Notes under the pieces: model-generated | Database searches by the model: none | What the model saw: the letters and a program-made list of their open reading frames with translations, nothing else | What the model was told of the DNA's origin: nothing | Made by a program: the position numbers and the translations under genes | In this document: positions 1 through 64,000 of the stretch, in pieces | Layout: every line of letters begins with the position of its first letter | Numbering within the stretch: position 1 is the stretch's first letter | Source of the DNA: a virus | Lineage: Duplodnaviria > Caudoviricetes | Reading direction: 5' to 3' (one strand) | IMG/VR virus record: IMGVR_UViG_3300020187_001966 | DNA: 64,000 nt

Positions 1-61
1 AACAGTAGGTGTAAACAACTACGACTGTTCAGGCGCTACAGTAGCAGACTTTACATTTTAA
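1..61 (+). CDS. 3' end of upstream gene (partial, ...TVGVNNYDCSGATVADFTF*)
   Basis: Open frame from position 2 to TAA at 59-61; continues beyond the window edge. Confidence 0.5.
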   Translation, partial: TVGVNNYDCSGATVADFTF

Positions 62-89
62 ATCAGTGAGAGAGACAGAGGAAATTTAA

Positions 90-557
90 ATGCCAAGAAA
101 AAAACCTGAGCAACTCAAATCAGCTGGAGCAACACCTGCTCCAACACCAACACCGGTAGCACCTGCTCCAGTAGCACCAACACCAGTAGCAACAGCACCG
201 GTAATACCAGTACAAGCACCAGTAGCACAAGCACCAGGTGTTTATCATCCAGCAGACACTAACGGAGACGGTAAAGTATCTGATGAAGAACTAGCAATGC
301 ACTTAGAGTTCAAACGTAAAGAATTTGAAGACGCAGATGCGATGCGTGATGCGCAACGTAAAATGGCTTGGTTTGCTTTAATGGGGATGTTACTATATCC
401 TTTTGCTGTTGTATTAGCAGTACTAGCAAACTTAGATCAAGCTGCTACAGTGTTAGGTAATATGGCCGCTACATACTTTGTATCAGTTGCCGCTATCGTT
501 GCTGCGTTCTTTGGTGGACAAGCATATGCTGGTAAATCAAGTAGTAAGAAAAGATAA
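90..557 (+). CDS. Membrane protein: Pro/Ala/Thr-rich N-terminus, single EF-hand, two C-terminal TM helices (holin-like)
   Basis: Canonical 12-residue EF-hand loop DTNGDGKVSDEE; two hydrophobic segments; SD GAGGA. Confidence 0.7.
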   Translation: MPRKKPEQLKSAGATPAPTPTPVAPAPVAPTPVATAPVIPVQAPVAQAPGVYHPADTNGDGKVSDEELAMHLEFKRKEFEDADAMRDAQRKMAWFALMGMLLYPFAVVLAVLANLDQAATVLGNMAATYFVSVAAIVAAFFGGQAYAGKSSSKKR

Positions 558-560
558 CAC

Positions 561-1121
561 ATGCAAGACTTTTATATCCTTCAACGTACACCTACAGCAC
601 TAAACAGTGAACAAGCAAAAAAATGGTTTTATACTATTGAGATGCTTGGTCCAGAAGGCATTATGGCTGGTGATGACGACACAACAACAAACTTAATGCT
701 AGGTATGCAAGATGAACAATATGTATACATACTACCATTGGTAAGACATCTTACTGGCAATGAAGCAGAACGTATTGTTGAAGGATATATGCGTGTTACT
801 GAACATGACTTTGAAATAGAAACCAGCAACGTATATCGTGCGGATGCTGATTTTGGACACCCATTTGAATACGATATTAATATCGAAGAAGATGCTAGAC
901 TAACATTATATAACTCAATGGCACGCCAACACCACAATAGTTGGATACAAGAGCGTCAGCAAAATGGATGGCGCTTTGGTCTTAATTTAGACTTAACAGA
1001 AAAAACACACCCAGCAATGCGTCCTTGGGATGACCTACCAGAAAGCTATCAACAACGGATGGCTGTAAAAGATAAAGAGCTTGTAGACTTTTACGCAAAA
1101 AATAAATCACAATTTACTTGA
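561..1121 (+). CDS. RyR (ryanodine-receptor repeat) domain protein
   Basis: C-terminal ARQHHNSWIQERQQNGWRFG...KTHPAMRPWDDLPE matches the RyR domain pattern (H..W......GW.YG......K.HP.L.PW..L). Confidence 0.8.
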   Translation: MQDFYILQRTPTALNSEQAKKWFYTIEMLGPEGIMAGDDDTTTNLMLGMQDEQYVYILPLVRHLTGNEAERIVEGYMRVTEHDFEIETSNVYRADADFGHPFEYDINIEEDARLTLYNSMARQHHNSWIQERQQNGWRFGLNLDLTEKTHPAMRPWDDLPESYQQRMAVKDKELVDFYAKNKSQFT

Positions 1122-1146
1122 CAACCAAGACGGCTTACTGTATAGT
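1118..1146 (+). promoter_or_regulatory. sigma70-type early promoter
   Basis: TTGACA(1118-1123)-17 nt-TATAGT(1141-1146), extended -10 TG. Confidence 0.85.
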
Positions 1147-1173
1147 AAGGACATATACATTCAGGAGAATCTT

Positions 1174-1452
1174 ATGTCAAACAATATGCCAGCCTACATT
1201 GTCACTAACCCTTGCTTAACCGGATTGCACACCAGCAAAGTGTTAACAAAACAAGAATATGCGTCTGCCCAAGAAATTTGGGGTAAGCAAGCATTTGTTG
1301 TTGCGCCTTTCTCAGAATCATTGTATAATACATTGTATGCGCAATTTACACAGTCAAAAGAATTTATCCACAACTTGCTACCTAAAATGAATTCTCCGCA
1401 GTTTATTGCTGCTCACCGCAAATTTTATAATAAAGTAACGCAAAATGTTTAA
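1174..1452 (+). CDS. Hypothetical protein
   Basis: SD AGGAGA, downstream of early promoter, overlaps next gene. Confidence 0.65.
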   Translation: MSNNMPAYIVTNPCLTGLHTSKVLTKQEYASAQEIWGKQAFVVAPFSESLYNTLYAQFTQSKEFIHNLLPKMNSPQFIAAHRKFYNKVTQNV

Positions 1453-2509
1453 TCAAAATCTAAATCGTATCGGGTTTGCGTGTAAATACATGCACCCGGA
1501 CCAAACGCAAAAGCCAAAGATACTTAAAGAAATACAGTCTAAGTATACAGAGCGTAGTACAACTATCACATGGCTTAACCGACAAACTCGTGAGGTAGCA
1601 GAGCAACGCTTATATGAGATTGCTTTTGATAACGTTACTAACTTAGAAAGGTTAATTAGATATGTTGGAAATTTACCAGAACAATTACGTATGGTACGTA
1701 TCGGGTCAAATTTGTTGCCTGCTTATACTCATGGTGATTGGGCTTATTTCTATAGGGAGCCAAGTCTCCAAGCACGGCTCGAGCGAGCATACTCGAGTGT
1801 TGGCGAAATTGCACGTGAGCTTGATGTACGCTTGTCTATGCATCCTGGTCAGTTTACCGTTCTTGCTTCCGATAATCCAGATGTTGTTGAGCGTAGTTTA
1901 GAGGAGTTTGAATACCATGCGGATATCATCAGGTGGATGGGTTACGGTCAGAAGTGGCAAGACTTCAAGTGTAACGTCCACATCTCCGGTAGACAAGGTC
2001 CAGCCGGTATCAAAGCCATCCTTCCAAGACTGTCTACAGAAGCAAGAAACTGTATCACTATCGAAAACGAAGAAAACGCCTGGGGACTCGACGCAACGCT
2101 AGAACTAGAAAAAGATGTTGCTCTTGTACTCGATATCCATCATCATTGGGTGAACAGTGGCGGTGAATATATTAGACCCGACGATGACAGAGTAAAACGT
2201 ATTATTGATAGTTGGCGTGGTGTTCGTCCTGCGATGCACTACAGTGTTAGTCGTGAAGATTTATTGCTTGAACACTCTAGAACACACAAGCCAGACTTTC
2301 CAGAACTTGAAGAGCAAGGCTTTAAGAAGGGAAAACTAAGAGCGCATTCAGACTATTTGTGGAATGATGCTGTAAATGACTGGGCACTCTCACATTGGCA
2401 GTGGGCTGATATTATGGTAGAAGCAAAATGTAAAAACTTAGCAAGTAACCAACTACTACAGCGTCATTTTATGAATACTGATGCGTTTACTGGAAAGATT
2501 GCAGCATGA
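1445..2509 (+). CDS. uvsE: UV-damage endonuclease (UvdE/UvsE family)
   Basis: RIGFACKY, RLSMHPGQFTVL, ITIENEEN, LVLDIHHHW, AMHYS, RAHSDY, DIMVEAK motifs. Confidence 0.92.
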   Translation: MFNQNLNRIGFACKYMHPDQTQKPKILKEIQSKYTERSTTITWLNRQTREVAEQRLYEIAFDNVTNLERLIRYVGNLPEQLRMVRIGSNLLPAYTHGDWAYFYREPSLQARLERAYSSVGEIARELDVRLSMHPGQFTVLASDNPDVVERSLEEFEYHADIIRWMGYGQKWQDFKCNVHISGRQGPAGIKAILPRLSTEARNCITIENEENAWGLDATLELEKDVALVLDIHHHWVNSGGEYIRPDDDRVKRIIDSWRGVRPAMHYSVSREDLLLEHSRTHKPDFPELEEQGFKKGKLRAHSDYLWNDAVNDWALSHWQWADIMVEAKCKNLASNQLLQRHFMNTDAFTGKIAA

Positions 2510-3240
2510 GAGACCACGAACTAAATGATAATGATTTGCAAGAATTCTCAACTGCTGAACATAAATTTAAATGTGTCCCTAATCAAACTAGCAACTATGA
2601 TGTTTTTAGATTAGCAAATCCTCAACTTACTGATGGCAGTACATTTGCTATTTGGGATTATTACCGTACACTGTTTATTAATGCAAAACTAACTGGCGAA
2701 GGTCTATCAAGTTTCCGTCAGACACTACAGCGTTTTATTGAAAGCAAGCCATATAAAGATGATGTAGAAGCAACTGATAGAGCAAATGATATTAATCGTT
2801 ACATTGGACTAGCACGTTGGCTTGAGTTACAATTCAATGTAGATACTACTATTGACCAACTTAGTGAAAGTTGGGACAGACAACGACTAGAAAAAGAATC
2901 AAGACGTATTCAGGGTACAATACCATTTAATAACTATGTTAGTTACTTTACAAAAGACCCACAACAAAAATTAAAAGATCCAAAAGATTACGACACTCGT
3001 AAATTACTTGTACGTAGTGTGTATGCGTATACTCACAAACAAATTCGTTGGTATATTTGTGCAAGTGAATATGGTGCTGTAAAAGTTTGGGTACATACAA
3101 AGCATAATCCATTTATAGACTGGTTTGAAAATCGTATTAACAATGGCGTAGAAATTAATGTTGTTACTAGTAAAATATTGTGTAACATTGATGACTCTAC
3201 ACCTTATATTAAGATAGAAAATTTCTTTGTAGACAACTAA
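2506..3240 (+). CDS. Hypothetical protein
   Basis: 244-aa ORF, ATGA-coupled to uvsE. Confidence 0.7.
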   Translation: MRDHELNDNDLQEFSTAEHKFKCVPNQTSNYDVFRLANPQLTDGSTFAIWDYYRTLFINAKLTGEGLSSFRQTLQRFIESKPYKDDVEATDRANDINRYIGLARWLELQFNVDTTIDQLSESWDRQRLEKESRRIQGTIPFNNYVSYFTKDPQQKLKDPKDYDTRKLLVRSVYAYTHKQIRWYICASEYGAVKVWVHTKHNPFIDWFENRINNGVEINVVTSKILCNIDDSTPYIKIENFFVDN

Positions 3241-3243
3241 ATA
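3237..3243 (+). promoter_or_regulatory. Putative T4-type late promoter variant (CTAAATA), 5 nt before ATG
   Basis: CTAAATA then ATG at 3249, no SD. Confidence 0.45.
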
Positions 3244-3248
3244 TTCAC

Positions 3249-3818
3249 ATGAAAAACTTAGCATTTGGTGCCGCCTTCATTTTAGCTGGATGTTCGGCTA
3301 CCCCCGTTCTCGACTCTGTGGTTACAGCACAACCTTATCTTGGATTAGAAGAAAGATCACACAGAGCAGAACTAAAAGAACTGTTGGATGTAGATCCTGT
3401 ACGTACAGAATGGTGTGCGGCATTTGTTAATAGTGTATTAGAAATAGACGGTATTCCCAATCTAAACGATCAAACAAAATACCCTCCGCTTATGGCAAGA
3501 AGTTTTTTATATTGGGGCGATCGTGTAGAACCTGGAGATATACAACGTGGAGATGTTGTTGTGTTTCCAAGAGGCAACTCGGGTTGGAAAGGACACGTAG
3601 GATTCTATGTTGACACACAGACGCACAACGGCCGAGAATATTGGATTGTACTAGGTGGTAATCAAAGGAATGAAGTGAGATACGACTTCTATCTGCCTAA
3701 TAGAGCATTGGGAATACGTAGATATCCGATAAATACTACTAGTCCACGGAGGACTTTATGGGGATTCAACCCCGTAGACTTAGAACGTCAAGGAGAAAAC
3801 AAATGGGAAGACCACTAA
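3249..3818 (+). CDS. TIGR02594-like NlpC/P60-CHAP peptidoglycan peptidase, predicted lipoprotein
   Basis: Lipobox LAGC; catalytic motifs WCAAFVN and GHVGFY; VLGGNQ. Confidence 0.85.
   Translation: MKNLAFGAAFILAGCSATPVLDSVVTAQPYLGLEERSHRAELKELLDVDPVRTEWCAAFVNSVLEIDGIPNLNDQTKYPPLMARSFLYWGDRVEPGDIQRGDVVVFPRGNSGWKGHVGFYVDTQTHNGREYWIVLGGNQRNEVRYDFYLPNRALGIRRYPINTTSPRRTLWGFNPVDLERQGENKWEDH
3729..3778 (+). promoter_or_regulatory. Late promoter (ATAAATA 3729-3735) followed by two leader hairpins
   Basis: AGTCC-acgga-GGACT (3741-3755); TTTATGGGG-attcaa-CCCCGTAGA (3755-3778); SD AGGAGA at 3791. Confidence 0.6.
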
Positions 3819-4258
3819 ACAAACGATATTTTGCCAAAGCTGATGTAGGACCAACAGCTGCAGGTAACGAAATTAAAGTATCCTTTCATAATGGCACAGC
3901 CGTTAAAGAAGGATTTATTGTAAAACAAAAAGGATCTAAAAGATTCGTATGCTCGGAAATCGGAGCAGCTGATACTTTACATACTTGTACACTAGCAGCT
4001 GACAAACTACCAGCGGCACTAGTAGACGGTGAAATGGCTATTTCATTCAAAATGGATGATGGTGAAACATATTCAGTAAGTAAAATTGCTGGACGTAAGG
4101 TTACATTGTCAGCACCAAGTGCTACAGGCGCAAATACTTATGACGGCGTAAGCGTAGCATGGGGCTTTGGTAACTATACAGATCAAGCAATGATTGAAGA
4201 AGCTGGTGACGATGATGCAGCAGGCGTTGATGACGACGACTTTACAGAAGACGCATAA
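3803..4258 (+). CDS. Putative virion structural protein (MGRPLNKRYF...)
   Basis: Start moved to ATG 3803 behind SD AGGAGA; late promoter; acidic tail. Confidence 0.65.
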   Translation: MGRPLNKRYFAKADVGPTAAGNEIKVSFHNGTAVKEGFIVKQKGSKRFVCSEIGAADTLHTCTLAADKLPAALVDGEMAISFKMDDGETYSVSKIAGRKVTLSAPSATGANTYDGVSVAWGFGNYTDQAMIEEAGDDDAAGVDDDDFTEDA

Positions 4259-4269
4259 TTAAACTAACT

Positions 4270-4314
4270 AACGCCCTTGGATAAATACTTTATAATAGTA
4301 ATACTGAGGGCGTT
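4270..4314 (+). promoter_or_regulatory. Inverted repeat enclosing a late promoter and pairing with the RBS of the next gene
   Basis: AACGCCCTTGG(4270-4280)/CTGAGGGCGTT(4304-4314); ATAAATA at 4281-4287; ATG at 4318. Confidence 0.65.
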
Positions 4315-4317
4315 TTT

Positions 4318-4695
4318 ATGAAAATAAATGAAGTTACACAAATAGTCGAAAAGACTGAAATTACTCTAGAAGATACACAAGACTTCCACGAAGAGTTTGG
4401 ATATCTGGCATACAGTATAGACGAAGGCGATCTATTTGAAGCAGAGTACCAAGGACGTAAAGTTAAACTAAACAAGCCAATGCGTGGTGATGTTAAGAAG
4501 TTTAAAGTATATGTAAAAGATGGCGACAAAGTAAAAAAAGTAAACTTTGGTCACGGCGGCACAAGTGCTAAACGTCCAACAATGCGTATACGCAAAAGCA
4601 ATCCAAAAGCACGTAAGAGTTTTAGAGCAAGACATAATTGCGATAATCCAGGACCAAAGACCAAGGCAAGATATTGGAGTTGCAGGGCCTGGTGA
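4318..4695 (+). CDS. Putative head-internal protein with basic Cys/Trp C-terminal domain
   Basis: N-terminus MKINEVTQIVE; after LFE a K/R-rich domain ending RHNC...RYWSCRAW. Confidence 0.7.
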   Translation: MKINEVTQIVEKTEITLEDTQDFHEEFGYLAYSIDEGDLFEAEYQGRKVKLNKPMRGDVKKFKVYVKDGDKVKKVNFGHGGTSAKRPTMRIRKSNPKARKSFRARHNCDNPGPKTKARYWSCRAW

Positions 4696-5315
4696 TGCAT
4701 TATACTATCTATAAAATAACTAACCAGATAAATGGAAAATATTACATTGGTAGGCACGCTACTAAAGATGTAAATGACTCCTATATGGGTAGTGGTATAG
4801 GCATTAAAAATGCTATTGCAAAGTACGGTGTTGAAAACTTTACTAAAGAAATTATTGCAACAGCAGACAATACAGATGCACTATGGGACTTAGAATTAAA
4901 AATCGTCAACGAAGATGTAGTGAAAGATACTATGTCTTACAATATGTCGTACGGTGGAAAGCATTACTTACATGGATTAAAACAATACGATTACGATGCA
5001 TTTATAGAGCATCAGCGCAAAGCAGGACAGCAATATGCTAAAAACTTTACAGGAAATTCTAAAGAATGGCATGCCAAGGGCGGTTCTAAAAGTTCTCGTA
5101 TGCGTAGCGAACAATACACGTATCGCATTACTACAAACGAAGGCGTAGAATATATTGTAAACGGTTTAGAATTTAAAGAACTATGTGCAGAGAAAGACTG
5201 GAACTATAATACCTTACACTGGAAGAAAAGCATGGGTAAATATATTAGTAGAGGCAAGCACAAAGGCTTCTTAGTAGAACAACTTAGTACGTATAAGCAG
5301 GAAGTGGTAACATGA
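4695..5315 (+). mobile_element. Free-standing GIY-YIG homing endonuclease (Seg-like)
   Basis: YTIYKITNQINGKYYIGRH...YMGSG...KYGVENFTKEII; TGATG coupling puts the start at 4695. Confidence 0.85.
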
Positions 5316-6457
5316 AAGCAACTGATTTAAACCTGAGTGAAATGCCAGCAATGACTTTACATGGTCCAGATGGGTTCGGACTTACACAATATAGTGGTGA
5401 TGAATATGCCCTAGTAGGCGGCTTTAGAGACGGAGCAAGTAACGCTGGTGAGTTGAGACTAAAGTATCAAATATATAGTCACGCTCTTATTGATGCTAAT
5501 GGCGGTGATTTTGCTAAAGGTGAAATTGGTTATTGTGTTGTAAGAGTAGCAAGTGATGATGGACCAGACCAAGGTGAAATTTTAGGTTTGATTGATATTG
5601 AACTAAAACCAAAGTATAGAAAAAGCGGACACGGCAAAAAGATTGTACGTGATATTGTTGATACAACAAAGTCAGGCAATTTAGATATACACGACATTCA
5701 AAAGAAAGCCAAGAAGTTCTGGGACAAGATGGGTGTTGAGTATGATGCGAAAAAGCCGGGCGCTAAGAATGCAGTACTTAGAAAACAATCTGAAAGTGTA
5801 CTAGACGAAGATATAGCTAGTGTTGCTGAAGTTACGGCTATGGCGGCAGTAGCAGGACTAGCCGCACCAGTAATGATGGCTATGCTTAAAGCGGCATACA
5901 AAACTGGAAAAGGTATTAACGCTATTAGAAAAATCGCAAATCGTGCAGGTGTTAAACTTGCTGATCGTGTAATGGGCGAAGAGCTAGAAGACTTTAATAA
6001 AGACGAACCAAACAAAAGTACAGTAGCAGTGCCTGGATATGGTACTATGAATGTTGATAGTTTGATGAAGAACATTGTTGACCAAACTACACAAATGGTA
6101 AAGCAAATGCAAGCTGGTACACAAGGATTTCGCAATGCTGATTATGCTTTAAATAGTAATAAAGTATTAGCAACCAAAGTAGCAGCATTAGTAAAAGCAC
6201 TAGATGACTTACAAGCAATACGTGCCAAAGGTGGTGCTAACAGTAAAAATATTCAACAAGAAGCAGAAGAAGAACAACAAGCTCTTCCAATTGACGTAAA
6301 CAAAATTATGGGTAATATACAAGAGTTTGAAAGTAAGAAATACATTAATCCAGAAGATGCTGATCTAATGAGACGTGGTGTACAAAGTTTAGCAACACCA
6401 AGACAAACAGTAAACCCTAATGCTATATTACAATTACTAACAATGGTAACAAGATGA
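5312..6457 (+). CDS. Putative internal protein with GNAT acetyltransferase domain
   Basis: MKATDLNLSE N-terminus; LIDIELKPKYRKSGHGKKIV resembles GNAT acetyl-CoA motif A. Confidence 0.6.
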   Translation: MKATDLNLSEMPAMTLHGPDGFGLTQYSGDEYALVGGFRDGASNAGELRLKYQIYSHALIDANGGDFAKGEIGYCVVRVASDDGPDQGEILGLIDIELKPKYRKSGHGKKIVRDIVDTTKSGNLDIHDIQKKAKKFWDKMGVEYDAKKPGAKNAVLRKQSESVLDEDIASVAEVTAMAAVAGLAAPVMMAMLKAAYKTGKGINAIRKIANRAGVKLADRVMGEELEDFNKDEPNKSTVAVPGYGTMNVDSLMKNIVDQTTQMVKQMQAGTQGFRNADYALNSNKVLATKVAALVKALDDLQAIRAKGGANSKNIQQEAEEEQQALPIDVNKIMGNIQEFESKKYINPEDADLMRRGVQSLATPRQTVNPNAILQLLTMVTR

Positions 6458-6654
6458 AAATCTCTCAGATTATATCAGAAGCAGGTGTTGGTAAGATAAC
6501 CAAATATAACACTACAGTAGATGTTAAGCCTGGCGAAACAGAACGTCAAGCAGCTAAGTTTTTCCCAATGAACAAAGGCGGAAAACCAAAGCCTCTTGGT
6601 GTTCCTGGTGCTACTCCTAATCAAGCATTTAATTTAGGACTAACTAAAACATGA
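6454..6654 (+). CDS. Small putative internal protein
   Basis: MKISQIISE|AGVGKITK; ATGA coupling on both sides. Confidence 0.7.
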   Translation: MKISQIISEAGVGKITKYNTTVDVKPGETERQAAKFFPMNKGGKPKPLGVPGATPNQAFNLGLTKT

Positions 6655-8591
6655 AGATCGATCAAATCACAGAAAACATGAGTCATACTAGTAAACGACT
6701 ACATGACATTGAAAAGGAAAAGGGTGTAAAGCCTGGTACTCCTGAGTGGTTTAAACTGTGGTTTAGTTTACCTTACCTTAAAGAAAGCACAGTTGTAGAA
6801 GGTTACAAACTACAATTAGAACGTGATACTGATATGATGGTATTAAATATTGTTGACACTGCTACAGGCAAGCGTACAGAAGTTCGTGGCAAGGCAGGCT
6901 ATGAGACTAACGGTTATGATAAAAATGACAAACTACATCAGTTACTAGATAAAATTAGTAAAACTGCTAATATCAGTGAACTAATGAACGGTGAACCTGT
7001 TGGTATCAACCCTAAACACCCAGACGGTGCTAGTGCAAAGAAAGCAACGACTAAAGCATTCAATGAAGCAAAAGATGGTCTACCAGTTAAAACACTCAAA
7101 GGATTATACCATGTCGGCACGATGGATTCATCTGAGAAGCGTGATGGCTTCGAGGGTGCAGGATTAAGCGTAAGTACACATCCTGATGCTTGGAAGCAGA
7201 TTGCTAGAGGTCACGTAACAGGTGATACTCACAGTGCTACAAAAGAAGGCAATAAATTCTTAGATGTACATAGTCTTTCAGACGCACACAATAAACAAAT
7301 CAAACAATGGGCAATCGAAAATGGCTACTTAGAACAGCAAGAAACTGTTACAGTATGTTACTATGATGATGAAATGGAAGATGATCTTTGTTCAACTTTC
7401 GACTCAATGGCAGATGCCGAAGCAGAGTATGATGAAGAACTAAAGCATATGGATGTAACAGTAGACAAGGGCGGCATTGTTCCTACTGATAAGCTGAAAA
7501 AAGAAACAAGACAAAATCGTATAGATTCAACAGGTGTGCTAGAGTTTGTACTACCAATATTTGCAGAACAACAAGGACTCGACGGTGTTTGGTGGCAAGA
7601 TAACCTAGATGTCCAGCGATATTCGGCACCACGTGGTGTTATTGTTCCTAGCAAGATTAAGTCTTGGAAGTTCACAGTTAACGAATCAATTACAGAAGCA
7701 TTTGATAATCCTTATTCATATTATTGGGATGATACATATAACGGCGATGACTCTTTTCTAGCTAAAGCTGAAATGGATATGGGCGAACTAATGGTTATGT
7801 TTTCAGTAGGCGAGCCAGGTGAAAGTTGGACTATTGACTTTGCGGTAGACGGATCAATGGACAAAACAGGTGACGGAGATCAGTTTAGAATCTTTGCTAC
7901 AGTAGTTGCAGTTATAAAAGACTGGATGGCTAATAAGGTAGATTTATCTAAAGTAACACAAATTGATTTTAGTTCTGACAAGGACGGCGAGGCAGAAGAT
8001 AGTAGAGCTAAACTATACAAACGTTTTGGTCAACAACTAGCAAGTAAACTTGGATGGAATTTAGAAGTCACAGATAGAGGACAATTTGCTTCCTTTAAGA
8101 TTAAGAATCCAAATGCTCCTGTGAAAGAAGCAGTTAATGAAGCAATAGAAATGAAAATTAGCGACTTGACTATCAGTGATGCTGGTATGGCAATCGCACA
8201 ATCAGTAGGTGGTGGAAGTAGAACAGATGCTCCGTTGGCAGTTACAAAACTTCCATCAGGCCATGTATATCTGGTAAATGGGTATCATAGATTAGTAGAT
8301 GCTATGCAGGCTGGCAAAGATACTGTATCGGTAGAATATGTTCCATATGAAAAAGTAGAAATACTTTGGAAACAAGAACGTGAACAAGATATCAAATACG
8401 GTAAACAGTTTAACGAAAACTTCGCAGACGGTAAAGTAAAAGGCAAAAGCAGACCAGGCAGAGTAAAGAAGTCAGGTGCTAGTTGTAATGGTAGCGTAAC
8501 AGAATTACGAGCAAAAGCAAAAAAAGCCAGCGGTGAGAAAGCAAAGATGTATCACTGGTGTGCCAACATGAAAGCTGGTAAGAAGAAATGA
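6651..8591 (+). CDS. Multi-module putative internal polyprotein (ART-like, ParB/Srx-like and basic modules)
   Basis: Modules bounded by ITE/LKE/FNE/VNE/VKE; LYHVGT...GLSVS (ART-like); VYLVNGYHRL (ParB-N-like). Confidence 0.6.
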   Translation: MKIDQITENMSHTSKRLHDIEKEKGVKPGTPEWFKLWFSLPYLKESTVVEGYKLQLERDTDMMVLNIVDTATGKRTEVRGKAGYETNGYDKNDKLHQLLDKISKTANISELMNGEPVGINPKHPDGASAKKATTKAFNEAKDGLPVKTLKGLYHVGTMDSSEKRDGFEGAGLSVSTHPDAWKQIARGHVTGDTHSATKEGNKFLDVHSLSDAHNKQIKQWAIENGYLEQQETVTVCYYDDEMEDDLCSTFDSMADAEAEYDEELKHMDVTVDKGGIVPTDKLKKETRQNRIDSTGVLEFVLPIFAEQQGLDGVWWQDNLDVQRYSAPRGVIVPSKIKSWKFTVNESITEAFDNPYSYYWDDTYNGDDSFLAKAEMDMGELMVMFSVGEPGESWTIDFAVDGSMDKTGDGDQFRIFATVVAVIKDWMANKVDLSKVTQIDFSSDKDGEAEDSRAKLYKRFGQQLASKLGWNLEVTDRGQFASFKIKNPNAPVKEAVNEAIEMKISDLTISDAGMAIAQSVGGGSRTDAPLAVTKLPSGHVYLVNGYHRLVDAMQAGKDTVSVEYVPYEKVEILWKQEREQDIKYGKQFNENFADGKVKGKSRPGRVKKSGASCNGSVTELRAKAKKASGEKAKMYHWCANMKAGKKK

Positions 8592-8806
8592 AGATGTTTT
8601 TTAAAAAGTGGTGGCGCAGTATGTTTCCACAATATATACTTGAAGTAAAACATCGTGGCGTTGAGCGCCGCATACATGTAGTAAAATTTCATAAGAAGAA
8701 TATGAAACGATTGGCAGGTATAAATGTTCATGGTGAGACCTTTGAACTAATGAGTAAAGAACCAATGGATTACTATGTAGTAGAATACAGGGATGATTTA
8801 AGATGA
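8588..8806 (+). CDS. Hypothetical protein
   Basis: 72 aa, ATGA-coupled on both sides. Confidence 0.65.
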   Translation: MKMFFKKWWRSMFPQYILEVKHRGVERRIHVVKFHKKNMKRLAGINVHGETFELMSKEPMDYYVVEYRDDLR

Positions 8807-9441
8807 AATTATCAGAATTATTAAACATCAACTTCCCTCAATTGGAGGAAGTGATGAGTACAGAAGATTTAGAGGACAAAGTCCAAAAACAAAAACAAGA
8901 CGCATTCAATAAAGCTATGCTTGACGCAATGCATCGTCTTGTAATGAGTAAAGACAAAAGAAGTAGTATTGGCAGCTATGCTTTTGATATATCACGTAGT
9001 TTTGGAGGAGTAAGTCCCAAAGAAGTTGAACGTATGTACCGTGACAAATATATGACTGAGGGAGAACAACTCCCTACAATAATAACGCAAACAATGTTGG
9101 ATACACTAGAAAAACATCTAGATAAAATGTTTTCATCAGTTGGCATTGATGTAGAGTTTACACGACACTTTTTAGACCGTGTAAATGATAACAGAAATAA
9201 AACGCAAATTACTCTAAAAGAGCTTGCTATTTTGTTTAAAGACGCTTATAATAAGTATGGTAAGCAAATAGCACAAATGGGTCCAGATGCGGAAGCTGTC
9301 ATTAAAGATATGCGCAGTGATGTTAATCTACCTTTTGTACTAAATTGGGATAGTAGTAATCAAGAGCTAGACTTAGTAGCAAAAACAGTTATGCGTAAAA
9401 AAGACTTCTTTACTCCTGATACAGAGCTTCCGTTAACATAA
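8803..9441 (+). CDS. Putative internal protein; C-terminal HFLDRVND...KTVMRK domain (possible RNase fold)
   Basis: MKLSELL N-terminus; second module after MTE|G. Confidence 0.55.
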   Translation: MKLSELLNINFPQLEEVMSTEDLEDKVQKQKQDAFNKAMLDAMHRLVMSKDKRSSIGSYAFDISRSFGGVSPKEVERMYRDKYMTEGEQLPTIITQTMLDTLEKHLDKMFSSVGIDVEFTRHFLDRVNDNRNKTQITLKELAILFKDAYNKYGKQIAQMGPDAEAVIKDMRSDVNLPFVLNWDSSNQELDLVAKTVMRKKDFFTPDTELPLT

Positions 9442-9468
9442 CATGTTATTAACAAATAACAGTTTACG

Positions 9469-9475
9469 ATAAATA
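9469..9475 (+). promoter_or_regulatory. T4-type late promoter
   Basis: GATAAATA in intergenic gap, 30 nt before ATG 9505 with SD GGAG. Confidence 0.6.
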
Positions 9476-9504
9476 ACTATATATAGAAAATCCGGAGTGT
9501 CTCA

Positions 9505-9981
9505 ATGAGATTAGAAAAAATACAAACAGCACAACAGGCGCAAGCTAAACCATCAGTGGCAAAAGTAGCTGAAGGTTACGCAGTGCGTGATGTTAATAAC
9601 AAAGAAGTAAAAGTTTTTGAAGACATTGATGTAGCAAAAAGCTATTTGAAGCGTCATATTACAGAACTTAAAGAAGGCCGTGAGCCAGTTGTATACATGA
9701 GTGAAATCATGGAAGGTGTCCTAGATGACACTGACGACGATGGTTGGATGGCAAAAAGTGAACTATACAAACTTTCAAAGTATGCTATTCAGTTACACGG
9801 TATGATCCAAGATAACGAAAATTTAGAACCTTGGGTACAAAGCAAAATCACAAAAGCAGCTGATTATATTAGTTCAGTAAAACATTATATGGAATACGTT
9901 CAAATGACTGACGGACAACCTGAAGTAGTAGACGACATGCCAATGGAAATACCAAACGAATTGCCACCTGAAGGAATGTAA
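9505..9981 (+). CDS. Putative prohead core/internal protein
   Basis: VAE|G, LKE|G, IME|G sites; DGWMAKSEL...LEPWVQSKITKAADY domain typical of large T4-like phages. Confidence 0.6.
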   Translation: MRLEKIQTAQQAQAKPSVAKVAEGYAVRDVNNKEVKVFEDIDVAKSYLKRHITELKEGREPVVYMSEIMEGVLDDTDDDGWMAKSELYKLSKYAIQLHGMIQDNENLEPWVQSKITKAADYISSVKHYMEYVQMTDGQPEVVDDMPMEIPNELPPEGM

Positions 9982-9983
9982 TA

Positions 9984-11597
9984 ATGAAGTTTACTGATTT
10001 TACTGAAAAAGTTATTGAATCTATTGTTAACGAAGAAGCAGCTATTAAACTTGATTTTGATCAAGTGAGGATAAGAATACCTGCTAACGATAATACTAGA
10101 CCAACTACTGGAGAAGTTATTGATTTAGATTCTCGTCGAGCTGCAGCAAAAGATGCTCTTAGTAAAATGTCAGAAGCAGACAGAAAATCTGCAAACGAAT
10201 TTATTAAAAAGAACAAAACTCTACTACAAAGACTATCGTCTGTAGGAGCCAGATCAGCAGCAAGACATGGTGTAGCAACAATTTCAAGTGTAGCATCAGG
10301 CCCACTTGCGCCAGCAGTAGCAGCAGTATTAAATGTAGCAATGCTAGGTTGGGATTTAGCTGATGCCGGCGTTGAAATATGGGACTGGGCAAAATCAAAC
10401 AATGCTAAAGATATTAAACAAGGTAATGCTGGTCGAGCCTATGGCAATGATTTAGCAATGGTAGTTCCAAGATCACCTAGACAGAATTCAAGAGACGATG
10501 ATGCGTATGAAATAAAACATTTAACTCAACAATCACAATTTGGTGCTGCTGGTATGAGAGATCAAGCTGCTCGATTACTATCACAACGTCAAGCTGAATA
10601 CCGCAGAGATCAACAAGAATGGGACAAAGAGTTTGGAAAAACACACTTAGATAACGGCACAGCAAATCCAGATGCAGGTTATCAAGATAAAATAATGAGA
10701 ATTGCGCAAGCAGGTAGAGATGCTCAAAATAAAGCAAGTGATAACGAGCTTATTAAAAAAGCACAACAAAAACCTCAAGATATTCCTCCTGTTGTTAATT
10801 TTACAAATATTCCACCATTGATCACACCATCGTTTACCCCAGGCACAATTAACAACCCAACTGGAGAATTCACTCCCCCTGAATTTGACCCTAATGCTCC
10901 TGAGTTCCCTGAGTTACCTAAAAGGGGTAAACCATTTAAAGCACCAGAAACACCTATAGAGCCAGCTCCAAAAGGCCCTAAAGTTATAACTAAATCACCA
11001 ACCCAACCAAAAAGAACCGACAAGGATCTGGAAAATCCAATAGTACCTGGAGAATTCACTCCCCCTGAATTTGACCCTAATGCTCCTGAGTTCCCTGATT
11101 TACCTAAAAGGGATGATCCGTTTAAAGCACCAAAGCCACCTGTAGAGCCAACTCCAAAAGGCCCTAAAGTTGTAACTACCCCACCTAAACAACCAAAAAG
11201 AACCGACAAGGATCTGGAAAATCCAATAGTACCTGGAGAATTCACTCCCCCTGCATTTGACCCTAATGCTCCTGAGTTCCCTGAGTTACCTAAAAGGGGT
11301 AAACCATTTACAGAACCAGAGTTGCCAAAAGAATTACCAAAAGAATTACCAAAAGAATTACCAAAAAAGTACACCCCTCCTGCTATAACCCCTAATCCAC
11401 ATGCCGGGATAGTTATTGGGAAAAAAGGTAAAACTGATACTAAGACAAAAACCAAGGAAAAACCTAAAGGCAAGACGACAAGTAGACGTGTTGGTGGTGA
11501 TGCTGGCAGTGGTGATCGCATTAAGTCAACGGCTAATCAAATGAAGTTCAGCCCTATAAATATTAGAGACCCACTAAACTTAAAGAGATATGGATAA
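9984..11597 (+). CDS. Putative internal protein with Pro-rich tandem repeats
   Basis: MKFTDFTE...IVNE|E start; 62-aa repeats and (ELPK)x4. Confidence 0.7.
   Translation: MKFTDFTEKVIESIVNEEAAIKLDFDQVRIRIPANDNTRPTTGEVIDLDSRRAAAKDALSKMSEADRKSANEFIKKNKTLLQRLSSVGARSAARHGVATISSVASGPLAPAVAAVLNVAMLGWDLADAGVEIWDWAKSNNAKDIKQGNAGRAYGNDLAMVVPRSPRQNSRDDDAYEIKHLTQQSQFGAAGMRDQAARLLSQRQAEYRRDQQEWDKEFGKTHLDNGTANPDAGYQDKIMRIAQAGRDAQNKASDNELIKKAQQKPQDIPPVVNFTNIPPLITPSFTPGTINNPTGEFTPPEFDPNAPEFPELPKRGKPFKAPETPIEPAPKGPKVITKSPTQPKRTDKDLENPIVPGEFTPPEFDPNAPEFPDLPKRDDPFKAPKPPVEPTPKGPKVVTTPPKQPKRTDKDLENPIVPGEFTPPAFDPNAPEFPELPKRGKPFTEPELPKELPKELPKELPKKYTPPAITPNPHAGIVIGKKGKTDTKTKTKEKPKGKTTSRRVGGDAGSGDRIKSTANQMKFSPINIRDPLNLKRYG
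10861..11310 (+). repeat. 186-bp in-frame tandem repeat, about 2.4 copies
   Basis: CTGGAGAATTCACTCCCCCT... starts at 10861, 11047 and 11233. Confidence 0.92.
11319..11366 (+). repeat. 12-bp tandem repeat x4 encoding ELPK
   Basis: GAGTTGCCAAAA followed by GAATTACCAAAA x3. Confidence 0.92.
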
Positions 11598-11600
11598 GAA

Positions 11601-13421
11601 ATGATACACAAAATAGCAAAACAAATCATAGCAGAAGCTAGACAAAGCAGAACTAATTATGCTGTTACACAACAGCCATATGATAAAATTAAAGCAAATA
11701 TGTACACCATATTTGAATGCTATGCTCGTGGTATTATTGACTGGGACATTTCAAAAACAAAACTACAAAATGTAATTAAAGAGTATGTAAATTTATATCC
11801 ACTAGAAGAGCGTAAAGCTGAAGTTAAAATTATGCGTGAAGAATATAAACGTATCACAACAGACTATAAACTAGCACTAGACGAATATCGTGTAGTTGCT
11901 GAACAAAAAATGACAAGTAGTTTAGTAGCAAAACAAAAACTAGACGAAAGTACAGCGCAACATCACAGTAATGTATTTTACAATGGACGTAATTTAACTG
12001 AATCAGATCTTAAAGATATTGCTACACTTAAAACATGGCAACGTGTAATGGAAGCGTATCCTAACCTTACAACAAAAGAAGAAGAGCTTGTACGTACACT
12101 TGAAAACACATATGATACTAAAGACTTTGAATTTAATCCAAGAGCTGGTCATAGAGATCAAATGGCACATCCAGAAAATCAAGGATTAGGTCCATCAAAT
12201 ATGTCTAGCCCACGTCCCAAGTTACGTCCTAAAAAACTAGCTCCAATGTCAAGTCCACGTCCACAAGCCCGTCCAGCAAACTTACAAATGCGTAATGATA
12301 TTAATAAAGCAGTACAGCAGGCAGTTGGAGAAGGCGATAGCCCACACAAAAAAGGTACAGCAAAGTACAAAGCACATATGGCGGCAATGCATGCTGAAGG
12401 ATATAAAGAGTTGCCGCCAATTAACAGAGATCGTTATCAAGAACGTGACGGTCTAGAAGGACCATTCAGTACACTAAGTGGTAAGGTAGTTTATTATGAT
12501 CCAAAAGAAGGTTCGTACTACGATCCAGACACAGATATGTATATGAGTTATGGCGAATTCAAAGCACTTGACAACGACTATAGTAACATGAAAGACGAAC
12601 GTGACATCGACGTAAAAGAAGAAATGAGCAATGACGAAGTAGATGCGTTCCATCGTGCACTAGATGAACTTGTGCACAAGCACTTAGGTCACAGCTCACA
12701 TGAGAAAGAAATGGACGAAGTTGAAGAAACACTTAGCCCAGAAGAGAAAAAGCAAGTCAATCAAATGTACAACAAAGACGGTACGTTAACTGACATTGGT
12801 AAAAAAGTTATGAGCCAAGGACAAATACAAGATATCCTTAAAAAAGCAATGAAGCAACTTAAAGGTATTGATGCCCAAGCAAAGTTTACACACAGAGATT
12901 TAAATCAAGCAGTTGCTACAATTAATCAAGGTAATATTCCAGGCGCACTACAAGAATTAGTAAATGGTGTAGATGGTCCTGAGCCACAAATACAAGACAC
13001 ATTTAATGACGCACATGATGATTTACAGAGACTTATTAACCCTAAAACAGACAAAGAACTAGATGATGAGTATTGGCAAGACGTATCCGATATGAAAGCA
13101 AAAAGCAGAGCTGGCGTAGAATCAATTGTTCATGATGTATTTGATACAGCACTTGAAGAAATGACAAGCGCAGGTGCTATTGCCAGTGTAGCAACACCAA
13201 TGGGTAAAATGAAACGCCGTAAAGACAGTATTTTTGCTGACAAAGAAACTAAAGGCGATGTAATGACTGAAGCACAGTTTGACGAAGCGGCAGGCGAAAA
13301 AGATGCTTGTTATCGTAAAGTAAAATCACGTTATAAAGTATGGCCAAGTGCTTATGCTAGTGGCGCATTAACAAAATGTCGTAAAGTTGGAGCAGCCAAC
13401 TGGGGAAAAAGTAAGAAGTAA
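11601..13421 (+). CDS. Multi-module putative internal/core polyprotein
   Basis: IAE|A, LDE|S, LTE|S, VGE|G, VKE|E, LEE|M, MTE|A, FDE|A sites; basic C-terminal DACYRKVK...SAYASGALTKCRK module. Confidence 0.6.
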   Translation: MIHKIAKQIIAEARQSRTNYAVTQQPYDKIKANMYTIFECYARGIIDWDISKTKLQNVIKEYVNLYPLEERKAEVKIMREEYKRITTDYKLALDEYRVVAEQKMTSSLVAKQKLDESTAQHHSNVFYNGRNLTESDLKDIATLKTWQRVMEAYPNLTTKEEELVRTLENTYDTKDFEFNPRAGHRDQMAHPENQGLGPSNMSSPRPKLRPKKLAPMSSPRPQARPANLQMRNDINKAVQQAVGEGDSPHKKGTAKYKAHMAAMHAEGYKELPPINRDRYQERDGLEGPFSTLSGKVVYYDPKEGSYYDPDTDMYMSYGEFKALDNDYSNMKDERDIDVKEEMSNDEVDAFHRALDELVHKHLGHSSHEKEMDEVEETLSPEEKKQVNQMYNKDGTLTDIGKKVMSQGQIQDILKKAMKQLKGIDAQAKFTHRDLNQAVATINQGNIPGALQELVNGVDGPEPQIQDTFNDAHDDLQRLINPKTDKELDDEYWQDVSDMKAKSRAGVESIVHDVFDTALEEMTSAGAIASVATPMGKMKRRKDSIFADKETKGDVMTEAQFDEAAGEKDACYRKVKSRYKVWPSAYASGALTKCRKVGAANWGKSKK

Positions 13422-13424
13422 TAA

Positions 13425-14279
13425 ATGGGTAACCGGAATCAAAATAGCACAGATTATATTCACGCAGATGAACCAAACATTTTAAATGTTCATAAAGCTA
13501 TGGATTATAATCAGCAAGGGCAACCGCTACTAAGAACAACTGGTAGTAGTTATGATTGGATTATTAACATTAGCGCAGGTGCGGTTGATGGTACTGGTTA
13601 TATTGAAAAGTTCGGCATGAACACTGATGTAGACAGCGACAAAGAAACAATTTGGGACGGTGGAGGTATATATACGTATCTATCCACTGGCGAGAAACTT
13701 TCAGTTACTAGCAGCAGTGTTAATGATAGCGCATCTGGATCAGGTGCTCGTACTGTAGAGATACAAGGTTGTAATGATGCTGGAGAGGTTATTTTAGAAA
13801 CTGTTGAGATTGGTAGTGCAAGTACTCAATTGTTTAAACGTGTGTTTCGTGTAAAGGTTGTAACATCAGGCACAAGCGGAGTTAATGAAGGTATTATTAA
13901 TATTACTAGTCTGGTATCTACAACAATAGTTGCTCAAATTGGAGTTGATGGCACTGGTAGTAATGCAGCAGGACGTGGACAAACATTCATGGCGTTGTAT
14001 ACAGTACCAGTAGGAAAAACAGCATATTTGACACAATGGACTGTTGGTTGTGGTAAGCAAAATACAGATGCTATTGCTACATTTATGGCAAAAACACCAG
14101 CTGGTGCTTGGAATGCTAAAGATATTATTACAGTTAGCGCAACTACATACACTAAAGATTATAAGATTCCAATACAGTTTACAGAACAAACAGATATAGA
14201 AGTACGTGCTTATAGTAGTGTAAACAATTCACTAGTAAGTAGTACGTTTAACTTATTGATAATAGACAACCCGGTATAA
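13425..14279 (+). CDS. Putative virion structural protein (Gly/Ser/Thr-rich beta-sandwich)
   Basis: Composition and position in the late cluster; KFG.N.D...ETIWDGGG.Y pattern recalled from marine phage structural proteins. Confidence 0.5.
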   Translation: MGNRNQNSTDYIHADEPNILNVHKAMDYNQQGQPLLRTTGSSYDWIINISAGAVDGTGYIEKFGMNTDVDSDKETIWDGGGIYTYLSTGEKLSVTSSSVNDSASGSGARTVEIQGCNDAGEVILETVEIGSASTQLFKRVFRVKVVTSGTSGVNEGIINITSLVSTTIVAQIGVDGTGSNAAGRGQTFMALYTVPVGKTAYLTQWTVGCGKQNTDAIATFMAKTPAGAWNAKDIITVSATTYTKDYKIPIQFTEQTDIEVRAYSSVNNSLVSSTFNLLIIDNPV

Positions 14280-14282
14280 ATA
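14275..14282 (+). promoter_or_regulatory. T4-type late promoter, 5 nt before ATG (leaderless)
   Basis: Perfect TATAAATA; ATG at 14288; no SD. Confidence 0.7.
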
Positions 14283-14287
14283 TTTAC

Positions 14288-14599
14288 ATGCTTATAGAAG
14301 ACATCATAACAGAAGATTTACGGGCATGGTTCGGCAAAGGCAAAAAAGGCGGGGCCGGCGGAGGTGGCTGGGATCGTTACAACAGCAAAGGCGAACGTGT
14401 TGGCAAATGTGGAGATGGCGAAGGCAAAGGCAAACCAAAGTGTCTAAGTAAAAGCGCAGCCGCTAAACTACGTAATGCTGACAAAAACAAAGACGGCAAA
14501 AAAGACGGAGCAAAAGGTATTGCTACCGCAGTTAAACGTAAAAAATCAAAAGACCCTAATCCTAATCGCAAGGGCAAAGCAAAGAACGTAAAGAACTAA
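14288..14599 (+). CDS. Small, highly basic putative internal protein
   Basis: MLIEDIITE|DLRAWFG; K/G-rich with two Cys. Confidence 0.7.
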   Translation: MLIEDIITEDLRAWFGKGKKGGAGGGGWDRYNSKGERVGKCGDGEGKGKPKCLSKSAAAKLRNADKNKDGKKDGAKGIATAVKRKKSKDPNPNRKGKAKNVKN

Positions 14600-14608
14600 G
14601 GAAGTATA

Positions 14609-17050
14609 ATGCCAATTCTAACTAAACGTGAGAGACAAGATGATAAACTTGCTTTAGCAAATGCTGATAGAGTAGCTCGTAATGTAATAGAGCCAGGGCG
14701 TTATACTGATGTAACAGCAGACGCAACTCAACTACCTACACGTTATGCTGTTGGTGATAATGACACCAACAATGTAGTAAATAACCCCAATACAGGCGGC
14801 CTATTACCAGGTCGTCCTTGGAACTCAACAACATCTGTGTATGCAATACTTGCTTTTGAGCCAAAACTAGTTTTTGATTTTACTGGAAATGTATTTAAGA
14901 CAGGCGGTGCAGATAGCACTCTAGCTAACAGTGTGACTCATGCTCGCGCAGGTCAAGCTACGATGGTAGACTCAGATGGTCTTCTCAAATGGGCTCCACA
15001 TAACCTTTTGCCTAGGTCTGAAGAGCTAAATCTGTGGTCTCAAGCAAATGCTGGCGGGGCTGTTGTAGACAATGCTGTTGCTCCAGATGGGACAACCACA
15101 GCGGCTACCTTTACAATTAGCTCTACTAACTTTCATAGTTATATTCGTTCTTTTGTCACATATACTGCAGGAGATATAATTACATTTTCCTTCTGGGTAA
15201 GAAGTGACACTGTAACGATACTGCCGTTTGGGATTAATGGTGGGACAAATCAAGCGAACAATAACATATATACTAATGTTCCAGTAACAAGCACTTGGAA
15301 CTTGGTTGATCTTGAATTCACAGTTGGAGGTAATGACACTTCTCTTTACTATGTAATTGGAAAACAAAGTCAAAACCCTGTATCTAATCAAATAGGTGAC
15401 GTAGAAATCTGGCATCCACACGCTTACCGCAGTGACTTAGGTGGCATGGTGAACAACCCATCACAACCTACAGGCTTTGAAACCTACGCCCCAACAACAA
15501 GTTCTGCTGTTTACCTACCAAGAGTTGGACATCACGTCTACAATGGCTCTGCTTGGGTTAACGAAGGCATCCTCCACGAGAGTGAAGCTAGGACTAACTT
15601 GGTTACTTATAGTAATGACTTTACTCATTCGAGTTGGGTAAAGAATGCAATAATAACCCCAAATGATGCTGTTTCCCCAGACGGGACATCAAATGCTTCG
15701 AAGTTTTCATTCGGCGGAACTGGTTATTTTCAATTCAACCATTCTAGAACCACTGGTCAGACGTACACCATATCAGCTTGGGTTAAGTCTTATGATGGAA
15801 CAGATGAAGCCTTTCAACTTTATGCACAAAATGGTGCTTTTAATCAAGACTTTATAGCAACCTCCGAGTGGCAGAGATTCTCATTTACTTACACAAGTAC
15901 GGGGACTACAGTCAATGGTGATGGCATTGCACGTCCTACTAGCAATATTCCTGCTCTCTTACATGTTTACGGTATACAAATAGAAGCTGGCGCAACCCCA
16001 TCTAGTTACATCCCAACATCAGGTTCAACTGTAACAAGGGCGGCTGAGACACTAACCGTCCCTGCGGCTAATCTGCCTTATCCTACTCCTGTTGAGGTTA
16101 CTGGCACTGAGCTGGTTACTAATGGTACGTTTGATAGTAACACAAATAATTGGACTGCTTTTAATTCCGCATTATCTGTGGACTCTAACAGATTAAAAAT
16201 TGTTAACGATGGAATCTTTGGGACAGCAACCCAACAATTCACTACTGTCTCAAATAAAGTATATTTAGTTACAGCTGATTTAATTCATGGCGGCGCTGTC
16301 GACGGTAGAATACTCATCAATGAAGGACAGTTTGGTGGAGCTTTGTATAATAGCACAATAGTATCATTCGATAAAACATTTTCAATTGTTTTTAAAGCGG
16401 CTAGTCACCTCACTAACATAGTTCTCCAAAATTCTTTTGGTACTTCTGGAGGTCTTGGTAGTACTGGAGATTTTAACTTTTGGGATAATGTATCCATCAA
16501 AGAAATCAACCCTCTCGCTTTGTCTATCCAGATGGACGGTAAGATGACTTATGCTGATAATGGCGCTACTGCAACTAGCAGTAATAACGTGGGCGAAGTA
16601 ACCTTTTTAAAATGGCAAGAGACTAGCAATAAATTTATTGGAGTAGTTCTTAACACACTCACCTCACGAGTAGGGCAAGTTTCGGTAAGACAACGTAATG
16701 CTAGCAGTGGGTTCGATGAAGTTGTGTCAGCCGTTGACGCTTACACCCCTGACACTAACGTACCGTTTAACATTGCATCACGTCATGGCTCTACGTTCAT
16801 CAACGGCGCTCACGAGGGTACACTCCTGACAGCCAACACAACCCCTACGATTCTCCCTGACTTGTCATCTACTGCCTTAGAACTTGGCCAAACCTTCATG
16901 GGTACAATAGCTCAATTCAGAATGTGGGATGAAGACTTAACAGACGCAGGTATAGTTGAAGCAACAGAACCATCCACAGAACCATCATTACAATTAACAT
17001 TTGATGGCTCATCCACAACAAGTTTCACAGTATTAGATTGGAGTGAATAA
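14609..17050 (+). CDS. Fibre/spike protein with lectin (ConA/CBM-like) repeats and N-terminal anchor module
   Basis: Repeated EARTNL / GATPSSYIPTSGSTVTRAA / ELVTNGTF motifs; N-terminal ~72 aa ending GGLLPGRPW. Confidence 0.7.
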   Translation: MPILTKRERQDDKLALANADRVARNVIEPGRYTDVTADATQLPTRYAVGDNDTNNVVNNPNTGGLLPGRPWNSTTSVYAILAFEPKLVFDFTGNVFKTGGADSTLANSVTHARAGQATMVDSDGLLKWAPHNLLPRSEELNLWSQANAGGAVVDNAVAPDGTTTAATFTISSTNFHSYIRSFVTYTAGDIITFSFWVRSDTVTILPFGINGGTNQANNNIYTNVPVTSTWNLVDLEFTVGGNDTSLYYVIGKQSQNPVSNQIGDVEIWHPHAYRSDLGGMVNNPSQPTGFETYAPTTSSAVYLPRVGHHVYNGSAWVNEGILHESEARTNLVTYSNDFTHSSWVKNAIITPNDAVSPDGTSNASKFSFGGTGYFQFNHSRTTGQTYTISAWVKSYDGTDEAFQLYAQNGAFNQDFIATSEWQRFSFTYTSTGTTVNGDGIARPTSNIPALLHVYGIQIEAGATPSSYIPTSGSTVTRAAETLTVPAANLPYPTPVEVTGTELVTNGTFDSNTNNWTAFNSALSVDSNRLKIVNDGIFGTATQQFTTVSNKVYLVTADLIHGGAVDGRILINEGQFGGALYNSTIVSFDKTFSIVFKAASHLTNIVLQNSFGTSGGLGSTGDFNFWDNVSIKEINPLALSIQMDGKMTYADNGATATSSNNVGEVTFLKWQETSNKFIGVVLNTLTSRVGQVSVRQRNASSGFDEVVSAVDAYTPDTNVPFNIASRHGSTFINGAHEGTLLTANTTPTILPDLSSTALELGQTFMGTIAQFRMWDEDLTDAGIVEATEPSTEPSLQLTFDGSSTTSFTVLDWSE

Positions 17051-17051
17051 T

Positions 17052-18671
17052 ATGGGTACTAAGAATTTAAATAGTGCAACAGACTTAATAACATTCACCA
17101 GAGCATCAGGTGGTACAGCTTTAAGAAAAATTAGCTACGGTAACGAGTTAGTTACTAATGGTGACTTTTCGAGTGGCACGACAGGTTGGGTAGATGGGAC
17201 AAACTGGTCAGGGGCTTTAGATGCTTCATCTGGCAAGCTGTTGATTACCAGTGACTCTAGTAATGGCTACGGTTGCGCCATTCAAGGTGTCCCACTTGTT
17301 GTAGGCAAGGCGTATAGATTAACAGGCTCCCGTAGGGCGGTCTCTGGTGGCAATCCAGCTATAGGTGTATCAAATTCGGCGGGTGCTGTGCAAGTGGTAT
17401 TACTGAGTGGATCAGCCTCAACAGTAACTAATTATTTTTCTGTGACATTTGTGGCCTCGTCTACTTTTAGCCTATGCTTATTTAATCAATCCCCAACAAA
17501 CGGCAATTCTTCTGAGTTCGACAATATCTCAGTCAAAGAAGTCCTCTTCGACCAAGCTGATGGCACACTCCAACTTTTTAACCATGGTAACAACGTACCT
17601 CGGATTGAGTACGATGCTACTGGTGCAGTCAAAGGCTTACTGATTGAAGAAGCTAGGACTAACCTATACCTTAACAGTTCAGATACTAGCACTAACAGTT
17701 CATTTGGTATTACAAAAACTTCAGACTCTGCGGTTAGCCCTGACGGTACAACAACTGCTGATTTGATAACCCCGGATACATCATATCCTAGACATTTATT
17801 TCAGTATTCTAGCTCCTACAGTGCAGGTGATGGTAGCAAGGAGACTTATAGTTTCTATGCAAAATCCAATGGCTATAACCTCATTGAAGTATCTCAGAGA
17901 AATCAAAATGGTGGCACAATAACTAAGTTTGATTTAAGTGCTGTAACTGCAACGACAACTGGTGGTACTGAAATATTAAAGTCTATAGAGGATGTGGGTA
18001 ATGGTTGGTACAGATGTTCTGCGGCTTACATAACGTCTAGTGTAAGACCATACCCTGCTATTGAGTTTCTCGATACAGATGGTTCTCAAGGATTTGTACC
18101 TGATGGAACTTCAGGTATCTACTTTTGGGGGCATCAACTAGAAGCTGGCGGCTTCCCTTCGTCCTACATCCCAACATCAGGTAGCACAGCTACTAGGGCG
18201 GCAGATATTGCTACTATTCCTACGAGTGCCTTTGGGTATAACCAGAAGGTTGGTAGTGTTGTTGTGGAGTTTAATAGTAATAAACCTAATAACGAGCAGT
18301 ATGGTGCTTTCGGGTTAAGTGATGGTAGTCCTACAAACCGAATAGCTTACTACGCAACGTCTGTTAACACGTTAGTTGTTACAACTGCTGGTGTCGGACA
18401 GGTAGAACTAAACGCGGGTTTAAGAGTTACAACCTCTGAACTTGTTAAGTTTTCTGCTGGATATGCCGAGAATGACTTTGCCGCTTCTCTCAATGGCGCA
18501 ACAACGGTCACTGATACATCAGGAACGGTTCCTTCTGGAATATCTTCGTTAGGGATAGGTCACTATTACCCCCCTAACCCAAGTTCTAACCTGATAAACG
18601 GTCACATCAAATCAATCAAATACTACCCTCGCAGACTAACTAATGCACAATTACAGGAGCTAACAACATGA
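17052..18671 (+). CDS. Second fibre protein with ConA/CBM-like domains
   Basis: ITFTRASG, ELVTNGDF, GLLIEEARTNL, PSSYIPTSGSTATRAAD, YYPRRLTNAQLQELT; start at ATG 17052 behind GGAG. Confidence 0.72.
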   Translation: MGTKNLNSATDLITFTRASGGTALRKISYGNELVTNGDFSSGTTGWVDGTNWSGALDASSGKLLITSDSSNGYGCAIQGVPLVVGKAYRLTGSRRAVSGGNPAIGVSNSAGAVQVVLLSGSASTVTNYFSVTFVASSTFSLCLFNQSPTNGNSSEFDNISVKEVLFDQADGTLQLFNHGNNVPRIEYDATGAVKGLLIEEARTNLYLNSSDTSTNSSFGITKTSDSAVSPDGTTTADLITPDTSYPRHLFQYSSSYSAGDGSKETYSFYAKSNGYNLIEVSQRNQNGGTITKFDLSAVTATTTGGTEILKSIEDVGNGWYRCSAAYITSSVRPYPAIEFLDTDGSQGFVPDGTSGIYFWGHQLEAGGFPSSYIPTSGSTATRAADIATIPTSAFGYNQKVGSVVVEFNSNKPNNEQYGAFGLSDGSPTNRIAYYATSVNTLVVTTAGVGQVELNAGLRVTTSELVKFSAGYAENDFAASLNGATTVTDTSGTVPSGISSLGIGHYYPPNPSSNLINGHIKSIKYYPRRLTNAQLQELTT

Positions 18672-19057
18672 GCGAAGAATTAGAAACAATAAAGATTGAC
18701 TTTTATTTAAAGTTAACAAACGAAGCCGCAATGACTACAGTATTATCAGACTTCTATACACAAGACACTGAAACTACAGTAAACGAGGATACAGGCGAGG
18801 AGACCACTACAAACGTAGGTGATCCTTACTTAGTACCTAACACATCTAACTATGCTATTGATGTTGTGGGAACACTAAGTGAACCTACAGGCAATACACT
18901 GACAGATGATAATGACATGGAGTATCCTGAGATGCAAGCCTTAGATGGTTGGCATGTGAATATCCGTTTAATAGGTGATGAAGTTAGAGCAGCAGTAGAA
19001 GCACTGGATGAAACACACGGTGTTACTCCAAGTGTACCACAAAGAATTTGGTTATAA
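18668..19057 (+). CDS. Acidic fibre-associated protein (assembly chaperone-like)
   Basis: DFYLKL...IDVVGTL...GWHVNIR pattern; directly follows the fibre genes. Confidence 0.55.
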   Translation: MSEELETIKIDFYLKLTNEAAMTTVLSDFYTQDTETTVNEDTGEETTTNVGDPYLVPNTSNYAIDVVGTLSEPTGNTLTDDNDMEYPEMQALDGWHVNIRLIGDEVRAAVEALDETHGVTPSVPQRIWL

Positions 19058-19060
19058 ATA
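19053..19060 (+). promoter_or_regulatory. T4-type late promoter
   Basis: TATAAATA overlapping the preceding stop codon. Confidence 0.65.
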
Positions 19061-19114
19061 GAGTAAAGACATAAAAGCCAGATCGGCCTTACGCTACTTA
19101 AAAAAGGAAACAAT

Positions 19115-19288
19115 GTGCATACAAAAACTTGTACAAAATGTGGACATGCGTGTCATTGTGACAAAGTAAACTGTCCCGAGTGTATTAATGACGTATGTGG
19201 ACACTGTAATTGTGAATCTAAAATTTTAGCTGAACATGAATCGAAAATATGGCCATGGCAGGATAGTGGCGTCGAACAAATGCTATGA
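19115..19288 (+). CDS. Cys/His-rich metallothionein-like peptide, 57 aa (not in ORF track)
   Basis: GTG start, SD AAGGA 6 nt upstream, TGA overlaps next ATG; MHTKTCTKCGHACHCDKVNCPECINDVCGHCNCESKILAEHESKIWPWQDSGVEQML. Confidence 0.75.
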   Translation: MHTKTCTKCGHACHCDKVNCPECINDVCGHCNCESKILAEHESKIWPWQDSGVEQML

Positions 19289-19884
19289 ATCTTTGTACAG
19301 AAGAAATAGCATGGGCAACAACTGCTCCTGAAGACTTATGGATATTCGATAAACTTATACTAGCAAGACGTCTTGGTTATACGTGTGGGCCAGTAGGGAC
19401 TAGAGTTTCACAATCGGATTACTATATTGTAAGACCTTGTGTAAACGCTATAGGACTTGGGCTAGGTGCGCAAAAGCAATATATTAAAGAGTTTACAGAT
19501 CATCTAACACCTGGACATTTTTGGTGTGAAATATTTGAAGGTGATCATATTAGTGTAGATTATCTCAATGGGGAGCAAGTACTAGCAGTACAAGGACATA
19601 AAAATCCAGCCACCTATACACAATGGGATCGTTGGGTAAAAGTAGATGTTCAAATACCATTACCTAGTTGCTTAGATAATATTAAAAATAAATACAGTAA
19701 GATAAACGCAGAGTACATAGGCGGGAATCTAATAGAAATACATCTAAGACATAATCCAGATTTCCCTGAAGGTCAATACGAGTACATACCTGTATGGCAG
19801 GGACAAGACCAAAAACCCCCAGATGGATACAAATATGTAGTAGATCCGGATATTCATGGACGCACAGGAGCGTTTGTAAAATAA
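19285..19884 (+). CDS. ATP-grasp-like protein
   Basis: YIVRPCVN, WCEIFEGDHISVDY and NAEYIGGNLIEIHLR resemble the ATP-grasp KP / QE..G.E / E.N.R elements. Confidence 0.55.
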   Translation: MNLCTEEIAWATTAPEDLWIFDKLILARRLGYTCGPVGTRVSQSDYYIVRPCVNAIGLGLGAQKQYIKEFTDHLTPGHFWCEIFEGDHISVDYLNGEQVLAVQGHKNPATYTQWDRWVKVDVQIPLPSCLDNIKNKYSKINAEYIGGNLIEIHLRHNPDFPEGQYEYIPVWQGQDQKPPDGYKYVVDPDIHGRTGAFVK

Positions 19885-19887
19885 ATA
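19881..19887 (+). promoter_or_regulatory. T4-type late promoter for the lysis genes
   Basis: ATAAATA, SD AAGGA, ATG 19915. Confidence 0.55.
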
Positions 19888-19914
19888 CACATACATAAAA
19901 CAAGGATTTGTAAA

Positions 19915-20763
19915 ATGGCAGTAGAAGATTTTGAATTTGAATTCACAGAAGACATGGTTATTGAGATGCTTCGTGGCAATGACGAAGCTGAAGATTGGTA
20001 TGACGCAATGTGTGAAATCCTTCCTCTATGGGAAGTAGATACACCAGCACGAGTAGCAATGTTTATCGCACAGTGCGGACATGAAAGTAATAACTTTAGA
20101 GTGTTGAGTGAGAACCTCAACTATAGCGCCAAAGCACTAGATGCTATTTTTGGCAAGTATTTTAAGAGAGCAGGTAGAGATGCGGAACCTTATCACAGAA
20201 AGCCTAGAAAAATTGCGAATGTTATTTACGCAAATAGAATGGACAACGGCGATACCGATTCCGGAGATGGTTGGAGATTCAGGGGCGGTGGCATTCTACA
20301 ACTTACAGGCAGATACAATTATACAAAATTCGGAGAAGACGTCGATATGTCACCAGAAGCGGCAGTCGAGTACGTCAGAACAAAAAAAGGCGCCTTAGAC
20401 TCAGCATGTTGGTTCTGGGACACAAACGGCCTAAACAAGTATTGTGACAGTCGTGATGTTAAAGGTGCTACTAAACGTATTAACGGCGGCTACATTGGAC
20501 TAGAAGATCGTAAGAAGCATTATGAACATGCTATGGAAGTTCTAGGCGGACACTGGGAACCAGCACAAATGGTATACGAAACTATTCGTGTAGGCTCACG
20601 TGGACCAACAGTACGTGCTGTACAAGAAGAATTAGAAATCGGGGCTGATGGTGTTTTTGGTAGAGGTACTGAAGCACACATTAAGCACTGGCAAGAAGAG
20701 AACGGACTTACGCCAGACGGTGTTATGGGGCCTGTTAGTTTAGCAATGATGTTTGGAGAATAG
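19915..20763 (+). CDS. Endolysin: GH19 chitinase/lysozyme-like domain plus C-terminal peptidoglycan-binding domain
   Basis: MFIAQCGHES, ENLNYS, GWRFRGGGILQLTGRYNY, TKRINGG; ADGVFGRGTE...WQ..NGLTPDGVMGP. Confidence 0.9.
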   Translation: MAVEDFEFEFTEDMVIEMLRGNDEAEDWYDAMCEILPLWEVDTPARVAMFIAQCGHESNNFRVLSENLNYSAKALDAIFGKYFKRAGRDAEPYHRKPRKIANVIYANRMDNGDTDSGDGWRFRGGGILQLTGRYNYTKFGEDVDMSPEAAVEYVRTKKGALDSACWFWDTNGLNKYCDSRDVKGATKRINGGYIGLEDRKKHYEHAMEVLGGHWEPAQMVYETIRVGSRGPTVRAVQEELEIGADGVFGRGTEAHIKHWQEENGLTPDGVMGPVSLAMMFGE

Positions 20764-20764
20764 T

Positions 20765-20959
20765 ATGTCGCAAGAAGTAGACGATAAAGGTAAAATGGAA
20801 ATACAACTACGTGTATTAGGTAACGAATTAGTTGCTATAAAGATGTCAGTTGATGATTTTAAAATGAAATGGTTACTAATTGGAGTAATTAGTATTGTAG
20901 CATTAGGATGGGCGGCGGGCAGCTTTGGTCCAGAACTAGTAAACATGTTTGGAGAGTAA
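20765..20959 (+). CDS. Small single-TM protein
   Basis: C-terminal hydrophobic helix; start at ATG 20765. Confidence 0.6.
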   Translation: MSQEVDDKGKMEIQLRVLGNELVAIKMSVDDFKMKWLLIGVISIVALGWAAGSFGPELVNMFGE

Positions 20960-21054
20960 CATGGACATAGCTCATTATTTAAAAGTATACAAAAAGCATG
21001 AAGCAGAACATACTAGTACTAATGAGCGCAACAACTATTGGAGGAGATATAACG

Positions 21055-21207
21055 ATGAGTTGGTTAAAGAACAGACTAAAAGAGAGAACGACACTTGATG
21101 GTGTTGTACTAGTAGCTTCAGGTGTAGCAATGATATTGGTACCTGTAAACTTAATTGCGTATGCTATGATTGCGTATGGCGGTTGGACTATTTGGAAATC
21201 TGAATAG
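21055..21207 (+). CDS. Small 2-TM protein, holin candidate
   Basis: SD GGAGGAG; MSWLKNRLKERTTLDG followed by hydrophobic segments. Confidence 0.6.
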   Translation: MSWLKNRLKERTTLDGVVLVASGVAMILVPVNLIAYAMIAYGGWTIWKSE

Positions 21208-21208
21208 T

Positions 21209-21484
21209 ATGTGGGATATGATAAGCGACATGGCTACCAATAGACTGTGGATATACACAAGTATTGGTGGTAGTATTATAGGTGCAGTTAGTTTAGCATA
21301 CTTGAGCACTACTAGAGCTGGGCTTTGGTTTTATTCCAAAGTAGATAACAGCATGGACTTCCTTGTAGAACGTTATGGATGGACTTGGTTAGAACAACCA
21401 GAAGACGCATGGCGTAAAAAGTATCCAAAAATAACAGCAAAGATAGATGCAATAGAAGCAAGACTAAAAGAGTTGGAAAAATAA
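21209..21484 (+). CDS. Membrane protein with C-terminal coiled coil
   Basis: N-terminal TM; KIDAIEARLKELEK. Confidence 0.6.
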   Translation: MWDMISDMATNRLWIYTSIGGSIIGAVSLAYLSTTRAGLWFYSKVDNSMDFLVERYGWTWLEQPEDAWRKKYPKITAKIDAIEARLKELEK

Positions 21485-21684
21485 TGTACAGTAAACAATG
21501 TAAGGCCCACTTAGATAAAGTAGGCGAAACTGGACTACAACACATGGGACATGCCTTAAAAGCCGCTGTTAAATTACAGCTCTTGGTGCCAGCACTGATT
21601 ATTCACAGTATTGCTCCAAGATGCTTTACTCATACCGCAAGTAATGTTATGAATGATATACTAAACACTCGTAAAAAGACTTGA
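21484..21684 (+). CDS. Small protein, DUF6356-like
   Basis: HL...GET...H...A...IIHSIAP..F pattern. Confidence 0.55.
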   Translation: MYSKQCKAHLDKVGETGLQHMGHALKAAVKLQLLVPALIIHSIAPRCFTHTASNVMNDILNTRKKT

Positions 21685-21709
21685 CAACCTAGCAAATCTA
21701 ACATATAGT
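21681..21709 (+). promoter_or_regulatory. sigma70-type early promoter of the replication operon
   Basis: TTGACA-17-TATAGT. Confidence 0.85.
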
Positions 21710-21732
21710 AGTAGGATAACAAGCTAAAGGAG

Positions 21733-21996
21733 ATGAATATGTCACGAGCATTTAGTGATAGTGAGATTAACAAACTTAAACAAATTATTAACGAAGGTAT
21801 CCAAGTAACATCAGAAGTGGAAACACTTAAAGGTGGACTGAAAGATACAGTAAGCGCAGTTGCTGAAGAGCTAGATATGAAGCCAGCAACTATTAACAAA
21901 GCAATACGTATTGCTTATAAACAAGAGTTCGCAAAAGTATCAGACGATTTCAGCGAATTAGAAGAATTATTGGCGGCTGTCGGCAAAGGACATTAA
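21733..21996 (+). CDS. T4 DsbA-like dsDNA-binding protein
   Basis: Helical ~87 aa, LKDTV..VAEELDMKPATINKAIRIAYK; heads the replication operon. Confidence 0.65.
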   Translation: MNMSRAFSDSEINKLKQIINEGIQVTSEVETLKGGLKDTVSAVAEELDMKPATINKAIRIAYKQEFAKVSDDFSELEELLAAVGKGH

Positions 21997-21997
21997 T

Positions 21998-22696
21998 GTG
22001 CTAGACTTAAAAGTTATTGAAGTCCAACACTATACAGATAAACTTTTTAGAATTAGAACAGAGCGACCTCGCAGTTATAGATTTACTGCGGGGGAGTTCG
22101 TTATGATTGGTTTAGAGGATGCTCCAAGTAGAGCGTATAGTATTACCAGTGGTCCATATGACGACTACATAGAATTTTACAGTATTAAAGTACAAGACGG
22201 ACCGCTTACTAGTAAACTACAACACATTGTAGTAGGCGATACTATTCTTGTAGGTGAGAAGCCAACAGGTACACTTATACTTGCTAACTTAGAACTAGGC
22301 GGACATCTAGTAATGATGGCAAGTGGTACTGGTATTGCTCCGTTTATTAGTTTACTACGTGAACCAGAAACATATGATCTATTTGAGAACATTACAGTAA
22401 CATGGACTACTAGGCTACATGCTGAACAGGACTGTTACCGAGACTTCTTGAATGAGATGCCCATTGAATACATCAGCACAGTTACACAAGAGCCTGCTGA
22501 ACTACAAGGACGTATTCAAGTGTTCATGGCAGACGGTACTGTAAAGATTGACAACCCCGCAGAACAGCGTATAATGTTATGTGGAAGTGTAGCATTTAAC
22601 AATGATTTAAAAGAACACTTTAACAGCCTCGGATTTAACGAAGGCAACAAACGTACACAAGGAACGTTTGTACAAGAAAGGGCATTTGTCGGCTAA
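21998..22696 (+). CDS. fpr: Ferredoxin/flavodoxin-NADP+ reductase
   Basis: RFTAGEFVMIGL, RAYSITS, GPLTSKLQ, GTGIAPF, QGRI, MLCGS, ERAF. Confidence 0.9.
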   Translation: MLDLKVIEVQHYTDKLFRIRTERPRSYRFTAGEFVMIGLEDAPSRAYSITSGPYDDYIEFYSIKVQDGPLTSKLQHIVVGDTILVGEKPTGTLILANLELGGHLVMMASGTGIAPFISLLREPETYDLFENITVTWTTRLHAEQDCYRDFLNEMPIEYISTVTQEPAELQGRIQVFMADGTVKIDNPAEQRIMLCGSVAFNNDLKEHFNSLGFNEGNKRTQGTFVQERAFVG

Positions 22697-25380
22697 TGTA
22701 TGTAGACGCTTACTTCGATCAAAACAAAGATATTATCCACGTTACTGAACGTGATGAAAAAGGGCGGCGGGTATTCCGTGAGTATCCTGCTAGCTATGGC
22801 TTTTATTACAAGGATCAGCGTGGAAAGTACGACAGTATCTTTGGCGATAAACTATCACGTTATGCTACAACTAATGGCAGAGCGTTTAAAAAAGAAAAGA
22901 AGATGTATGGCGGACAAAAACTTTTTGAAAGTGATGTTAACCGCACGTTTAAGTGTTTAGCAGACAACTACTTGGGTAAAGATACTCCTAACTTAAACTT
23001 AGCCTTTTTTGATATTGAGGTTGACTTTGATAAAGACGTAGGATTTGCTCCGCCTGAAGATCCGTTTAACGCTATTACAGCAATCGCAGTTCATCTTAGT
23101 TGGCTTAAAACTACAGTATGTTTAGTGTGTAAACCAGACACACTTAGCCGTGAAGATGCAGCAGAGATATGTAGTCGCTTTCCAGACACTATGTTAATGG
23201 ATACAGAGGAAGAACTACTAAAAACTTTCCTTGAATTAATTGATGATGCGGATGTAATGAGTGGATGGAACAGCGAAGGCTTCGACATTCCATACACAGT
23301 AAACCGTATTTCTAGAACAATTGGTAAAGAGTATACTAAAAAGTTTTGCTTGTGGGATCAATATCCTAAACGCAGAGAGTTTGAGCGTTATGGAAAGTCA
23401 CAAGAGACGTTTGATACTATTGGACGTTTGCACTTAGACTATTTGCAACTGTATCAAAAATACACATATCACGAAATGCACAGCTACAGTTTGGATGCTA
23501 TTGCAGAGTATGAACTAGGCGAAAAGAAAGTTGAATACAAAGGCACACTTGACCAGTTATACAACAACGACTTCTATACGTTTATTGACTACAACAGACA
23601 AGACGTTGAGCTACTAGTTAAACTAGATGCCAAGCTACAGTTTATTGACTTAGCAAATGTTATTGCGCACGATAATACAGTTCTTATTCAGACAACAATG
23701 GGTGCTGTTGCGGTTACTGACCAAGCTATTATTAATGAAGCACATCATCGTGGACTAATTGTTCCTGACAAAGTACGTGATAAAGTACAAAAGCATTATC
23801 CACAATCAACACAAGCCGCAGGTGCGTATGTTGCTACTCCTGTACGTGGTAGGCACGAGTGGATTGGCAGTATGGACTTAAACAGTCTGTATCCTAGTAT
23901 CCTACGTAGCCTTAACTTGAGTACAGAAACTATTGTAGGGCAGGTTAGACACACATTAACTGTGCCACTACTACAGGAATATAAATGGGAAGCCGCAAGA
24001 GCGTGGGAGGGCAAGTTTGCTTGTCCAGAGTATGAGCTTGTAATGGCAAAGGATACTGAAACGCAACTGTGGATTGACTTTGAAAACGGCGAAGAGCTAA
24101 TGGCAACTGGTGCTGAAATATATAGCATTGTCTTTGAAAGCGATCAGCCTTGGGTTATTAGTAGTAATGCTACTATTATTAGACAAGACAAAAAAGGTAT
24201 TATTCCTGGATTGCTAGAGCGTTGGTATGCTGAACGTAAAGTTATGCAGAAAGAAGCTAGAGCTGTACAAGGTAAAGATGATGCCAAGTTTGGATACTGG
24301 GACAAGCGACAACTAGTTAAAAAGATTAACTTGAACAGTTTGTATGGTGCGTTACTTAATCAAGGATCACGTTTTAATGATCCACGCATGGGACAATCAA
24401 CAACATTAACAGGACGTACTATTGCTAGACATATGGGTGCTAGTGTTAATGAACTGTTTACTGGAGAATACAATCACGTAGGCGATACAATTGTGTATGG
24501 CGACACGGATAGTATCTACTTTAGTGCGTACCCTATCTTTAAAGACAAGATTGAAAGCGGAGAGTTTGAGTGGAATAAAGACAAGGTTACTGAACTTTAT
24601 GACACTGTATGCGATCAAGCAAACACAACGTTTCCTGGATATATGGCACAAGCACATAATGTACTTGACCAAAAGCAAGGTGAGATTATTGCCGCCGCTC
24701 GTGAAATGGTTGCCTTGTCTGGTATCTTTATTAAAAAGAAGCGTTATGCTATCCTAGTATATGATAACGAAGGCTATAGAGAAGACAAAGACGACAAGCC
24801 AGGTAAGATTAAAGCAATGGGCTTGGACTTAAAGCGTAGTGACACACCAGCATTTATGCAAGACTTTCTCAGTGAACTACTGCTTAAAACGCTAACAGGT
24901 ACAACTGATGATGATTTGATTGCTCGCATTATTGAGTTCCGTCAAGAGTTTAGACAAAAAGATCCGTGGGAGATTGGCACACCAAAGCGTGTTAACAAGC
25001 TAACACATTATACAGGGTTAGAATGGGATAAGAAAGGCGTGTACACTGGTAAAGCAAACATGCCTGGACACGTAAGAGCCGCAATCAACTACAATAGACT
25101 CAAGGGTATTAACAACGATAAATACAGTCCAGACATTGTTGATGGTATGAAAACTATTGTCTGTAAACTGAAACCGAATCCAATGGGATTCACTAGCATA
25201 GGATATCCTACAGATTCAATAATCCCTCCAGACTGGTTCAAAGAACTACCGTTTGATGTAGATCTTATGGAGGAAACAATCATTACTAAAAAGATTGATA
25301 ACTTACTTGGTGTACTACCAATTGACTTATCAAAAGCAGAGGACAAGACTACATTTGAGAGTCTGTTTGATTTTGGATGA
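22696..25380 (+). CDS. Family B DNA polymerase (T4 gp43-like)
   Basis: Exo motifs DIE, GWNSEGFDIPY, YNRQD; Pol motifs DLNSLYPS, KINLNSLYG, YGDTDS. Confidence 0.96.
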   Translation: MYVDAYFDQNKDIIHVTERDEKGRRVFREYPASYGFYYKDQRGKYDSIFGDKLSRYATTNGRAFKKEKKMYGGQKLFESDVNRTFKCLADNYLGKDTPNLNLAFFDIEVDFDKDVGFAPPEDPFNAITAIAVHLSWLKTTVCLVCKPDTLSREDAAEICSRFPDTMLMDTEEELLKTFLELIDDADVMSGWNSEGFDIPYTVNRISRTIGKEYTKKFCLWDQYPKRREFERYGKSQETFDTIGRLHLDYLQLYQKYTYHEMHSYSLDAIAEYELGEKKVEYKGTLDQLYNNDFYTFIDYNRQDVELLVKLDAKLQFIDLANVIAHDNTVLIQTTMGAVAVTDQAIINEAHHRGLIVPDKVRDKVQKHYPQSTQAAGAYVATPVRGRHEWIGSMDLNSLYPSILRSLNLSTETIVGQVRHTLTVPLLQEYKWEAARAWEGKFACPEYELVMAKDTETQLWIDFENGEELMATGAEIYSIVFESDQPWVISSNATIIRQDKKGIIPGLLERWYAERKVMQKEARAVQGKDDAKFGYWDKRQLVKKINLNSLYGALLNQGSRFNDPRMGQSTTLTGRTIARHMGASVNELFTGEYNHVGDTIVYGDTDSIYFSAYPIFKDKIESGEFEWNKDKVTELYDTVCDQANTTFPGYMAQAHNVLDQKQGEIIAAAREMVALSGIFIKKKRYAILVYDNEGYREDKDDKPGKIKAMGLDLKRSDTPAFMQDFLSELLLKTLTGTTDDDLIARIIEFRQEFRQKDPWEIGTPKRVNKLTHYTGLEWDKKGVYTGKANMPGHVRAAINYNRLKGINNDKYSPDIVDGMKTIVCKLKPNPMGFTSIGYPTDSIIPPDWFKELPFDVDLMEETIITKKIDNLLGVLPIDLSKAEDKTTFESLFDFG

Positions 25381-25619
25381 AAACAAGTTTAGATTTACAT
25401 GGAAAACATATACATGAAGCGTGGAAAAGTGTTGACAGATTCATAGGTGAGTGTTATTATAGTAATATTAAACGTTGTGAAATCATATGTGGCCAAGGCT
25501 TAATTCGTAATGAAATAGAAACTTGGTTAAATCTAAATATACATGTGCGAGAATATAGATTTAATGTCCGCACACAAGGCAGTTATAACGTAATACTAAA
25601 GAAAAGGAAAACAGTATGA
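25377..25619 (+). CDS. Stand-alone Smr (MutS2 C-terminal) domain protein
   Basis: SLDLHG...EA...F...IICGQG...G...V.L pattern. Confidence 0.75.
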   Translation: MKTSLDLHGKHIHEAWKSVDRFIGECYYSNIKRCEIICGQGLIRNEIETWLNLNIHVREYRFNVRTQGSYNVILKKRKTV

Positions 25620-26335
25620 GAGACTATCTTCTCGACATCGTAAAGCATACCCGTAATGTGGGTAACATTGACGCAGTAAAGGTTACTAACGGAAGTGTTA
25701 TTGAAGCTAAAGATGACGACAACAAAGTAATTGTAAAGGCAACTTACAAAACACCACGCAGCGAATTGGCTGGGGTAATTGGATTGCCAAACTTGGATAA
25801 ACTAAACGTTATCCTTAACATTTCTGAATATACTGAGAACGCAAATATCAGTGTTGAAATGCGTGAACGTAATGGTGAAGAAGTACCATTTACTATGAAG
25901 TTTGTAAACGCAGGTGGTGATTTTAAAAATGACTTCCGCTTTATGAGCAAAGAACTTATTACACAGCGTATTCCAGAAGTACGTTTTAAAGGTGCTAATT
26001 GGGATGTAGAAGTTGCTCCACATAGTGCTAGTGTAGCACGATTTAAGATGCAAGCACAAGCAAACAGTGAAGAGAATGTCTTCATTGCGAAAACAGATGG
26101 TGATTCACTAAAGTTTTATTTTGGTGATGACAGTGGACACACTGGTAACTTTACATTTGAAGCTAGTGTATCTGGTGAGCTTAAACAAAGCTGGAAATAT
26201 CCAGTTGCTGAAGTACAAAGTGTACTAAATCTTAATGGTGATATTACTATGCGATTTAGTGATGCTGGTGCGTTAAAGATTGATGTAGACAACGGCATGG
26301 CTGTGTACGAATACATCTTCCCGGCGCAAAGCTAA
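25616..26335 (+). CDS. Sliding clamp (gp45-like)
   Basis: About 240 aa, beta-rich, ends AVYEYIFPAQ; position after the polymerase. Confidence 0.75.
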   Translation: MRDYLLDIVKHTRNVGNIDAVKVTNGSVIEAKDDDNKVIVKATYKTPRSELAGVIGLPNLDKLNVILNISEYTENANISVEMRERNGEEVPFTMKFVNAGGDFKNDFRFMSKELITQRIPEVRFKGANWDVEVAPHSASVARFKMQAQANSEENVFIAKTDGDSLKFYFGDDSGHTGNFTFEASVSGELKQSWKYPVAEVQSVLNLNGDITMRFSDAGALKIDVDNGMAVYEYIFPAQS

Positions 26336-26781
26336 TGCGAGTTGGGTTTACGTGTAGTGTATTTGATTTGCTTCATGCTGGTCATATTGCTATGTTACGT
26401 GAAGCTAAAGAGCATTGTGAATATCTAATAGTTGGGTTACAAACTGACCCAACTATTGATAGACCGGACGAAAAGAATCGTCCAGTACAAAGTTTAGTTG
26501 AAAGACATTTACAACTAAGCGCAGTCAAGTATGTAGATGAAATTATCACATATCAGACTGAACAAGATTTGATTGATATTCTAAATATGTATAATATAAA
26601 TGTACGCATGTTAGGTGATGAATATCGAGAAAAGGATTTCACTGGCAAGGAAACTTGTCGCAAACGAGGTATTGAACTTCACTTCAACAGAAGAGACCAT
26701 AGGTTTAGTACAAGTGATTTAAGGGAAAGGGTTGAAAATGCCCCCAAACATCGAACAACGGTTAAAAAGTTTAGAAAGTAA
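26335..26781 (+). CDS. Cytidylyltransferase (TagD/glycerol-3-phosphate CT-like)
   Basis: FDLLHAGHI HxGH motif; LIVGLQTDP; FSTSDLR. Confidence 0.85.
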   Translation: MRVGFTCSVFDLLHAGHIAMLREAKEHCEYLIVGLQTDPTIDRPDEKNRPVQSLVERHLQLSAVKYVDEIITYQTEQDLIDILNMYNINVRMLGDEYREKDFTGKETCRKRGIELHFNRRDHRFSTSDLRERVENAPKHRTTVKKFRK

Positions 26782-26926
26782 GCATAAAGCTCTTGACAAA
26801 CAGATAGAACAGTTGTATAAACATACTAGTGCTGAACTTAGTATTAAAAAACTTAAGAAAGAAAAACTGCTCCTAAAACAGGAGATAGTAAAACTAACTA
26901 ACCAATTAGGAGAACATAATGGTTAA
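26738..26926 (+). CDS. DUF465/YdcH-like coiled-coil protein
   Basis: RLKSLESKHKALDKQI...LKKEKLLLKQEI. Confidence 0.7.
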   Translation: MPPNIEQRLKSLESKHKALDKQIEQLYKHTSAELSIKKLKKEKLLLKQEIVKLTNQLGEHNG

Positions 26927-27095
26927 GAAGATCCGTGTAATTGAAGACTCAACAGTAGCACCTGATGAAATATCTGACGCTGCGTTCCGAACACAAGTAA
27001 TGGAACTTGCGAAAGCTGTAGATTGGAAACTTTGGGAGTTGTTGCAAACTATTCAACGCCTTGAGAAGAAAATCGACGTTTCAGATAATGACTAA
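26919..27095 (+). CDS. Hypothetical protein, 58 aa (not in ORF track)
   Basis: SD AGGAGA; MVKKIRVIEDS...KAVDWKLWELLQ; overlaps both neighbours. Confidence 0.65.
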   Translation: MVKKIRVIEDSTVAPDEISDAAFRTQVMELAKAVDWKLWELLQTIQRLEKKIDVSDND

Positions 27096-27528
27096 CCGTG
27101 AAGGTTATTATGATTATATGCTTAGGCGTATGAGAGAAGAGGATACTAAGATGAAGAAGTCAAGCACAAATATTTGGGTAACATTCCGCAAGGAAGGTTT
27201 ACACAAGTACCCAGCAGCACTAGATGACCCTAAGTTGGCAACTGGTGATGAACAAGATGTAAGTTTCCTAGGATACATACATCGACATATTTTCCACTTT
27301 AAGGTAGAACTTGAAGTATTCCATGACGATCGAGACGTTGAATTTATCCAATTCAAGAGATGGTTGGAAAGCCTCTACGCAGACGGAACTCTGCAACTCG
27401 ATTTTAAATCCTGTGAGATGATTTGTGATGATCTTGCAGATACAATTAACACAAAATATCCCAACCGCAAAATGACAATCACTATTAGTGAGGATGGGGA
27501 AAATGGAGCAACGTGTAGCTATGCATAG
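27088..27528 (+). CDS. dpdL: QueD-paralogue T-fold enzyme of DpdL type (predicted CDG decarboxylase)
   Basis: LGYIHRHIF = LxxxHRHxF signature instead of the QueD CxxxHGH; SCEMI; EDGENG. Confidence 0.7.
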   Translation: MTNREGYYDYMLRRMREEDTKMKKSSTNIWVTFRKEGLHKYPAALDDPKLATGDEQDVSFLGYIHRHIFHFKVELEVFHDDRDVEFIQFKRWLESLYADGTLQLDFKSCEMICDDLADTINTKYPNRKMTITISEDGENGATCSYA

Positions 27529-27841
27529 TTTAGGTACTAATATCCGTGAACTTCGCCAAGGGCGAGTAAGCGTTAACGACATCAAATGGGATCTTATTAA
27601 GATTATCGAACCATATGATGGTATTCTTGCAACCAATGACGGAAGTGAACGAACTGTTCGCCGTCTATTCACTACATACCTAAGTGATCTTAGATACGTG
27701 GGTCTAATTAATGACTTTAACATCTTTAGTAATATCCGTGATAACGCTATTACATATGATGTAAGCGTAAAAATGTCACAAGATCGCAGTGATAAGAAAC
27801 TAAAGATTCATGTAGGTGTGTATCAGAAACGAGCGGCATAG
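27521..27841 (+). CDS. Hypothetical protein
   Basis: ORF filling the dpdL-dpdA gap; start uncertain. Confidence 0.6.
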   Translation: MHSLGTNIRELRQGRVSVNDIKWDLIKIIEPYDGILATNDGSERTVRRLFTTYLSDLRYVGLINDFNIFSNIRDNAITYDVSVKMSQDRSDKKLKIHVGVYQKRAA

Positions 27842-27842
27842 T

Positions 27843-29357
27843 ATGACAGCAACTCGTGTAAACTTAACAGAACGTAACAAAGACTACGCAGTATTTTTGC
27901 CTAGTATTAGTACGTTCTATAATAACTTTATCGCAAAGCAACGTGCTTCTGGCAATCATATTTTGCCAGAACGTATGCCAGCAGGTTTTGAAACTGGCAT
28001 GGAAGGCATGAACTTTCTTAATGAGAAGGATGCTTACTATAGTTATAAGTGGGGGTTATACTCCGCAGGTCATGCTCAACTTAATCTAGATAAAGCTAAT
28101 GAATCAGACGCAATGGTACAAGGCCGTGATCGTGACAAAACGTTTATGCTTTGTGACAGTGGCGGCTTTCAGATTATTAAAGGTGTTATCCAGTGTGATT
28201 GGGATAACTTTAAAACTGATGACAGTTTACGTCAGAAGATCTTAAACTGGTTGGAACACACAGGTGATTACAGTATGATCCTGGATATTCCAACACTAGC
28301 GGCGGATCCTACATTTACAGAACGAACAGGTATTTCATCATTCAACGAATGTTTGGACTACACTGACTTTAATGTAAACTGGTTTAAAAAGAACCGCAAA
28401 TACCAAACAAAGTATCTTAATGTTATGCAAGGGCGCAACTGGGCTGAAGCAGAACACTGGTATGAGAAAATGAAACATCATGATCTCGAAGGCTTTGCGT
28501 TTGGTGGTAGTGCTAAGAACGACATCAACATTGTACTACGTACACTTATTAAGATGCGTGATGATCAGCAACTAGAGCGTGGCAAACGTGATGTGCTACA
28601 CTACTTGGGCATTGGTAGACTAGAATGGGCAGCGGCTTATACAGCAATCCAACGTAGTTTACGTGAGCATGTTAACGAAGATATTAATGTTATGTTTGAC
28701 TGTGCGAGTCCTTTCTTGGCAACAGCAAATGGTACAATGTATACACAGCACGTTCATAAGTCAGATCGCTTTGGTTATGTTATGGATAAAGCAATGGACA
28801 GTAAAGCACTAAGTGGAAGTAAACAAGCATTTCCGTTTGGTAGTCCAATTGGCGAACGTCTTAACTTGGGTGACATTTGTCACTACTCGCCTGGTATGCT
28901 TAATAAAGTAGGCAAAGAAGGCAAAACAAGTTGGGATAGTTTTAGTTATATGCTACTAATGTCACACAATGTATACAGTCATATTGAAAGTGTACAACGT
29001 GCTAATGCGTTAACTGACATGGTAAACGCAACAGTAAGTACAGACTACAGAAAATGGCGTAAACTTAAACCTAACAGTAAAGATGAAGTGTTTAGTCCAT
29101 ATGTTCCACGTAACATTGTGTACATGACACAGTTTATTGATCAACTGTTCCGCAGTGAGAAACCTATGACAATGCTAGACGAAGCGGCAGGTATGTTAGC
29201 TAACTTTAGTGGACAAAAACTACAAACATCAAGTGCTGGTAGTTTTAGTAACTTGTTTGAAGTTGAAGGTGCTGTTTCAGAAGAATCCAATGAGATGTCA
29301 GCTGAACAAGAAGCTGACGCAATTGACTTTTTAGAATCAATGGAGAGTACTGTATGA
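27843..29357 (+). CDS. dpdA: DNA-guanine transglycosylase, TGT/DpdA family
   Basis: DSGGFQ motif, MILDIP, LNVMQG, GFAFGG, LHYLG, MFDCASPF; neighbours folE and queE. Confidence 0.85.
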   Translation: MTATRVNLTERNKDYAVFLPSISTFYNNFIAKQRASGNHILPERMPAGFETGMEGMNFLNEKDAYYSYKWGLYSAGHAQLNLDKANESDAMVQGRDRDKTFMLCDSGGFQIIKGVIQCDWDNFKTDDSLRQKILNWLEHTGDYSMILDIPTLAADPTFTERTGISSFNECLDYTDFNVNWFKKNRKYQTKYLNVMQGRNWAEAEHWYEKMKHHDLEGFAFGGSAKNDINIVLRTLIKMRDDQQLERGKRDVLHYLGIGRLEWAAAYTAIQRSLREHVNEDINVMFDCASPFLATANGTMYTQHVHKSDRFGYVMDKAMDSKALSGSKQAFPFGSPIGERLNLGDICHYSPGMLNKVGKEGKTSWDSFSYMLLMSHNVYSHIESVQRANALTDMVNATVSTDYRKWRKLKPNSKDEVFSPYVPRNIVYMTQFIDQLFRSEKPMTMLDEAAGMLANFSGQKLQTSSAGSFSNLFEVEGAVSEESNEMSAEQEADAIDFLESMESTV

Positions 29358-30109
29358 AAATTGTAGTTGTATCTGGTGGATTTGATCCATTACATAGTGG
29401 ACATATTGCGTACTTTAAGTCAGCTAGAAAACTTGGAGACAAACTTGTAGTTGCTGTGAATTCAGATGATTGGCTTACCCGTAAAAAGGGTAGGCCATTT
29501 ATGCCTTTTCATGAACGTTGTAATATTATTGAAGAGCTAGGGTGTGTTGATCAAGTTATTGGATTTAATGACGAAGACGACACAGCATGTAACGCAATAT
29601 TTCAAATGTTATCTACTAAAACAAGAAGTGATACTGTAATCTTTGCCAATGGTGGAGATCGCACTTCAGATAATATTCCAGAAATGATTTATGACGAAGT
29701 ACAATTTGAATTTGGAGTTGGTGGAGAAGACAAAAAGAATAGTAGTAGTTGGATACTTAAAGAGTGGAGTCAGCCTACAACACAACGTGCTTGGGGTAGT
29801 TACACAGTGTTACATAATGGTCCAGGTTGGGCAGTTAAAGAGCTAGCATTTGGTACTGAAACTCCACTAAGTGATCAACGACACTTTATTCGTAGTGAAC
29901 ACTGGCATGTAGTTGAAGGCGATATTCGTATGGATTTAGAGTTTGACAATGGCGACAAATCAAGTATACTATATACATCAGGACAAAGTATCGATATTCC
30001 TGTACACACTTGGCACAAAGCAACAAACGTCGGCACCACAACAGCAAAAGTAATTGAAGTGTGGATGGGCGATGAACTTAGTGAAGATGACATTGAAAGA
30101 AGAGATTAA
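29354..30109 (+). CDS. Cytidylyltransferase fused to mannose-6-phosphate-isomerase-type cupin
   Basis: SGGFDPLHSGH, FANGGDR, KNSSSWIL; RAWGSY...SDQRH..RSEHW...IPVHTWH. Confidence 0.85.
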   Translation: MKIVVVSGGFDPLHSGHIAYFKSARKLGDKLVVAVNSDDWLTRKKGRPFMPFHERCNIIEELGCVDQVIGFNDEDDTACNAIFQMLSTKTRSDTVIFANGGDRTSDNIPEMIYDEVQFEFGVGGEDKKNSSSWILKEWSQPTTQRAWGSYTVLHNGPGWAVKELAFGTETPLSDQRHFIRSEHWHVVEGDIRMDLEFDNGDKSSILYTSGQSIDIPVHTWHKATNVGTTTAKVIEVWMGDELSEDDIERRD

Positions 30110-31170
30110 TGAAAACAATTTATATTATACCGATAGAACCGATTGACCAACGTTATTCTAAGCAATGGTATGATAACATTCCACTTATACTACAAAAAGA
30201 GATAGCTGAACGTAATTTAGATTATCATGTAGTAACAATTGATGGCGAGGACTTTAAACCTGATGTGAGAACAGAAGGTGCTTTCCTTGACTTTGGTGCT
30301 ACTAATGTATATAAGTCAACACAGACTACAGCGGTAAGTAAACTGTTTAGTAACGGTAAAGTTAAGGCAGGCGATAAGTTTCTGATAACTGATGCTTGGA
30401 ACTTTATCATTACACCTATCAAATACATGAGTGACTTACTGGACATTCCAGTAGAGATACATAGTATTTGGCATGCTGGAGCATATGATCCAAGTGACAT
30501 ACTTGGGTATAAGATGCAACCAGACTGGCCCAATCATGTTGAGAAGAGCTGGTATCATAGTAGTGATTATAATTACTATGCTACAAACTTTCACAAGGAC
30601 ATGTTTTTACGTAACTTAAATATTCCACAAGGTAATTATAATAAAGCTATACGCAGTGGGCAACCACACGAGCTTATTGTTGATAACTTAACACAATATC
30701 AAACTACACCTAAAACAAATACAGTTATGTGGCCACATCGCTATAATGATGACAAGCAACCAGAAATTGCTGAAGACTTGTCTAACGACTTTAGAATGGT
30801 CATTACACAAAAAATGAACCTTGACAAAGCTGAATATTATGCTAAGATGGGAGGGTGTAAGGCAATTTTTAGTTGTGCGTTACATGAAAACCTAGGCATT
30901 AGTGTAATGGAAGCAGTACTAACAGGTGCTATTCCAATCGTGCCGGATCGCTGTAGTTACAGCGAAATGTATCTGCCAGAGTTTAAGTATCCAAGTGAAT
31001 GGACTAAAGACTATGTAGCATACGTGGAAAATAGACCACAGCTAACAGCCTTTATTCAAGAGAAACTAGACAACTTTGATCAGTATACAAACAAACTAGA
31101 AGAACAACGTAACATTCTTATTAAAGATTATCTAAATAGTAGTGTTATGATAGACAACATACTACAATAA
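30109..31170 (+). CDS. GT-B glycosyltransferase (GT4-like)
   Basis: WPHR...KQPE; HENLGISVMEAVLTGAIPIVPDR..YSEMY. Confidence 0.8.
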   Translation: MKTIYIIPIEPIDQRYSKQWYDNIPLILQKEIAERNLDYHVVTIDGEDFKPDVRTEGAFLDFGATNVYKSTQTTAVSKLFSNGKVKAGDKFLITDAWNFIITPIKYMSDLLDIPVEIHSIWHAGAYDPSDILGYKMQPDWPNHVEKSWYHSSDYNYYATNFHKDMFLRNLNIPQGNYNKAIRSGQPHELIVDNLTQYQTTPKTNTVMWPHRYNDDKQPEIAEDLSNDFRMVITQKMNLDKAEYYAKMGGCKAIFSCALHENLGISVMEAVLTGAIPIVPDRCSYSEMYLPEFKYPSEWTKDYVAYVENRPQLTAFIQEKLDNFDQYTNKLEEQRNILIKDYLNSSVMIDNILQ

Positions 31171-31189
31171 ACGAAAAGGAACATAGTAT

Positions 31190-31882
31190 ATGAACAAGAC
31201 TTCCGATTTAGTAATTAACAGACTAAAAAAAGACGACAAACGTTATTGGGCAGGCGATAACATTAGTGACTACATCAAAGACGGTGAAAAGGATCTATTG
31301 ATTGACGAAGCTGCTGTAGCGTTTGAAAGTGTATTAGATACACTTGTAATTGATCGTCATAATGATCCCAATTCAAAAGGTACAGCAAAGCGTTTAGCTA
31401 AAATGTATTATAATGAAATAATGGCGGGTCGTTACGAACCTATGCCACCAGCAACAGCCTTTCCAAACGATTCAGCGGATCGATATGAAGGAATGTTGGT
31501 AGTACGTAGTGAGCTTAAAAGTATGTGTTCACACCATCATCAGCCAGTGGCAGGTGTAGCGTACATAGGTATTATTGCTGCAGACACACTTATTGGTTTA
31601 AGCAAGTACACACGTATTGCTCAATGGTGTGCTAGACGTGGAACACTACAAGAAGAACTAGCTACTGATATTGCTAGGGAAATCATGTCAGCAACTGGTA
31701 GTACAGACGTTGGTGTCTATATCCAAGCAACACATGGTTGTTGTGAGAATAGAGGAATAGGCGCACACAGTAGTTTAACACAAACAACTGTACTTAAAGG
31801 TAGCTTCCATAATGACCAAGGAACTAAAAAAGAGTTCATGGACAATATTAAACTACAGCAATCATTTGCTCAAGGCAAATAA
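31190..31882 (+). CDS. folE: GTP cyclohydrolase I
   Basis: SMCSHHHQP, IGLSKYTR, LQEEL, HGCCENRG. Confidence 0.93.
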   Translation: MNKTSDLVINRLKKDDKRYWAGDNISDYIKDGEKDLLIDEAAVAFESVLDTLVIDRHNDPNSKGTAKRLAKMYYNEIMAGRYEPMPPATAFPNDSADRYEGMLVVRSELKSMCSHHHQPVAGVAYIGIIAADTLIGLSKYTRIAQWCARRGTLQEELATDIAREIMSATGSTDVGVYIQATHGCCENRGIGAHSSLTQTTVLKGSFHNDQGTKKEFMDNIKLQQSFAQGK

Positions 31883-32175
31883 TGAAAACTCCAAAATATA
31901 AAAACTTTGGGTCTGAATTGAGTATCCCTGTCAGTGGTTTATCTGACAGGGAGAATCACAAATCAGGATCTGGGGGTGCGCTAAATGCTGGTTATACACC
32001 AATTGATGCCCTCGCAGAATTATGTAACAAATTAGGTCACTATGGTCTAAAATATAAAACAGATTTTTACTGGGAAGACTTCCAGTATGGTTCGCAAGGT
32101 GGACAAACAATTAGGTTGACATTCCGTTCAAAGGATGTTATGTTAACGGCAAAGATAGGATTAATAAATGATTAA
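31882..32175 (+). CDS. Hypothetical protein
   Basis: TAATG coupled to folE. Confidence 0.65.
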   Translation: MKTPKYKNFGSELSIPVSGLSDRENHKSGSGGALNAGYTPIDALAELCNKLGHYGLKYKTDFYWEDFQYGSQGGQTIRLTFRSKDVMLTAKIGLIND

Positions 32176-32674
32176 AAAACATTATTACAGTTGGACTGAC
32201 ATTGAACGCATGTGTGTTAGTATTGTTAATCAAATGTACAAGGACAACTGGCGTCCTGATTACATTGTAGGACTTACTCGTGGAGGGAATGTACCTGCTA
32301 CTATTATTAGTAACATGACAGGCATTCGTTGCGAAGCACTTAAAGTAAGTTTACGTGATGATGACAGTGAAAGCGAAAGTAACTGTTGGATGGCAGAAGA
32401 TGCTTACGATGGAAAAAACATTCTTATTGTAGACGACATTAACGATACTGGTGCTACATTTAATTGGATTATAGATGATTGGCAAGCAGGATGTTTTCCA
32501 AATGATGTCGCTGGTTGGAAATCAGCGTGGGGTCAAAATGTAAGATTTGCTACACTAACAGACAACTTAGCAAGTGAATTTAAAGGGCAGTGTGCGTACA
32601 CTTGTCATGAAATTAATAAAGCAGAAGAGGATGTGTGGTTAGTTTATCCTTGGGAAAATGTAGGAGAATACTAA
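32168..32674 (+). CDS. Type I phosphoribosyltransferase (Gpt/Hpt-like)
   Basis: IVGLTRGG; ILIVDDINDTGAT PRPP motif; WLVYPWE. Confidence 0.88.
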   Translation: MIKKHYYSWTDIERMCVSIVNQMYKDNWRPDYIVGLTRGGNVPATIISNMTGIRCEALKVSLRDDDSESESNCWMAEDAYDGKNILIVDDINDTGATFNWIIDDWQAGCFPNDVAGWKSAWGQNVRFATLTDNLASEFKGQCAYTCHEINKAEEDVWLVYPWENVGEY

Positions 32675-32856
32675 TGGGTAAAGCAGAAAAAACAGAAGAA
32701 GACGCAAGATTAGTTAAAGAGTTTTTAGCTAAAAAAGGTAACAAGATAACTGTGTTACCAGCACACGCAAGAACAGATCCAGATGATATAGTGTATACTT
32801 TTAAAGTAGGCAAGCGTGGAAGACCAGCTGCTAAGCCGCCAGCAAAAGACAAATAA
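32674..32856 (+). CDS. Small basic protein
   Basis: SD AGGAGA, start at ATG 32674; ends KRGRPAAKPPAKDK. Confidence 0.6.
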   Translation: MGKAEKTEEDARLVKEFLAKKGNKITVLPAHARTDPDDIVYTFKVGKRGRPAAKPPAKDK

Positions 32857-32857
32857 C

Positions 32858-33109
32858 ATGGCGTTTGAATGGAATAAAATACACAAGTATGAAGATAACT
32901 TTGAACGTGAAATTATTGAATCAGTAGATGAATATGTTTTCGAATACTATGGTGTAGAAGAACTAGAAGAACTTACTGACAATCAAGTTTCTGAAATTGA
33001 AACATTTGCATCAGAACTAAATGAATACAGTGTTATGCAAATAGGTATAAACAACCTAATGATGCGATATGAAGATGTAAAATACGATCGGGAGAATAAT
33101 AATGACTAA
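32858..33109 (+). CDS. Acidic hypothetical protein
   Basis: Start at ATG 32858. Confidence 0.6.
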   Translation: MAFEWNKIHKYEDNFEREIIESVDEYVFEYYGVEELEELTDNQVSEIETFASELNEYSVMQIGINNLMMRYEDVKYDRENNND

Positions 33110-33845
33110 GAAATATTTTTTACGTGGTAGCAATTATGGCGGCGAAATGACCATTGGCACAGTGACCCCAGAGTTTGTTACTTACTGGCATGAACGTGAT
33201 CAAGATGAATTACTTGATCATCTTATGGCACTTGAATCTGGAGAAGATGCTGGAGAAGAAGAAGGATTTGATCCTGATAGTCCTGACATTTTACCAGAAG
33301 GCGAATACTATAATAGTTGGTATGATATTGAAGATATCCATCACCAAACTGCTTCAAATGGAACAGAAGTTATGGTATTTCCATGTACTACTGGAGAACA
33401 TGGCGAGCCAAACTATGAGTGGGAAGACCGTATCGATATAGAGCCATATCAGTTGTATGGTAGAGAATGTTATACACAAGAAGAACCAGCAGATGGTGAA
33501 GAAGATGACAGTGTACCTGTATTAGTATTTTATAGTTCAGAAAAAGGCGACTTTGGCGGATGGACTCTTGAACTAGCTGATGATGAAGAGTTTAATAAAG
33601 ACTTGATTACTGTCAGTATTGTGGAAACAGATCATGGCGAAATGATTGAACGATTATGGTATAACAAAACAGAAATTGAGAAAGAATACGATTGGTGCGA
33701 TAGCCGAGGTAAAGGTTACTATGCTAGTGTATCTTGGTTCAACAAACGTTGGGAAGATCAGCCAATGGCTGAAGATAGCGACGAGTGGAAAGAAGCATGG
33801 GAATGGTACCAAGAAGAGCTAGACGAAAAAGAAGAATCAAAATAG
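33102..33845 (+). CDS. Highly acidic hypothetical protein
   Basis: 247 aa, D/E-rich, SD GGGAG. Confidence 0.7.
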   Translation: MTKKYFLRGSNYGGEMTIGTVTPEFVTYWHERDQDELLDHLMALESGEDAGEEEGFDPDSPDILPEGEYYNSWYDIEDIHHQTASNGTEVMVFPCTTGEHGEPNYEWEDRIDIEPYQLYGRECYTQEEPADGEEDDSVPVLVFYSSEKGDFGGWTLELADDEEFNKDLITVSIVETDHGEMIERLWYNKTEIEKEYDWCDSRGKGYYASVSWFNKRWEDQPMAEDSDEWKEAWEWYQEELDEKEESK

Positions 33846-33851
33846 TATACG

Positions 33852-33859
33852 TATAAATA
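33852..33859 (+). promoter_or_regulatory. T4-type late promoter, 5 nt before ATG (leaderless)
   Basis: Perfect TATAAATA; ATG 33865; no SD. Confidence 0.7.
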
Positions 33860-33864
33860 ATAAC

Positions 33865-34971
33865 ATGAGATATACACAGTTTAAACCAGATAACATTAAT
33901 GAAGGCGGCAATAGTTCAGGAGTACGTTACAACAGTGAAGTAGGCTTACTACATACGTTTGCTGGAGCAAAAGAATTTGATCCTAATGATGTTGCTGGAA
34001 GTTTTGACTTATCAAAATTAGAAAACCCAGAAGCTGTTGTTGCTGGAATACAAAAGTTTTTAGTACCAGATTACAATGAGAAGATTTTTTCTGCTTGGAG
34101 AAATATTGGTGAACTGTATCAATCACATATGGCTAGTAAATTGTCTACTATGCCTACTCGCTTTGGTTGGGTAGGTGGTGCTAATGCTGGACCAGTTGCT
34201 GATGTAGAATTTATTGATCATGAATGTTCTGGTATTAGTGTTAAAGATGCTGGTGGTATTACACTTAAAAATCTAACTCCAAAATCACTAGGCATTGATG
34301 GCGAATACGGTATTGACGTATTTGCGTATCATGCTGAAGAAGATTATATTAAAATGAAGCAAGCAATCTTTAATGATGTTATGGATCTTGCACAGAAAAG
34401 TCCAGACACTCGCATTGCGCCAATAACAGACAAATACGCTATTACATATCTATCGCAACAAGATAAATTTTATTGCGAAGGTAAAAACAAAGTAGAACTA
34501 TCACGCAACGATATTTTAAATTCAGTATCAAAGAATGCCAAATGGCAACGTGTTTTTGGAGATTGGTTCCAAGCTAATTGGTCCACTAAGAAACAGTATG
34601 CTGAACCACTATACTTAGATATTGCCAAAACTTTTGAGAAAGTTATTGAAAACTCATTACAAGACAGATCTAAATTAACAACAACACTAGCATTTGAAGA
34701 CAAATCGTATTTTTATGCTACGCCTAAGAGCTTATTCTTTGTCCCAAGTGTTAATGACTTAGACGATATTTCCATTAAAAATTTAAAATATGGAGCACCA
34801 GACGGTACTTCACAAAAGTACCTTGCTGAAATTGGTATGCCAGGTAGTATAGAAAATGCCGCAATTATAATATACATTCGTTATGCTAATGGCATGTTTG
34901 AAACTAACCCAACAGTCAGAATACAGAGTTTAAGGAACCCTGAGTTTATTGGCTGGCAAAAACTAGTATAA
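33865..34971 (+). CDS. Putative PD-(D/E)xK restriction-endonuclease-like protein with capsid-targeting-like N-terminus
   Basis: YNSE...WVGG.N..PVADVEF...GISVK...TLKNLT; N-terminus ...NINE|G. Confidence 0.55.
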   Translation: MRYTQFKPDNINEGGNSSGVRYNSEVGLLHTFAGAKEFDPNDVAGSFDLSKLENPEAVVAGIQKFLVPDYNEKIFSAWRNIGELYQSHMASKLSTMPTRFGWVGGANAGPVADVEFIDHECSGISVKDAGGITLKNLTPKSLGIDGEYGIDVFAYHAEEDYIKMKQAIFNDVMDLAQKSPDTRIAPITDKYAITYLSQQDKFYCEGKNKVELSRNDILNSVSKNAKWQRVFGDWFQANWSTKKQYAEPLYLDIAKTFEKVIENSLQDRSKLTTTLAFEDKSYFYATPKSLFFVPSVNDLDDISIKNLKYGAPDGTSQKYLAEIGMPGSIENAAIIIYIRYANGMFETNPTVRIQSLRNPEFIGWQKLV

Positions 34972-34978
34972 AAATATC

Positions 34979-35007
34979 TTGACAATTAAAAGTTATCGTA
35001 GTATAGT
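34979..35007 (+). promoter_or_regulatory. sigma70-type early promoter
   Basis: TTGACA-17-TATAGT. Confidence 0.85.
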
Positions 35008-35045
35008 GTTACTATACAAGGTGTCATAATGACTACAGGACAACA

Positions 35046-35969
35046 ATGCTTAAACCAGTTAATGAAAATCTAGACAGTGTTACAATAACAGATGTGGAAG
35101 ATCACAAACTGATTAGTAATGATGATCTAAATCGAGATCTTAAAAACTTAAAGAACTTTGATGCTGATGAGAATCGCAATAACTTTTATGGCAATCCTTT
35201 CCTATATCACTTTCAATTTAAAAACTTACTAAACTGTAAGCGTGAAAAAGGCAAAACTATTCATGAGCTGTATGCTGATAAACCAGCATGGAAAAAACTT
35301 ATAGATAGCGCACGTAAGCGTAACAGAGGCGGGCGTACTGCCGCAGGTAATATTTTTGAGTGCTTTAGAATTAATCTTGGTAGTATTGTAATGTTTAAAA
35401 GTACAACAGCCAAGTATCTATACAAGAAGTATTCAGTTAAAAGTGTATTAGATCCTACAGCAGGTTGGGGTGGACGTATGCTTGGTGCTTGGGCATTAGG
35501 CATTAACTATACTGGCATTGATACAAATACTAATATGAAATCAGCATATGATCGTATGATGAAGTATCTTAGCGGCTATAGTGAATTTAATAATCCACTA
35601 ATAGAAGAAGAACAATCTGGTAAATTAGAAATGATTTGGCAAAGCGCACTTGATGTAGACTTTAGTAAGTTAGAGTATGACTTTGTGTTAACAAGTCCTC
35701 CATATGTTAATCTAGAAATATATGAACACATGGAAGTATGGGATAGTGACGAAGCATTTTATAAAGGATTCTTCATTCCTATCTGGCAAAAGTGTGTTGA
35801 CAATATACAAGCAGGAGGACATGTGTGCTTTAACATTAGTCCTAAAATGTATGATGATGCTGTCGCAAACGGACTGCCAGTATGTGATGATGAAGAAGAC
35901 TTAAAGCAACAACTAGGCCAACAAACAGGCAAAAAGAAACAAGACAAAATATACATTTGGAAATGTTGA
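35046..35969 (+). CDS. DNA amino-methyltransferase (N4-C/N6-A type)
   Basis: Motif I LDPTAGWGGR, GIDTN; motif IV TSPPY. Confidence 0.85.
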   Translation: MLKPVNENLDSVTITDVEDHKLISNDDLNRDLKNLKNFDADENRNNFYGNPFLYHFQFKNLLNCKREKGKTIHELYADKPAWKKLIDSARKRNRGGRTAAGNIFECFRINLGSIVMFKSTTAKYLYKKYSVKSVLDPTAGWGGRMLGAWALGINYTGIDTNTNMKSAYDRMMKYLSGYSEFNNPLIEEEQSGKLEMIWQSALDVDFSKLEYDFVLTSPPYVNLEIYEHMEVWDSDEAFYKGFFIPIWQKCVDNIQAGGHVCFNISPKMYDDAVANGLPVCDDEEDLKQQLGQQTGKKKQDKIYIWKC

Positions 35970-35980
35970 AAGGAATTAAC

Positions 35981-36187
35981 TTGACAAATAGTGAACCATA
36001 TCGTAAAATAGATAATAATAATTGGGTTATTACTGTACAAGAACAGGGCGAAACAAAAGAGCTGTTTGTAGAATTTCCTCCTGATGCGCTTAATCAAGTA
36101 GGATGGGATGTAGGAGATACTCTTGTATGGCAAGAACTTGACCATGGAGCATGGAGTTTAACAAAGAAGGATGAAGATGAAACTTAG
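35981..36187 (+). CDS. AbrB/MazE/SpoVT-like DNA-binding protein
   Basis: LFVEFPPDALNQVGWDVGDTLVW; TTG start behind SD AAGGA (start uncertain). Confidence 0.6.
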   Translation: MTNSEPYRKIDNNNWVITVQEQGETKELFVEFPPDALNQVGWDVGDTLVWQELDHGAWSLTKKDEDET

Positions 36188-37070
36188 ATATAGTGAAGCG
36201 TTTTATAGCGTACAAGGCGAAGGTAAGTTTGTAGGAGTACCTAGTGTGTTCTTGCGTACTTTTGGTTGTAACTTTCGTTGTATGAACTTTGGCTTAAAGA
36301 ACGAGCCAATGCGTGATGTAAAACAAAAAGCAGGCATTATTCATAATGCTGAAGTACAAGGATTACTTGACGCAGGTGTACATGAAACAACTAAAGAGTT
36401 TACAGACCTGCCTATTATCCACACAGGTTGCGATACATACGCAAGTATCTATCCAGAGTTTAAACACTTTAATCGACAAGCAACTGTAGATGAAGTAGTT
36501 GAACACTTACTTAGTCTATTACCCGAAGGCAAATGGACAATGGACAATGGTCAAGACGTACATTTGATTATGACAGGCGGCGAACCATTGTTAGCATGGC
36601 AACGCCTGTATGTAGAACTATTTGAGCATCCACGCATGAAAGATTTAAAAAATGTTACATTTGAAACAAACACTACACAACATCTACACGACGAGTTATT
36701 CGAATATCTCAACAATAGCGACAGAATTACAGTCACTTGGAGTTGTTCCCCAAAACTTAGTGTCAGTGGAGAACCTTGGGAAACTGCTATTAAACCTGAT
36801 GTTGCTAGTGAGTACCAGTGTGTTACTGATAGCGACCTTTATCTTAAGTTTGTTGTGGCTACTGCTGACGACTTTGACGAAGTTACGAGGGCTGTGGAGG
36901 CTTACAGAAGTGCCGGGGTGGAATGTCCAGTATATCTTATGCCAATGGGCGGTCGCAGTGAAGAATATTCCCTCAACGTTAAAGACGTGGCTGAAGCGTG
37001 TATGGAAAGAGGATGGAGATTCACACCCAGACTACACATATCACTCTTCGGAAATGCCTGGGGAACTTAA
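36171..37070 (+). CDS. queE: 7-carboxy-7-deazaguanine synthase (radical SAM)
   Basis: FYSVQGEG, FLRTFGCNFRC, GCDT, TGGEP, FETN, CSPK, PRLH. Confidence 0.9.
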   Translation: MKMKLRYSEAFYSVQGEGKFVGVPSVFLRTFGCNFRCMNFGLKNEPMRDVKQKAGIIHNAEVQGLLDAGVHETTKEFTDLPIIHTGCDTYASIYPEFKHFNRQATVDEVVEHLLSLLPEGKWTMDNGQDVHLIMTGGEPLLAWQRLYVELFEHPRMKDLKNVTFETNTTQHLHDELFEYLNNSDRITVTWSCSPKLSVSGEPWETAIKPDVASEYQCVTDSDLYLKFVVATADDFDEVTRAVEAYRSAGVECPVYLMPMGGRSEEYSLNVKDVAEACMERGWRFTPRLHISLFGNAWGT

Positions 37071-37139
37071 ACAAAACGAACAGTTACGTAGGGCAATGGA
37101 AGCACCAATTAATTATGAGAAGATACGTAAAGAACTATA

Positions 37140-38246
37140 ATGATCGACGAGATATATAAATTCTGGAATATAACACCTGAGTATATCTTTAGTGACGAGT
37201 TTACAGGGTACGAAGACTTGTATCCTGAATTCGACAAACACACAAAAGAAACTTATGAACGTGATCCAGACGGTACCATAAATGCCGTCTTTGCTCTGTA
37301 TCGTACAAGAGGTATTGTTCCTATTATATACTATACTGAGACAGGACTAAAGACTGCTATACGTGAATTCTGTAATAAGTCATACAACAATGTCCAAGGA
37401 GATAGATTAGGGTTAGGCAATAATGCTGGACAAACTATCAATCGCTTTATCTTTACAAACATGCAAACAGCAGAGCCCAAGGGTCGTGGAAGTAACAGTC
37501 TTAAAGATAGGTTTTTTGATGATGCTAAACTAAAACGTGCTATACGTATTTGTTTTGAGTTTAGAGAAGGCAACAAGTTGTGTTATCCTACAGCAATGCG
37601 CAGAAGTCTAGAGCTAGTTACTGGAGAAAATGTAACTAACTTTAAAGCACAAAACGCCAAAAGTATTGTTGAGCGTCTGTGTCCAGTTATATGGGGTAAT
37701 GTATACGACTATAGTTGTGGTTATGGCGGACGTTTACTTGGTATTACTAGCAGTAACATGCGGTATAAGTATATTGGTACAGACCCAAACACAGAAACAT
37801 ATCAATATTTAAATTACTTAAACAGTATAATTGGCGGTAACGCAGAGATACATTGCCAAACATCACAGGACTTTCAACCAGAAGATATAGACTTAGCATT
37901 TAGTAGTCCTCCTTACTTTAACTTAGAAAAGTACAGTGATGAGCCTACACAGTGTATGGTACAATTTAATACACTGGACGAATGGTTTGATGGATATACT
38001 GTTCCTACTATGGAAAATATATACCGTGGATTAAATAATGATGGTATTTTTGCTACTAACATAGCAGATTACAAAACTACAAAAGATGAATTCAAAGTTG
38101 TAGATAGATGGATACAAACCGCAGAGAAGGTTGGGTTCAAACATACAGAAACAATTAAGATGATGCTTAACACACGGCCTGGTGTTGGCAATGATAAACT
38201 AGCAGGTCGAGAAAAGTGGGAAGGCGTATACGTCTTCACCAAATAA
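37140..38246 (+). CDS. Second DNA amino-methyltransferase
   Basis: YDYSCGYGGRLLG, GTDPN, FSSPPYFNLE. Confidence 0.85.
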   Translation: MIDEIYKFWNITPEYIFSDEFTGYEDLYPEFDKHTKETYERDPDGTINAVFALYRTRGIVPIIYYTETGLKTAIREFCNKSYNNVQGDRLGLGNNAGQTINRFIFTNMQTAEPKGRGSNSLKDRFFDDAKLKRAIRICFEFREGNKLCYPTAMRRSLELVTGENVTNFKAQNAKSIVERLCPVIWGNVYDYSCGYGGRLLGITSSNMRYKYIGTDPNTETYQYLNYLNSIIGGNAEIHCQTSQDFQPEDIDLAFSSPPYFNLEKYSDEPTQCMVQFNTLDEWFDGYTVPTMENIYRGLNNDGIFATNIADYKTTKDEFKVVDRWIQTAEKVGFKHTETIKMMLNTRPGVGNDKLAGREKWEGVYVFTK

Positions 38247-38258
38247 AAAGGTTAATAA

Positions 38259-39350
38259 ATGAACAACTATATTTTTACAAGCGAAAGTGTAAGTGACGGT
38301 CATCCAGATAAAGTAGCAGATCAGATATCTGATGCCCTGGTGGATGCTGGACTAGCTAATGGCGACGAGACAACTCGTGTTGCTGTTGAAACACTTGTAA
38401 CCACTAACCATGTAACGGTAGCGGGTGAAGTAAAGAACTTTAATGTAAACAACGTAAAAGAGATTATACGTGACAAAGTTAAAGAAATCGGATACGAACA
38501 AGACGGGTTCCATTGGGACAACTTAAACATCTACAATGAGATACACGCACAAAGTGGAGACATTGCTCTAGGCACAGACGACTTTGGAGCAGGAGATCAA
38601 GGACTAATGTTTGGCTATGCTTGTAATCATACAGACAGTATGATGCCAGCACCTATTCATTACAGTCACGAGATCTTAAAGAACTTGAAAAGCAAGCGTG
38701 GTAATATACTAGGACCAGATGCTAAGAGTCAAGTAAGTGTAGAGTACTATGGTGCTAGACGTGACGGTGTAATCAAACGCATTGATCAAGTCGTGATAAG
38801 TACTCAGCACACAGAAGGCAATGTACAAGAGGCTCGACACCTTTGTAAACTTGCCGCAATGGAAGAATTAGGAGATTTAGTCGATGAAAGAACTACATGG
38901 CATCTTAACCCTACTGGAAATTTCGTTATTGGCGGTCCTGACGGTGATGCTGGTGTTACTGGGCGAAAAATTATTGTTGATACTTATGGGGGTTTTGCTC
39001 CTCATGGTGGCGGTGCGTTTAGTGGCAAAGACCCAACAAAAGTCGACAGAAGTGCAGCCTACATGGCCAGATGGCTTGCGAAGAATGTAGTAGCAGACAG
39101 CATGGCAGACTGGTGTAATATCCAGTTATCTTATGCTATTGGTGTAAAAGAACCTACAAGCATTTATGTTGACAGTAATGGACACAATGCTAGTATTGCT
39201 AACTTTATTGAGCGTGAAATTGACTTAACCCCAAAAGGAATCATTGACAGATTTGATTTATTCAACTATACTAACTATAGCGAAAACTGCACATACGGAC
39301 ACTTTGGAAACAAAGATGTACCATGGGAAAGGATTGGATGGAATGCTTAA
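38259..39350 (+). CDS. metK: S-adenosylmethionine synthetase
   Basis: FTSESVSDGHPDK, GAGDQG, GPDAKSQ, GGPDGDAGVTGRK, GGAFSGKD. Confidence 0.96.
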   Translation: MNNYIFTSESVSDGHPDKVADQISDALVDAGLANGDETTRVAVETLVTTNHVTVAGEVKNFNVNNVKEIIRDKVKEIGYEQDGFHWDNLNIYNEIHAQSGDIALGTDDFGAGDQGLMFGYACNHTDSMMPAPIHYSHEILKNLKSKRGNILGPDAKSQVSVEYYGARRDGVIKRIDQVVISTQHTEGNVQEARHLCKLAAMEELGDLVDERTTWHLNPTGNFVIGGPDGDAGVTGRKIIVDTYGGFAPHGGGAFSGKDPTKVDRSAAYMARWLAKNVVADSMADWCNIQLSYAIGVKEPTSIYVDSNGHNASIANFIEREIDLTPKGIIDRFDLFNYTNYSENCTYGHFGNKDVPWERIGWNA

Positions 39351-39606
39351 TAAACTAAAAAACGTTTTTTCCAAAAGTAAAGAAGTAACAAAAGAGACTG
39401 CTATTGGTCCTTGGGTTAAAGTTATTGAAGTACATTTTGATAAAGAGAACCCAACACAAGGTTACTTTGAACTAGATTGGAACGAAGATTTTGTAGGACT
39501 GCTAGGAGAAGCTGGCTATGCTGGTGAGACACCTGAAAAAATTGTTGACTTATGGTTTAACGATTTGTGCCGCAGTGTCGCACTAGACGCTACTGGCGAA
39601 GACTAG
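39343..39606 (+). CDS. Conserved phage hypothetical protein
   Basis: Start at ATG 39343; GYFELDWN...WFNDLCR. Confidence 0.65.
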   Translation: MLNKLKNVFSKSKEVTKETAIGPWVKVIEVHFDKENPTQGYFELDWNEDFVGLLGEAGYAGETPEKIVDLWFNDLCRSVALDATGED

Positions 39607-39610
39607 AGCT

Positions 39611-39847
39611 ATGACGCCAATAGAGATATTCGAATATAAAAAGAACTGGCAACGTGGAACGTGCTACAGTGTACGTCTACATTCTGATCTCAGAGATCGT
39701 GGAAAAGAATGGTGCAAGGTTCAATTACTGTCGACACAATGGGACTTTAAAAAATACACTGATAACTATGAGGACACTTATATGTTTGAATATAAACAAG
39801 ATGCGGATAACTTTTCCACACAATGGCCGGAGTTTACTAACCAATGA
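39611..39847 (+). CDS. Hypothetical protein
   Basis: 78-aa ORF in operon. Confidence 0.6.
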   Translation: MTPIEIFEYKKNWQRGTCYSVRLHSDLRDRGKEWCKVQLLSTQWDFKKYTDNYEDTYMFEYKQDADNFSTQWPEFTNQ

Positions 39848-40314
39848 AAGTTAAAATTGGAAAATATCCTACTCATAGGTTCTATCACAACTGGTTATAC
39901 AACTGGTTTGGTTATAGTCAACAGCAACGAACAAGTATAAAGATTCACAAGTATGATACCTGGAGCATGGATAATACTCTTGCTCCTATTATCCTACCTA
40001 TGCTAGTACAACTAAACGCTACAAAAATTGGCGCTCCGATAGTAGATATGAAGGACGTTCCTAAAGAACTACGTGCTACTAAAAAAGAACTATCTGTATA
40101 CAGTAAAGGCGGTGAGACTGATCCAAAACATTTCGAACGTTGGGATTGGATCTTAGATGAAATGATCTGGGCATTTGAACAAAAGTGTCGTGATGATTGG
40201 ATGGAAAATTACGATTACAACAAGTGGGATAGCGAAGGAGTTAAGGCACATCAAGACCGTATGTCAAACGGATTTAAACTATTTGGAAAGTATTACGAAA
40301 ATTTATGGACGTAA
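39844..40314 (+). CDS. Conserved phage hypothetical protein
   Basis: YDTWSMD.TLA.IILPML...RWDWILDEMIWAF...GFKLFGKYY..LW. Confidence 0.75.
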   Translation: MKVKIGKYPTHRFYHNWLYNWFGYSQQQRTSIKIHKYDTWSMDNTLAPIILPMLVQLNATKIGAPIVDMKDVPKELRATKKELSVYSKGGETDPKHFERWDWILDEMIWAFEQKCRDDWMENYDYNKWDSEGVKAHQDRMSNGFKLFGKYYENLWT

Positions 40315-40983
40315 CTTACAATGCTTGTTATGGTTTCTATAGAAGTTAGGTGATTGTTTAGTAGTATGTCCACATTTAGTACAAGTAACAAGTTTAGGAT
40401 CTTTGTCAGTAAGGCGATTAGGATTATGCTTACAGCGATCCATATGCCAACGATTCATATTCTTATAGTCACCAGTTTTGTCGCAATGTGGGCAAGTAAG
40501 CGTAGTAGTATCCTGTAGACGATTACGCATATTGGCAATGTGTTCCTCAGATTTAGGAACACCTGCATGAGCAAGTCGTATTTTGTCTTTAGTTTCGCTA
40601 CTATGTGTCTTTCCAGTCATTGTGCCTCTACCTTGCATAGTGCGTTTGAAACTTGCTACTCTGTTAACAATATGCTCTTCAGACATAGGACCAGTAGGAA
40701 GGAACATGCCGTTGATATTCTTGTTTAACCATTTATCGCTTTTAAGTACGTTCAACTTCTCAAGGGCTTTACGCTCATGAAGTTTACACTTATTATCATC
40801 ATTGAACACTGTGCGAACTTGTATAATATCAGGTTCTCCGTGTTCTTTACGAAACGCTTTAACGTGTTTAGAGGAAGTGAAATATGTATTCCATAAATCG
40901 TCAGGTGAGCAATCTTTTGCCCAGCGAGCACCGTAGTAAAACTTATCGTGTTTGCTCCATCCTATTAGATATGTGTAAGCCAT
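40303..40983 (-). mobile_element. Free-standing GIY-YIG-like homing endonuclease with NUMOD3-like and Zn-ribbon segments
   Basis: YTYLIGW...YYGAR...YFTSS; GKTHSSETKDKIR; CPHC; start at ATG 40983 behind AAGGAG. Confidence 0.8.
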
Positions 40984-41011
40984 TGACAATCTCCTTTAAC
41001 CGTGTTATAGT

Positions 41012-41019
41012 TATTTATC
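41012..41019 (-). promoter_or_regulatory. T4-type late promoter for the endonuclease
   Basis: GATAAATA on the minus strand 29 nt upstream of the ATG. Confidence 0.6.
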
Positions 41020-41091
41020 ATTTGCGTAAGAAAATTTGTGGGACTAATAGTTCCAGCCAAAACTACACATATAATTTATGGGATTAAAGAT

Positions 41092-41388
41092 ATGAATGAA
41101 CAACAAAAAACCGACATTCAACAACAACTTAAACAAGGAGAAGTTGTTATTGAGTTTACTAAGATAAACGGCGACTATCGCAAGATGACATGTACACTTA
41201 GTAAAGATATTATTCCAAAAGCAACTAAGAAAGATCCGCTTACTGAAGAAAAAGTACGTAAGATTAATCCAGAAGTATGTGTTGTATATGATACCAATGC
41301 CAATGGCTGGCGCAGTTTTCGATGGGATACTTTAATTGATGCGTTGCCGGCAGAAGAAGATAGTTTAGATTTTGATGTACAAGATTAA
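41092..41388 (+). CDS. SH3-like WYL_2/DUF2693-type protein
   Basis: IEFTKINGDYRKMTCTL...VYD...GWRSFR. Confidence 0.75.
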   Translation: MNEQQKTDIQQQLKQGEVVIEFTKINGDYRKMTCTLSKDIIPKATKKDPLTEEKVRKINPEVCVVYDTNANGWRSFRWDTLIDALPAEEDSLDFDVQD

Positions 41389-41457
41389 AATAGTGCTTGA
41401 CAAACTACAAAATTTGTTTAATAATACACAAGAACAATAACAACAAGGACGATACCG

Positions 41458-41790
41458 ATGCCGATGATGTATAAGCAGCCTGTTTGCAGCAGGCGGTATG
41501 ACAGGTACAGTGCATATATGTTTCGTGACAAAAATGAAATGGATATGCGATTCAATCCAAGAAACTTGTTGTTAGAATTTTTACAGTATGATGCTGTAAA
41601 CTGGTTTGTTGAAAACGGTATTCCCCTAAGTGTTGAAACACACGAAGTACCTAAAACTATGGAGATGCAAGCCGATTTATTTGCTTCGTTTACAGCAGAG
41701 CAGCATAACCAGTGGCGTGAGAAAAAAATCATTGACAAACTGCAAAATTCGTATAATAATAAACAAGACAAAACAGATTATCCATTTTAA
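41458..41790 (+). CDS. Hypothetical protein
   Basis: SD AAGGA; TTGACA element at 41397. Confidence 0.6.
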   Translation: MPMMYKQPVCSRRYDRYSAYMFRDKNEMDMRFNPRNLLLEFLQYDAVNWFVENGIPLSVETHEVPKTMEMQADLFASFTAEQHNQWREKKIIDKLQNSYNNKQDKTDYPF

Positions 41791-41799
41791 GGACACAAT

Positions 41800-42780
41800 A
41801 TGACTTATATCCTAGTAGACTCGCTTAACATGTTTTATCGTGCACGTCACGTAGTACGTGGCGATGACATTGAAACTAAAATTGGCATGGCATATCACAT
41901 TATGTTTAGTGCTATCAACAAAGCATGGCGTGACTTTGACGGTACACATGTTGTATTTTGTTTTGAAGGACGTAGCTGGCGTAAGGATCATTATATTCCA
42001 TATAAAGATAATCGTAAAGTAGCTCGAGATGCTCTTACTCCACGTGAGCAAGAAGAGGACCAAAAGTTCTTTGCGGCATTTGATGAGCTTAAAGGCTTTA
42101 TTGAAAAACGTTCTAATTGTACAGTATTACAACATAAGCAATGTGAAGCAGATGACTTCATTGCACGTTGGATACAGAATCATCCTGATGATAAGCATGT
42201 TATTATTAGTAGTGACAGTGACTTTTATCAGCTAATTAATGAGAATGTAACACAGTATAATGGTATTACTAATCAACATATTTGTTTAGACGGTGTTTAT
42301 AATGACCGTGGTAAGCCTGTTATGGACAAGACGACTAAAGAGCAAAAGCAAATTGGCGACCCTTCATGGATACTATTTGAGAAGTGTATACGTGGCGACA
42401 CAAGTGATAATGTGTTTAGTGCGTATCCTGGTGCTCGTAAGAAAGGTACTAAGAACAAGATTGGATTACTGGAAGCATTTGCTGATAAAAACGACAAAGG
42501 CTTTAACTGGAATAACTTTATGTTACAAAAGTGGGTAGACCATGAAGGTGTAGAGCATCGTGTACTAGATGATTATCAACGTAATATGGAATTAATTGAC
42601 TTAACAGCACAGCCTGTAGGTATTAAAGAAGCACTTGATGAAACAATTGTTGAGCAAGTACAAAAAGATCCTAAAGCACAAGTAGGTATACACTTTATGA
42701 AGTTCTGTGGCAAGCATGACTTACAACGTGTAAGTCAACAAGCAGAAGCACATTCAGAATATCTGAATGCGTCCTACTAA
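41800..42780 (+). CDS. rnh: T4 RNase H-like 5'-3' exonuclease
   Basis: ILVDSLN, CFEGRSWRKD, YKDNR, EADD, ISSDSDF, GDTSDNV. Confidence 0.9.
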   Translation: MTYILVDSLNMFYRARHVVRGDDIETKIGMAYHIMFSAINKAWRDFDGTHVVFCFEGRSWRKDHYIPYKDNRKVARDALTPREQEEDQKFFAAFDELKGFIEKRSNCTVLQHKQCEADDFIARWIQNHPDDKHVIISSDSDFYQLINENVTQYNGITNQHICLDGVYNDRGKPVMDKTTKEQKQIGDPSWILFEKCIRGDTSDNVFSAYPGARKKGTKNKIGLLEAFADKNDKGFNWNNFMLQKWVDHEGVEHRVLDDYQRNMELIDLTAQPVGIKEALDETIVEQVQKDPKAQVGIHFMKFCGKHDLQRVSQQAEAHSEYLNASY

Positions 42781-43024
42781 GACTAAAGTAGCAGTGTTTC
42801 CACTTAGTGGAGATGCTGATCATTTTGATGTATGGTTAGAAAGTGAAGTAGGGTTGTGGATACAACTCAACGGAACAAACATAACCTATCATATGGAAGT
42901 AGATACAGACAATGCCAATTTTACCTCGATAATTGAGGCTGAATTAGATACTGAAACATATATAAAATATAGATTAATGTGGCCAGAAAATGAAATACAA
43001 AGCAAAGACAGTAATAGAAAATAA
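42767..43024 (+). CDS. Hypothetical protein
   Basis: 85-aa ORF overlapping neighbours. Confidence 0.55.
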   Translation: MRPTKTKVAVFPLSGDADHFDVWLESEVGLWIQLNGTNITYHMEVDTDNANFTSIIEAELDTETYIKYRLMWPENEIQSKDSNRK

Positions 43025-43460
43025 ATTTTGGATTGTAGAATCCAAAGGCAGTAAAGTTGGAACACTAAAAAGTTCTAATGATGGCTACGTATTTTATAAT
43101 AATATAAATAGTACAGAGACACTATACGCAGATATGTCTAGTTTCACAGTAGAAGAAAAGAAAACTAGAACCTACATTAACGACACTGTTTATGGATACT
43201 CTGCTAATACCGAACAAGCGCACGATATTTCACTACAAGATACAGTGCCTATTTTTAAGAAGACAGCCACAAGTACACAACATTTTGCGGCTGGTTACTA
43301 TGGGATTAAGTTCCCACGTCTTGGATGGAGCGATGCTTTTTGTCCTAGACTAAAGACATTAGACACATACCAATTTATTGGTCCGTTTAAGTCACAAACA
43401 GACGTCAACATGGCGATAAAAAGGAAAGCACAGGAGAATGAAATATCTAATAGCACTTAG
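42990..43460 (+). CDS. Conserved phage hypothetical protein
   Basis: KFWIVE...AAGYYGIKF...FCPRL.TL..Y.F.GPFK. Confidence 0.7.
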   Translation: MKYKAKTVIENKFWIVESKGSKVGTLKSSNDGYVFYNNINSTETLYADMSSFTVEEKKTRTYINDTVYGYSANTEQAHDISLQDTVPIFKKTATSTQHFAAGYYGIKFPRLGWSDAFCPRLKTLDTYQFIGPFKSQTDVNMAIKRKAQENEISNST

Positions 43461-43803
43461 CGCATGGTTACTATTGGTATTCACAGTAAGCAGTGCAAGT
43501 ACACAAGAACCAAATAATATGAAAACATTTATTACAAAACAGCCCTGTGCGCCAGTTGCAGATATGTTAAGAACACCAGCAAAGTATGGTGAAAGAATGT
43601 TGTTTACTGGAGAAGGAGTACAATTTAGTGCGGAAGATGGACGCCCATATAACGGCGGTGCTTTTTTCTTTACAAATCAAGATACAGGAACATGGACATT
43701 AATTAGTGTATATGGTGATGGTATTGCTTGTTTAGTAGCAAATGGAAAAAACTTCGAACCATATGTAGGCAAACAACCTTATGCTCCAAAGGATAATCTT
43801 TAA
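43438..43803 (+). CDS. Secreted/periplasmic protein with two Cys
   Basis: Sec-type signal peptide; SD AGGAG. Confidence 0.65.
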   Translation: MKYLIALSAWLLLVFTVSSASTQEPNNMKTFITKQPCAPVADMLRTPAKYGERMLFTGEGVQFSAEDGRPYNGGAFFFTNQDTGTWTLISVYGDGIACLVANGKNFEPYVGKQPYAPKDNL

Positions 43804-44000
43804 TGTGGGCATTAGTTTTTATATACTTCTATGACAGAACTCCTTATATTGAACCTATTACATTACACACAAGTATGGTAGAATGTTTCCATGCTAGAGA
43901 GGCATTAGCAGGCGAAGTAGGTAAAGGCGACGGTCATTTCAAAGCAGGACAACAGGCAATTTGTATTAACCTAATTGACGAAGAAGACGAAGAGCTATAA
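43803..44000 (+). CDS. Small protein, hydrophobic N-terminus, two Cys
   Basis: TAATG coupling; MWALVFI...ECF...QAIC. Confidence 0.6.
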   Translation: MWALVFIYFYDRTPYIEPITLHTSMVECFHAREALAGEVGKGDGHFKAGQQAICINLIDEEDEEL

Positions 44001-44015
44001 TTTAGTGCTACTTTA

Positions 44016-44022
44016 ATAAATA
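44016..44022 (+). promoter_or_regulatory. T4-type late promoter
   Basis: ATAAATA in gap, SD AAGGA, ATG 44052. Confidence 0.55.
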
Positions 44023-44051
44023 CTATTAACATAGTATAAAAAGGAAGCAAC

Positions 44052-44360
44052 ATGGCTAGACCCAAACCAACAATTTTAATGGAGTTTACTGATCCTAAAT
44101 CATTTCGCAGTGAACAGTTACTAGCCGCTGAAGCAATCTACGCAGTATTTCATGAGAATAAGCCTATTAATCTACGCAGTCTAAATAGCTTAACAAACTA
44201 TCCAGGCCCTAAGTATAAAAAAGTTAGCTTTAGTAACAGTGGTCATGCGTTTAATTTGGCGGAAAGACTCAACAAGTTATTTAAAACAACTGGATTTACA
44301 GTTGTTAAACTTACAGATGGAACAGTAGTTAAAGAGGATGATGACACCGGATTTTTATAA
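44052..44360 (+). CDS. Conserved phage hypothetical protein
   Basis: MARPKP...GPKYKKVSFSNSGHA.NLA.RLN. Confidence 0.75.
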   Translation: MARPKPTILMEFTDPKSFRSEQLLAAEAIYAVFHENKPINLRSLNSLTNYPGPKYKKVSFSNSGHAFNLAERLNKLFKTTGFTVVKLTDGTVVKEDDDTGFL

Positions 44361-44697
44361 GCAAGTACTAGCACATGCTAAAACTATGCAATATGGTGAA
44401 CGATTCAATCTACGAAACATTTTCAAAAACTACCGCAATGGTAAAGGCCTCAGCTTAACTAAGTTTGGGGTCGTTGTCTTGATGGATATGGGGGTAGAAG
44501 CTGAAAGGTTTATACTCAAAGAGCCAGCAGTGTTTACTGCCAAGCTCAGAACATTACTGGATAGATATAACCAGTATCCTTATTATATTACTAGACATGA
44601 ATTAATTTTATATGGAAGTGAAGATCGTATGTTGTATAAATTATACGGTCATGATTTAGACGCTTGGGTAGAACATATGGAAGCAAACTTAGATTAA
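44338..44697 (+). CDS. Conserved phage hypothetical protein
   Basis: GLSLTKFG...PYY...L.LY. Confidence 0.65.
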   Translation: MMTPDFYKQVLAHAKTMQYGERFNLRNIFKNYRNGKGLSLTKFGVVVLMDMGVEAERFILKEPAVFTAKLRTLLDRYNQYPYYITRHELILYGSEDRMLYKLYGHDLDAWVEHMEANLD

Positions 44698-44742
44698 AGT
44701 GGGGCTGATTTCCTATACAGGTTTTCAGCCAAGTAGGGTTAA

Positions 44743-44976
44743 TTACTTACGGTTCCAAATTCCCCATAAGACCCATATTGCGATCAGACCCATAACGCCC
44801 TGAGCACCTAGAGATGCTAACATTGCACTTACGTTGTCTACTACAGATAGTCCTGATGGCATGAATGGCATATTGCCCATACCTAGTACTTCTGCGATGA
44901 TCACTAGAGCCGCTAAACTAACACCAACTTCTGCTAATGCGCCTGCCCACTCTTTTACTTTGTTCAAAATATCCAT
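44743..44976 (-). CDS. Small 2-TM membrane protein
   Basis: SD GGGAG; two hydrophobic helices; possible ATAAGTA late element upstream. Confidence 0.7.
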   Translation of the reverse strand: MDILNKVKEWAGALAEVGVSLAALVIIAEVLGMGNMPFMPSGLSVVDNVSAMLASLGAQGVMGLIAIWVLWGIWNRK

Positions 44977-45083
44977 GATACTTCTCCCTTTCTCTTTCGT
45001 TGTACAAAAAGCGATATTCTGCTTTCTGTACTACTACTTATCTGATTTCAGCAAAAAAAGTGAAAAAAAGTGCCTTTTAGGGC

Positions 45084-45112
45084 TTGACACCAAGACGTAT
45101 TGGTGCTATAGT
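45084..45112 (+). promoter_or_regulatory. sigma70-type early promoter with A-tract UP element
   Basis: TTGACA-17-TATAGT, TG extension; AAAAAAAGTG x2 upstream. Confidence 0.88.
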
Positions 45113-45144
45113 ATATGTATAAGTTAAGCAAACAGGAGTTACAC

Positions 45145-45375
45145 ATGTTTAGAATCCCTTCATTTTACAAAGATACAGTAGACTTTAAAACTGCTTGGAA
45201 CACAATTACTAACTTTGGTCGTGGCGATGCTCTTGAAGGTATGAACGCTATGAACCGTGTTTGGGAAGAGCATTGTGCTAGTGGTGAAGAAGATGATACG
45301 TTTTTTGAGAACTACGAATATGAAGTAAATGCTTACAATGCTGTATTTTCAAATATGAATAAACTTTTTGCTTGA
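45145..45375 (+). CDS. Small acidic early protein
   Basis: Start moved to ATG 45145 behind AGGAG, downstream of the promoter. Confidence 0.7.
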   Translation: MFRIPSFYKDTVDFKTAWNTITNFGRGDALEGMNAMNRVWEEHCASGEEDDTFFENYEYEVNAYNAVFSNMNKLFA

Positions 45376-45400
45376 CACCGTCCGCCAATGTCTATATACT
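45372..45400 (+). promoter_or_regulatory. sigma70-type early promoter
   Basis: TTGACA-17-TATACT. Confidence 0.85.
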
Positions 45401-45431
45401 GTAGACATAACATCCAACCAGGAGATATAAA

Positions 45432-46523
45432 ATGGATTTACAAACACGCACCGTAAAACTTTCAGAACTTCAAAAGTATGTAAAGCATCACTTTCGTACT
45501 AAACGTCCTATGATGGTCTGGGGACCACCAGGTATTGGCAAGTCTGAAACGTTTCAACAGATTACAGATTCCTATATTGCTGAAGGCAAAAAAGCCAAGC
45601 TAATTGATGCTCGCTTGTCACTATGGGATCCAACCGACCTTAAAGGTTATCCTTACTACAATAAGGAAACTAACCGGATGAGCTTTAGCTCTCCAGATGA
45701 ACTTCCTACAGAAGCTGAAGCCGCAGAGTACGATATTATTGTACTGTTCCTAGACGAACTTAACGGTGCCGCTCCTGCTACACAGGCTGCTGCTTACCAG
45801 TTGATCCTTAACCGTGCTATTGGCAAATACAAACTACCAGACAATGTAGTTATTGCCGCCGCAGGTAACCGTGAGACTGACAAGGGTGTTACATATCGTA
45901 TGCCTAAGCCGCTTGCTAACCGCTTCCTACACTATGAAGTACGTGTTGACTTTCAAGACTGGTTTGACTGGGCTATTAAAAACAACCAGCATCCTGACGT
46001 AATTGGTTATGTTACTACGTTTAAAGACGACTTGTATAACTTTGATGCTAGCAGTGCTGAACGTTCGTTTGCTACACCACGTACTTGGGCGTTTATCTCA
46101 GATACTATTGAGGATGTAGAAGGATTTAATGAAGAAGAAGTAACTGATATGGTTGCCGCTGGTATTGGTGAAGGACTTGCTCTCAAGTTTAAAGCACACC
46201 GCCAAGTTGCCGCTCAGTTGCCTAACCCTACAGACATTCTGGACGGTAAGGTCAAAGAACTGAAAACAGATAACATTAGTGCCAAGTATTCACTTACTAC
46301 TGCGCTATGTTACGAGCTTAAAGATAGCTTTGATAATAAAAAGGACGAAATGACACGTTTTGATAACTTCCTTGAGTTTGTACAAAACAACTTTGAAGCA
46401 GAAATGGTTGTTATGGCATGTACAATTGCGCTAGGCAAGTATGCTATTCGTCCAAAGTTTAATCAGCTAAAGAACTGGAAAGGCTTTATTGCCAAGTACG
46501 GTACGCTGATTGAAATGGCGTAA
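45432..46523 (+). CDS. MoxR-like AAA+ ATPase
   Basis: WGPPGIGKS, LFLDELN, AAGNR, PLANRF, ATPRTW. Confidence 0.9.
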   Translation: MDLQTRTVKLSELQKYVKHHFRTKRPMMVWGPPGIGKSETFQQITDSYIAEGKKAKLIDARLSLWDPTDLKGYPYYNKETNRMSFSSPDELPTEAEAAEYDIIVLFLDELNGAAPATQAAAYQLILNRAIGKYKLPDNVVIAAAGNRETDKGVTYRMPKPLANRFLHYEVRVDFQDWFDWAIKNNQHPDVIGYVTTFKDDLYNFDASSAERSFATPRTWAFISDTIEDVEGFNEEEVTDMVAAGIGEGLALKFKAHRQVAAQLPNPTDILDGKVKELKTDNISAKYSLTTALCYELKDSFDNKKDEMTRFDNFLEFVQNNFEAEMVVMACTIALGKYAIRPKFNQLKNWKGFIAKYGTLIEMA

Positions 46524-46544
46524 CACAGTTACGTCACTCCTGGT

Positions 46545-46580
46545 GAAGTAGGGTGTCGGCGGGCGCCCTACTTCTTTCTT
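46545..46580 (+). terminator. Rho-independent terminator
   Basis: GAAGTAGGGTGTC-ggcg-GGCGCCCTACTTC followed by TTTCTT. Confidence 0.8.
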
Positions 46581-46599
46581 AAATAATTAAACTTAGTGC

Positions 46600-46628
46600 T
46601 TGACATACAGTATATTATCGTTTATAGT
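46600..46628 (+). promoter_or_regulatory. sigma70-type early promoter
   Basis: TTGACA-17-TATAGT. Confidence 0.85.
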
Positions 46629-46653
46629 GTATGTATAACAACCGGAGAATACT

Positions 46654-47874
46654 ATGCAAACTTTTAAATCAGCAAAAGAAAAACTAGTAACAGCTCGTGT
46701 AAAAATGCTGTTTAAGCAGCCATTTTTTGGTAACATTGCCTGTCGTCTACAGTTAGTAGAAGTAGAACCAGACGGCTGGTGTACTACTGCCGCTGTTGAT
46801 GGGCGTAACTTTTACTATAACGCAGAGTTTGTTAACAAGTTAGATTTAGATGAAACAGTATTCCTAGTTGGACATGAAGTTGGACACTGTGTATATGAAC
46901 ACTTTCTCCGCAGAGGTGATCGTGATCCTCAAATCTGGAACATGGCTGGCGATTATAAAATTAATGCGATGCTAGTACGTGAAAAGATTGGACGTTTAAT
47001 TGATAAAGTTAAACCACTTTATGACAAAAAATATGAGTCAGACGAGTGGTGGACTGAAAATGTATATGACCAATTAAAGAAAGACGGTGTTGCTCCACAA
47101 CAAACACTAGATATTCACTTGGATATCGAAGGTGATGGAGACAATGGTACTAGTGGTAACGGCACTAAAGACGGTAAAAGCAAACCTACTATCACTAAAG
47201 ATGACGCAAAGGCTATCGCAGATGAACTTAAAAATGCTGTAATACAAGCGGCGCAAAGTGTAGGTGCTGGTAATGTACCAGGCGATATACGCCGTATGAT
47301 TGGCGAACTTACAGAGCCTAAAATGGACTGGCGTCAAATGATCCGTGTTACACTGGAGAGCAACCTTACTAGCGACTTTACTTTTATGACACCTAACCGC
47401 AAGAGCCAGTTTAACAATGTAGTGCTACCTGGCATGTTAAAAGATCAACAGATCGATATTGCTATTGCGCTAGACGTTAGTGGATCAATTAGCGATACTG
47501 ATACTCGTGACTTCCTAAGTGAAGTACAAGGTATCATGGATCAGTTTCAAAGCTATAAGATTCGTATCTGGTGCTTTGATACAGAAGTTAGCGGTTACGA
47601 TGAGTTTACAGATGACGATGGACGTTCGATTACAGAGTTCGAAATGACTGGTGGTGGCGGTACTAAATTTATGCCTAACTGGGACTTTATGAAGGCACGT
47701 GGTATTGAGCCAGATCAGTTTATTATGTTTACAGATGGTGAACCTTGGAAAAGTTGGGGAGATCCAGACTATTGCGATACAATGTTCCTTATTAAAAACC
47801 CATGGAGCAAACCTGTTGCGCCATTTGGACAAAGTGTTTACTATGAAGCACAATCACAAAAACAGGCAGCATAA
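46654..47874 (+). CDS. DUF2201-type metallopeptidase-like plus VWA domain protein
   Basis: TAAVDG, GHEVGH (HExxH), WNMAGD; IALDVSGSIS MIDAS, GGGGT, FTDG. Confidence 0.88.
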   Translation: MQTFKSAKEKLVTARVKMLFKQPFFGNIACRLQLVEVEPDGWCTTAAVDGRNFYYNAEFVNKLDLDETVFLVGHEVGHCVYEHFLRRGDRDPQIWNMAGDYKINAMLVREKIGRLIDKVKPLYDKKYESDEWWTENVYDQLKKDGVAPQQTLDIHLDIEGDGDNGTSGNGTKDGKSKPTITKDDAKAIADELKNAVIQAAQSVGAGNVPGDIRRMIGELTEPKMDWRQMIRVTLESNLTSDFTFMTPNRKSQFNNVVLPGMLKDQQIDIAIALDVSGSISDTDTRDFLSEVQGIMDQFQSYKIRIWCFDTEVSGYDEFTDDDGRSITEFEMTGGGGTKFMPNWDFMKARGIEPDQFIMFTDGEPWKSWGDPDYCDTMFLIKNPWSKPVAPFGQSVYYEAQSQKQAA

Positions 47875-47880
47875 ATAATA

Positions 47881-48162
47881 ATGAAGATAATAAAACAAAA
47901 ATATGCCTTGAGCGAACAAGACATGATGATGTTAGATACACGTATAATTTCAGCTATGATGAAACATCGGTACGTTGTAGAGTTTGATGATACTCCTGAC
48001 ATTGACAGTTTAGATTTTAATGGTTGCCAAGGTTTCTATCATATAAAAAGTTTAAAGAGTAAATTGTATCAGTTTTGGTTTGAAAAACCCACTGATGGTG
48101 AAGCATTTTACTCTACCATAATTGCGTATAAGATGAGCATGTCTTCTGACAATGATAAATAA
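47881..48162 (+). CDS. Hypothetical protein
   Basis: ATAAATA at 47871-47877 immediately upstream. Confidence 0.6.
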   Translation: MKIIKQKYALSEQDMMMLDTRIISAMMKHRYVVEFDDTPDIDSLDFNGCQGFYHIKSLKSKLYQFWFEKPTDGEAFYSTIIAYKMSMSSDNDK

Positions 48163-48201
48163 ATGCGTATATAATAAAGTAAGTCAATATAGGAGAATAA
48201 T

Positions 48202-48495
48202 ATGACTAATGAAAACCAAACAGCTGAAGAGCCAATCACAACAGATGGTGCGACACCTGAACTACCAGAAGTAGAACAAGCAGAACCAGTAACACTGGGC
48301 GTTGCTGATCTACAAAATGCGGCGCAAGTAATTGACGTTGCTGTATCACGTGGCGCATTTCGTGCGGCAGAAGCGGCACAGGTTGGAACAGTATTCAACC
48401 GTCTTGCGGCATTTATCCAAAGTGTCCAAGAACAACAAGGTGACGGAGAATCAGCTGAAGCTGATGCTGCTGCTCCAACAACGGAAGCACAGTAA
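48202..48495 (+). CDS. Conserved phage protein
   Basis: ATAAATA at 48155; SD AGGAGA; DL.....IDVAVSRGAFR..E...VG..FNRL..FI. Confidence 0.75.
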   Translation: MTNENQTAEEPITTDGATPELPEVEQAEPVTLGVADLQNAAQVIDVAVSRGAFRAAEAAQVGTVFNRLAAFIQSVQEQQGDGESAEADAAAPTTEAQ

Positions 48496-48507
48496 GGAGG
48501 CATCCCA

Positions 48508-49164
48508 ATGGCGAAGAATATGAAACATATAGGAAAAATTGCTAATACTGGACTAAAGTGTGTTGTAGTTTTCCGTGAAATCTACGATGAAAGAGGAAAT
48601 GTCATTGATGACAAAAACTGTCTTATTGTAGAAACTGAACGTCTTCCAGATATGGAACACGATGATGTAGTACGAGTAGTACAATCACCTGAAGCACAAG
48701 ATGCAATTGAATTTTATCAAATTGCGCATCGTAGTTTGTTTAGTGATGGTGAAAATATGCTTAAACGACTTCATGATAAAGGTTACTTGAAAAAGTATCC
48801 AACAGATCAAATTAACATGACACCAAATAATCATACTAGTGTCAAGTTAAGTGATATCAATCATATCGTTCGTAAGCAATCATCTGGTATGAGTGAACGT
48901 GATATTGCTAATTCAATGGTAGATGATACTGACTCTCCGCCACGGACGCAAACCACATTTGATCCAACACAAACTATTGACCAAGCGGTTAATACTAGTG
49001 AGCAAGTATTGGACGAAACATCTATTGCCAAAAATTTATTAAGCCAAGCTGATACTTTTTTAGCAGAAGCAGAACGTCTTAGAGATGAAGCATACGATAT
49101 GGCTCCTGACTTAAAGCCAAAGCGTGGGCGTCCTAAGAAGGCAACTGTTAGTGCCAATACGTAA
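48508..49164 (+). CDS. Conserved phage hypothetical protein
   Basis: SD AAGGAGG; C-terminal AT-hook-like KRGRPKK. Confidence 0.75.
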   Translation: MAKNMKHIGKIANTGLKCVVVFREIYDERGNVIDDKNCLIVETERLPDMEHDDVVRVVQSPEAQDAIEFYQIAHRSLFSDGENMLKRLHDKGYLKKYPTDQINMTPNNHTSVKLSDINHIVRKQSSGMSERDIANSMVDDTDSPPRTQTTFDPTQTIDQAVNTSEQVLDETSIAKNLLSQADTFLAEAERLRDEAYDMAPDLKPKRGRPKKATVSANT

Positions 49165-49486
49165 AAAGGATCGCACTTTTCAGAATATAATACGTGATGT
49201 TGACATTGGTAATGTTCCACTAGACTACATTGAACGTCTTATACTAGTATTGGAAAACGGAGATAGAGTTATCTTCGAAGGTGAAGATATTAGAGACATT
49301 GAAGAGGATAACATAATCCTTTTCATTTTAGCTGCTGTAGATGATTTGGCTGAAGATTACCAAAGCCCAGTTCAAGATTTAGAAATAGTCATTGACTATA
49401 ATAAACTAGAAGCTGAAGTACGTGGTCTTACAGAAAAATTATTAAACAAGGAAAAAGATGATGATCCGAGCGATACTAGCGTGTGA
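49151..49486 (+). CDS. Acidic hypothetical protein
   Basis: GTG start inferred. Confidence 0.6.
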   Translation: MPIRKKDRTFQNIIRDVDIGNVPLDYIERLILVLENGDRVIFEGEDIRDIEEDNIILFILAAVDDLAEDYQSPVQDLEIVIDYNKLEAEVRGLTEKLLNKEKDDDPSDTSV

Positions 49487-49931
49487 TGAAAATTGGGGCA
49501 TCGGTAAATCCGGTGCCCTTCCTTGGCCACACAACCCTGCTGACCTAAAATGGTTTAAAGCATCAACATTAAATCATACTATAGTAATGGGCAAGGCAAC
49601 ATGGGATAGTTTACCCGTCAAGCCGTTGTCCAATCGTGTCAATGTTGTTGTTTCTAGTTCTGATATACTTGCTAAGGTTGATGTATTATCAATCAGTGAC
49701 TTACGCCGCCGTCTATCGTCGATGGATGCTGAACAAGATGTATGGATTATTGGTGGTGCTAGATTGATTGAAGGTATGATGGACTATATTGACGAGTTCC
49801 ATTTAAGCCAAATCAAAGGCAATTACAATTGTGACACATTTTTACCAAGTACACTGATTCAAGAAAACTATAGTCTAACATCAAGTCAATTTCAAGGCGA
49901 TGTTTATGTTGATGTATGGAGTAAACGTTGA
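49458..49931 (+). CDS. folA: Dihydrofolate reductase
   Basis: GIGKSGALPW, DLKWFK, VMGKATWDSL, RVNVVVS, IIGGA, CDTF. Confidence 0.93.
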   Translation: MMIRAILACDENWGIGKSGALPWPHNPADLKWFKASTLNHTIVMGKATWDSLPVKPLSNRVNVVVSSSDILAKVDVLSISDLRRRLSSMDAEQDVWIIGGARLIEGMMDYIDEFHLSQIKGNYNCDTFLPSTLIQENYSLTSSQFQGDVYVDVWSKR

Positions 49932-50359
49932 AGATATTAATATTTGGATTGCCTGGTAGTGGCAAAAGTACACTGGCAAAACCTTTCGCAGAGCTAATTG
50001 GCGGTGTACACATAAATGCTGACGCAGTTAGAACACAATATAACGACTGGGACTTTAGTCTTGAAGGTCGAAACAGACAAGCATCAAGAATAAAATACTT
50101 GGCAGATGGTGTAGTTATGGCAGGTAAGATTGCTGTTGCTGACTTTGTTTGTCCAACACACCTTACACGTATGGAGTTTAATCCTGACTACACAGTGTGG
50201 ATGGATACTATTTCTCGAGGTAGATTTGAAGATACGAATGATATGTTTGAAACACCTGAGCTTGTAGACTACCATGTTGAGAAATGGTTTGACAACGCAC
50301 ATGAACAACTAATGCCAGTAGTACAGCGTTGGATGAGTATTAATAATAAGAAAGAATAA
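49928..50359 (+). CDS. cysC: Adenylyl-sulfate-kinase-like P-loop kinase
   Basis: GLPGSGKSTLA, NADAVR...DWDFS.EGR, DFVCP, FETP. Confidence 0.75.
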   Translation: MKILIFGLPGSGKSTLAKPFAELIGGVHINADAVRTQYNDWDFSLEGRNRQASRIKYLADGVVMAGKIAVADFVCPTHLTRMEFNPDYTVWMDTISRGRFEDTNDMFETPELVDYHVEKWFDNAHEQLMPVVQRWMSINNKKE

Positions 50360-50362
50360 AGA

Positions 50363-50539
50363 GTGAATAGAACACTTCAAGATGGTACTATAGTACCTGC
50401 TATAGACATGGCAGTAGAACTTAAAGTAGTTACAAAATGTCCAACTAAATGGCGTCTAATAGACGAAGAAACAGGAGTTGAGTACCGAGGAAAACTTCCA
50501 CAAGATGGTGGGTTACACTGGCAAAGGATAGAAGATTAA
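50363..50539 (+). CDS. Hypothetical protein, 58 aa (not in ORF track)
   Basis: GTG start; TAATG coupling to thyA; TKCPTKWRLIDEETG. Confidence 0.6.
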   Translation: MNRTLQDGTIVPAIDMAVELKVVTKCPTKWRLIDEETGVEYRGKLPQDGGLHWQRIED

Positions 50540-51435
50540 TGTACCAATATTTAGAAGCACTACAATGTATTATGGATGACGGAGAAGATGTCAATGACCG
50601 TACTGGCGTTGGCACTCGTACTATTTTTGGATACCAGATGCGGGTTCCATTATCTTACAGTAATTTTCCAGCCGTAACAACAAAGAAACTAGCATGGAAG
50701 AGTGTAGTAGGAGAGCTGTTATGGTTCTTAGAAGGCAATACAGATGAACGTAGATTAGCAGAGATCACATTTGAGAAAGATCGAGAACAACTGTCGGATA
50801 AGAATACCATCTGGACTGCCAACGCTAACAAACAAGCAAAAGAATTAGGCTATGTAAAAGATGACGATCAAGACTATAAAGTTCTTGGTCCAGTATATGG
50901 ACATCAATGGCGTAACTTCGACGGAGAGTATTGGGTTAGTACACCACACCTTAAAGGTACAGATCAGATTAGCTGGATCATTAATGAGATTAAAACTAAT
51001 CCAGATAGTAGACGTATTATACTAAGTGCTTGGAACCCTAATCAACTTGATAAAATGACGTTGCCTCCTTGTCATACACTGGCACAGTTTAGGGTAATGA
51101 ACGGCAAACTAAGTTGTCAATTGTATCAGCGTAGTGCTGACATGTTCTTGGGAGTGCCGTTTAACATTGCTAGTTATAGTTTGCTTACTCACATGCTAGC
51201 GCAAATATGTGATTTAGAAGTAGGTACATTTATATGGACTGGCGGCGATTGCCACATATACAATAACCACATGGAGCAAGTAAAGCAACAACTAGAACGT
51301 ACACCTGCGGATGGTCCTATACTAGAGATGCCAGAGTTCAGTACACTAGAAGAATTACTAGCTACTAAACCAAGTGATTATAATCTTGTAGGATATGATC
51401 CAATGCCAACTATTAAAGCACCAATGGCGGTATAA
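50539..51435 (+). CDS. thyA: Thymidylate synthase
   Basis: DRTGVGT, ELLWFL, LGPVYGHQWR, LPPCH, YQRSADMFLGVPFN. Confidence 0.96.
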   Translation: MYQYLEALQCIMDDGEDVNDRTGVGTRTIFGYQMRVPLSYSNFPAVTTKKLAWKSVVGELLWFLEGNTDERRLAEITFEKDREQLSDKNTIWTANANKQAKELGYVKDDDQDYKVLGPVYGHQWRNFDGEYWVSTPHLKGTDQISWIINEIKTNPDSRRIILSAWNPNQLDKMTLPPCHTLAQFRVMNGKLSCQLYQRSADMFLGVPFNIASYSLLTHMLAQICDLEVGTFIWTGGDCHIYNNHMEQVKQQLERTPADGPILEMPEFSTLEELLATKPSDYNLVGYDPMPTIKAPMAV

Positions 51436-52115
51436 TGAACCATAAAATTCTTTATAAATTAGAAGAGCTAATACATACTAGTCCACAATTATTGCGACAA
51501 CGATTAACATTAAAGCAAGCCATACAAGGTACGTTTGATGTAGAAATTGACGATGTAGACTATGACACCATTGGTGAACTAGTAGACAGAATTGATGATA
51601 AGGTACTAAGTCATTACTTTTGCAATGTATGGCAAAGTGAAATGAAAAAATACAAGTACAGTGGGCTTACATTAATTGACGAAGTAAACAAATTAAAGCC
51701 TAGAGCAGTGTTAGATATTGGGTGTGGATATCACGAGTTTAAAGGCAAAATAGATAATTTAGTAGGCATTGATCCGTATAACGATAAATCAGATGTAAAA
51801 GTAAAATTACTAGATTATAGACCATCTCAAAAGTTTGATGCAACACTAGCACTGGGTAGTATTAATTTTGGTAGTACTGATAAAATATTTGCAGAACTAG
51901 AACATGCTGTTAGTTTGTGCAATCCTGGTGCTGTTATGTTTTTTAGAGTTAATCCAGGCTTACCACATGAAGCAGACGAAAGTAATTGGATTAGCTTTTA
52001 TCCATGGGATAGTAACTTTGTTGTTAACTGTGCTAGTCAGCTTAACGTTGACATATTAGATTTAAGAACAGATTCACACAAGAACAGAATGTATTTTGTG
52101 TGGCGGACTAAATAA
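51435..52115 (+). CDS. Class I SAM-dependent methyltransferase
   Basis: VLDIGCG, GIDP, FDATLALGSINF. Confidence 0.8.
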   Translation: MNHKILYKLEELIHTSPQLLRQRLTLKQAIQGTFDVEIDDVDYDTIGELVDRIDDKVLSHYFCNVWQSEMKKYKYSGLTLIDEVNKLKPRAVLDIGCGYHEFKGKIDNLVGIDPYNDKSDVKVKLLDYRPSQKFDATLALGSINFGSTDKIFAELEHAVSLCNPGAVMFFRVNPGLPHEADESNWISFYPWDSNFVVNCASQLNVDILDLRTDSHKNRMYFVWRTK

Positions 52116-52216
52116 GTATACAATATTGCTAACGCTCTGATCAAAAAGAAGTTCAGTAATATAACCCCCAATATTTTTAATTTAAGGAGCAGCTAGATTC
52201 TAGCTGTTGTATTTCT
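52108..52216 (+). promoter_or_regulatory. Putative late promoter (CTAAATA/ATAAGTA) and structured tctA leader
   Basis: CTAAATAAGTA at 52108; AAGGAG 52184-52189 followed by hairpin CAGCTAG-att-CTAGCTG. Confidence 0.45.
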
Positions 52217-53668
52217 ATGGACTATTACATTGTTGTATTATTATTAGGTGTGTTTTACGGATTTTTCGTAGGGCTCGTTCCTGTGGCTGGTGCTACAACT
52301 GGACTGATTGCAGTTTACAGTTTTGTAGGCTACTTTGAAGATCCTTACATGCTAGTTGTGTTTACTACAGCCATTGTAGTTACTAGCAGTATAGGAGATA
52401 CATTTTGCGGTGTTGTTATGAATATACCAGGAGCAGGCGGTGCCGCCGCTACTATGGTAGATGGATTTCCAATGTCAAGAAGAGGTGAAGCCGCTAGAGC
52501 ACTTAGTGCTGCAATTAGTACAAGTTGGATAAACGGATTAATATGGGGCTTGGCTGTGTTCTTGTTTCTGCCTTACTATACTAAAATTGTACTGTATTTT
52601 GGTACAGCAGAAATGTTTTCGTTCTTGATATTTGCTATGACTTGTGTTATATTTGTTAGTAGTAAGTATTGGTTCCGTGGCGCTGTAGCATTAGTTGCTG
52701 GCGTTGCTGTTGGGCATATTGGTATGGATCCAAATACTGCTAGTGTACGTTGGACTATGGATTGGGAATATCTTGGAGCAGGTGTACAAATAATACCATT
52801 AATGGCAGGAGTGTTAGCATTTCCAGAACTAGTAAGTGCATATCGTATGCGAGCAGAAAAGATAAAATTAACTAATGGTGTTATTGTTGAACAACTAATA
52901 CAAGGTGTTCGAGACACTTGGCGTTATAAGTGGGATGGATTACGTGGAGGTCTAATAGGAGGCTTTATCGGACTAGTACCAGGCATAGGCGGAGCAATTG
53001 CTGATTGGTTTGCATATAGCCAAACTGTTGCACTTGGAAAACGTGATGGAGAAAATGTTGGACAAGGTCATGTTAGAGGAGTAATAGGTTGTGAAGGTGC
53101 AAACAATGCACAAAAGGCAACCAGTTATGTTCCTACAGTGTTGTTTGGTATCCCTGGCGCACCATTTGAAGTTATAGTAATGGGACTGTTGATGTATGTT
53201 GGACTTGAGCTAGGTACACCAAGTGTACTAGAAGATCAAAGATTTTTTGATGTACTACTCAGTAGTTACTTGTGGAGTTTGTTACTCATACTGCCTATTA
53301 GTTATGGGTTTATCAAGTATGCAGTGTATATAACAAACCTTCCGTTTAAGTATTACTTCTGGCCTATACTAGCAAGTTTAGTTTGGGCTAGTACACAGTA
53401 CACAGGCATGATAGATGATTATGCTATGTTAGCTATTTGTTGTGTTGTAGGCATGGCAATGAAGTATCTGAAGTTCAGTAGAGTGAGCTTCTTGATTGGT
53501 TTTATTCTTAGTGCTAGATTAGAATCAAGTTGGGTACAGTTTGATACATTTGGTTATGGGTGGCAAGATTTGCTACTAAAACCACTACCAGCTGTATTCA
53601 TAACCCTAGCAATTGCAGCCGCAATTTGGGGAATATTTTTTAATAAAGCACGTATTGATTTTGTATAG
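52217..53668 (+). CDS. tctA: Tripartite tricarboxylate transporter, large membrane subunit
   Basis: Polytopic; IPGAGGAAATMVDGFPMSRRG, GLVPGIGG, EGANNA, LFGIPG. Confidence 0.88.
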   Translation: MDYYIVVLLLGVFYGFFVGLVPVAGATTGLIAVYSFVGYFEDPYMLVVFTTAIVVTSSIGDTFCGVVMNIPGAGGAAATMVDGFPMSRRGEAARALSAAISTSWINGLIWGLAVFLFLPYYTKIVLYFGTAEMFSFLIFAMTCVIFVSSKYWFRGAVALVAGVAVGHIGMDPNTASVRWTMDWEYLGAGVQIIPLMAGVLAFPELVSAYRMRAEKIKLTNGVIVEQLIQGVRDTWRYKWDGLRGGLIGGFIGLVPGIGGAIADWFAYSQTVALGKRDGENVGQGHVRGVIGCEGANNAQKATSYVPTVLFGIPGAPFEVIVMGLLMYVGLELGTPSVLEDQRFFDVLLSSYLWSLLLILPISYGFIKYAVYITNLPFKYYFWPILASLVWASTQYTGMIDDYAMLAICCVVGMAMKYLKFSRVSFLIGFILSARLESSWVQFDTFGYGWQDLLLKPLPAVFITLAIAAAIWGIFFNKARIDFV

Positions 53669-53677
53669 GAGATGAAA

Positions 53678-54736
53678 ATGAAAATCAGAAATTTAGTATT
53701 AGGCGCAGTTGCGTCACTGGCAATCGCTACAGTAGCATTTGCTGAAATCACAATGGTAGTACCACAGAAGCCTGGTCAAGGCACAACTGTATGGGCAGAG
53801 ATTGTAAAGAAAGAACTTGAAAAACACTTAGGTGAAAAAATTACATTACGATTAATTCCAGGTGCTCGTGACATTCCAGGATTTAATGAGTATCATAATA
53901 ATTTACGCTTTGATGAGAATACTATTATGGTATCACACGGTGGTAACGGTGTTAGTTTCTTACAAGAGGATGTAGCTTATGATTACGCAGAGTATGAATC
54001 AATTGCACTTATGAACTTAAATATTATCGCAGGTAAACGTATTGGCGATGACATGAGTAAGCCACGTTTTCCAGCAGGTTCAGGAATGGTGCCAGAAGCA
54101 TTTGCTATGACACTTATGTTATGCGGACCAGACAAGAGTGTAGACGAATATATTCAATGCTTTAAAGAAAATGTAGTATGGGTTAAAGGCATGAGTGGTA
54201 GTGAAAGACGTTTAGCATTTAAACGTGGAGATCTAAACGGTACTCGTGAGAACCCAGCAACATATCAAAAACACGTAGAGCCAGATGAAAATGCAGAGTT
54301 ATGGTTCCATCATGGTCTACTTGATCCAGCAACTGGAACACACAGTGACGATACAAACTACCCAGCAGGATATCAAGTAGAACAATTATTTGAAGCACGT
54401 TGGGGTGTAGCACCAAGTGGAGAGTTTTATGATGCGTATGTACTTGTAAAAAGTTTCCGTGACGGTTTACAAAAAGCAATTTGGATTAACAAAGGCAATC
54501 CAGAACTTCGTGATCGTTTACGTGCGGCAATGACAGCATTAGATAATGATCCTAAAAGTATGGCTGCTATTGAAGCAAAGAACGGCAATTACGAATGGTT
54601 TATTGGAGAACAAGGTGACCAAATGCGTGACACATTGATGGGCTTTATTACTGAAGATGCTCTCAAGAACTTAGTTAAGTTTAACAGTGAAGCACTAGGA
54701 CTTAAAAGTATCTATAAAGCAGATTTGGTTAAGTAA
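53678..54736 (+). CDS. tctC: Tripartite tricarboxylate transporter substrate-binding protein (TctC/Bug family)
   Basis: Signal peptide; VVPQKPG.GT..WA..., IPGA, G..Y.G..E..LAF.RG. Confidence 0.75.
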   Translation: MKIRNLVLGAVASLAIATVAFAEITMVVPQKPGQGTTVWAEIVKKELEKHLGEKITLRLIPGARDIPGFNEYHNNLRFDENTIMVSHGGNGVSFLQEDVAYDYAEYESIALMNLNIIAGKRIGDDMSKPRFPAGSGMVPEAFAMTLMLCGPDKSVDEYIQCFKENVVWVKGMSGSERRLAFKRGDLNGTRENPATYQKHVEPDENAELWFHHGLLDPATGTHSDDTNYPAGYQVEQLFEARWGVAPSGEFYDAYVLVKSFRDGLQKAIWINKGNPELRDRLRAAMTALDNDPKSMAAIEAKNGNYEWFIGEQGDQMRDTLMGFITEDALKNLVKFNSEALGLKSIYKADLVK

Positions 54737-55398
54737 TGAACAGCAATTGGGACAAATTGAAGCCTCGTACAAGCTATCATTATGACTCATTTAAAATGGA
54801 CCCGGCATACGATTCAATGCGCTATGCCGGGCGTTTTATTGGACAATGGCAAAAAGAACTAGAAACTGTTGTAAAAAGTAGTACAGCTATTACATGGCGT
54901 AACCGTAATCCAATAGATGGCACAAGTCCAGACATTGAGTCAGAAGAGTATGATCTAATGCGAGCAGGTGCAGATCCTAGACTTAGTTTAACTAATTTAG
55001 AATACCAATTGCATCCTGTATTTCAACATATGACAGATGCATTAGGACTAGTAGAAGGTGAGAAGCCGATACAAAGTCGTGTACACATACAACATCCTGG
55101 TCAAGTTTGGAACTTACACATTGATAAATTAGAAAAATGGAACAAAGCAGATCCGCACAGTGTTTATAGATTTATGGTAATGCTAAACGATTGGGAGCCA
55201 GGTCACTTTATACAGTACGGAAACTTTGTTCACACTGGTTATCGGGCTGGAGAAATATACAGTTTTGATTGGTATAATGTACCACATTGTACAGCAAACG
55301 CTGGAAATGGTCCAAGATGTACACTGTTAGTTACAGGTGTTGCTACTGAACATACTCGTAACTTATTCAGCACATATAATAATCAAATACCTGTATAA
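54736..55398 (+). CDS. Fe(II)/2-oxoglutarate oxygenase (Asp/Asn beta-hydroxylase-like cupin)
   Basis: PGQVWNLHID...RFMVML...PHCTANAG...R. Confidence 0.75.
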   Translation: MNSNWDKLKPRTSYHYDSFKMDPAYDSMRYAGRFIGQWQKELETVVKSSTAITWRNRNPIDGTSPDIESEEYDLMRAGADPRLSLTNLEYQLHPVFQHMTDALGLVEGEKPIQSRVHIQHPGQVWNLHIDKLEKWNKADPHSVYRFMVMLNDWEPGHFIQYGNFVHTGYRAGEIYSFDWYNVPHCTANAGNGPRCTLLVTGVATEHTRNLFSTYNNQIPV

Positions 55399-55401
55399 AT
55401 A
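55394..55401 (+). promoter_or_regulatory. T4-type late promoter
   Basis: Perfect TATAAATA; SD AGGAGA; ATG 55424. Confidence 0.75.
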
Positions 55402-55423
55402 AATGTACTAACAGGAGAATAAC

Positions 55424-55684
55424 ATGGCTTATACACATGTAAGTAGACTTACAACTACATCAAGTGATACATTTGACACGGTGGAGGCTTGGTTAACTGC
55501 ACACGGAAGTTGTGGTCAAAATAGCGAAGGTCATACTAGTTGGAATGCTGTACTAGACGAAGGCGGCGCATCAATTACACGGACTGTAGTTTGGCCAATG
55601 AAAGCAGTAAGAGAATTTGAACGTAGCGAACGTCCAGATAATCCTACATTTGATGGTGTAGTAATTAGTGAATCTGAAGACTAA
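55424..55684 (+). CDS. Small Ser/Thr/acidic late protein, possible substrate or structural protein
   Basis: Own late promoter and strong SD; 86 aa. Confidence 0.7.
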   Translation: MAYTHVSRLTTTSSDTFDTVEAWLTAHGSCGQNSEGHTSWNAVLDEGGASITRTVVWPMKAVREFERSERPDNPTFDGVVISESED

Positions 55685-56364
55685 AGAACACCAGTATAAA
55701 TTCGTTGAACAGTGTCGTTTAGAACTCGATCAATAGATTTATTTTTTGCAAGATCTTGGAACTTTGTATCTCGTTTACAAAGTTCTTTTTCTTTGTGTAA
55801 TTGATTATCTAGTCCTAGTTTATGTAATAGTTCTACTAGACTATTTTGTTGTAAATCAAAATGTTGTTGAATAAATTTATTCTCTATAGCAATTTTTTCT
55901 CTCATACGCTTGTCATTCTCATACCAAGTATAGTGAGGATAAGTTATATTCCAACCTCCTACTTGATGCCACCAATCAAAACAAAAGTCATCTGGCATCC
56001 AAAATGCCAAGAACTTTGCTTCAGGAAACCATTCACGTAGTTGAGGTATATGATAACTAAACCAATGACTTTTAACGATCTTAATACCAGTATCCCAATC
56101 ATCGAAAGGTTCCTGAAATTGTGCTATTACATCGTCACGATTTAATTGATCCAGACGATCAAACTCTAAACCATAATCGTGTCCTGGTCCCCAATATGCA
56201 CCTCTGTGCCAACCTTTAGCGCCGTTAGTATAACTATCAGTGTTTACTTCATCTGACGTATTGATGTCTACTTGACTTTGTATACATCGAATTGCTCCGC
56301 TCCAACGACTGCCTGGTGTACCAGTTGCTATGATTAAATCTTTACCTTTATACATAATTGCCAC
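55681..56364 (-). CDS. Sulfotransferase-like P-loop-fold protein
   Basis: IIATGTPGSRWS; GAYWGPG; IVKSHWF; paralogue of 58091-58798. Confidence 0.55.
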   Translation of the reverse strand: MAIMYKGKDLIIATGTPGSRWSGAIRCIQSQVDINTSDEVNTDSYTNGAKGWHRGAYWGPGHDYGLEFDRLDQLNRDDVIAQFQEPFDDWDTGIKIVKSHWFSYHIPQLREWFPEAKFLAFWMPDDFCFDWWHQVGGWNITYPHYTWYENDKRMREKIAIENKFIQQHFDLQQNSLVELLHKLGLDNQLHKEKELCKRDTKFQDLAKNKSIDRVLNDTVQRIYTGVL

Positions 56365-57010
56365 CCAAACTAGAACTTAGCAAAACTGTATTGCCAGTAG
56401 TAATACCTACTTGTGTACCAAGAGCACTCATTGTTCTAGTAGTACTAAATGCCCATTCTCTTTCTGCACACCACCAACAATCTTCACACGGTGGGTAACT
56501 AGTTTCGCAACTTACTGTTAGATCCTGTAATGCTTTTAAGTTATATTTTTTATATATCATTGCTAGATGGCTTTTATTAACATCATAAAACGGACGATAG
56601 AAATGATTATGAATTACTCTAGACAGTAACACATCTCTATCTTTTTTTCTTTGTTCATGATACTTTAACTTTACATCTGGGTTACGGGTTTTTCCACTTA
56701 CCCAGCAACTTAAATTGTATTGCTCAGTTAAATTATTAGTAGCTTGATCTCTATATTCTTTGCGTAATTCTAAGTTTGGCGCTATTGTTACACAATGCTC
56801 TAGTATTTTTACTGATGTATAGCACTGAATCCACCTGCTTACTGCTAGCGCAGGCTCTATATTATATTTCTTATCATCACTAGCAACTGTAAGTAACACA
56901 ACGTCATGCTGTCTTTGTGACGCTATTAACCAAAACAATATTGCGCTGTCACTACCGCCACTTAGATATATGCCTATAGGCCCTGTGGGTAATTTTATTT
57001 CGTCTGCCAC
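56348..57010 (-). CDS. QueC-like PP-loop ATP pyrophosphatase
   Basis: YLSGGSDSA; RPFY..NK; TVSC...PCEDCWWCAER Zn motif. Confidence 0.75.
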   Translation of the reverse strand: MADEIKLPTGPIGIYLSGGSDSAILFWLIASQRQHDVVLLTVASDDKKYNIEPALAVSRWIQCYTSVKILEHCVTIAPNLELRKEYRDQATNNLTEQYNLSCWVSGKTRNPDVKLKYHEQRKKDRDVLLSRVIHNHFYRPFYDVNKSHLAMIYKKYNLKALQDLTVSCETSYPPCEDCWWCAEREWAFSTTRTMSALGTQVGITTGNTVLLSSSLGGNYV

Positions 57011-58089
57011 AATAATTCTCTACTATTATTTTCTGCTACTAACTCAGCTACTGTACTTGCTAGTTCGCCATTAAATTGACGGCTACAATGATCGCTTCCA
57101 TAACATATTGTATTTGGATTATGCTCTGCTATTGTTCGTACAAATTCAATAGCTGACTGATGACTGGCATTACTGTCTTTTAGTAAGTTTCCTGGCATGC
57201 GTTTTAATGCTCCATTCCACCATATTACACCATTGCCTTGTTTAATTAGTAACAACAATTTATCGATGTCTGATCGGTTACTGATATTTACTCGATGATA
57301 GTGATGCTCTAAACTTTGGTATTGTTGCCAATGTGAGCTCCAATCAGCAAATTCAGCTTGTAGATTTTCCCAGATAATCATGTAATCATTATCTCTATCA
57401 GTAAACTTGTGTCTATTAAATAACTGCATGCTTGGATATTTTTGTTGTAGGTGTTTGATCCAACTTTTTATATCTGTACCATCCCATTCTTGAATGGTAT
57501 ATTTTCTAACAGCTAAACTTATCTTGCTTATGTCTATATGATGTACTACAGTGTCTGAGTGCATGCCATGATGATTTAATATCCCATTAATAAAGAATCC
57601 ACTACTCACTGTTATGGCCCAATCAACAGCCGTACTAGTTGCTCCGTATTCTGGGATTTCATTGTGCATCAAATAACTTATATTACTATCGTCTATTAAG
57701 TTAGTCACAGCGGCGCTATGACTGTGTGTAAATGTGTTTGCAGTAAAAGGATCAATTGATTGTATATTCATTTTTAAATCTATAGTACCTTCGCCCTGTG
57801 GTTGCCAGACGTCAGCACCACTACAAATGTTTATGTTCTCATAATTTTTTAATCTAGGAATAATGTTCTTTTCGTAGTTTCCCCATACTAATATAGTACC
57901 TGCTTGTATAATTAAAACACGATCGTACTTTGTATAATCAACTTGTTTAAAAACATCAATGACATGGTAATCATATTTGCTTTGACTATATCTACTGCTC
58001 ACACTGTGATCAATACTTAACTGACTATAGTTAAGTGCGATATCATCCCACCACGCATCTCCTGATTTAACTATTACAACACAATCCAT
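56995..58089 (-). CDS. Hypothetical enzyme-sized protein
   Basis: 364-aa ORF in operon; no motif firmly recognised. Confidence 0.7.
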   Translation of the reverse strand: MDCVVIVKSGDAWWDDIALNYSQLSIDHSVSSRYSQSKYDYHVIDVFKQVDYTKYDRVLIIQAGTILVWGNYEKNIIPRLKNYENINICSGADVWQPQGEGTIDLKMNIQSIDPFTANTFTHSHSAAVTNLIDDSNISYLMHNEIPEYGATSTAVDWAITVSSGFFINGILNHHGMHSDTVVHHIDISKISLAVRKYTIQEWDGTDIKSWIKHLQQKYPSMQLFNRHKFTDRDNDYMIIWENLQAEFADWSSHWQQYQSLEHHYHRVNISNRSDIDKLLLLIKQGNGVIWWNGALKRMPGNLLKDSNASHQSAIEFVRTIAEHNPNTICYGSDHCSRQFNGELASTVAELVAENNSRELLWQTK

Positions 58090-58090
58090 T

Positions 58091-58798
58091 TTAGATCATC
58101 TCAAAATTATAGTAACTCATTTGTACATCATATCTCAATCGTTCAGTTGGATTATCATTTTTATGATGATATCCTATGAGACTATGACTGTACCGACGAT
58201 TTTCATCAGTATCATCTAACTTCCAAACGTCACGCCAGTGTCTAGGTGTACTAGTGTGTACTGCTAAATCACGTTCATAAATCCATTTACGTGCTAACAT
58301 ACACTCGTGGTTAATTAACTCTTTTGCCTGTTCAGTTGTTTTGTAAAACGTAGTATAATCAGGATATGGAATTTTAATACCACCTACTCCATGCCAACCA
58401 TCCCAACATGCTTCTGGATGTCGCATAACAATCATAATTTTACTTTCAGGAAACGTTTCAGCAATCCAATCTAAACTGTAAACAAACTGATGACACTTTA
58501 CTATAATATATCCGTCATGATTTGTATAAGCTAATTCTATTTCAGCAATCACTTGTTCACGTGTATATTTTCCAGTGTGTAGTTCATGAAACCATTCACC
58601 AAACTCAAATCCTGGACCAAAATATGCGCCCAAGTGTTTAACGCCATTAAACTCTGGACCATGATCATACCCACGCTCTGGTGATCGGTCACTGATGTTT
58701 ATATCAATTACTGGAGTATTAGCTAGTAATACACTAGTGGCACTCCATTTACTTCCTGGTGCTCCAGTAAAGAATATTATTTTATTTGTATCTATCAT
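58091..58798 (-). CDS. Sulfotransferase-like P-loop-fold protein
   Basis: IFFTGAPGSKWS; GAYFGPG; IVKCHQF; IVMRHPE. Confidence 0.55.
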   Translation of the reverse strand: MIDTNKIIFFTGAPGSKWSATSVLLANTPVIDINISDRSPERGYDHGPEFNGVKHLGAYFGPGFEFGEWFHELHTGKYTREQVIAEIELAYTNHDGYIIVKCHQFVYSLDWIAETFPESKIMIVMRHPEACWDGWHGVGGIKIPYPDYTTFYKTTEQAKELINHECMLARKWIYERDLAVHTSTPRHWRDVWKLDDTDENRRYSHSLIGYHHKNDNPTERLRYDVQMSYYNFEMI

Positions 58799-59211
58799 GC
58801 TATTGTAATCGCAAAGCGCCTTTCTTCTATGTTCATAACTGTGTGATATGAATCAACTTCTAATATGTGCCACTGATGTTTATCTAGTACAACATCACAT
58901 GTGGGGGTTACCTGATCTTCATCATACCAAATAGTGTGTACATTAGCGCCGCCTGGGTCAATAATATAGTTTAACGCTGTCGTTCGTCCTCTGTCTTTGT
59001 GTACAGGTACACCATGTACTAGTGTTTGATAACGAAACTTTGTATATTCAGGAAACTGTTCTTGAAGATAGTCCGCCAATTCCGCTTGACATTCGTGTAT
59101 AGTGTAATTAGGGCTACGTCCGCCAAATATATTTTCAAGTTCTAATACTTGTTCAACTGGTAATATTAAATGCTCTGGCACAGCAGGCAAGTCTAAAAAT
59201 TTATATTTCAT
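58795..59211 (-). CDS. Fe(II)/2OG oxygenase-like cupin
   Basis: VPVHKD...ALNYII...W.ILEVDSYHTV...R. Confidence 0.7.
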   Translation of the reverse strand: MKYKFLDLPAVPEHLILPVEQVLELENIFGGRSPNYTIHECQAELADYLQEQFPEYTKFRYQTLVHGVPVHKDRGRTTALNYIIDPGGANVHTIWYDEDQVTPTCDVVLDKHQWHILEVDSYHTVMNIEERRFAITIA

Positions 59212-59945
59212 ACGATAAACTCTTTCATCTTTCGGTATTCTCTATAGCTAACATTAAGTACACGGCTGTTATTAGTCTGATTCCTCAATGCCATATTATT
59301 TTTTATTTGTGTTTCTATATGTTGATAAAAACTTCCACTGTTTAAATGCTCCCAAACATCTTGTACTGTAAAAAACAATCCCCAACGTTTACTTAATTGA
59401 TATAGCATTTTTCCATATTTAGTTTTGCTACCATTCATCCACTCAAGTTTAAGATAGGCAGGAAAATGCGCCGTTGTGTGCATATATCTATTTACTATAT
59501 CATCAGCATCTGCTACAATATTAATTACACGACTGTTGGGAAACTGTGTTAGTATTTCTTCTGGTAAACTATGCGTACAGTATAATAACCGATGTGTGTT
59601 TAGATATTGTTGACCTTGGGCTTTTTCAAACTGTGCTGGAAATAAGTCACGATAATATGTATCACAATCAACAAAATCTTTTACATAATCCCAGACTGGA
59701 GGCAATACTTCTCCGTTGGGCATAGTCCTATCAAAATGTTTGGGGGCTACTCGACGTTGAATTATCCAATCACACTTGTGCGATATGTTCCAAGGATTAA
59801 TACCGTTGTCTGAATTACTATACCAATACACTTCTGGTAAACTGCACAAGACACGCCCGATAGTGTGTCCTCTACTACCAGGTTCAAAACTTACAAAAAC
59901 AAAGTTTGGATTATTGTATACGTCCGAGATAATAGTAAACTCCAT
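59208..59945 (-). CDS. Sulfotransferase-like protein (divergent)
   Basis: VFVSFEPGSRGHTIGR; LYCTH. Confidence 0.45.
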   Translation of the reverse strand: MEFTIISDVYNNPNFVFVSFEPGSRGHTIGRVLCSLPEVYWYSNSDNGINPWNISHKCDWIIQRRVAPKHFDRTMPNGEVLPPVWDYVKDFVDCDTYYRDLFPAQFEKAQGQQYLNTHRLLYCTHSLPEEILTQFPNSRVINIVADADDIVNRYMHTTAHFPAYLKLEWMNGSKTKYGKMLYQLSKRWGLFFTVQDVWEHLNSGSFYQHIETQIKNNMALRNQTNNSRVLNVSYREYRKMKEFIV

Positions 59946-60597
59946 TATTATATGTTACTAGGTCACCAGTGTGATACCAATCGTCATATACACAAATGTC
60001 ACCTTTAACTAGCAATTCATTGTCTACAATCTTTGTATCACAATGTGTTTGCTCGCCCATTATACTTTCAGTTAAACTGACTACGTCACCAGGATTAAAC
60101 GTACTATTAATTGCTACTGGGCCTACTTCTGTCATACCCCAATTAGCAATAAACGTGGCGCCACGATCAATAAATGATTGAATAATACGACTGTGTACTC
60201 TATCACTACCACACATAATAGTTATGCCACTCAAATTTACACTACTAAATCCTCGAGTTTTTATTACAGCACGAGCCATGTCTGGTGTTAAATGACTGTG
60301 TGTATAATCTGTAATTTGTCTAACCCAACTATAAGGATTAAACTTTTGTATGTCAACCAGGGCACCAACTTCTACGGCAGGTAATGTTTGCGCAAGTAAT
60401 CCGCCAGCATGTGTTAGTGTACACACTGTTAGTATACGACTATTAACAGTAATATCTTGTACTTGTCTAGCTACACTATTAGCGGCTTGTAGTTTATGTG
60501 GGGGTTGAAATATACGTCTAGGCGCACCAGTAGTACCACTGGTTGGCAATGCCGTACCAGTATTAATTATCTTTTTTAAAGTTTCGTTCAGTGCCAT
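59911..60597 (-). CDS. Minimal AMP-forming adenylation enzyme (acyl-CoA synthetase family core)
   Basis: TSGTTGAPR, LTHAGG, WGMTE, WYHTGDL, YLGR; only 228 aa. Confidence 0.8.
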   Translation of the reverse strand: MALNETLKKIINTGTALPTSGTTGAPRRIFQPPHKLQAANSVARQVQDITVNSRILTVCTLTHAGGLLAQTLPAVEVGALVDIQKFNPYSWVRQITDYTHSHLTPDMARAVIKTRGFSSVNLSGITIMCGSDRVHSRIIQSFIDRGATFIANWGMTEVGPVAINSTFNPGDVVSLTESIMGEQTHCDTKIVDNELLVKGDICVYDDWYHTGDLVTYNNGVYYYLGRIQ

Positions 60598-60784
60598 CTA
60601 CAATCCTCTTAGCTAGATAGTAAGGGGTAAACGGAAATAGCCACGGTATAAAACTGTGAATTATTCCTGTTACTAACACACCTAATGCTAGTATATTATA
60701 ATATGTAGCCAATGTCAAGTGTTTAAAATAACCGGCACCAGCCTTTTTAAGATGTTTAAAGTCGAATATTTTTGTATTTTTCAT
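60563..60784 (-). CDS. Small protein, DUF6356-like
   Basis: HLKKAGAGYFKHL...IIHSFIPWLF. Confidence 0.6.
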   Translation of the reverse strand: MKNTKIFDFKHLKKAGAGYFKHLTLATYYNILALGVLVTGIIHSFIPWLFPFTPYYLAKRIVDGTERNFKKDN

Positions 60785-61262
60785 TATTTAATTTCCATAT
60801 ATTTTGTTGTGTATAAAATACTTCATCAGCTCTTACAAAATCTACAATACCATATTTGGCTAAATGATAAAATGTTCGATTAACACTTCCCATTTTACCG
60901 CTGGCATCGTTGTCTATATTTGTAGTGATGTACACAGGCTTATCTTGAGCGTATTCTAATTGTAATGGCAACTGTGTACTAAAACAGTAACTTTGCATGT
61001 GGTATCTGTTTAGTCCAACGTTACGTGAACGTAATTGTGCACCACGAAATAAAGCTCTATATCCATCTTCAAAAGGGTGTATACCACTTAAACTTATAAT
61101 TTCGTCATCAATGTATGTGGCAAACCAAGCACCAGATTCCAAACACCAATCCCATTTCATATTTTGTAGACTGGAGTTATTGTTGTATCCAAGTTTTTCA
61201 CATTGGCGTACAAACTCGCCTACTTGTACAATATGTTGATTGTCAATACGTTTAGACAGCAT
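60756..61262 (-). CDS. GNAT-like protein
   Basis: IISLSGIH...YRALFRGAQL; VYITTN. Confidence 0.5.
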   Translation of the reverse strand: MLSKRIDNQHIVQVGEFVRQCEKLGYNNNSSLQNMKWDWCLESGAWFATYIDDEIISLSGIHPFEDGYRALFRGAQLRSRNVGLNRYHMQSYCFSTQLPLQLEYAQDKPVYITTNIDNDASGKMGSVNRTFYHLAKYGIVDFVRADEVFYTQQNIWKLNNEKYKNIRL

Positions 61263-61836
61263 TTCTAACCACCGCCACTAAGTGAATTCTATTGTCTGTA
61301 CTAGCATTAAATGCTGTGTGTTTATGATGCTCAGTTTGTGTTAACCACCAAGTATTTTCTGGCATGTGCAAAACTTCATCTTCAATTACCATTTGACATC
61401 CTGGATCAGTAACTAGTGGGTAGTGTATTCTATTAGTACTATCTTGATGCCAAGTTAAACATGTTTTAGGAAGACTAGTCATTAATCTAACTCTACCAAG
61501 TGTATACTGACTGCTTAACTGTTGGTATACTTTAGCAAATATAGTATTTTCAAATACCGTACATAACTGAGTAAAGTGCTTTTCTCTTAAATGTTTATCT
61601 CGCAATGGTACAGTAAAGTGTGTTATATTACCGTCTTTATCTGCTTTATCAATTGTATTATTCCAATCATATTTTAAACTAGCATCTCCATGATGATAGT
61701 TGTCGGGCTGATCAGGTGTAGTATTAATACAAATTTGTCTGTGTGTACCCCAGTCAATTTTTTCTTGTTGTAATAACTCGTTCATACAACTGAGTAAATC
61801 ATATTGCGGTAAATCTAGTGGTGTGAAATATTTCAT
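61252..61836 (-). CDS. Asp/Asn beta-hydroxylase-like Fe(II)/2OG oxygenase
   Basis: GRVRLM...CLTWHQD...RIHYPL...HTAFNAS...RIHLV. Confidence 0.8.
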   Translation of the reverse strand: MKYFTPLDLPQYDLLSCMNELLQQEKIDWGTHRQICINTTPDQPDNYHHGDASLKYDWNNTIDKADKDGNITHFTVPLRDKHLREKHFTQLCTVFENTIFAKVYQQLSSQYTLGRVRLMTSLPKTCLTWHQDSTNRIHYPLVTDPGCQMVIEDEVLHMPENTWWLTQTEHHKHTAFNASTDNRIHLVAVVRNAV

Positions 61837-62513
61837 AATTTTAATTGTTGTATAGTTTCGTAACTTTTATCTCTGTCAAAGCTAAGAAAGAATTGATATG
61901 TATTGTTGGCATAACTATGCGCATCGTGTATAATGTTTGTGTCAATTAAATACATACGCCCAGCTTCAATTTCACAGTCTGGTGCGGCTAAATCAAACAC
62001 AGTGTTGTCTACATCTCTGGGATTGCTTCTAGCACTATTACGATCAAAACGTAACTTAACCATATCTGGTCTATCTGTACCCCATAGTCGCAGTATACGT
62101 CCTTGAAGTTTGGTATCAGTATGAGGATAAAACATACTGTTATCCATCCATTTTAGTATGCAACTACGTAATATACAATCTTTAAGTGGCTCTAAAAAAT
62201 CAAATGCTCGATGAGAAAGTATTTCTGTTGGTACTTGAAAGCTATGATCCCTAACACGGTCAGCATCTGCTAGCTGTGCATTCCACTGGTCTAGCGGATA
62301 GCAAACTGGTTCTGGATTGTTATGTAACTGCCCATTGGCATTTACTAATGGTAATCCATAACGTTGATGTTCTAAATGTCTGACACCCCATGCTCTAAAC
62401 GCATGTTGGTATTCACGCATACACTCTGAAAACAAGGTCATATTTGCTTTCATGTCAAGTGGAATCAAGGGTGCAGTGTGCATTTCCAAGTACTGTTGTT
62501 CAGTTTTTGTCAT
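61833..62513 (-). CDS. Fe(II)/2OG oxygenase-like cupin
   Basis: FYPHTD...LRLWG...EAGRMYLIDT..IHDA. Confidence 0.7.
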   Translation of the reverse strand: MTKTEQQYLEMHTAPLIPLDMKANMTLFSECMREYQHAFRAWGVRHLEHQRYGLPLVNANGQLHNNPEPVCYPLDQWNAQLADADRVRDHSFQVPTEILSHRAFDFLEPLKDCILRSCILKWMDNSMFYPHTDTKLQGRILRLWGTDRPDMVKLRFDRNSARSNPRDVDNTVFDLAAPDCEIEAGRMYLIDTNIIHDAHSYANNTYQFFLSFDRDKSYETIQQLKL

Positions 62514-62514
62514 A

Positions 62515-63132
62515 TTATGTTATATAAGTTACCGCTATATCTTCTTTTGGGATTGCAGGGAATGTTAAACTATTATCTGCGTGGTGTATTCTTCTAGGAA
62601 TGTCGCCTTTATGACCAACACCCATAAGCAATACAATCTCGTCTTCAGTATTTAATATTTCTTGTATCTCGTCGCCTTCAAAACATGCACAACACCCTGT
62701 GTTATACCCCATTAGACTTGAGGTTAAATTTAAATATCCTGCCGCAATGCCAGTTGCCATATGTAAATCTCTACCAACACTGGCTTCATTGTCGCCATAA
62801 CTGTCACGTTTTTTATTTAATCTATTACTTTTTTCTGTATTGTTAGTGAACACAAATAATACATTAGCAAGGGTTTGACTATTGCTAACCATTTTCTCTT
62901 CATCTCTATGATAGAACCCTTCAGTTTTCTCATGGATACGCTCAATTGTGTCTCTGTCAGTAATAGTATATACATTATAGAAGGCGGCGTTTTGCTTACT
63001 AGGACAATTTGTAATAGCATGCACCATTGTTTGTAAATCCTCTTGTGGGATTTCTTTTTCTAAATTCCAATTACGTTGGCAATGTTGCGATCTAATTACA
63101 GCTTTTTTAATGCTTGATTCAGTTAATTCCAT
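62515..63132 (-). CDS. Nitroreductase family flavoprotein
   Basis: SQHCQRNWN, CPSKQN, GIAAGYL..T..LMGY.TG, LMGVG. Confidence 0.82.
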   Translation of the reverse strand: MELTESSIKKAVIRSQHCQRNWNLEKEIPQEDLQTMVHAITNCPSKQNAAFYNVYTITDRDTIERIHEKTEGFYHRDEEKMVSNSQTLANVLFVFTNNTEKSNRLNKKRDSYGDNEASVGRDLHMATGIAAGYLNLTSSLMGYNTGCCACFEGDEIQEILNTEDEIVLLMGVGHKGDIPRRIHHADNSLTFPAIPKEDIAVTYIT

Positions 63133-63155
63133 ACTAAATTCTCCTATATATATTA

Positions 63156-63163
63156 TATTTATA
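63156..63163 (-). promoter_or_regulatory. T4-type late promoter for the leftward operon
   Basis: TATAAATA on the minus strand, SD AGGAG at 63141-63145, ATG 63132. Confidence 0.7.
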
Positions 63164-64000
63164 GTTTACGTTTGGGAATTTTGCTATCAGCACTGCTTAC
63201 ACAATTATCGCTAATACAAGGCATGGGCTTATCAAACAGTTTAAATCCTGTTTCAATATTACCCAATGGTACATCAGCACAGCTATAACTACGCTTTACA
63301 CTGCCATCTGGTTCACGTATAATAATACCTTGATAGCCAGCATTACAACTCCAGCCTTTAAACTTATTAAAATTAAATGCATTAAAACGTTCTGCTTGAT
63401 CCATGTACCATTTTTTGCCAGTTGAATCTTTAAATTCAATCTGCATGTGCCAGGGCACACTTTTATCATTATCACCTATTGTATACGGCGGCAGTTCGAA
63501 ACTAGGCCTTGGACGATCTGCCCACTTGCGTTTTTCCTCAGTATACGCCATTTGCGGCATGCCGTTCCACAATCGCTGTAACATCTCGTCCGTATAACCT
63601 TCCACGACTCTTGACGCCGTTGGATCGCTTTGTGGCTTGAGTGTGACGTTGATTCCTTGCTCGTGGAAGAACAAGGCATTTTCCCAATCCCTTTCGAACC
63701 ATTCCGGAACCATAACCATATTGATGGTAACCTGTACATCATGCTCCTGACATAATATGAGCTTGTCTGCAAACTCTTGTAGCTTGTCAAGTGTATTTAA
63801 GTGTTCTGTGTGTAAACTAGCGGTTATACTAGCTCTATGGAAAGGTTTTACCCGTTCTACATAGTCTTCGAACCATCGCATATTGCGACTACAGTTTGAT
63901 GTCATATGCACAGAGGTATAATTAGTGTTAGTAACATCATCAGCCAAATGACGCAAAATATCCAGATATCCTGGATGAAAAGTAGGCTCACCGCCAGACA
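63159..64000 (-). CDS. Radical SAM/SPASM-twitch protein (5' end outside window)
   Basis: Frame stays open to the edge and reads SGGEPTFHP; MTSN; C-terminal CNAG...G.V.RSYSC...C...NCVSSAD. Confidence 0.85.
   Translation of the reverse strand, partial: SGGEPTFHPGYLDILRHLADDVTNTNYTSVHMTSNCSRNMRWFEDYVERVKPFHRASITASLHTEHLNTLDKLQEFADKLILCQEHDVQVTINMVMVPEWFERDWENALFFHEQGINVTLKPQSDPTASRVVEGYTDEMLQRLWNGMPQMAYTEEKRKWADRPRPSFELPPYTIGDNDKSVPWHMQIEFKDSTGKKWYMDQAERFNAFNFNKFKGWSCNAGYQGIIIREPDGSVKRSYSCADVPLGNIETGFKLFDKPMPCISDNCVSSADSKIPKRKL

Follow-up and report, generated by a model that had tools for sequence, protein, structure and literature searches.

Why would a virus carry a TTT-family permease together with its binding protein, but no TctB, and couple the pair to an oxygenase gene? 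The question is raised by a 64,000-nucleotide stretch of viral DNA (referred to here as the window), in which tctA, tctC and an oxygenase-fold gene follow one another on the plus strand. We postulate that these three genes are a phage-lineage TTT system reduced to two parts, belonging to an import-and-tailor module and followed, in the lineage of the window, by a hydroxylase; we consider this reading moderately probable. The features on which the argument draws are as follows.

49928-50359, plus strand: APS-kinase-like P-loop kinase, 143 aa (partial PF01583 match, 7e-7)
51435-52115, plus strand: SAM-dependent methyltransferase-like gene, 226 aa (weak Methyltransf_23 match)
52188-52208, plus strand: 9-bp stem-loop (-12 kcal/mol) between AAGGAG (52184-52189) and the start of tctA
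52217-53668, plus strand: tctA, 12-TM-type permease of the TTT family, 483 aa (PF01970)
53672-54736, plus strand: diverged tctC/Bug-type periplasmic solute-binding protein, 354 aa, as predicted by family profile and fold
53672-53743, plus strand: predicted Sec signal peptide of that protein, approximately residues 1-24, ending AFA/E, read by eye
54736-55398, plus strand: Fe(II)/2-oxoglutarate (2OG) oxygenase-fold protein, 220 aa, from its fold and an invariant HxD...H...R
55681-56364, minus strand: P-loop "TGTPGSRWS" protein (ST227 family), 227 aa, sulfotransferase-like at best

The initial annotation described tctA as full length, and the Pfam match bears this out: the product aligns to PF01970 (E 2.1e-83) over profile positions 1 to 422 of 423. 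Nine strongly hydrophobic segments were found by a simple scan. The hallmark of TTT permeases is a duplicated G-Hy3-G-Hy3-G-Hy2-P-G-Hy-G motif in TM1 and TM7 (PMC5812351); the phage protein has an exact G-x3-G-x3-G-x2-P-G-x-G motif in TM7 (G244-x3-G248-x3-G252-LV-P255-G256-I-G258) and a variant of the P-x-A-G form in TM1 (G11-x3-G15-x3-G19-LV-P22-V-A-G25), and the Gly and Pro columns of both copies are invariant across the phage and cellular TctAs compared. A fused TctAB was rejected because the protein, at 483 aa, is not above the usual length.

The product of 53672-54736 is predicted, from family profiles and a structural model, to be a diverged TctC/Bug binding protein. As a single sequence, it had no match in Pfam, NCBIfam, PHROG or the PDB. 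A profile built from 49 members of its family, searched against the PDB, matched BugE (3.7e-22), BugD (1.9e-20), MatC, TBP and TphC, with BugE, BugD, MatC and TphC spanning E values of 4e-22 to 8e-12; BugE was accompanied by ten further TctC/Bug entries. PF03401 was matched by nine distant family members. The AF2 model (pLDDT 94.2) gave TctC/Bug proteins as all of the top 14 Foldseek matches (probability 1.00). The earlier reading of a tctC with a signal peptide is therefore upheld by the profile (4e-22) and the fold, with the signal peptide itself read by eye. Protein clusters contain 1440 homologues, none of which carries a Pfam annotation among those listed; since the binding protein has no Pfam match, standard annotation misses the tctA-tctC cassette.

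The canonical domain-1 signature of TctC holds two waters that bind the proximal carboxylate of the ligand, an arrangement known as the carboxylate pincer. In the window this signature is remodelled, with PQKPGQGTT in place of P-F-x-A-G-G-x-x-D: the Pro and the first Gly remain, but not the second Gly or the Asp, and loop 2 reads GARD rather than GAGG. Near phage relatives follow the same trend, and distant (cellular-type) members of the family retain P-x-x-P/A-G-G-G-T/S-D. With the second Gly and the Asp lost, even "carboxylate" is uncertain as the ligand class, and a binding site so strongly remodelled in comparison with cellular TctCs suggests an unusual ligand. Most known ligands of TTT systems are di- or tricarboxylates, with sulfolactate and nicotinate also represented (PMC5812351).

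That tctB is lacking had been noted for the window, and the same absence was found well beyond it. Within the 64 kb, three or more TM segments occur in no open reading frame apart from tctA and one shadow ORF; no TctB was found beside tctA in the approximately 70 related phage loci scanned, although positive-control TctBs were recovered by the same scan; and a complete 328-kb relative (G003) has no PF07331 match. In addition, tctA and tctC are mostly 0 to 100 nt apart, which leaves no room for tctB. One locus (L069) has a 46-aa two-helix ORF directly after tctA, and G003 encodes 3- to 4-TM ORFs without assignment elsewhere in its genome. TctB is poorly conserved, its function is not known, and it is missing from archaea that have TctA (PMC5812351); given this poor conservation, a substitute may exist that is very small or has diverged strongly. 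TRAP transporters, which are analogous, cannot function without their small subunit (PMC5812351), and a system lacking TctB may therefore rely on its host.

The pair is widespread in phages. The TctC-like protein is encoded on 339 IMG/VR contigs, and tctA lies directly upstream of tctC in all 70 viral loci with enough upstream sequence; these loci were gathered with narrower family alignments, the broader ones being too divergent. In the window the two genes are 3 nt apart, with AGGAG ahead of tctC. The values of dN/dS are 0.06 to 0.12 over all four genes (methyltransferase-like, tctA, tctC and oxygenase) at near-saturated dS, with tctA at approximately 0.06 to 0.09 and the methyltransferase-like gene at approximately 0.06 to 0.07, so that the cassette is under strong purifying selection. 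The proposal of a two-component importer is strengthened by this layout, which is conserved in a large phage gene family and is not an accident of one genome.

The phylogeny against cellular TTTs that had been suggested was run, and the phage TctAs grouped together, separated by a branch from the sampled cellular TctAs, which came from genomes sharing two short TctA motifs (quick tree; SH-aLRT 97). Among cellular genomes (representatives of 185,579 species), a TctA above 36% identity is encoded on just six MAG contigs, each with the phage-type tctA-tctC pair and three of them also with a methyltransferase-like gene. As the phage-type pair is present on all six, these contigs are probably mis-binned phage DNA. 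On these comparisons, the TctA lineage of the cassette appears to be phage specific. Among 50,697 deposited phage genomes, tblastn with the TctC-like protein found no match, and tblastn with TctA found only distant, mostly unannotated records. The nearest DNA polymerases offer a lead, and only that, to a host that is probably Gram-negative and alphaproteobacterial.

The genes around the pair vary; tctA-tctC is the only invariant unit. A methyltransferase-like gene lies within the flanks at 37 of 38 well-flanked viral loci, homologues of the P-loop "TGTPGSRWS" protein at 22, and the oxygenase, within approximately 6 kb, at 19. The methyltransferase-like family has an invariant D-x-G-C-G, its profile finds just weak matches to class I methyltransferases, and its Atlas clusters, all of them exclusively viral, bear the name methyltransferase type 11. 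The P-loop family profile had no match in the PDB, and the paralogues at 58091-58798 and 59208-59945 match Sulfotransfer_3 weakly. Homologues of the APS-kinase-like gene adjoin tctAC in seven loci (L005, L036, L041-L044 and L089), and tblastn placed this gene in the flanks of only 3 of the 38 well-flanked loci. A sulfonate, sulfate or PAPS pathway, by analogy with SlcHFG, was not adopted, because the kinase match is partial, the gene is found at 3 of 38 loci and no ATP sulfurylase was seen.

Whether the oxygenase travels with the transporter, as the initial annotation would have it, depends on the lineage. It lies beside tctAC in all 13 near relatives (TctC at least 70% identical) but in only 1 of 17 distant ones, and four of five large contigs without it at the cassette (80 to 146 kb) have no gene of the oxygenase family at all; the partnership is thus lineage specific. 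The cassette also occurs apart from the gene island downstream in the window: in G003, the methyltransferase-like, tctA, tctC and oxygenase genes form a block away from the homologues of that island. Independence of tctAC from the island, which the initial annotation had named as counting against its reading, thus holds for the island and, for the oxygenase, in half of the loci. Other clades have acyl-adenylate ligase and radical-SAM genes in place of the oxygenase, and in one locus (L048) the cassette is overlap-coupled to a 234-aa gene, followed by an AMP-binding ligase and then a radical-SAM gene. G003 has a second, very different TctA that adjoins a signal-peptide protein and three oxygenase-family paralogues (hhalign 96%), which indicates that the transporter-oxygenase neighbourhood arose at least twice. 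The 320-aa signal-peptide protein beside this second TctA scored 3% against TctC in hhalign and had no Pfam or PDB match.

In the window the stop codon of tctC (TAA, 54734-54736) overlaps the oxygenase ATG at 54736, and this TAATG points to translational coupling. Both the coupling and the HxD...H oxygenase of the initial annotation stand, the former on the overlap and the latter on invariant residues and fold (Z 11.8). As a single sequence, the oxygenase had no significant match in Pfam, NCBIfam, PHROGs or the PDB, and its family profile reached at best the distal-His/Arg region of AtsK in the PDB, at a nonsignificant E of 0.41. However, H128-I-D130...H184...R194 is invariant in 24 family members, down to 31% identity. 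In the AF2 model (pLDDT 93.5), H128 and D130 are found where strand 124-128 ends, and H184 where strand 184-188 begins; R194, 10 residues past H184 at the start of strand 194-202, would be placed as in prolyl-hydroxylase-type enzymes. The best 50 VIA-align matches are all Fe(II)/2OG oxygenases (Z 8.2 to 11.8; 129 to 168 aligned residues), with proline 3-hydroxylase at the top (Z 11.8), followed by prolyl hydroxylases, PiuC, AlkB homologues and AspH; Foldseek agrees more weakly.

The protein therefore resembles small Fe(II)/2OG hydroxylases such as proline 3-hydroxylase (1E5R), L-proline cis-4-hydroxylase (4P7X), bacterial and viral prolyl 4-hydroxylases, PHDs and PiuC in its modelled double-stranded beta-helix (Z 10 to 11.8), its HxD...H triad and an Arg 10 residues past the distal His, on the next strand. 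Unlike those enzymes, it belongs to a virus-only family without significant Pfam or PDB sequence matches: none of its 885 homologues is Pfam annotated among those listed, its Atlas clusters are virus-only, and one neighbouring cluster has PF05118 in 11% of its members. In the lineage of the window the gene may encode a small-molecule or peptide hydroxylase. Because both protein prolyl hydroxylases and enzymes that hydroxylate free proline are among the closest folds, the enzyme may act on a protein and not on an imported compound. Several more iron enzymes, AspH-like or radical-SAM, are encoded in the window; no sequence paralogy was detectable between the oxygenase and the AspH-like genes at 61252-61836 and 58795-59211.

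The two-gene cassette, which hundreds of related phages share, is most probably a phage-specific system for importing a small acid, and it only sometimes has an oxygenase partner. It can be envisioned that, after infection, phage TctA would be made and inserted in the host inner membrane, and that the TctC-like protein would be exported by Sec to the periplasm of a Gram-negative host. There it would capture a small organic anion, the presumed class of ligand, and pass it to TctA, which would bring it inward, presumably by ion-coupled symport. With no phage TctB, TctA would either work alone, as proposed for archaeal TctA, or borrow TctB from the host. The imported compound would most likely be a substrate of the co-travelling phage enzymes: the methyltransferase-like protein in nearly every case, the Fe/2OG oxygenase in the lineage of the window, and acyl-adenylate ligases, radical-SAM or P-loop proteins elsewhere. 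This arrangement looks like import-and-tailor rather than the supply of a general carbon source or a cofactor. Gene neighbourhood in phages is, however, a weak guide to pathway membership.

The strongest competitor is that the pair is a stand-alone AMG, comparable to cyanophage pstS, that brings in a common source of carbon, nitrogen or sulfur (an amino acid, a dicarboxylate or an organosulfonate) for replication and has no tie to its neighbours. Its sole invariance amid changing neighbours fits such a role, as does its prereplicative company: the cassette follows the replication genes gp44, gp62 and regA in one locus (L064) and DHFR and thymidylate synthase in the window, where no TATAAATA late promoter occurs within 43103-55394. 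BugD and BugE bind Asp and Glu, SlcH binds sulfolactate (PMC5812351), and tctA has already been noted, as a putative AMG, among the genes of SUP05 viral contigs (PMC4164917). The near-constant presence of the methyltransferase-like gene and the recurrence of overlap coupling to enzymes argue for a tie to the neighbours, however, while one more ordinary importer would bring little benefit to hosts already rich in TTT systems and the remodelled binding site suggests an unusual ligand. We therefore regard a nutrient role as improbable, though a serious contender.

It was proposed initially that the transporter supplies the adjacent enzymes with 2OG, citrate or Fe-citrate as co-substrate, or else imports a pathway substrate; extended to the many Fe/2OG enzymes of the phage, the former becomes the supply of a co-substrate or cofactor during infection. 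The TAATG coupling, the constant adjacency of the oxygenase in near relatives, the three paralogues beside the second TctA of G003 and the further iron enzymes of the window are all in its favour. Moreover, canonical TTT systems carry citrate, and a 2026 preprint describes citrate-metal binding by BctC. Yet half of the well-flanked loci have no oxygenase, the large contigs mostly lack the family altogether, and the near-universal partner is the methyltransferase-like gene; 2OG is already abundant in the cytoplasm, Fe-citrate also needs an outer-membrane receptor, and the pincer motif that serves the proximal carboxylate in citrate- and dicarboxylate-binding TctCs is altered. As a general explanation, feeding of a co-substrate is thus unsupported and we judge it unlikely; a better fit is that a carboxylate is imported and then processed by tailoring enzymes of the phage, so that the pathway-substrate half of the original proposal survives.

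A role in the envelope without import (product export, a block to superinfection, perturbation of the membrane potential, or a periplasmic sensor or decoy) might be read from the missing TctB, the diverged TctC motif and the position of the pair among structural genes in an SU10-like podophage. Both proteins nevertheless retain the architecture and motifs of a binding-protein-dependent secondary transporter, both genes are under strong purifying selection, and we know of no binding-protein-dependent system that is anything but an importer; we consider such a role very unlikely. Finally, although some phage-collection records that match TctA at 25 to 30% are bacterial or fragmentary, and one related viral contig (G004) also has a canonical TctB-TctA pair beside a TonB-plug gene that may be cellular, the notion that the cassette is a recently captured bacterial tctCA fragment or an assembly contaminant with no phage role is already refuted for practical purposes by an identical locus on 22 contigs from independent samples, the hundreds of viral contigs with the family, the lack of a close copy in the cellular genomes searched, and dN/dS of approximately 0.06 to 0.1 at near-saturated dS; the GC content, which is in keeping with the rest of the window, also speaks against it.

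The import-and-tailor reading can be taken a step further. We tentatively propose, as a possibility that falls short of probable, that marine T4-like and other phages keep an ancient bipartite TTT lineage, composed of TctA and a remodelled TctC without TctB, that imports an unconventional ligand from which phage methyltransferases, hydroxylases or ligases make a phage-specific product. If true, TctB would be dispensable, TTT systems would have a new class of ligand, and phages would import building blocks for tailoring pathways.

Like canonical TTT systems (TC 2.A.80), the cassette has a full-length PF01970 TctA with Gly/Pro motifs, tightly linked to the gene of a predicted secreted type II binding protein of the TctC/Bug fold. 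Unlike them, it has no TctB, its order is tctA-tctC instead of tctC-tctB-tctA, and its binding protein is approximately 50 residues longer, is missed by PF03401 in the window and has the PQKPGQGTT signature and GARD loop; its TctA lineage appears phage-only, sampled cellular TctAs being at most approximately 36% identical. Archaeal and stand-alone TctA homologues also lack TctB, which in archaea was the basis for regarding TctA as the core carrier and TctB as accessory (Winnen et al. 2003, as cited in PMC5812351); as described there, these systems have no TctC either, whereas the phage cassette always has its binding protein.

Phage transport AMGs such as cyanophage PstS likewise represent part of a host-type nutrient uptake system carried by a virus. 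PstS phages encode the binding protein only and use the host permease; here, permease and binding protein are encoded together, and the pair is common across ocean metagenomes. Roux et al. (2014) listed "tctA (domain hit only)" as an AMG on SUP05 viral contigs and stated its role to be unknown (PMC4164917); the literature searched held no account of a TctC-like partner, of TctB absence or of a conserved cassette.

To our knowledge, TTT systems remain poorly understood, and the structures of TctA and TctB are unsolved. This large family, which lacks TctB by nature and is under strong selection, lends itself to testing the need for TctB. The identity of the ligand would reveal an external compound that abundant marine phages need during infection, and it might explain the role of the co-travelling tailoring enzymes.

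A smaller observation concerns the stem-loop ahead of tctA. Relatives have GC-rich hairpins of different sequence in the same place, after an invariant AAGG, and these fold individually; RNAalifold found no consensus structure among the hairpins upstream of tctA, because they vary in sequence and loop length. The element may terminate transcription of the upstream gene, or it may serve to bring the Shine-Dalgarno sequence near the ATG.

The tctA-tctC cassette of the window probably encodes a functional, phage-specific, binding-protein-dependent importer without a TctB of its own, a reading that draws on architecture, motif conservation, the universal pairing of the two genes and purifying selection. 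The genes concerned are as follows.

51435-52115: SAM-methyltransferase-like gene
52217-53668, plus strand: tctA, matching PF01970 (2.1e-83) over profile positions 1-422 of 423
53672-54736, plus strand: tctC-like gene, 3 bases past tctA and preceded by AGGAG
54736-55398: oxygenase gene, assigned from fold and invariant residues
55681-56364, minus strand: P-loop 'TGTPGSRWS' protein

The initial annotation had described a full-length tctA, a tctC with a signal peptide and TAATG coupling of tctC to an oxygenase, and these descriptions hold: the tctC stop codon overlaps the oxygenase ATG, and the TctC-like N terminus reads as a putative Sec signal peptide ending AFA, before E. The Gly/Pro family motif of TctA (PMC5812351) is exact in TM7 and variant in TM1. 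As a single sequence, the TctC-like protein has no match in Pfam, NCBIfam, PHROGs or the PDB, and precomputed Pfam domains are absent from all 120 homologues listed of 1440. We sought relatives among 1.84 billion cluster representatives and aligned 49 full-length proteins (20-59% identity). Nine distant members of this alignment match PF03401 (TctC); the family profile matches BugE (3.7e-22), as well as BugD, MatC, terephthalate-binding proteins, Bug27, TphC and AdpC; the AlphaFold2 model built from the alignment (pLDDT 94.2, pTM 0.90) finds TctC/Bug proteins as all of its best 14 Foldseek matches in the PDB. The tctC assignment is therefore right, and it is beyond the reach of routine annotation.

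In TctC structures, the proximal carboxylate is bound via two waters on a P-F-x-A-G-G-x-x-D loop, and the ligands known for tripartite tricarboxylate transporters (TTTs) include citrate, Asp, Glu, adipate, terephthalate, nicotinate and sulfolactate (PMC5812351). In the window protein, PQKPGQGTT stands in place of this loop, and in the second loop GARD replaces GAGG, with a Trp following on the first helix; 11 close relatives all share this Trp and the Asp of GARD. Since these loops are altered in the phage clade, whereas distant family members retain the canonical residues, we infer that the predicted pocket has been rebuilt in the phage clade.

The absence of tctB, also claimed initially, is borne out at three levels. 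Hydropathy scanning of every ORF in the 64-kb window found no small multi-helix protein except a shadow ORF; the same scan of 95 fetched loci, in which two genuine TctBs (L093 and L094/L095) served as controls and were both detected, found no consistent TctB candidate beside phage tctA; and PF07331 has no match in G003, a complete, terminally repeated 328-kb relative that shares the methyltransferase-tctA-tctC-oxygenase block with the window. The spacing between tctA and tctC is -7 to approximately 100 nt in most loci. The pair also occurs without TctB in distant phages, including a phage-like contig with two tandem tctA-tctC pairs (L089:3532-8672) and a SU10-like podophage in which tctC-tctA lies directly 3' of capsid, adaptor and large structural genes (L091:3880-7589). 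Among the relatives found, the closest that is clearly cellular (L093; 28% identity) has the order tctC, 41-aa ORF, tctA, tctB. In one phage clade, a 46-aa ORF with approximately two hydrophobic helices lies 3' of tctA (L069:5616-5756); it and the 41-aa ORF may encode small accessory peptides of the membrane or may be open by chance. The related 182-kb viral contig G004 also carries a canonical TctB-TctA pair, 45 kb from its cassette and by a TonB-plug gene (L095, G004:C1:110000-124000).

ORF 6986-7432: TctB (PF07331, 1.3e-17)
ORF 7408-8919: TctA (498 bits)
ORF 11251-12861: TonB-dependent-receptor plug-domain gene

This pair is a system separate from the phage-type cassette of G004 and may represent either a second, host-like TTT carried by a phage or a stretch that is chimeric or cellular.

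The oxygenase, described initially as an HxD...H enzyme, has no Pfam or PDB match as a single sequence, and that description proved correct. Its family has 885 members, all viral, with H128-x-D130, H184 and R194 invariant; the model (pLDDT 93.5) aligns best with Fe(II)/2-oxoglutarate (2OG) oxygenases, this superfamily accounting for all 50 structural matches listed. The closest fold is proline 3-hydroxylase (Z 11.8), followed by prolyl hydroxylases, PiuC, L-proline cis-4-hydroxylase, AlkB homologues and AspH.

The TctC-like protein is encoded on 339 IMG/VR viral contigs. By tblastn over the best 80 loci, tctA lies upstream of tctC in all 70 that have at least 1.6 kb upstream. In the 38 loci whose flanks reach at least 4 kb on the upstream and 3 kb on the downstream side, homologues of the methyltransferase-like gene, the P-loop protein and the oxygenase flank the cassette in 37, 22 and 19, respectively. 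Co-occurrence with the oxygenase stands among close relatives (13 of 13 loci with TctC at least 70% identical to that of the window) but not overall; at 60-66% identity, the oxygenase is a neighbour in only 1 of 17 loci, and of five large contigs without it beside the cassette (80-146 kb), four encode no member of its family at all. Gene order also varies, as a 240-kb TARA scaffold (L005) has an oxygenase homologue (30% identity, 3e-28) between tctA and tctC. In L048, from an oxygenase-less clade, the cassette has overlap coupling to an unknown gene of 234 aa, to an AMP-binding ligase and to a radical-SAM gene, and a tryptophan-halogenase-like gene and a second AMP-binding gene lie upstream; the halogenase-like product is of the flavoenzyme kind, the two AMP-binding genes are of the acyl-adenylate type, and an Mtd-like tropism-determinant gene adjoins the cassette (L048:1135-9820). 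In L064, the cassette comes after gp44/gp62/regA. G003 encodes a second, very different TctA (489 aa; Pfam 2.5e-61) at L179:13092-18686, minus strand, with a signal-peptide protein of 320 aa that has no assigned family, an unknown protein of 447 aa and, in tandem, three oxygenase-family paralogues (hhalign 96%, E 2.5e-9); transporter and oxygenase have therefore become neighbours more than once. Elsewhere, G003 has a 155-aa Na+/Pi-cotransporter-like fragment (L183:488-955, minus strand).

The initial proposal that the importer supplies 2OG, citrate or Fe-citrate to the oxygenase is weakened by the many oxygenase-free cassettes, by the independence of the G003 cassette from the downstream island and by the altered carboxylate pincer of the TctC-like protein. 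Recurrent tight linkage to differing small-molecule enzymes, together with the near-universal methyltransferase-like partner, raises instead the possibility, to which we give slightly less than even weight, that the compound brought in goes to tailoring enzymes of the phage itself. As a whole, an importer without its own TctB that feeds such enzymes is the reading we narrowly favor. In SUP05 viral contigs, tctA was listed as a putative auxiliary metabolic gene, a "protein domain hit only" of unknown role there (PMC4164917), an entry restated in a review (PMC6359870); our full-text literature searches found no account of the TctC-like partner, the missing TctB or the cassette.

The window belongs to the genome of a large T4-related phage, marine and uncultured, and encodes tail proteins and a gp43-type DNA polymerase (phrog_262, 2e-196) with 47% identity to the Sinorhizobium Phosso and Agrobacterium Atu_ph07 jumbo phage polymerases; the identical TctC-like protein is encoded on 22 metagenomic contigs (50-200 kb in 14 cases), relatives derive from marine samples of TARA Oceans and JGI, and GC is uniform across the tctA-tctC locus (approximately 0.36-0.40). 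When representative genomes of 185,579 species were scanned with the phage TctA alignment, only six metagenome-assembled contigs (L096-L101) had TctA at 45-48% identity. All six carry the phage-type pair and three the methyltransferase-like gene; they are probably misbinned phage contigs, because their bins (Legionellales, Polynucleobacter, Omnitrophota, Weeksellaceae, Ignavibacteriaceae and unclassified) are taxonomically unrelated. The next matches (Binatia, Thermodesulfobacteriota, Dehalococcoidia) reach at most 36% identity. In a quick maximum-likelihood tree, with cellular sampling limited to genomes sharing two short motifs, all 23 phage-cassette TctAs fall on one side of a branch (SH-aLRT 97), in two sub-clades, the window TctA in the smaller. 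These sub-clades are paired with closely related binding proteins: across L009-L088, TctAs are either 77-89% or 44-50% identical to that of the window, a bimodal split, whereas identity of the TctC-like proteins is continuous (62-87%), which suggests that tctA types have been exchanged between phages by recombination. Comparison with three relatives puts dN/dS at 0.06-0.12 in all four genes (methyltransferase-like, tctA, tctC and oxygenase); with synonymous sites near saturation, these ratios are rough.

The timing of expression we infer only from the absence of any TATAAATA late promoter in the stretch 43103-55394 and from the DHFR and thymidylate synthase genes upstream of the cassette. TATAAATA is present as a perfect T4 late-promoter box that shares bases with the oxygenase stop codon (window 55394-55684); 3' of it, an 86-aa acidic Ser/Thr-rich ORF without a family match ends at the end of the opposing operon. 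Upstream of the tctA start codon, an invariant AAGG(AG) is followed by a GC-rich hairpin and then a short T-rich stretch (window 52184-52219). The hairpin could act as a terminator for the methyltransferase-like gene upstream, or it could, in the style of T4 genes 38 and 25, move a distant Shine-Dalgarno sequence near the ATG. The hairpin recurs at L009:4495-4542, L011:4485-4532, L016:4399-4446, L018:4426-4473, L036:4456-4503, L075:4530-4577 and L079:1460-1507, its position kept and its stem letters differing (CAGCTAG/CTAGCTG in the window versus CAGCCAG/CTGGCTG in L016).
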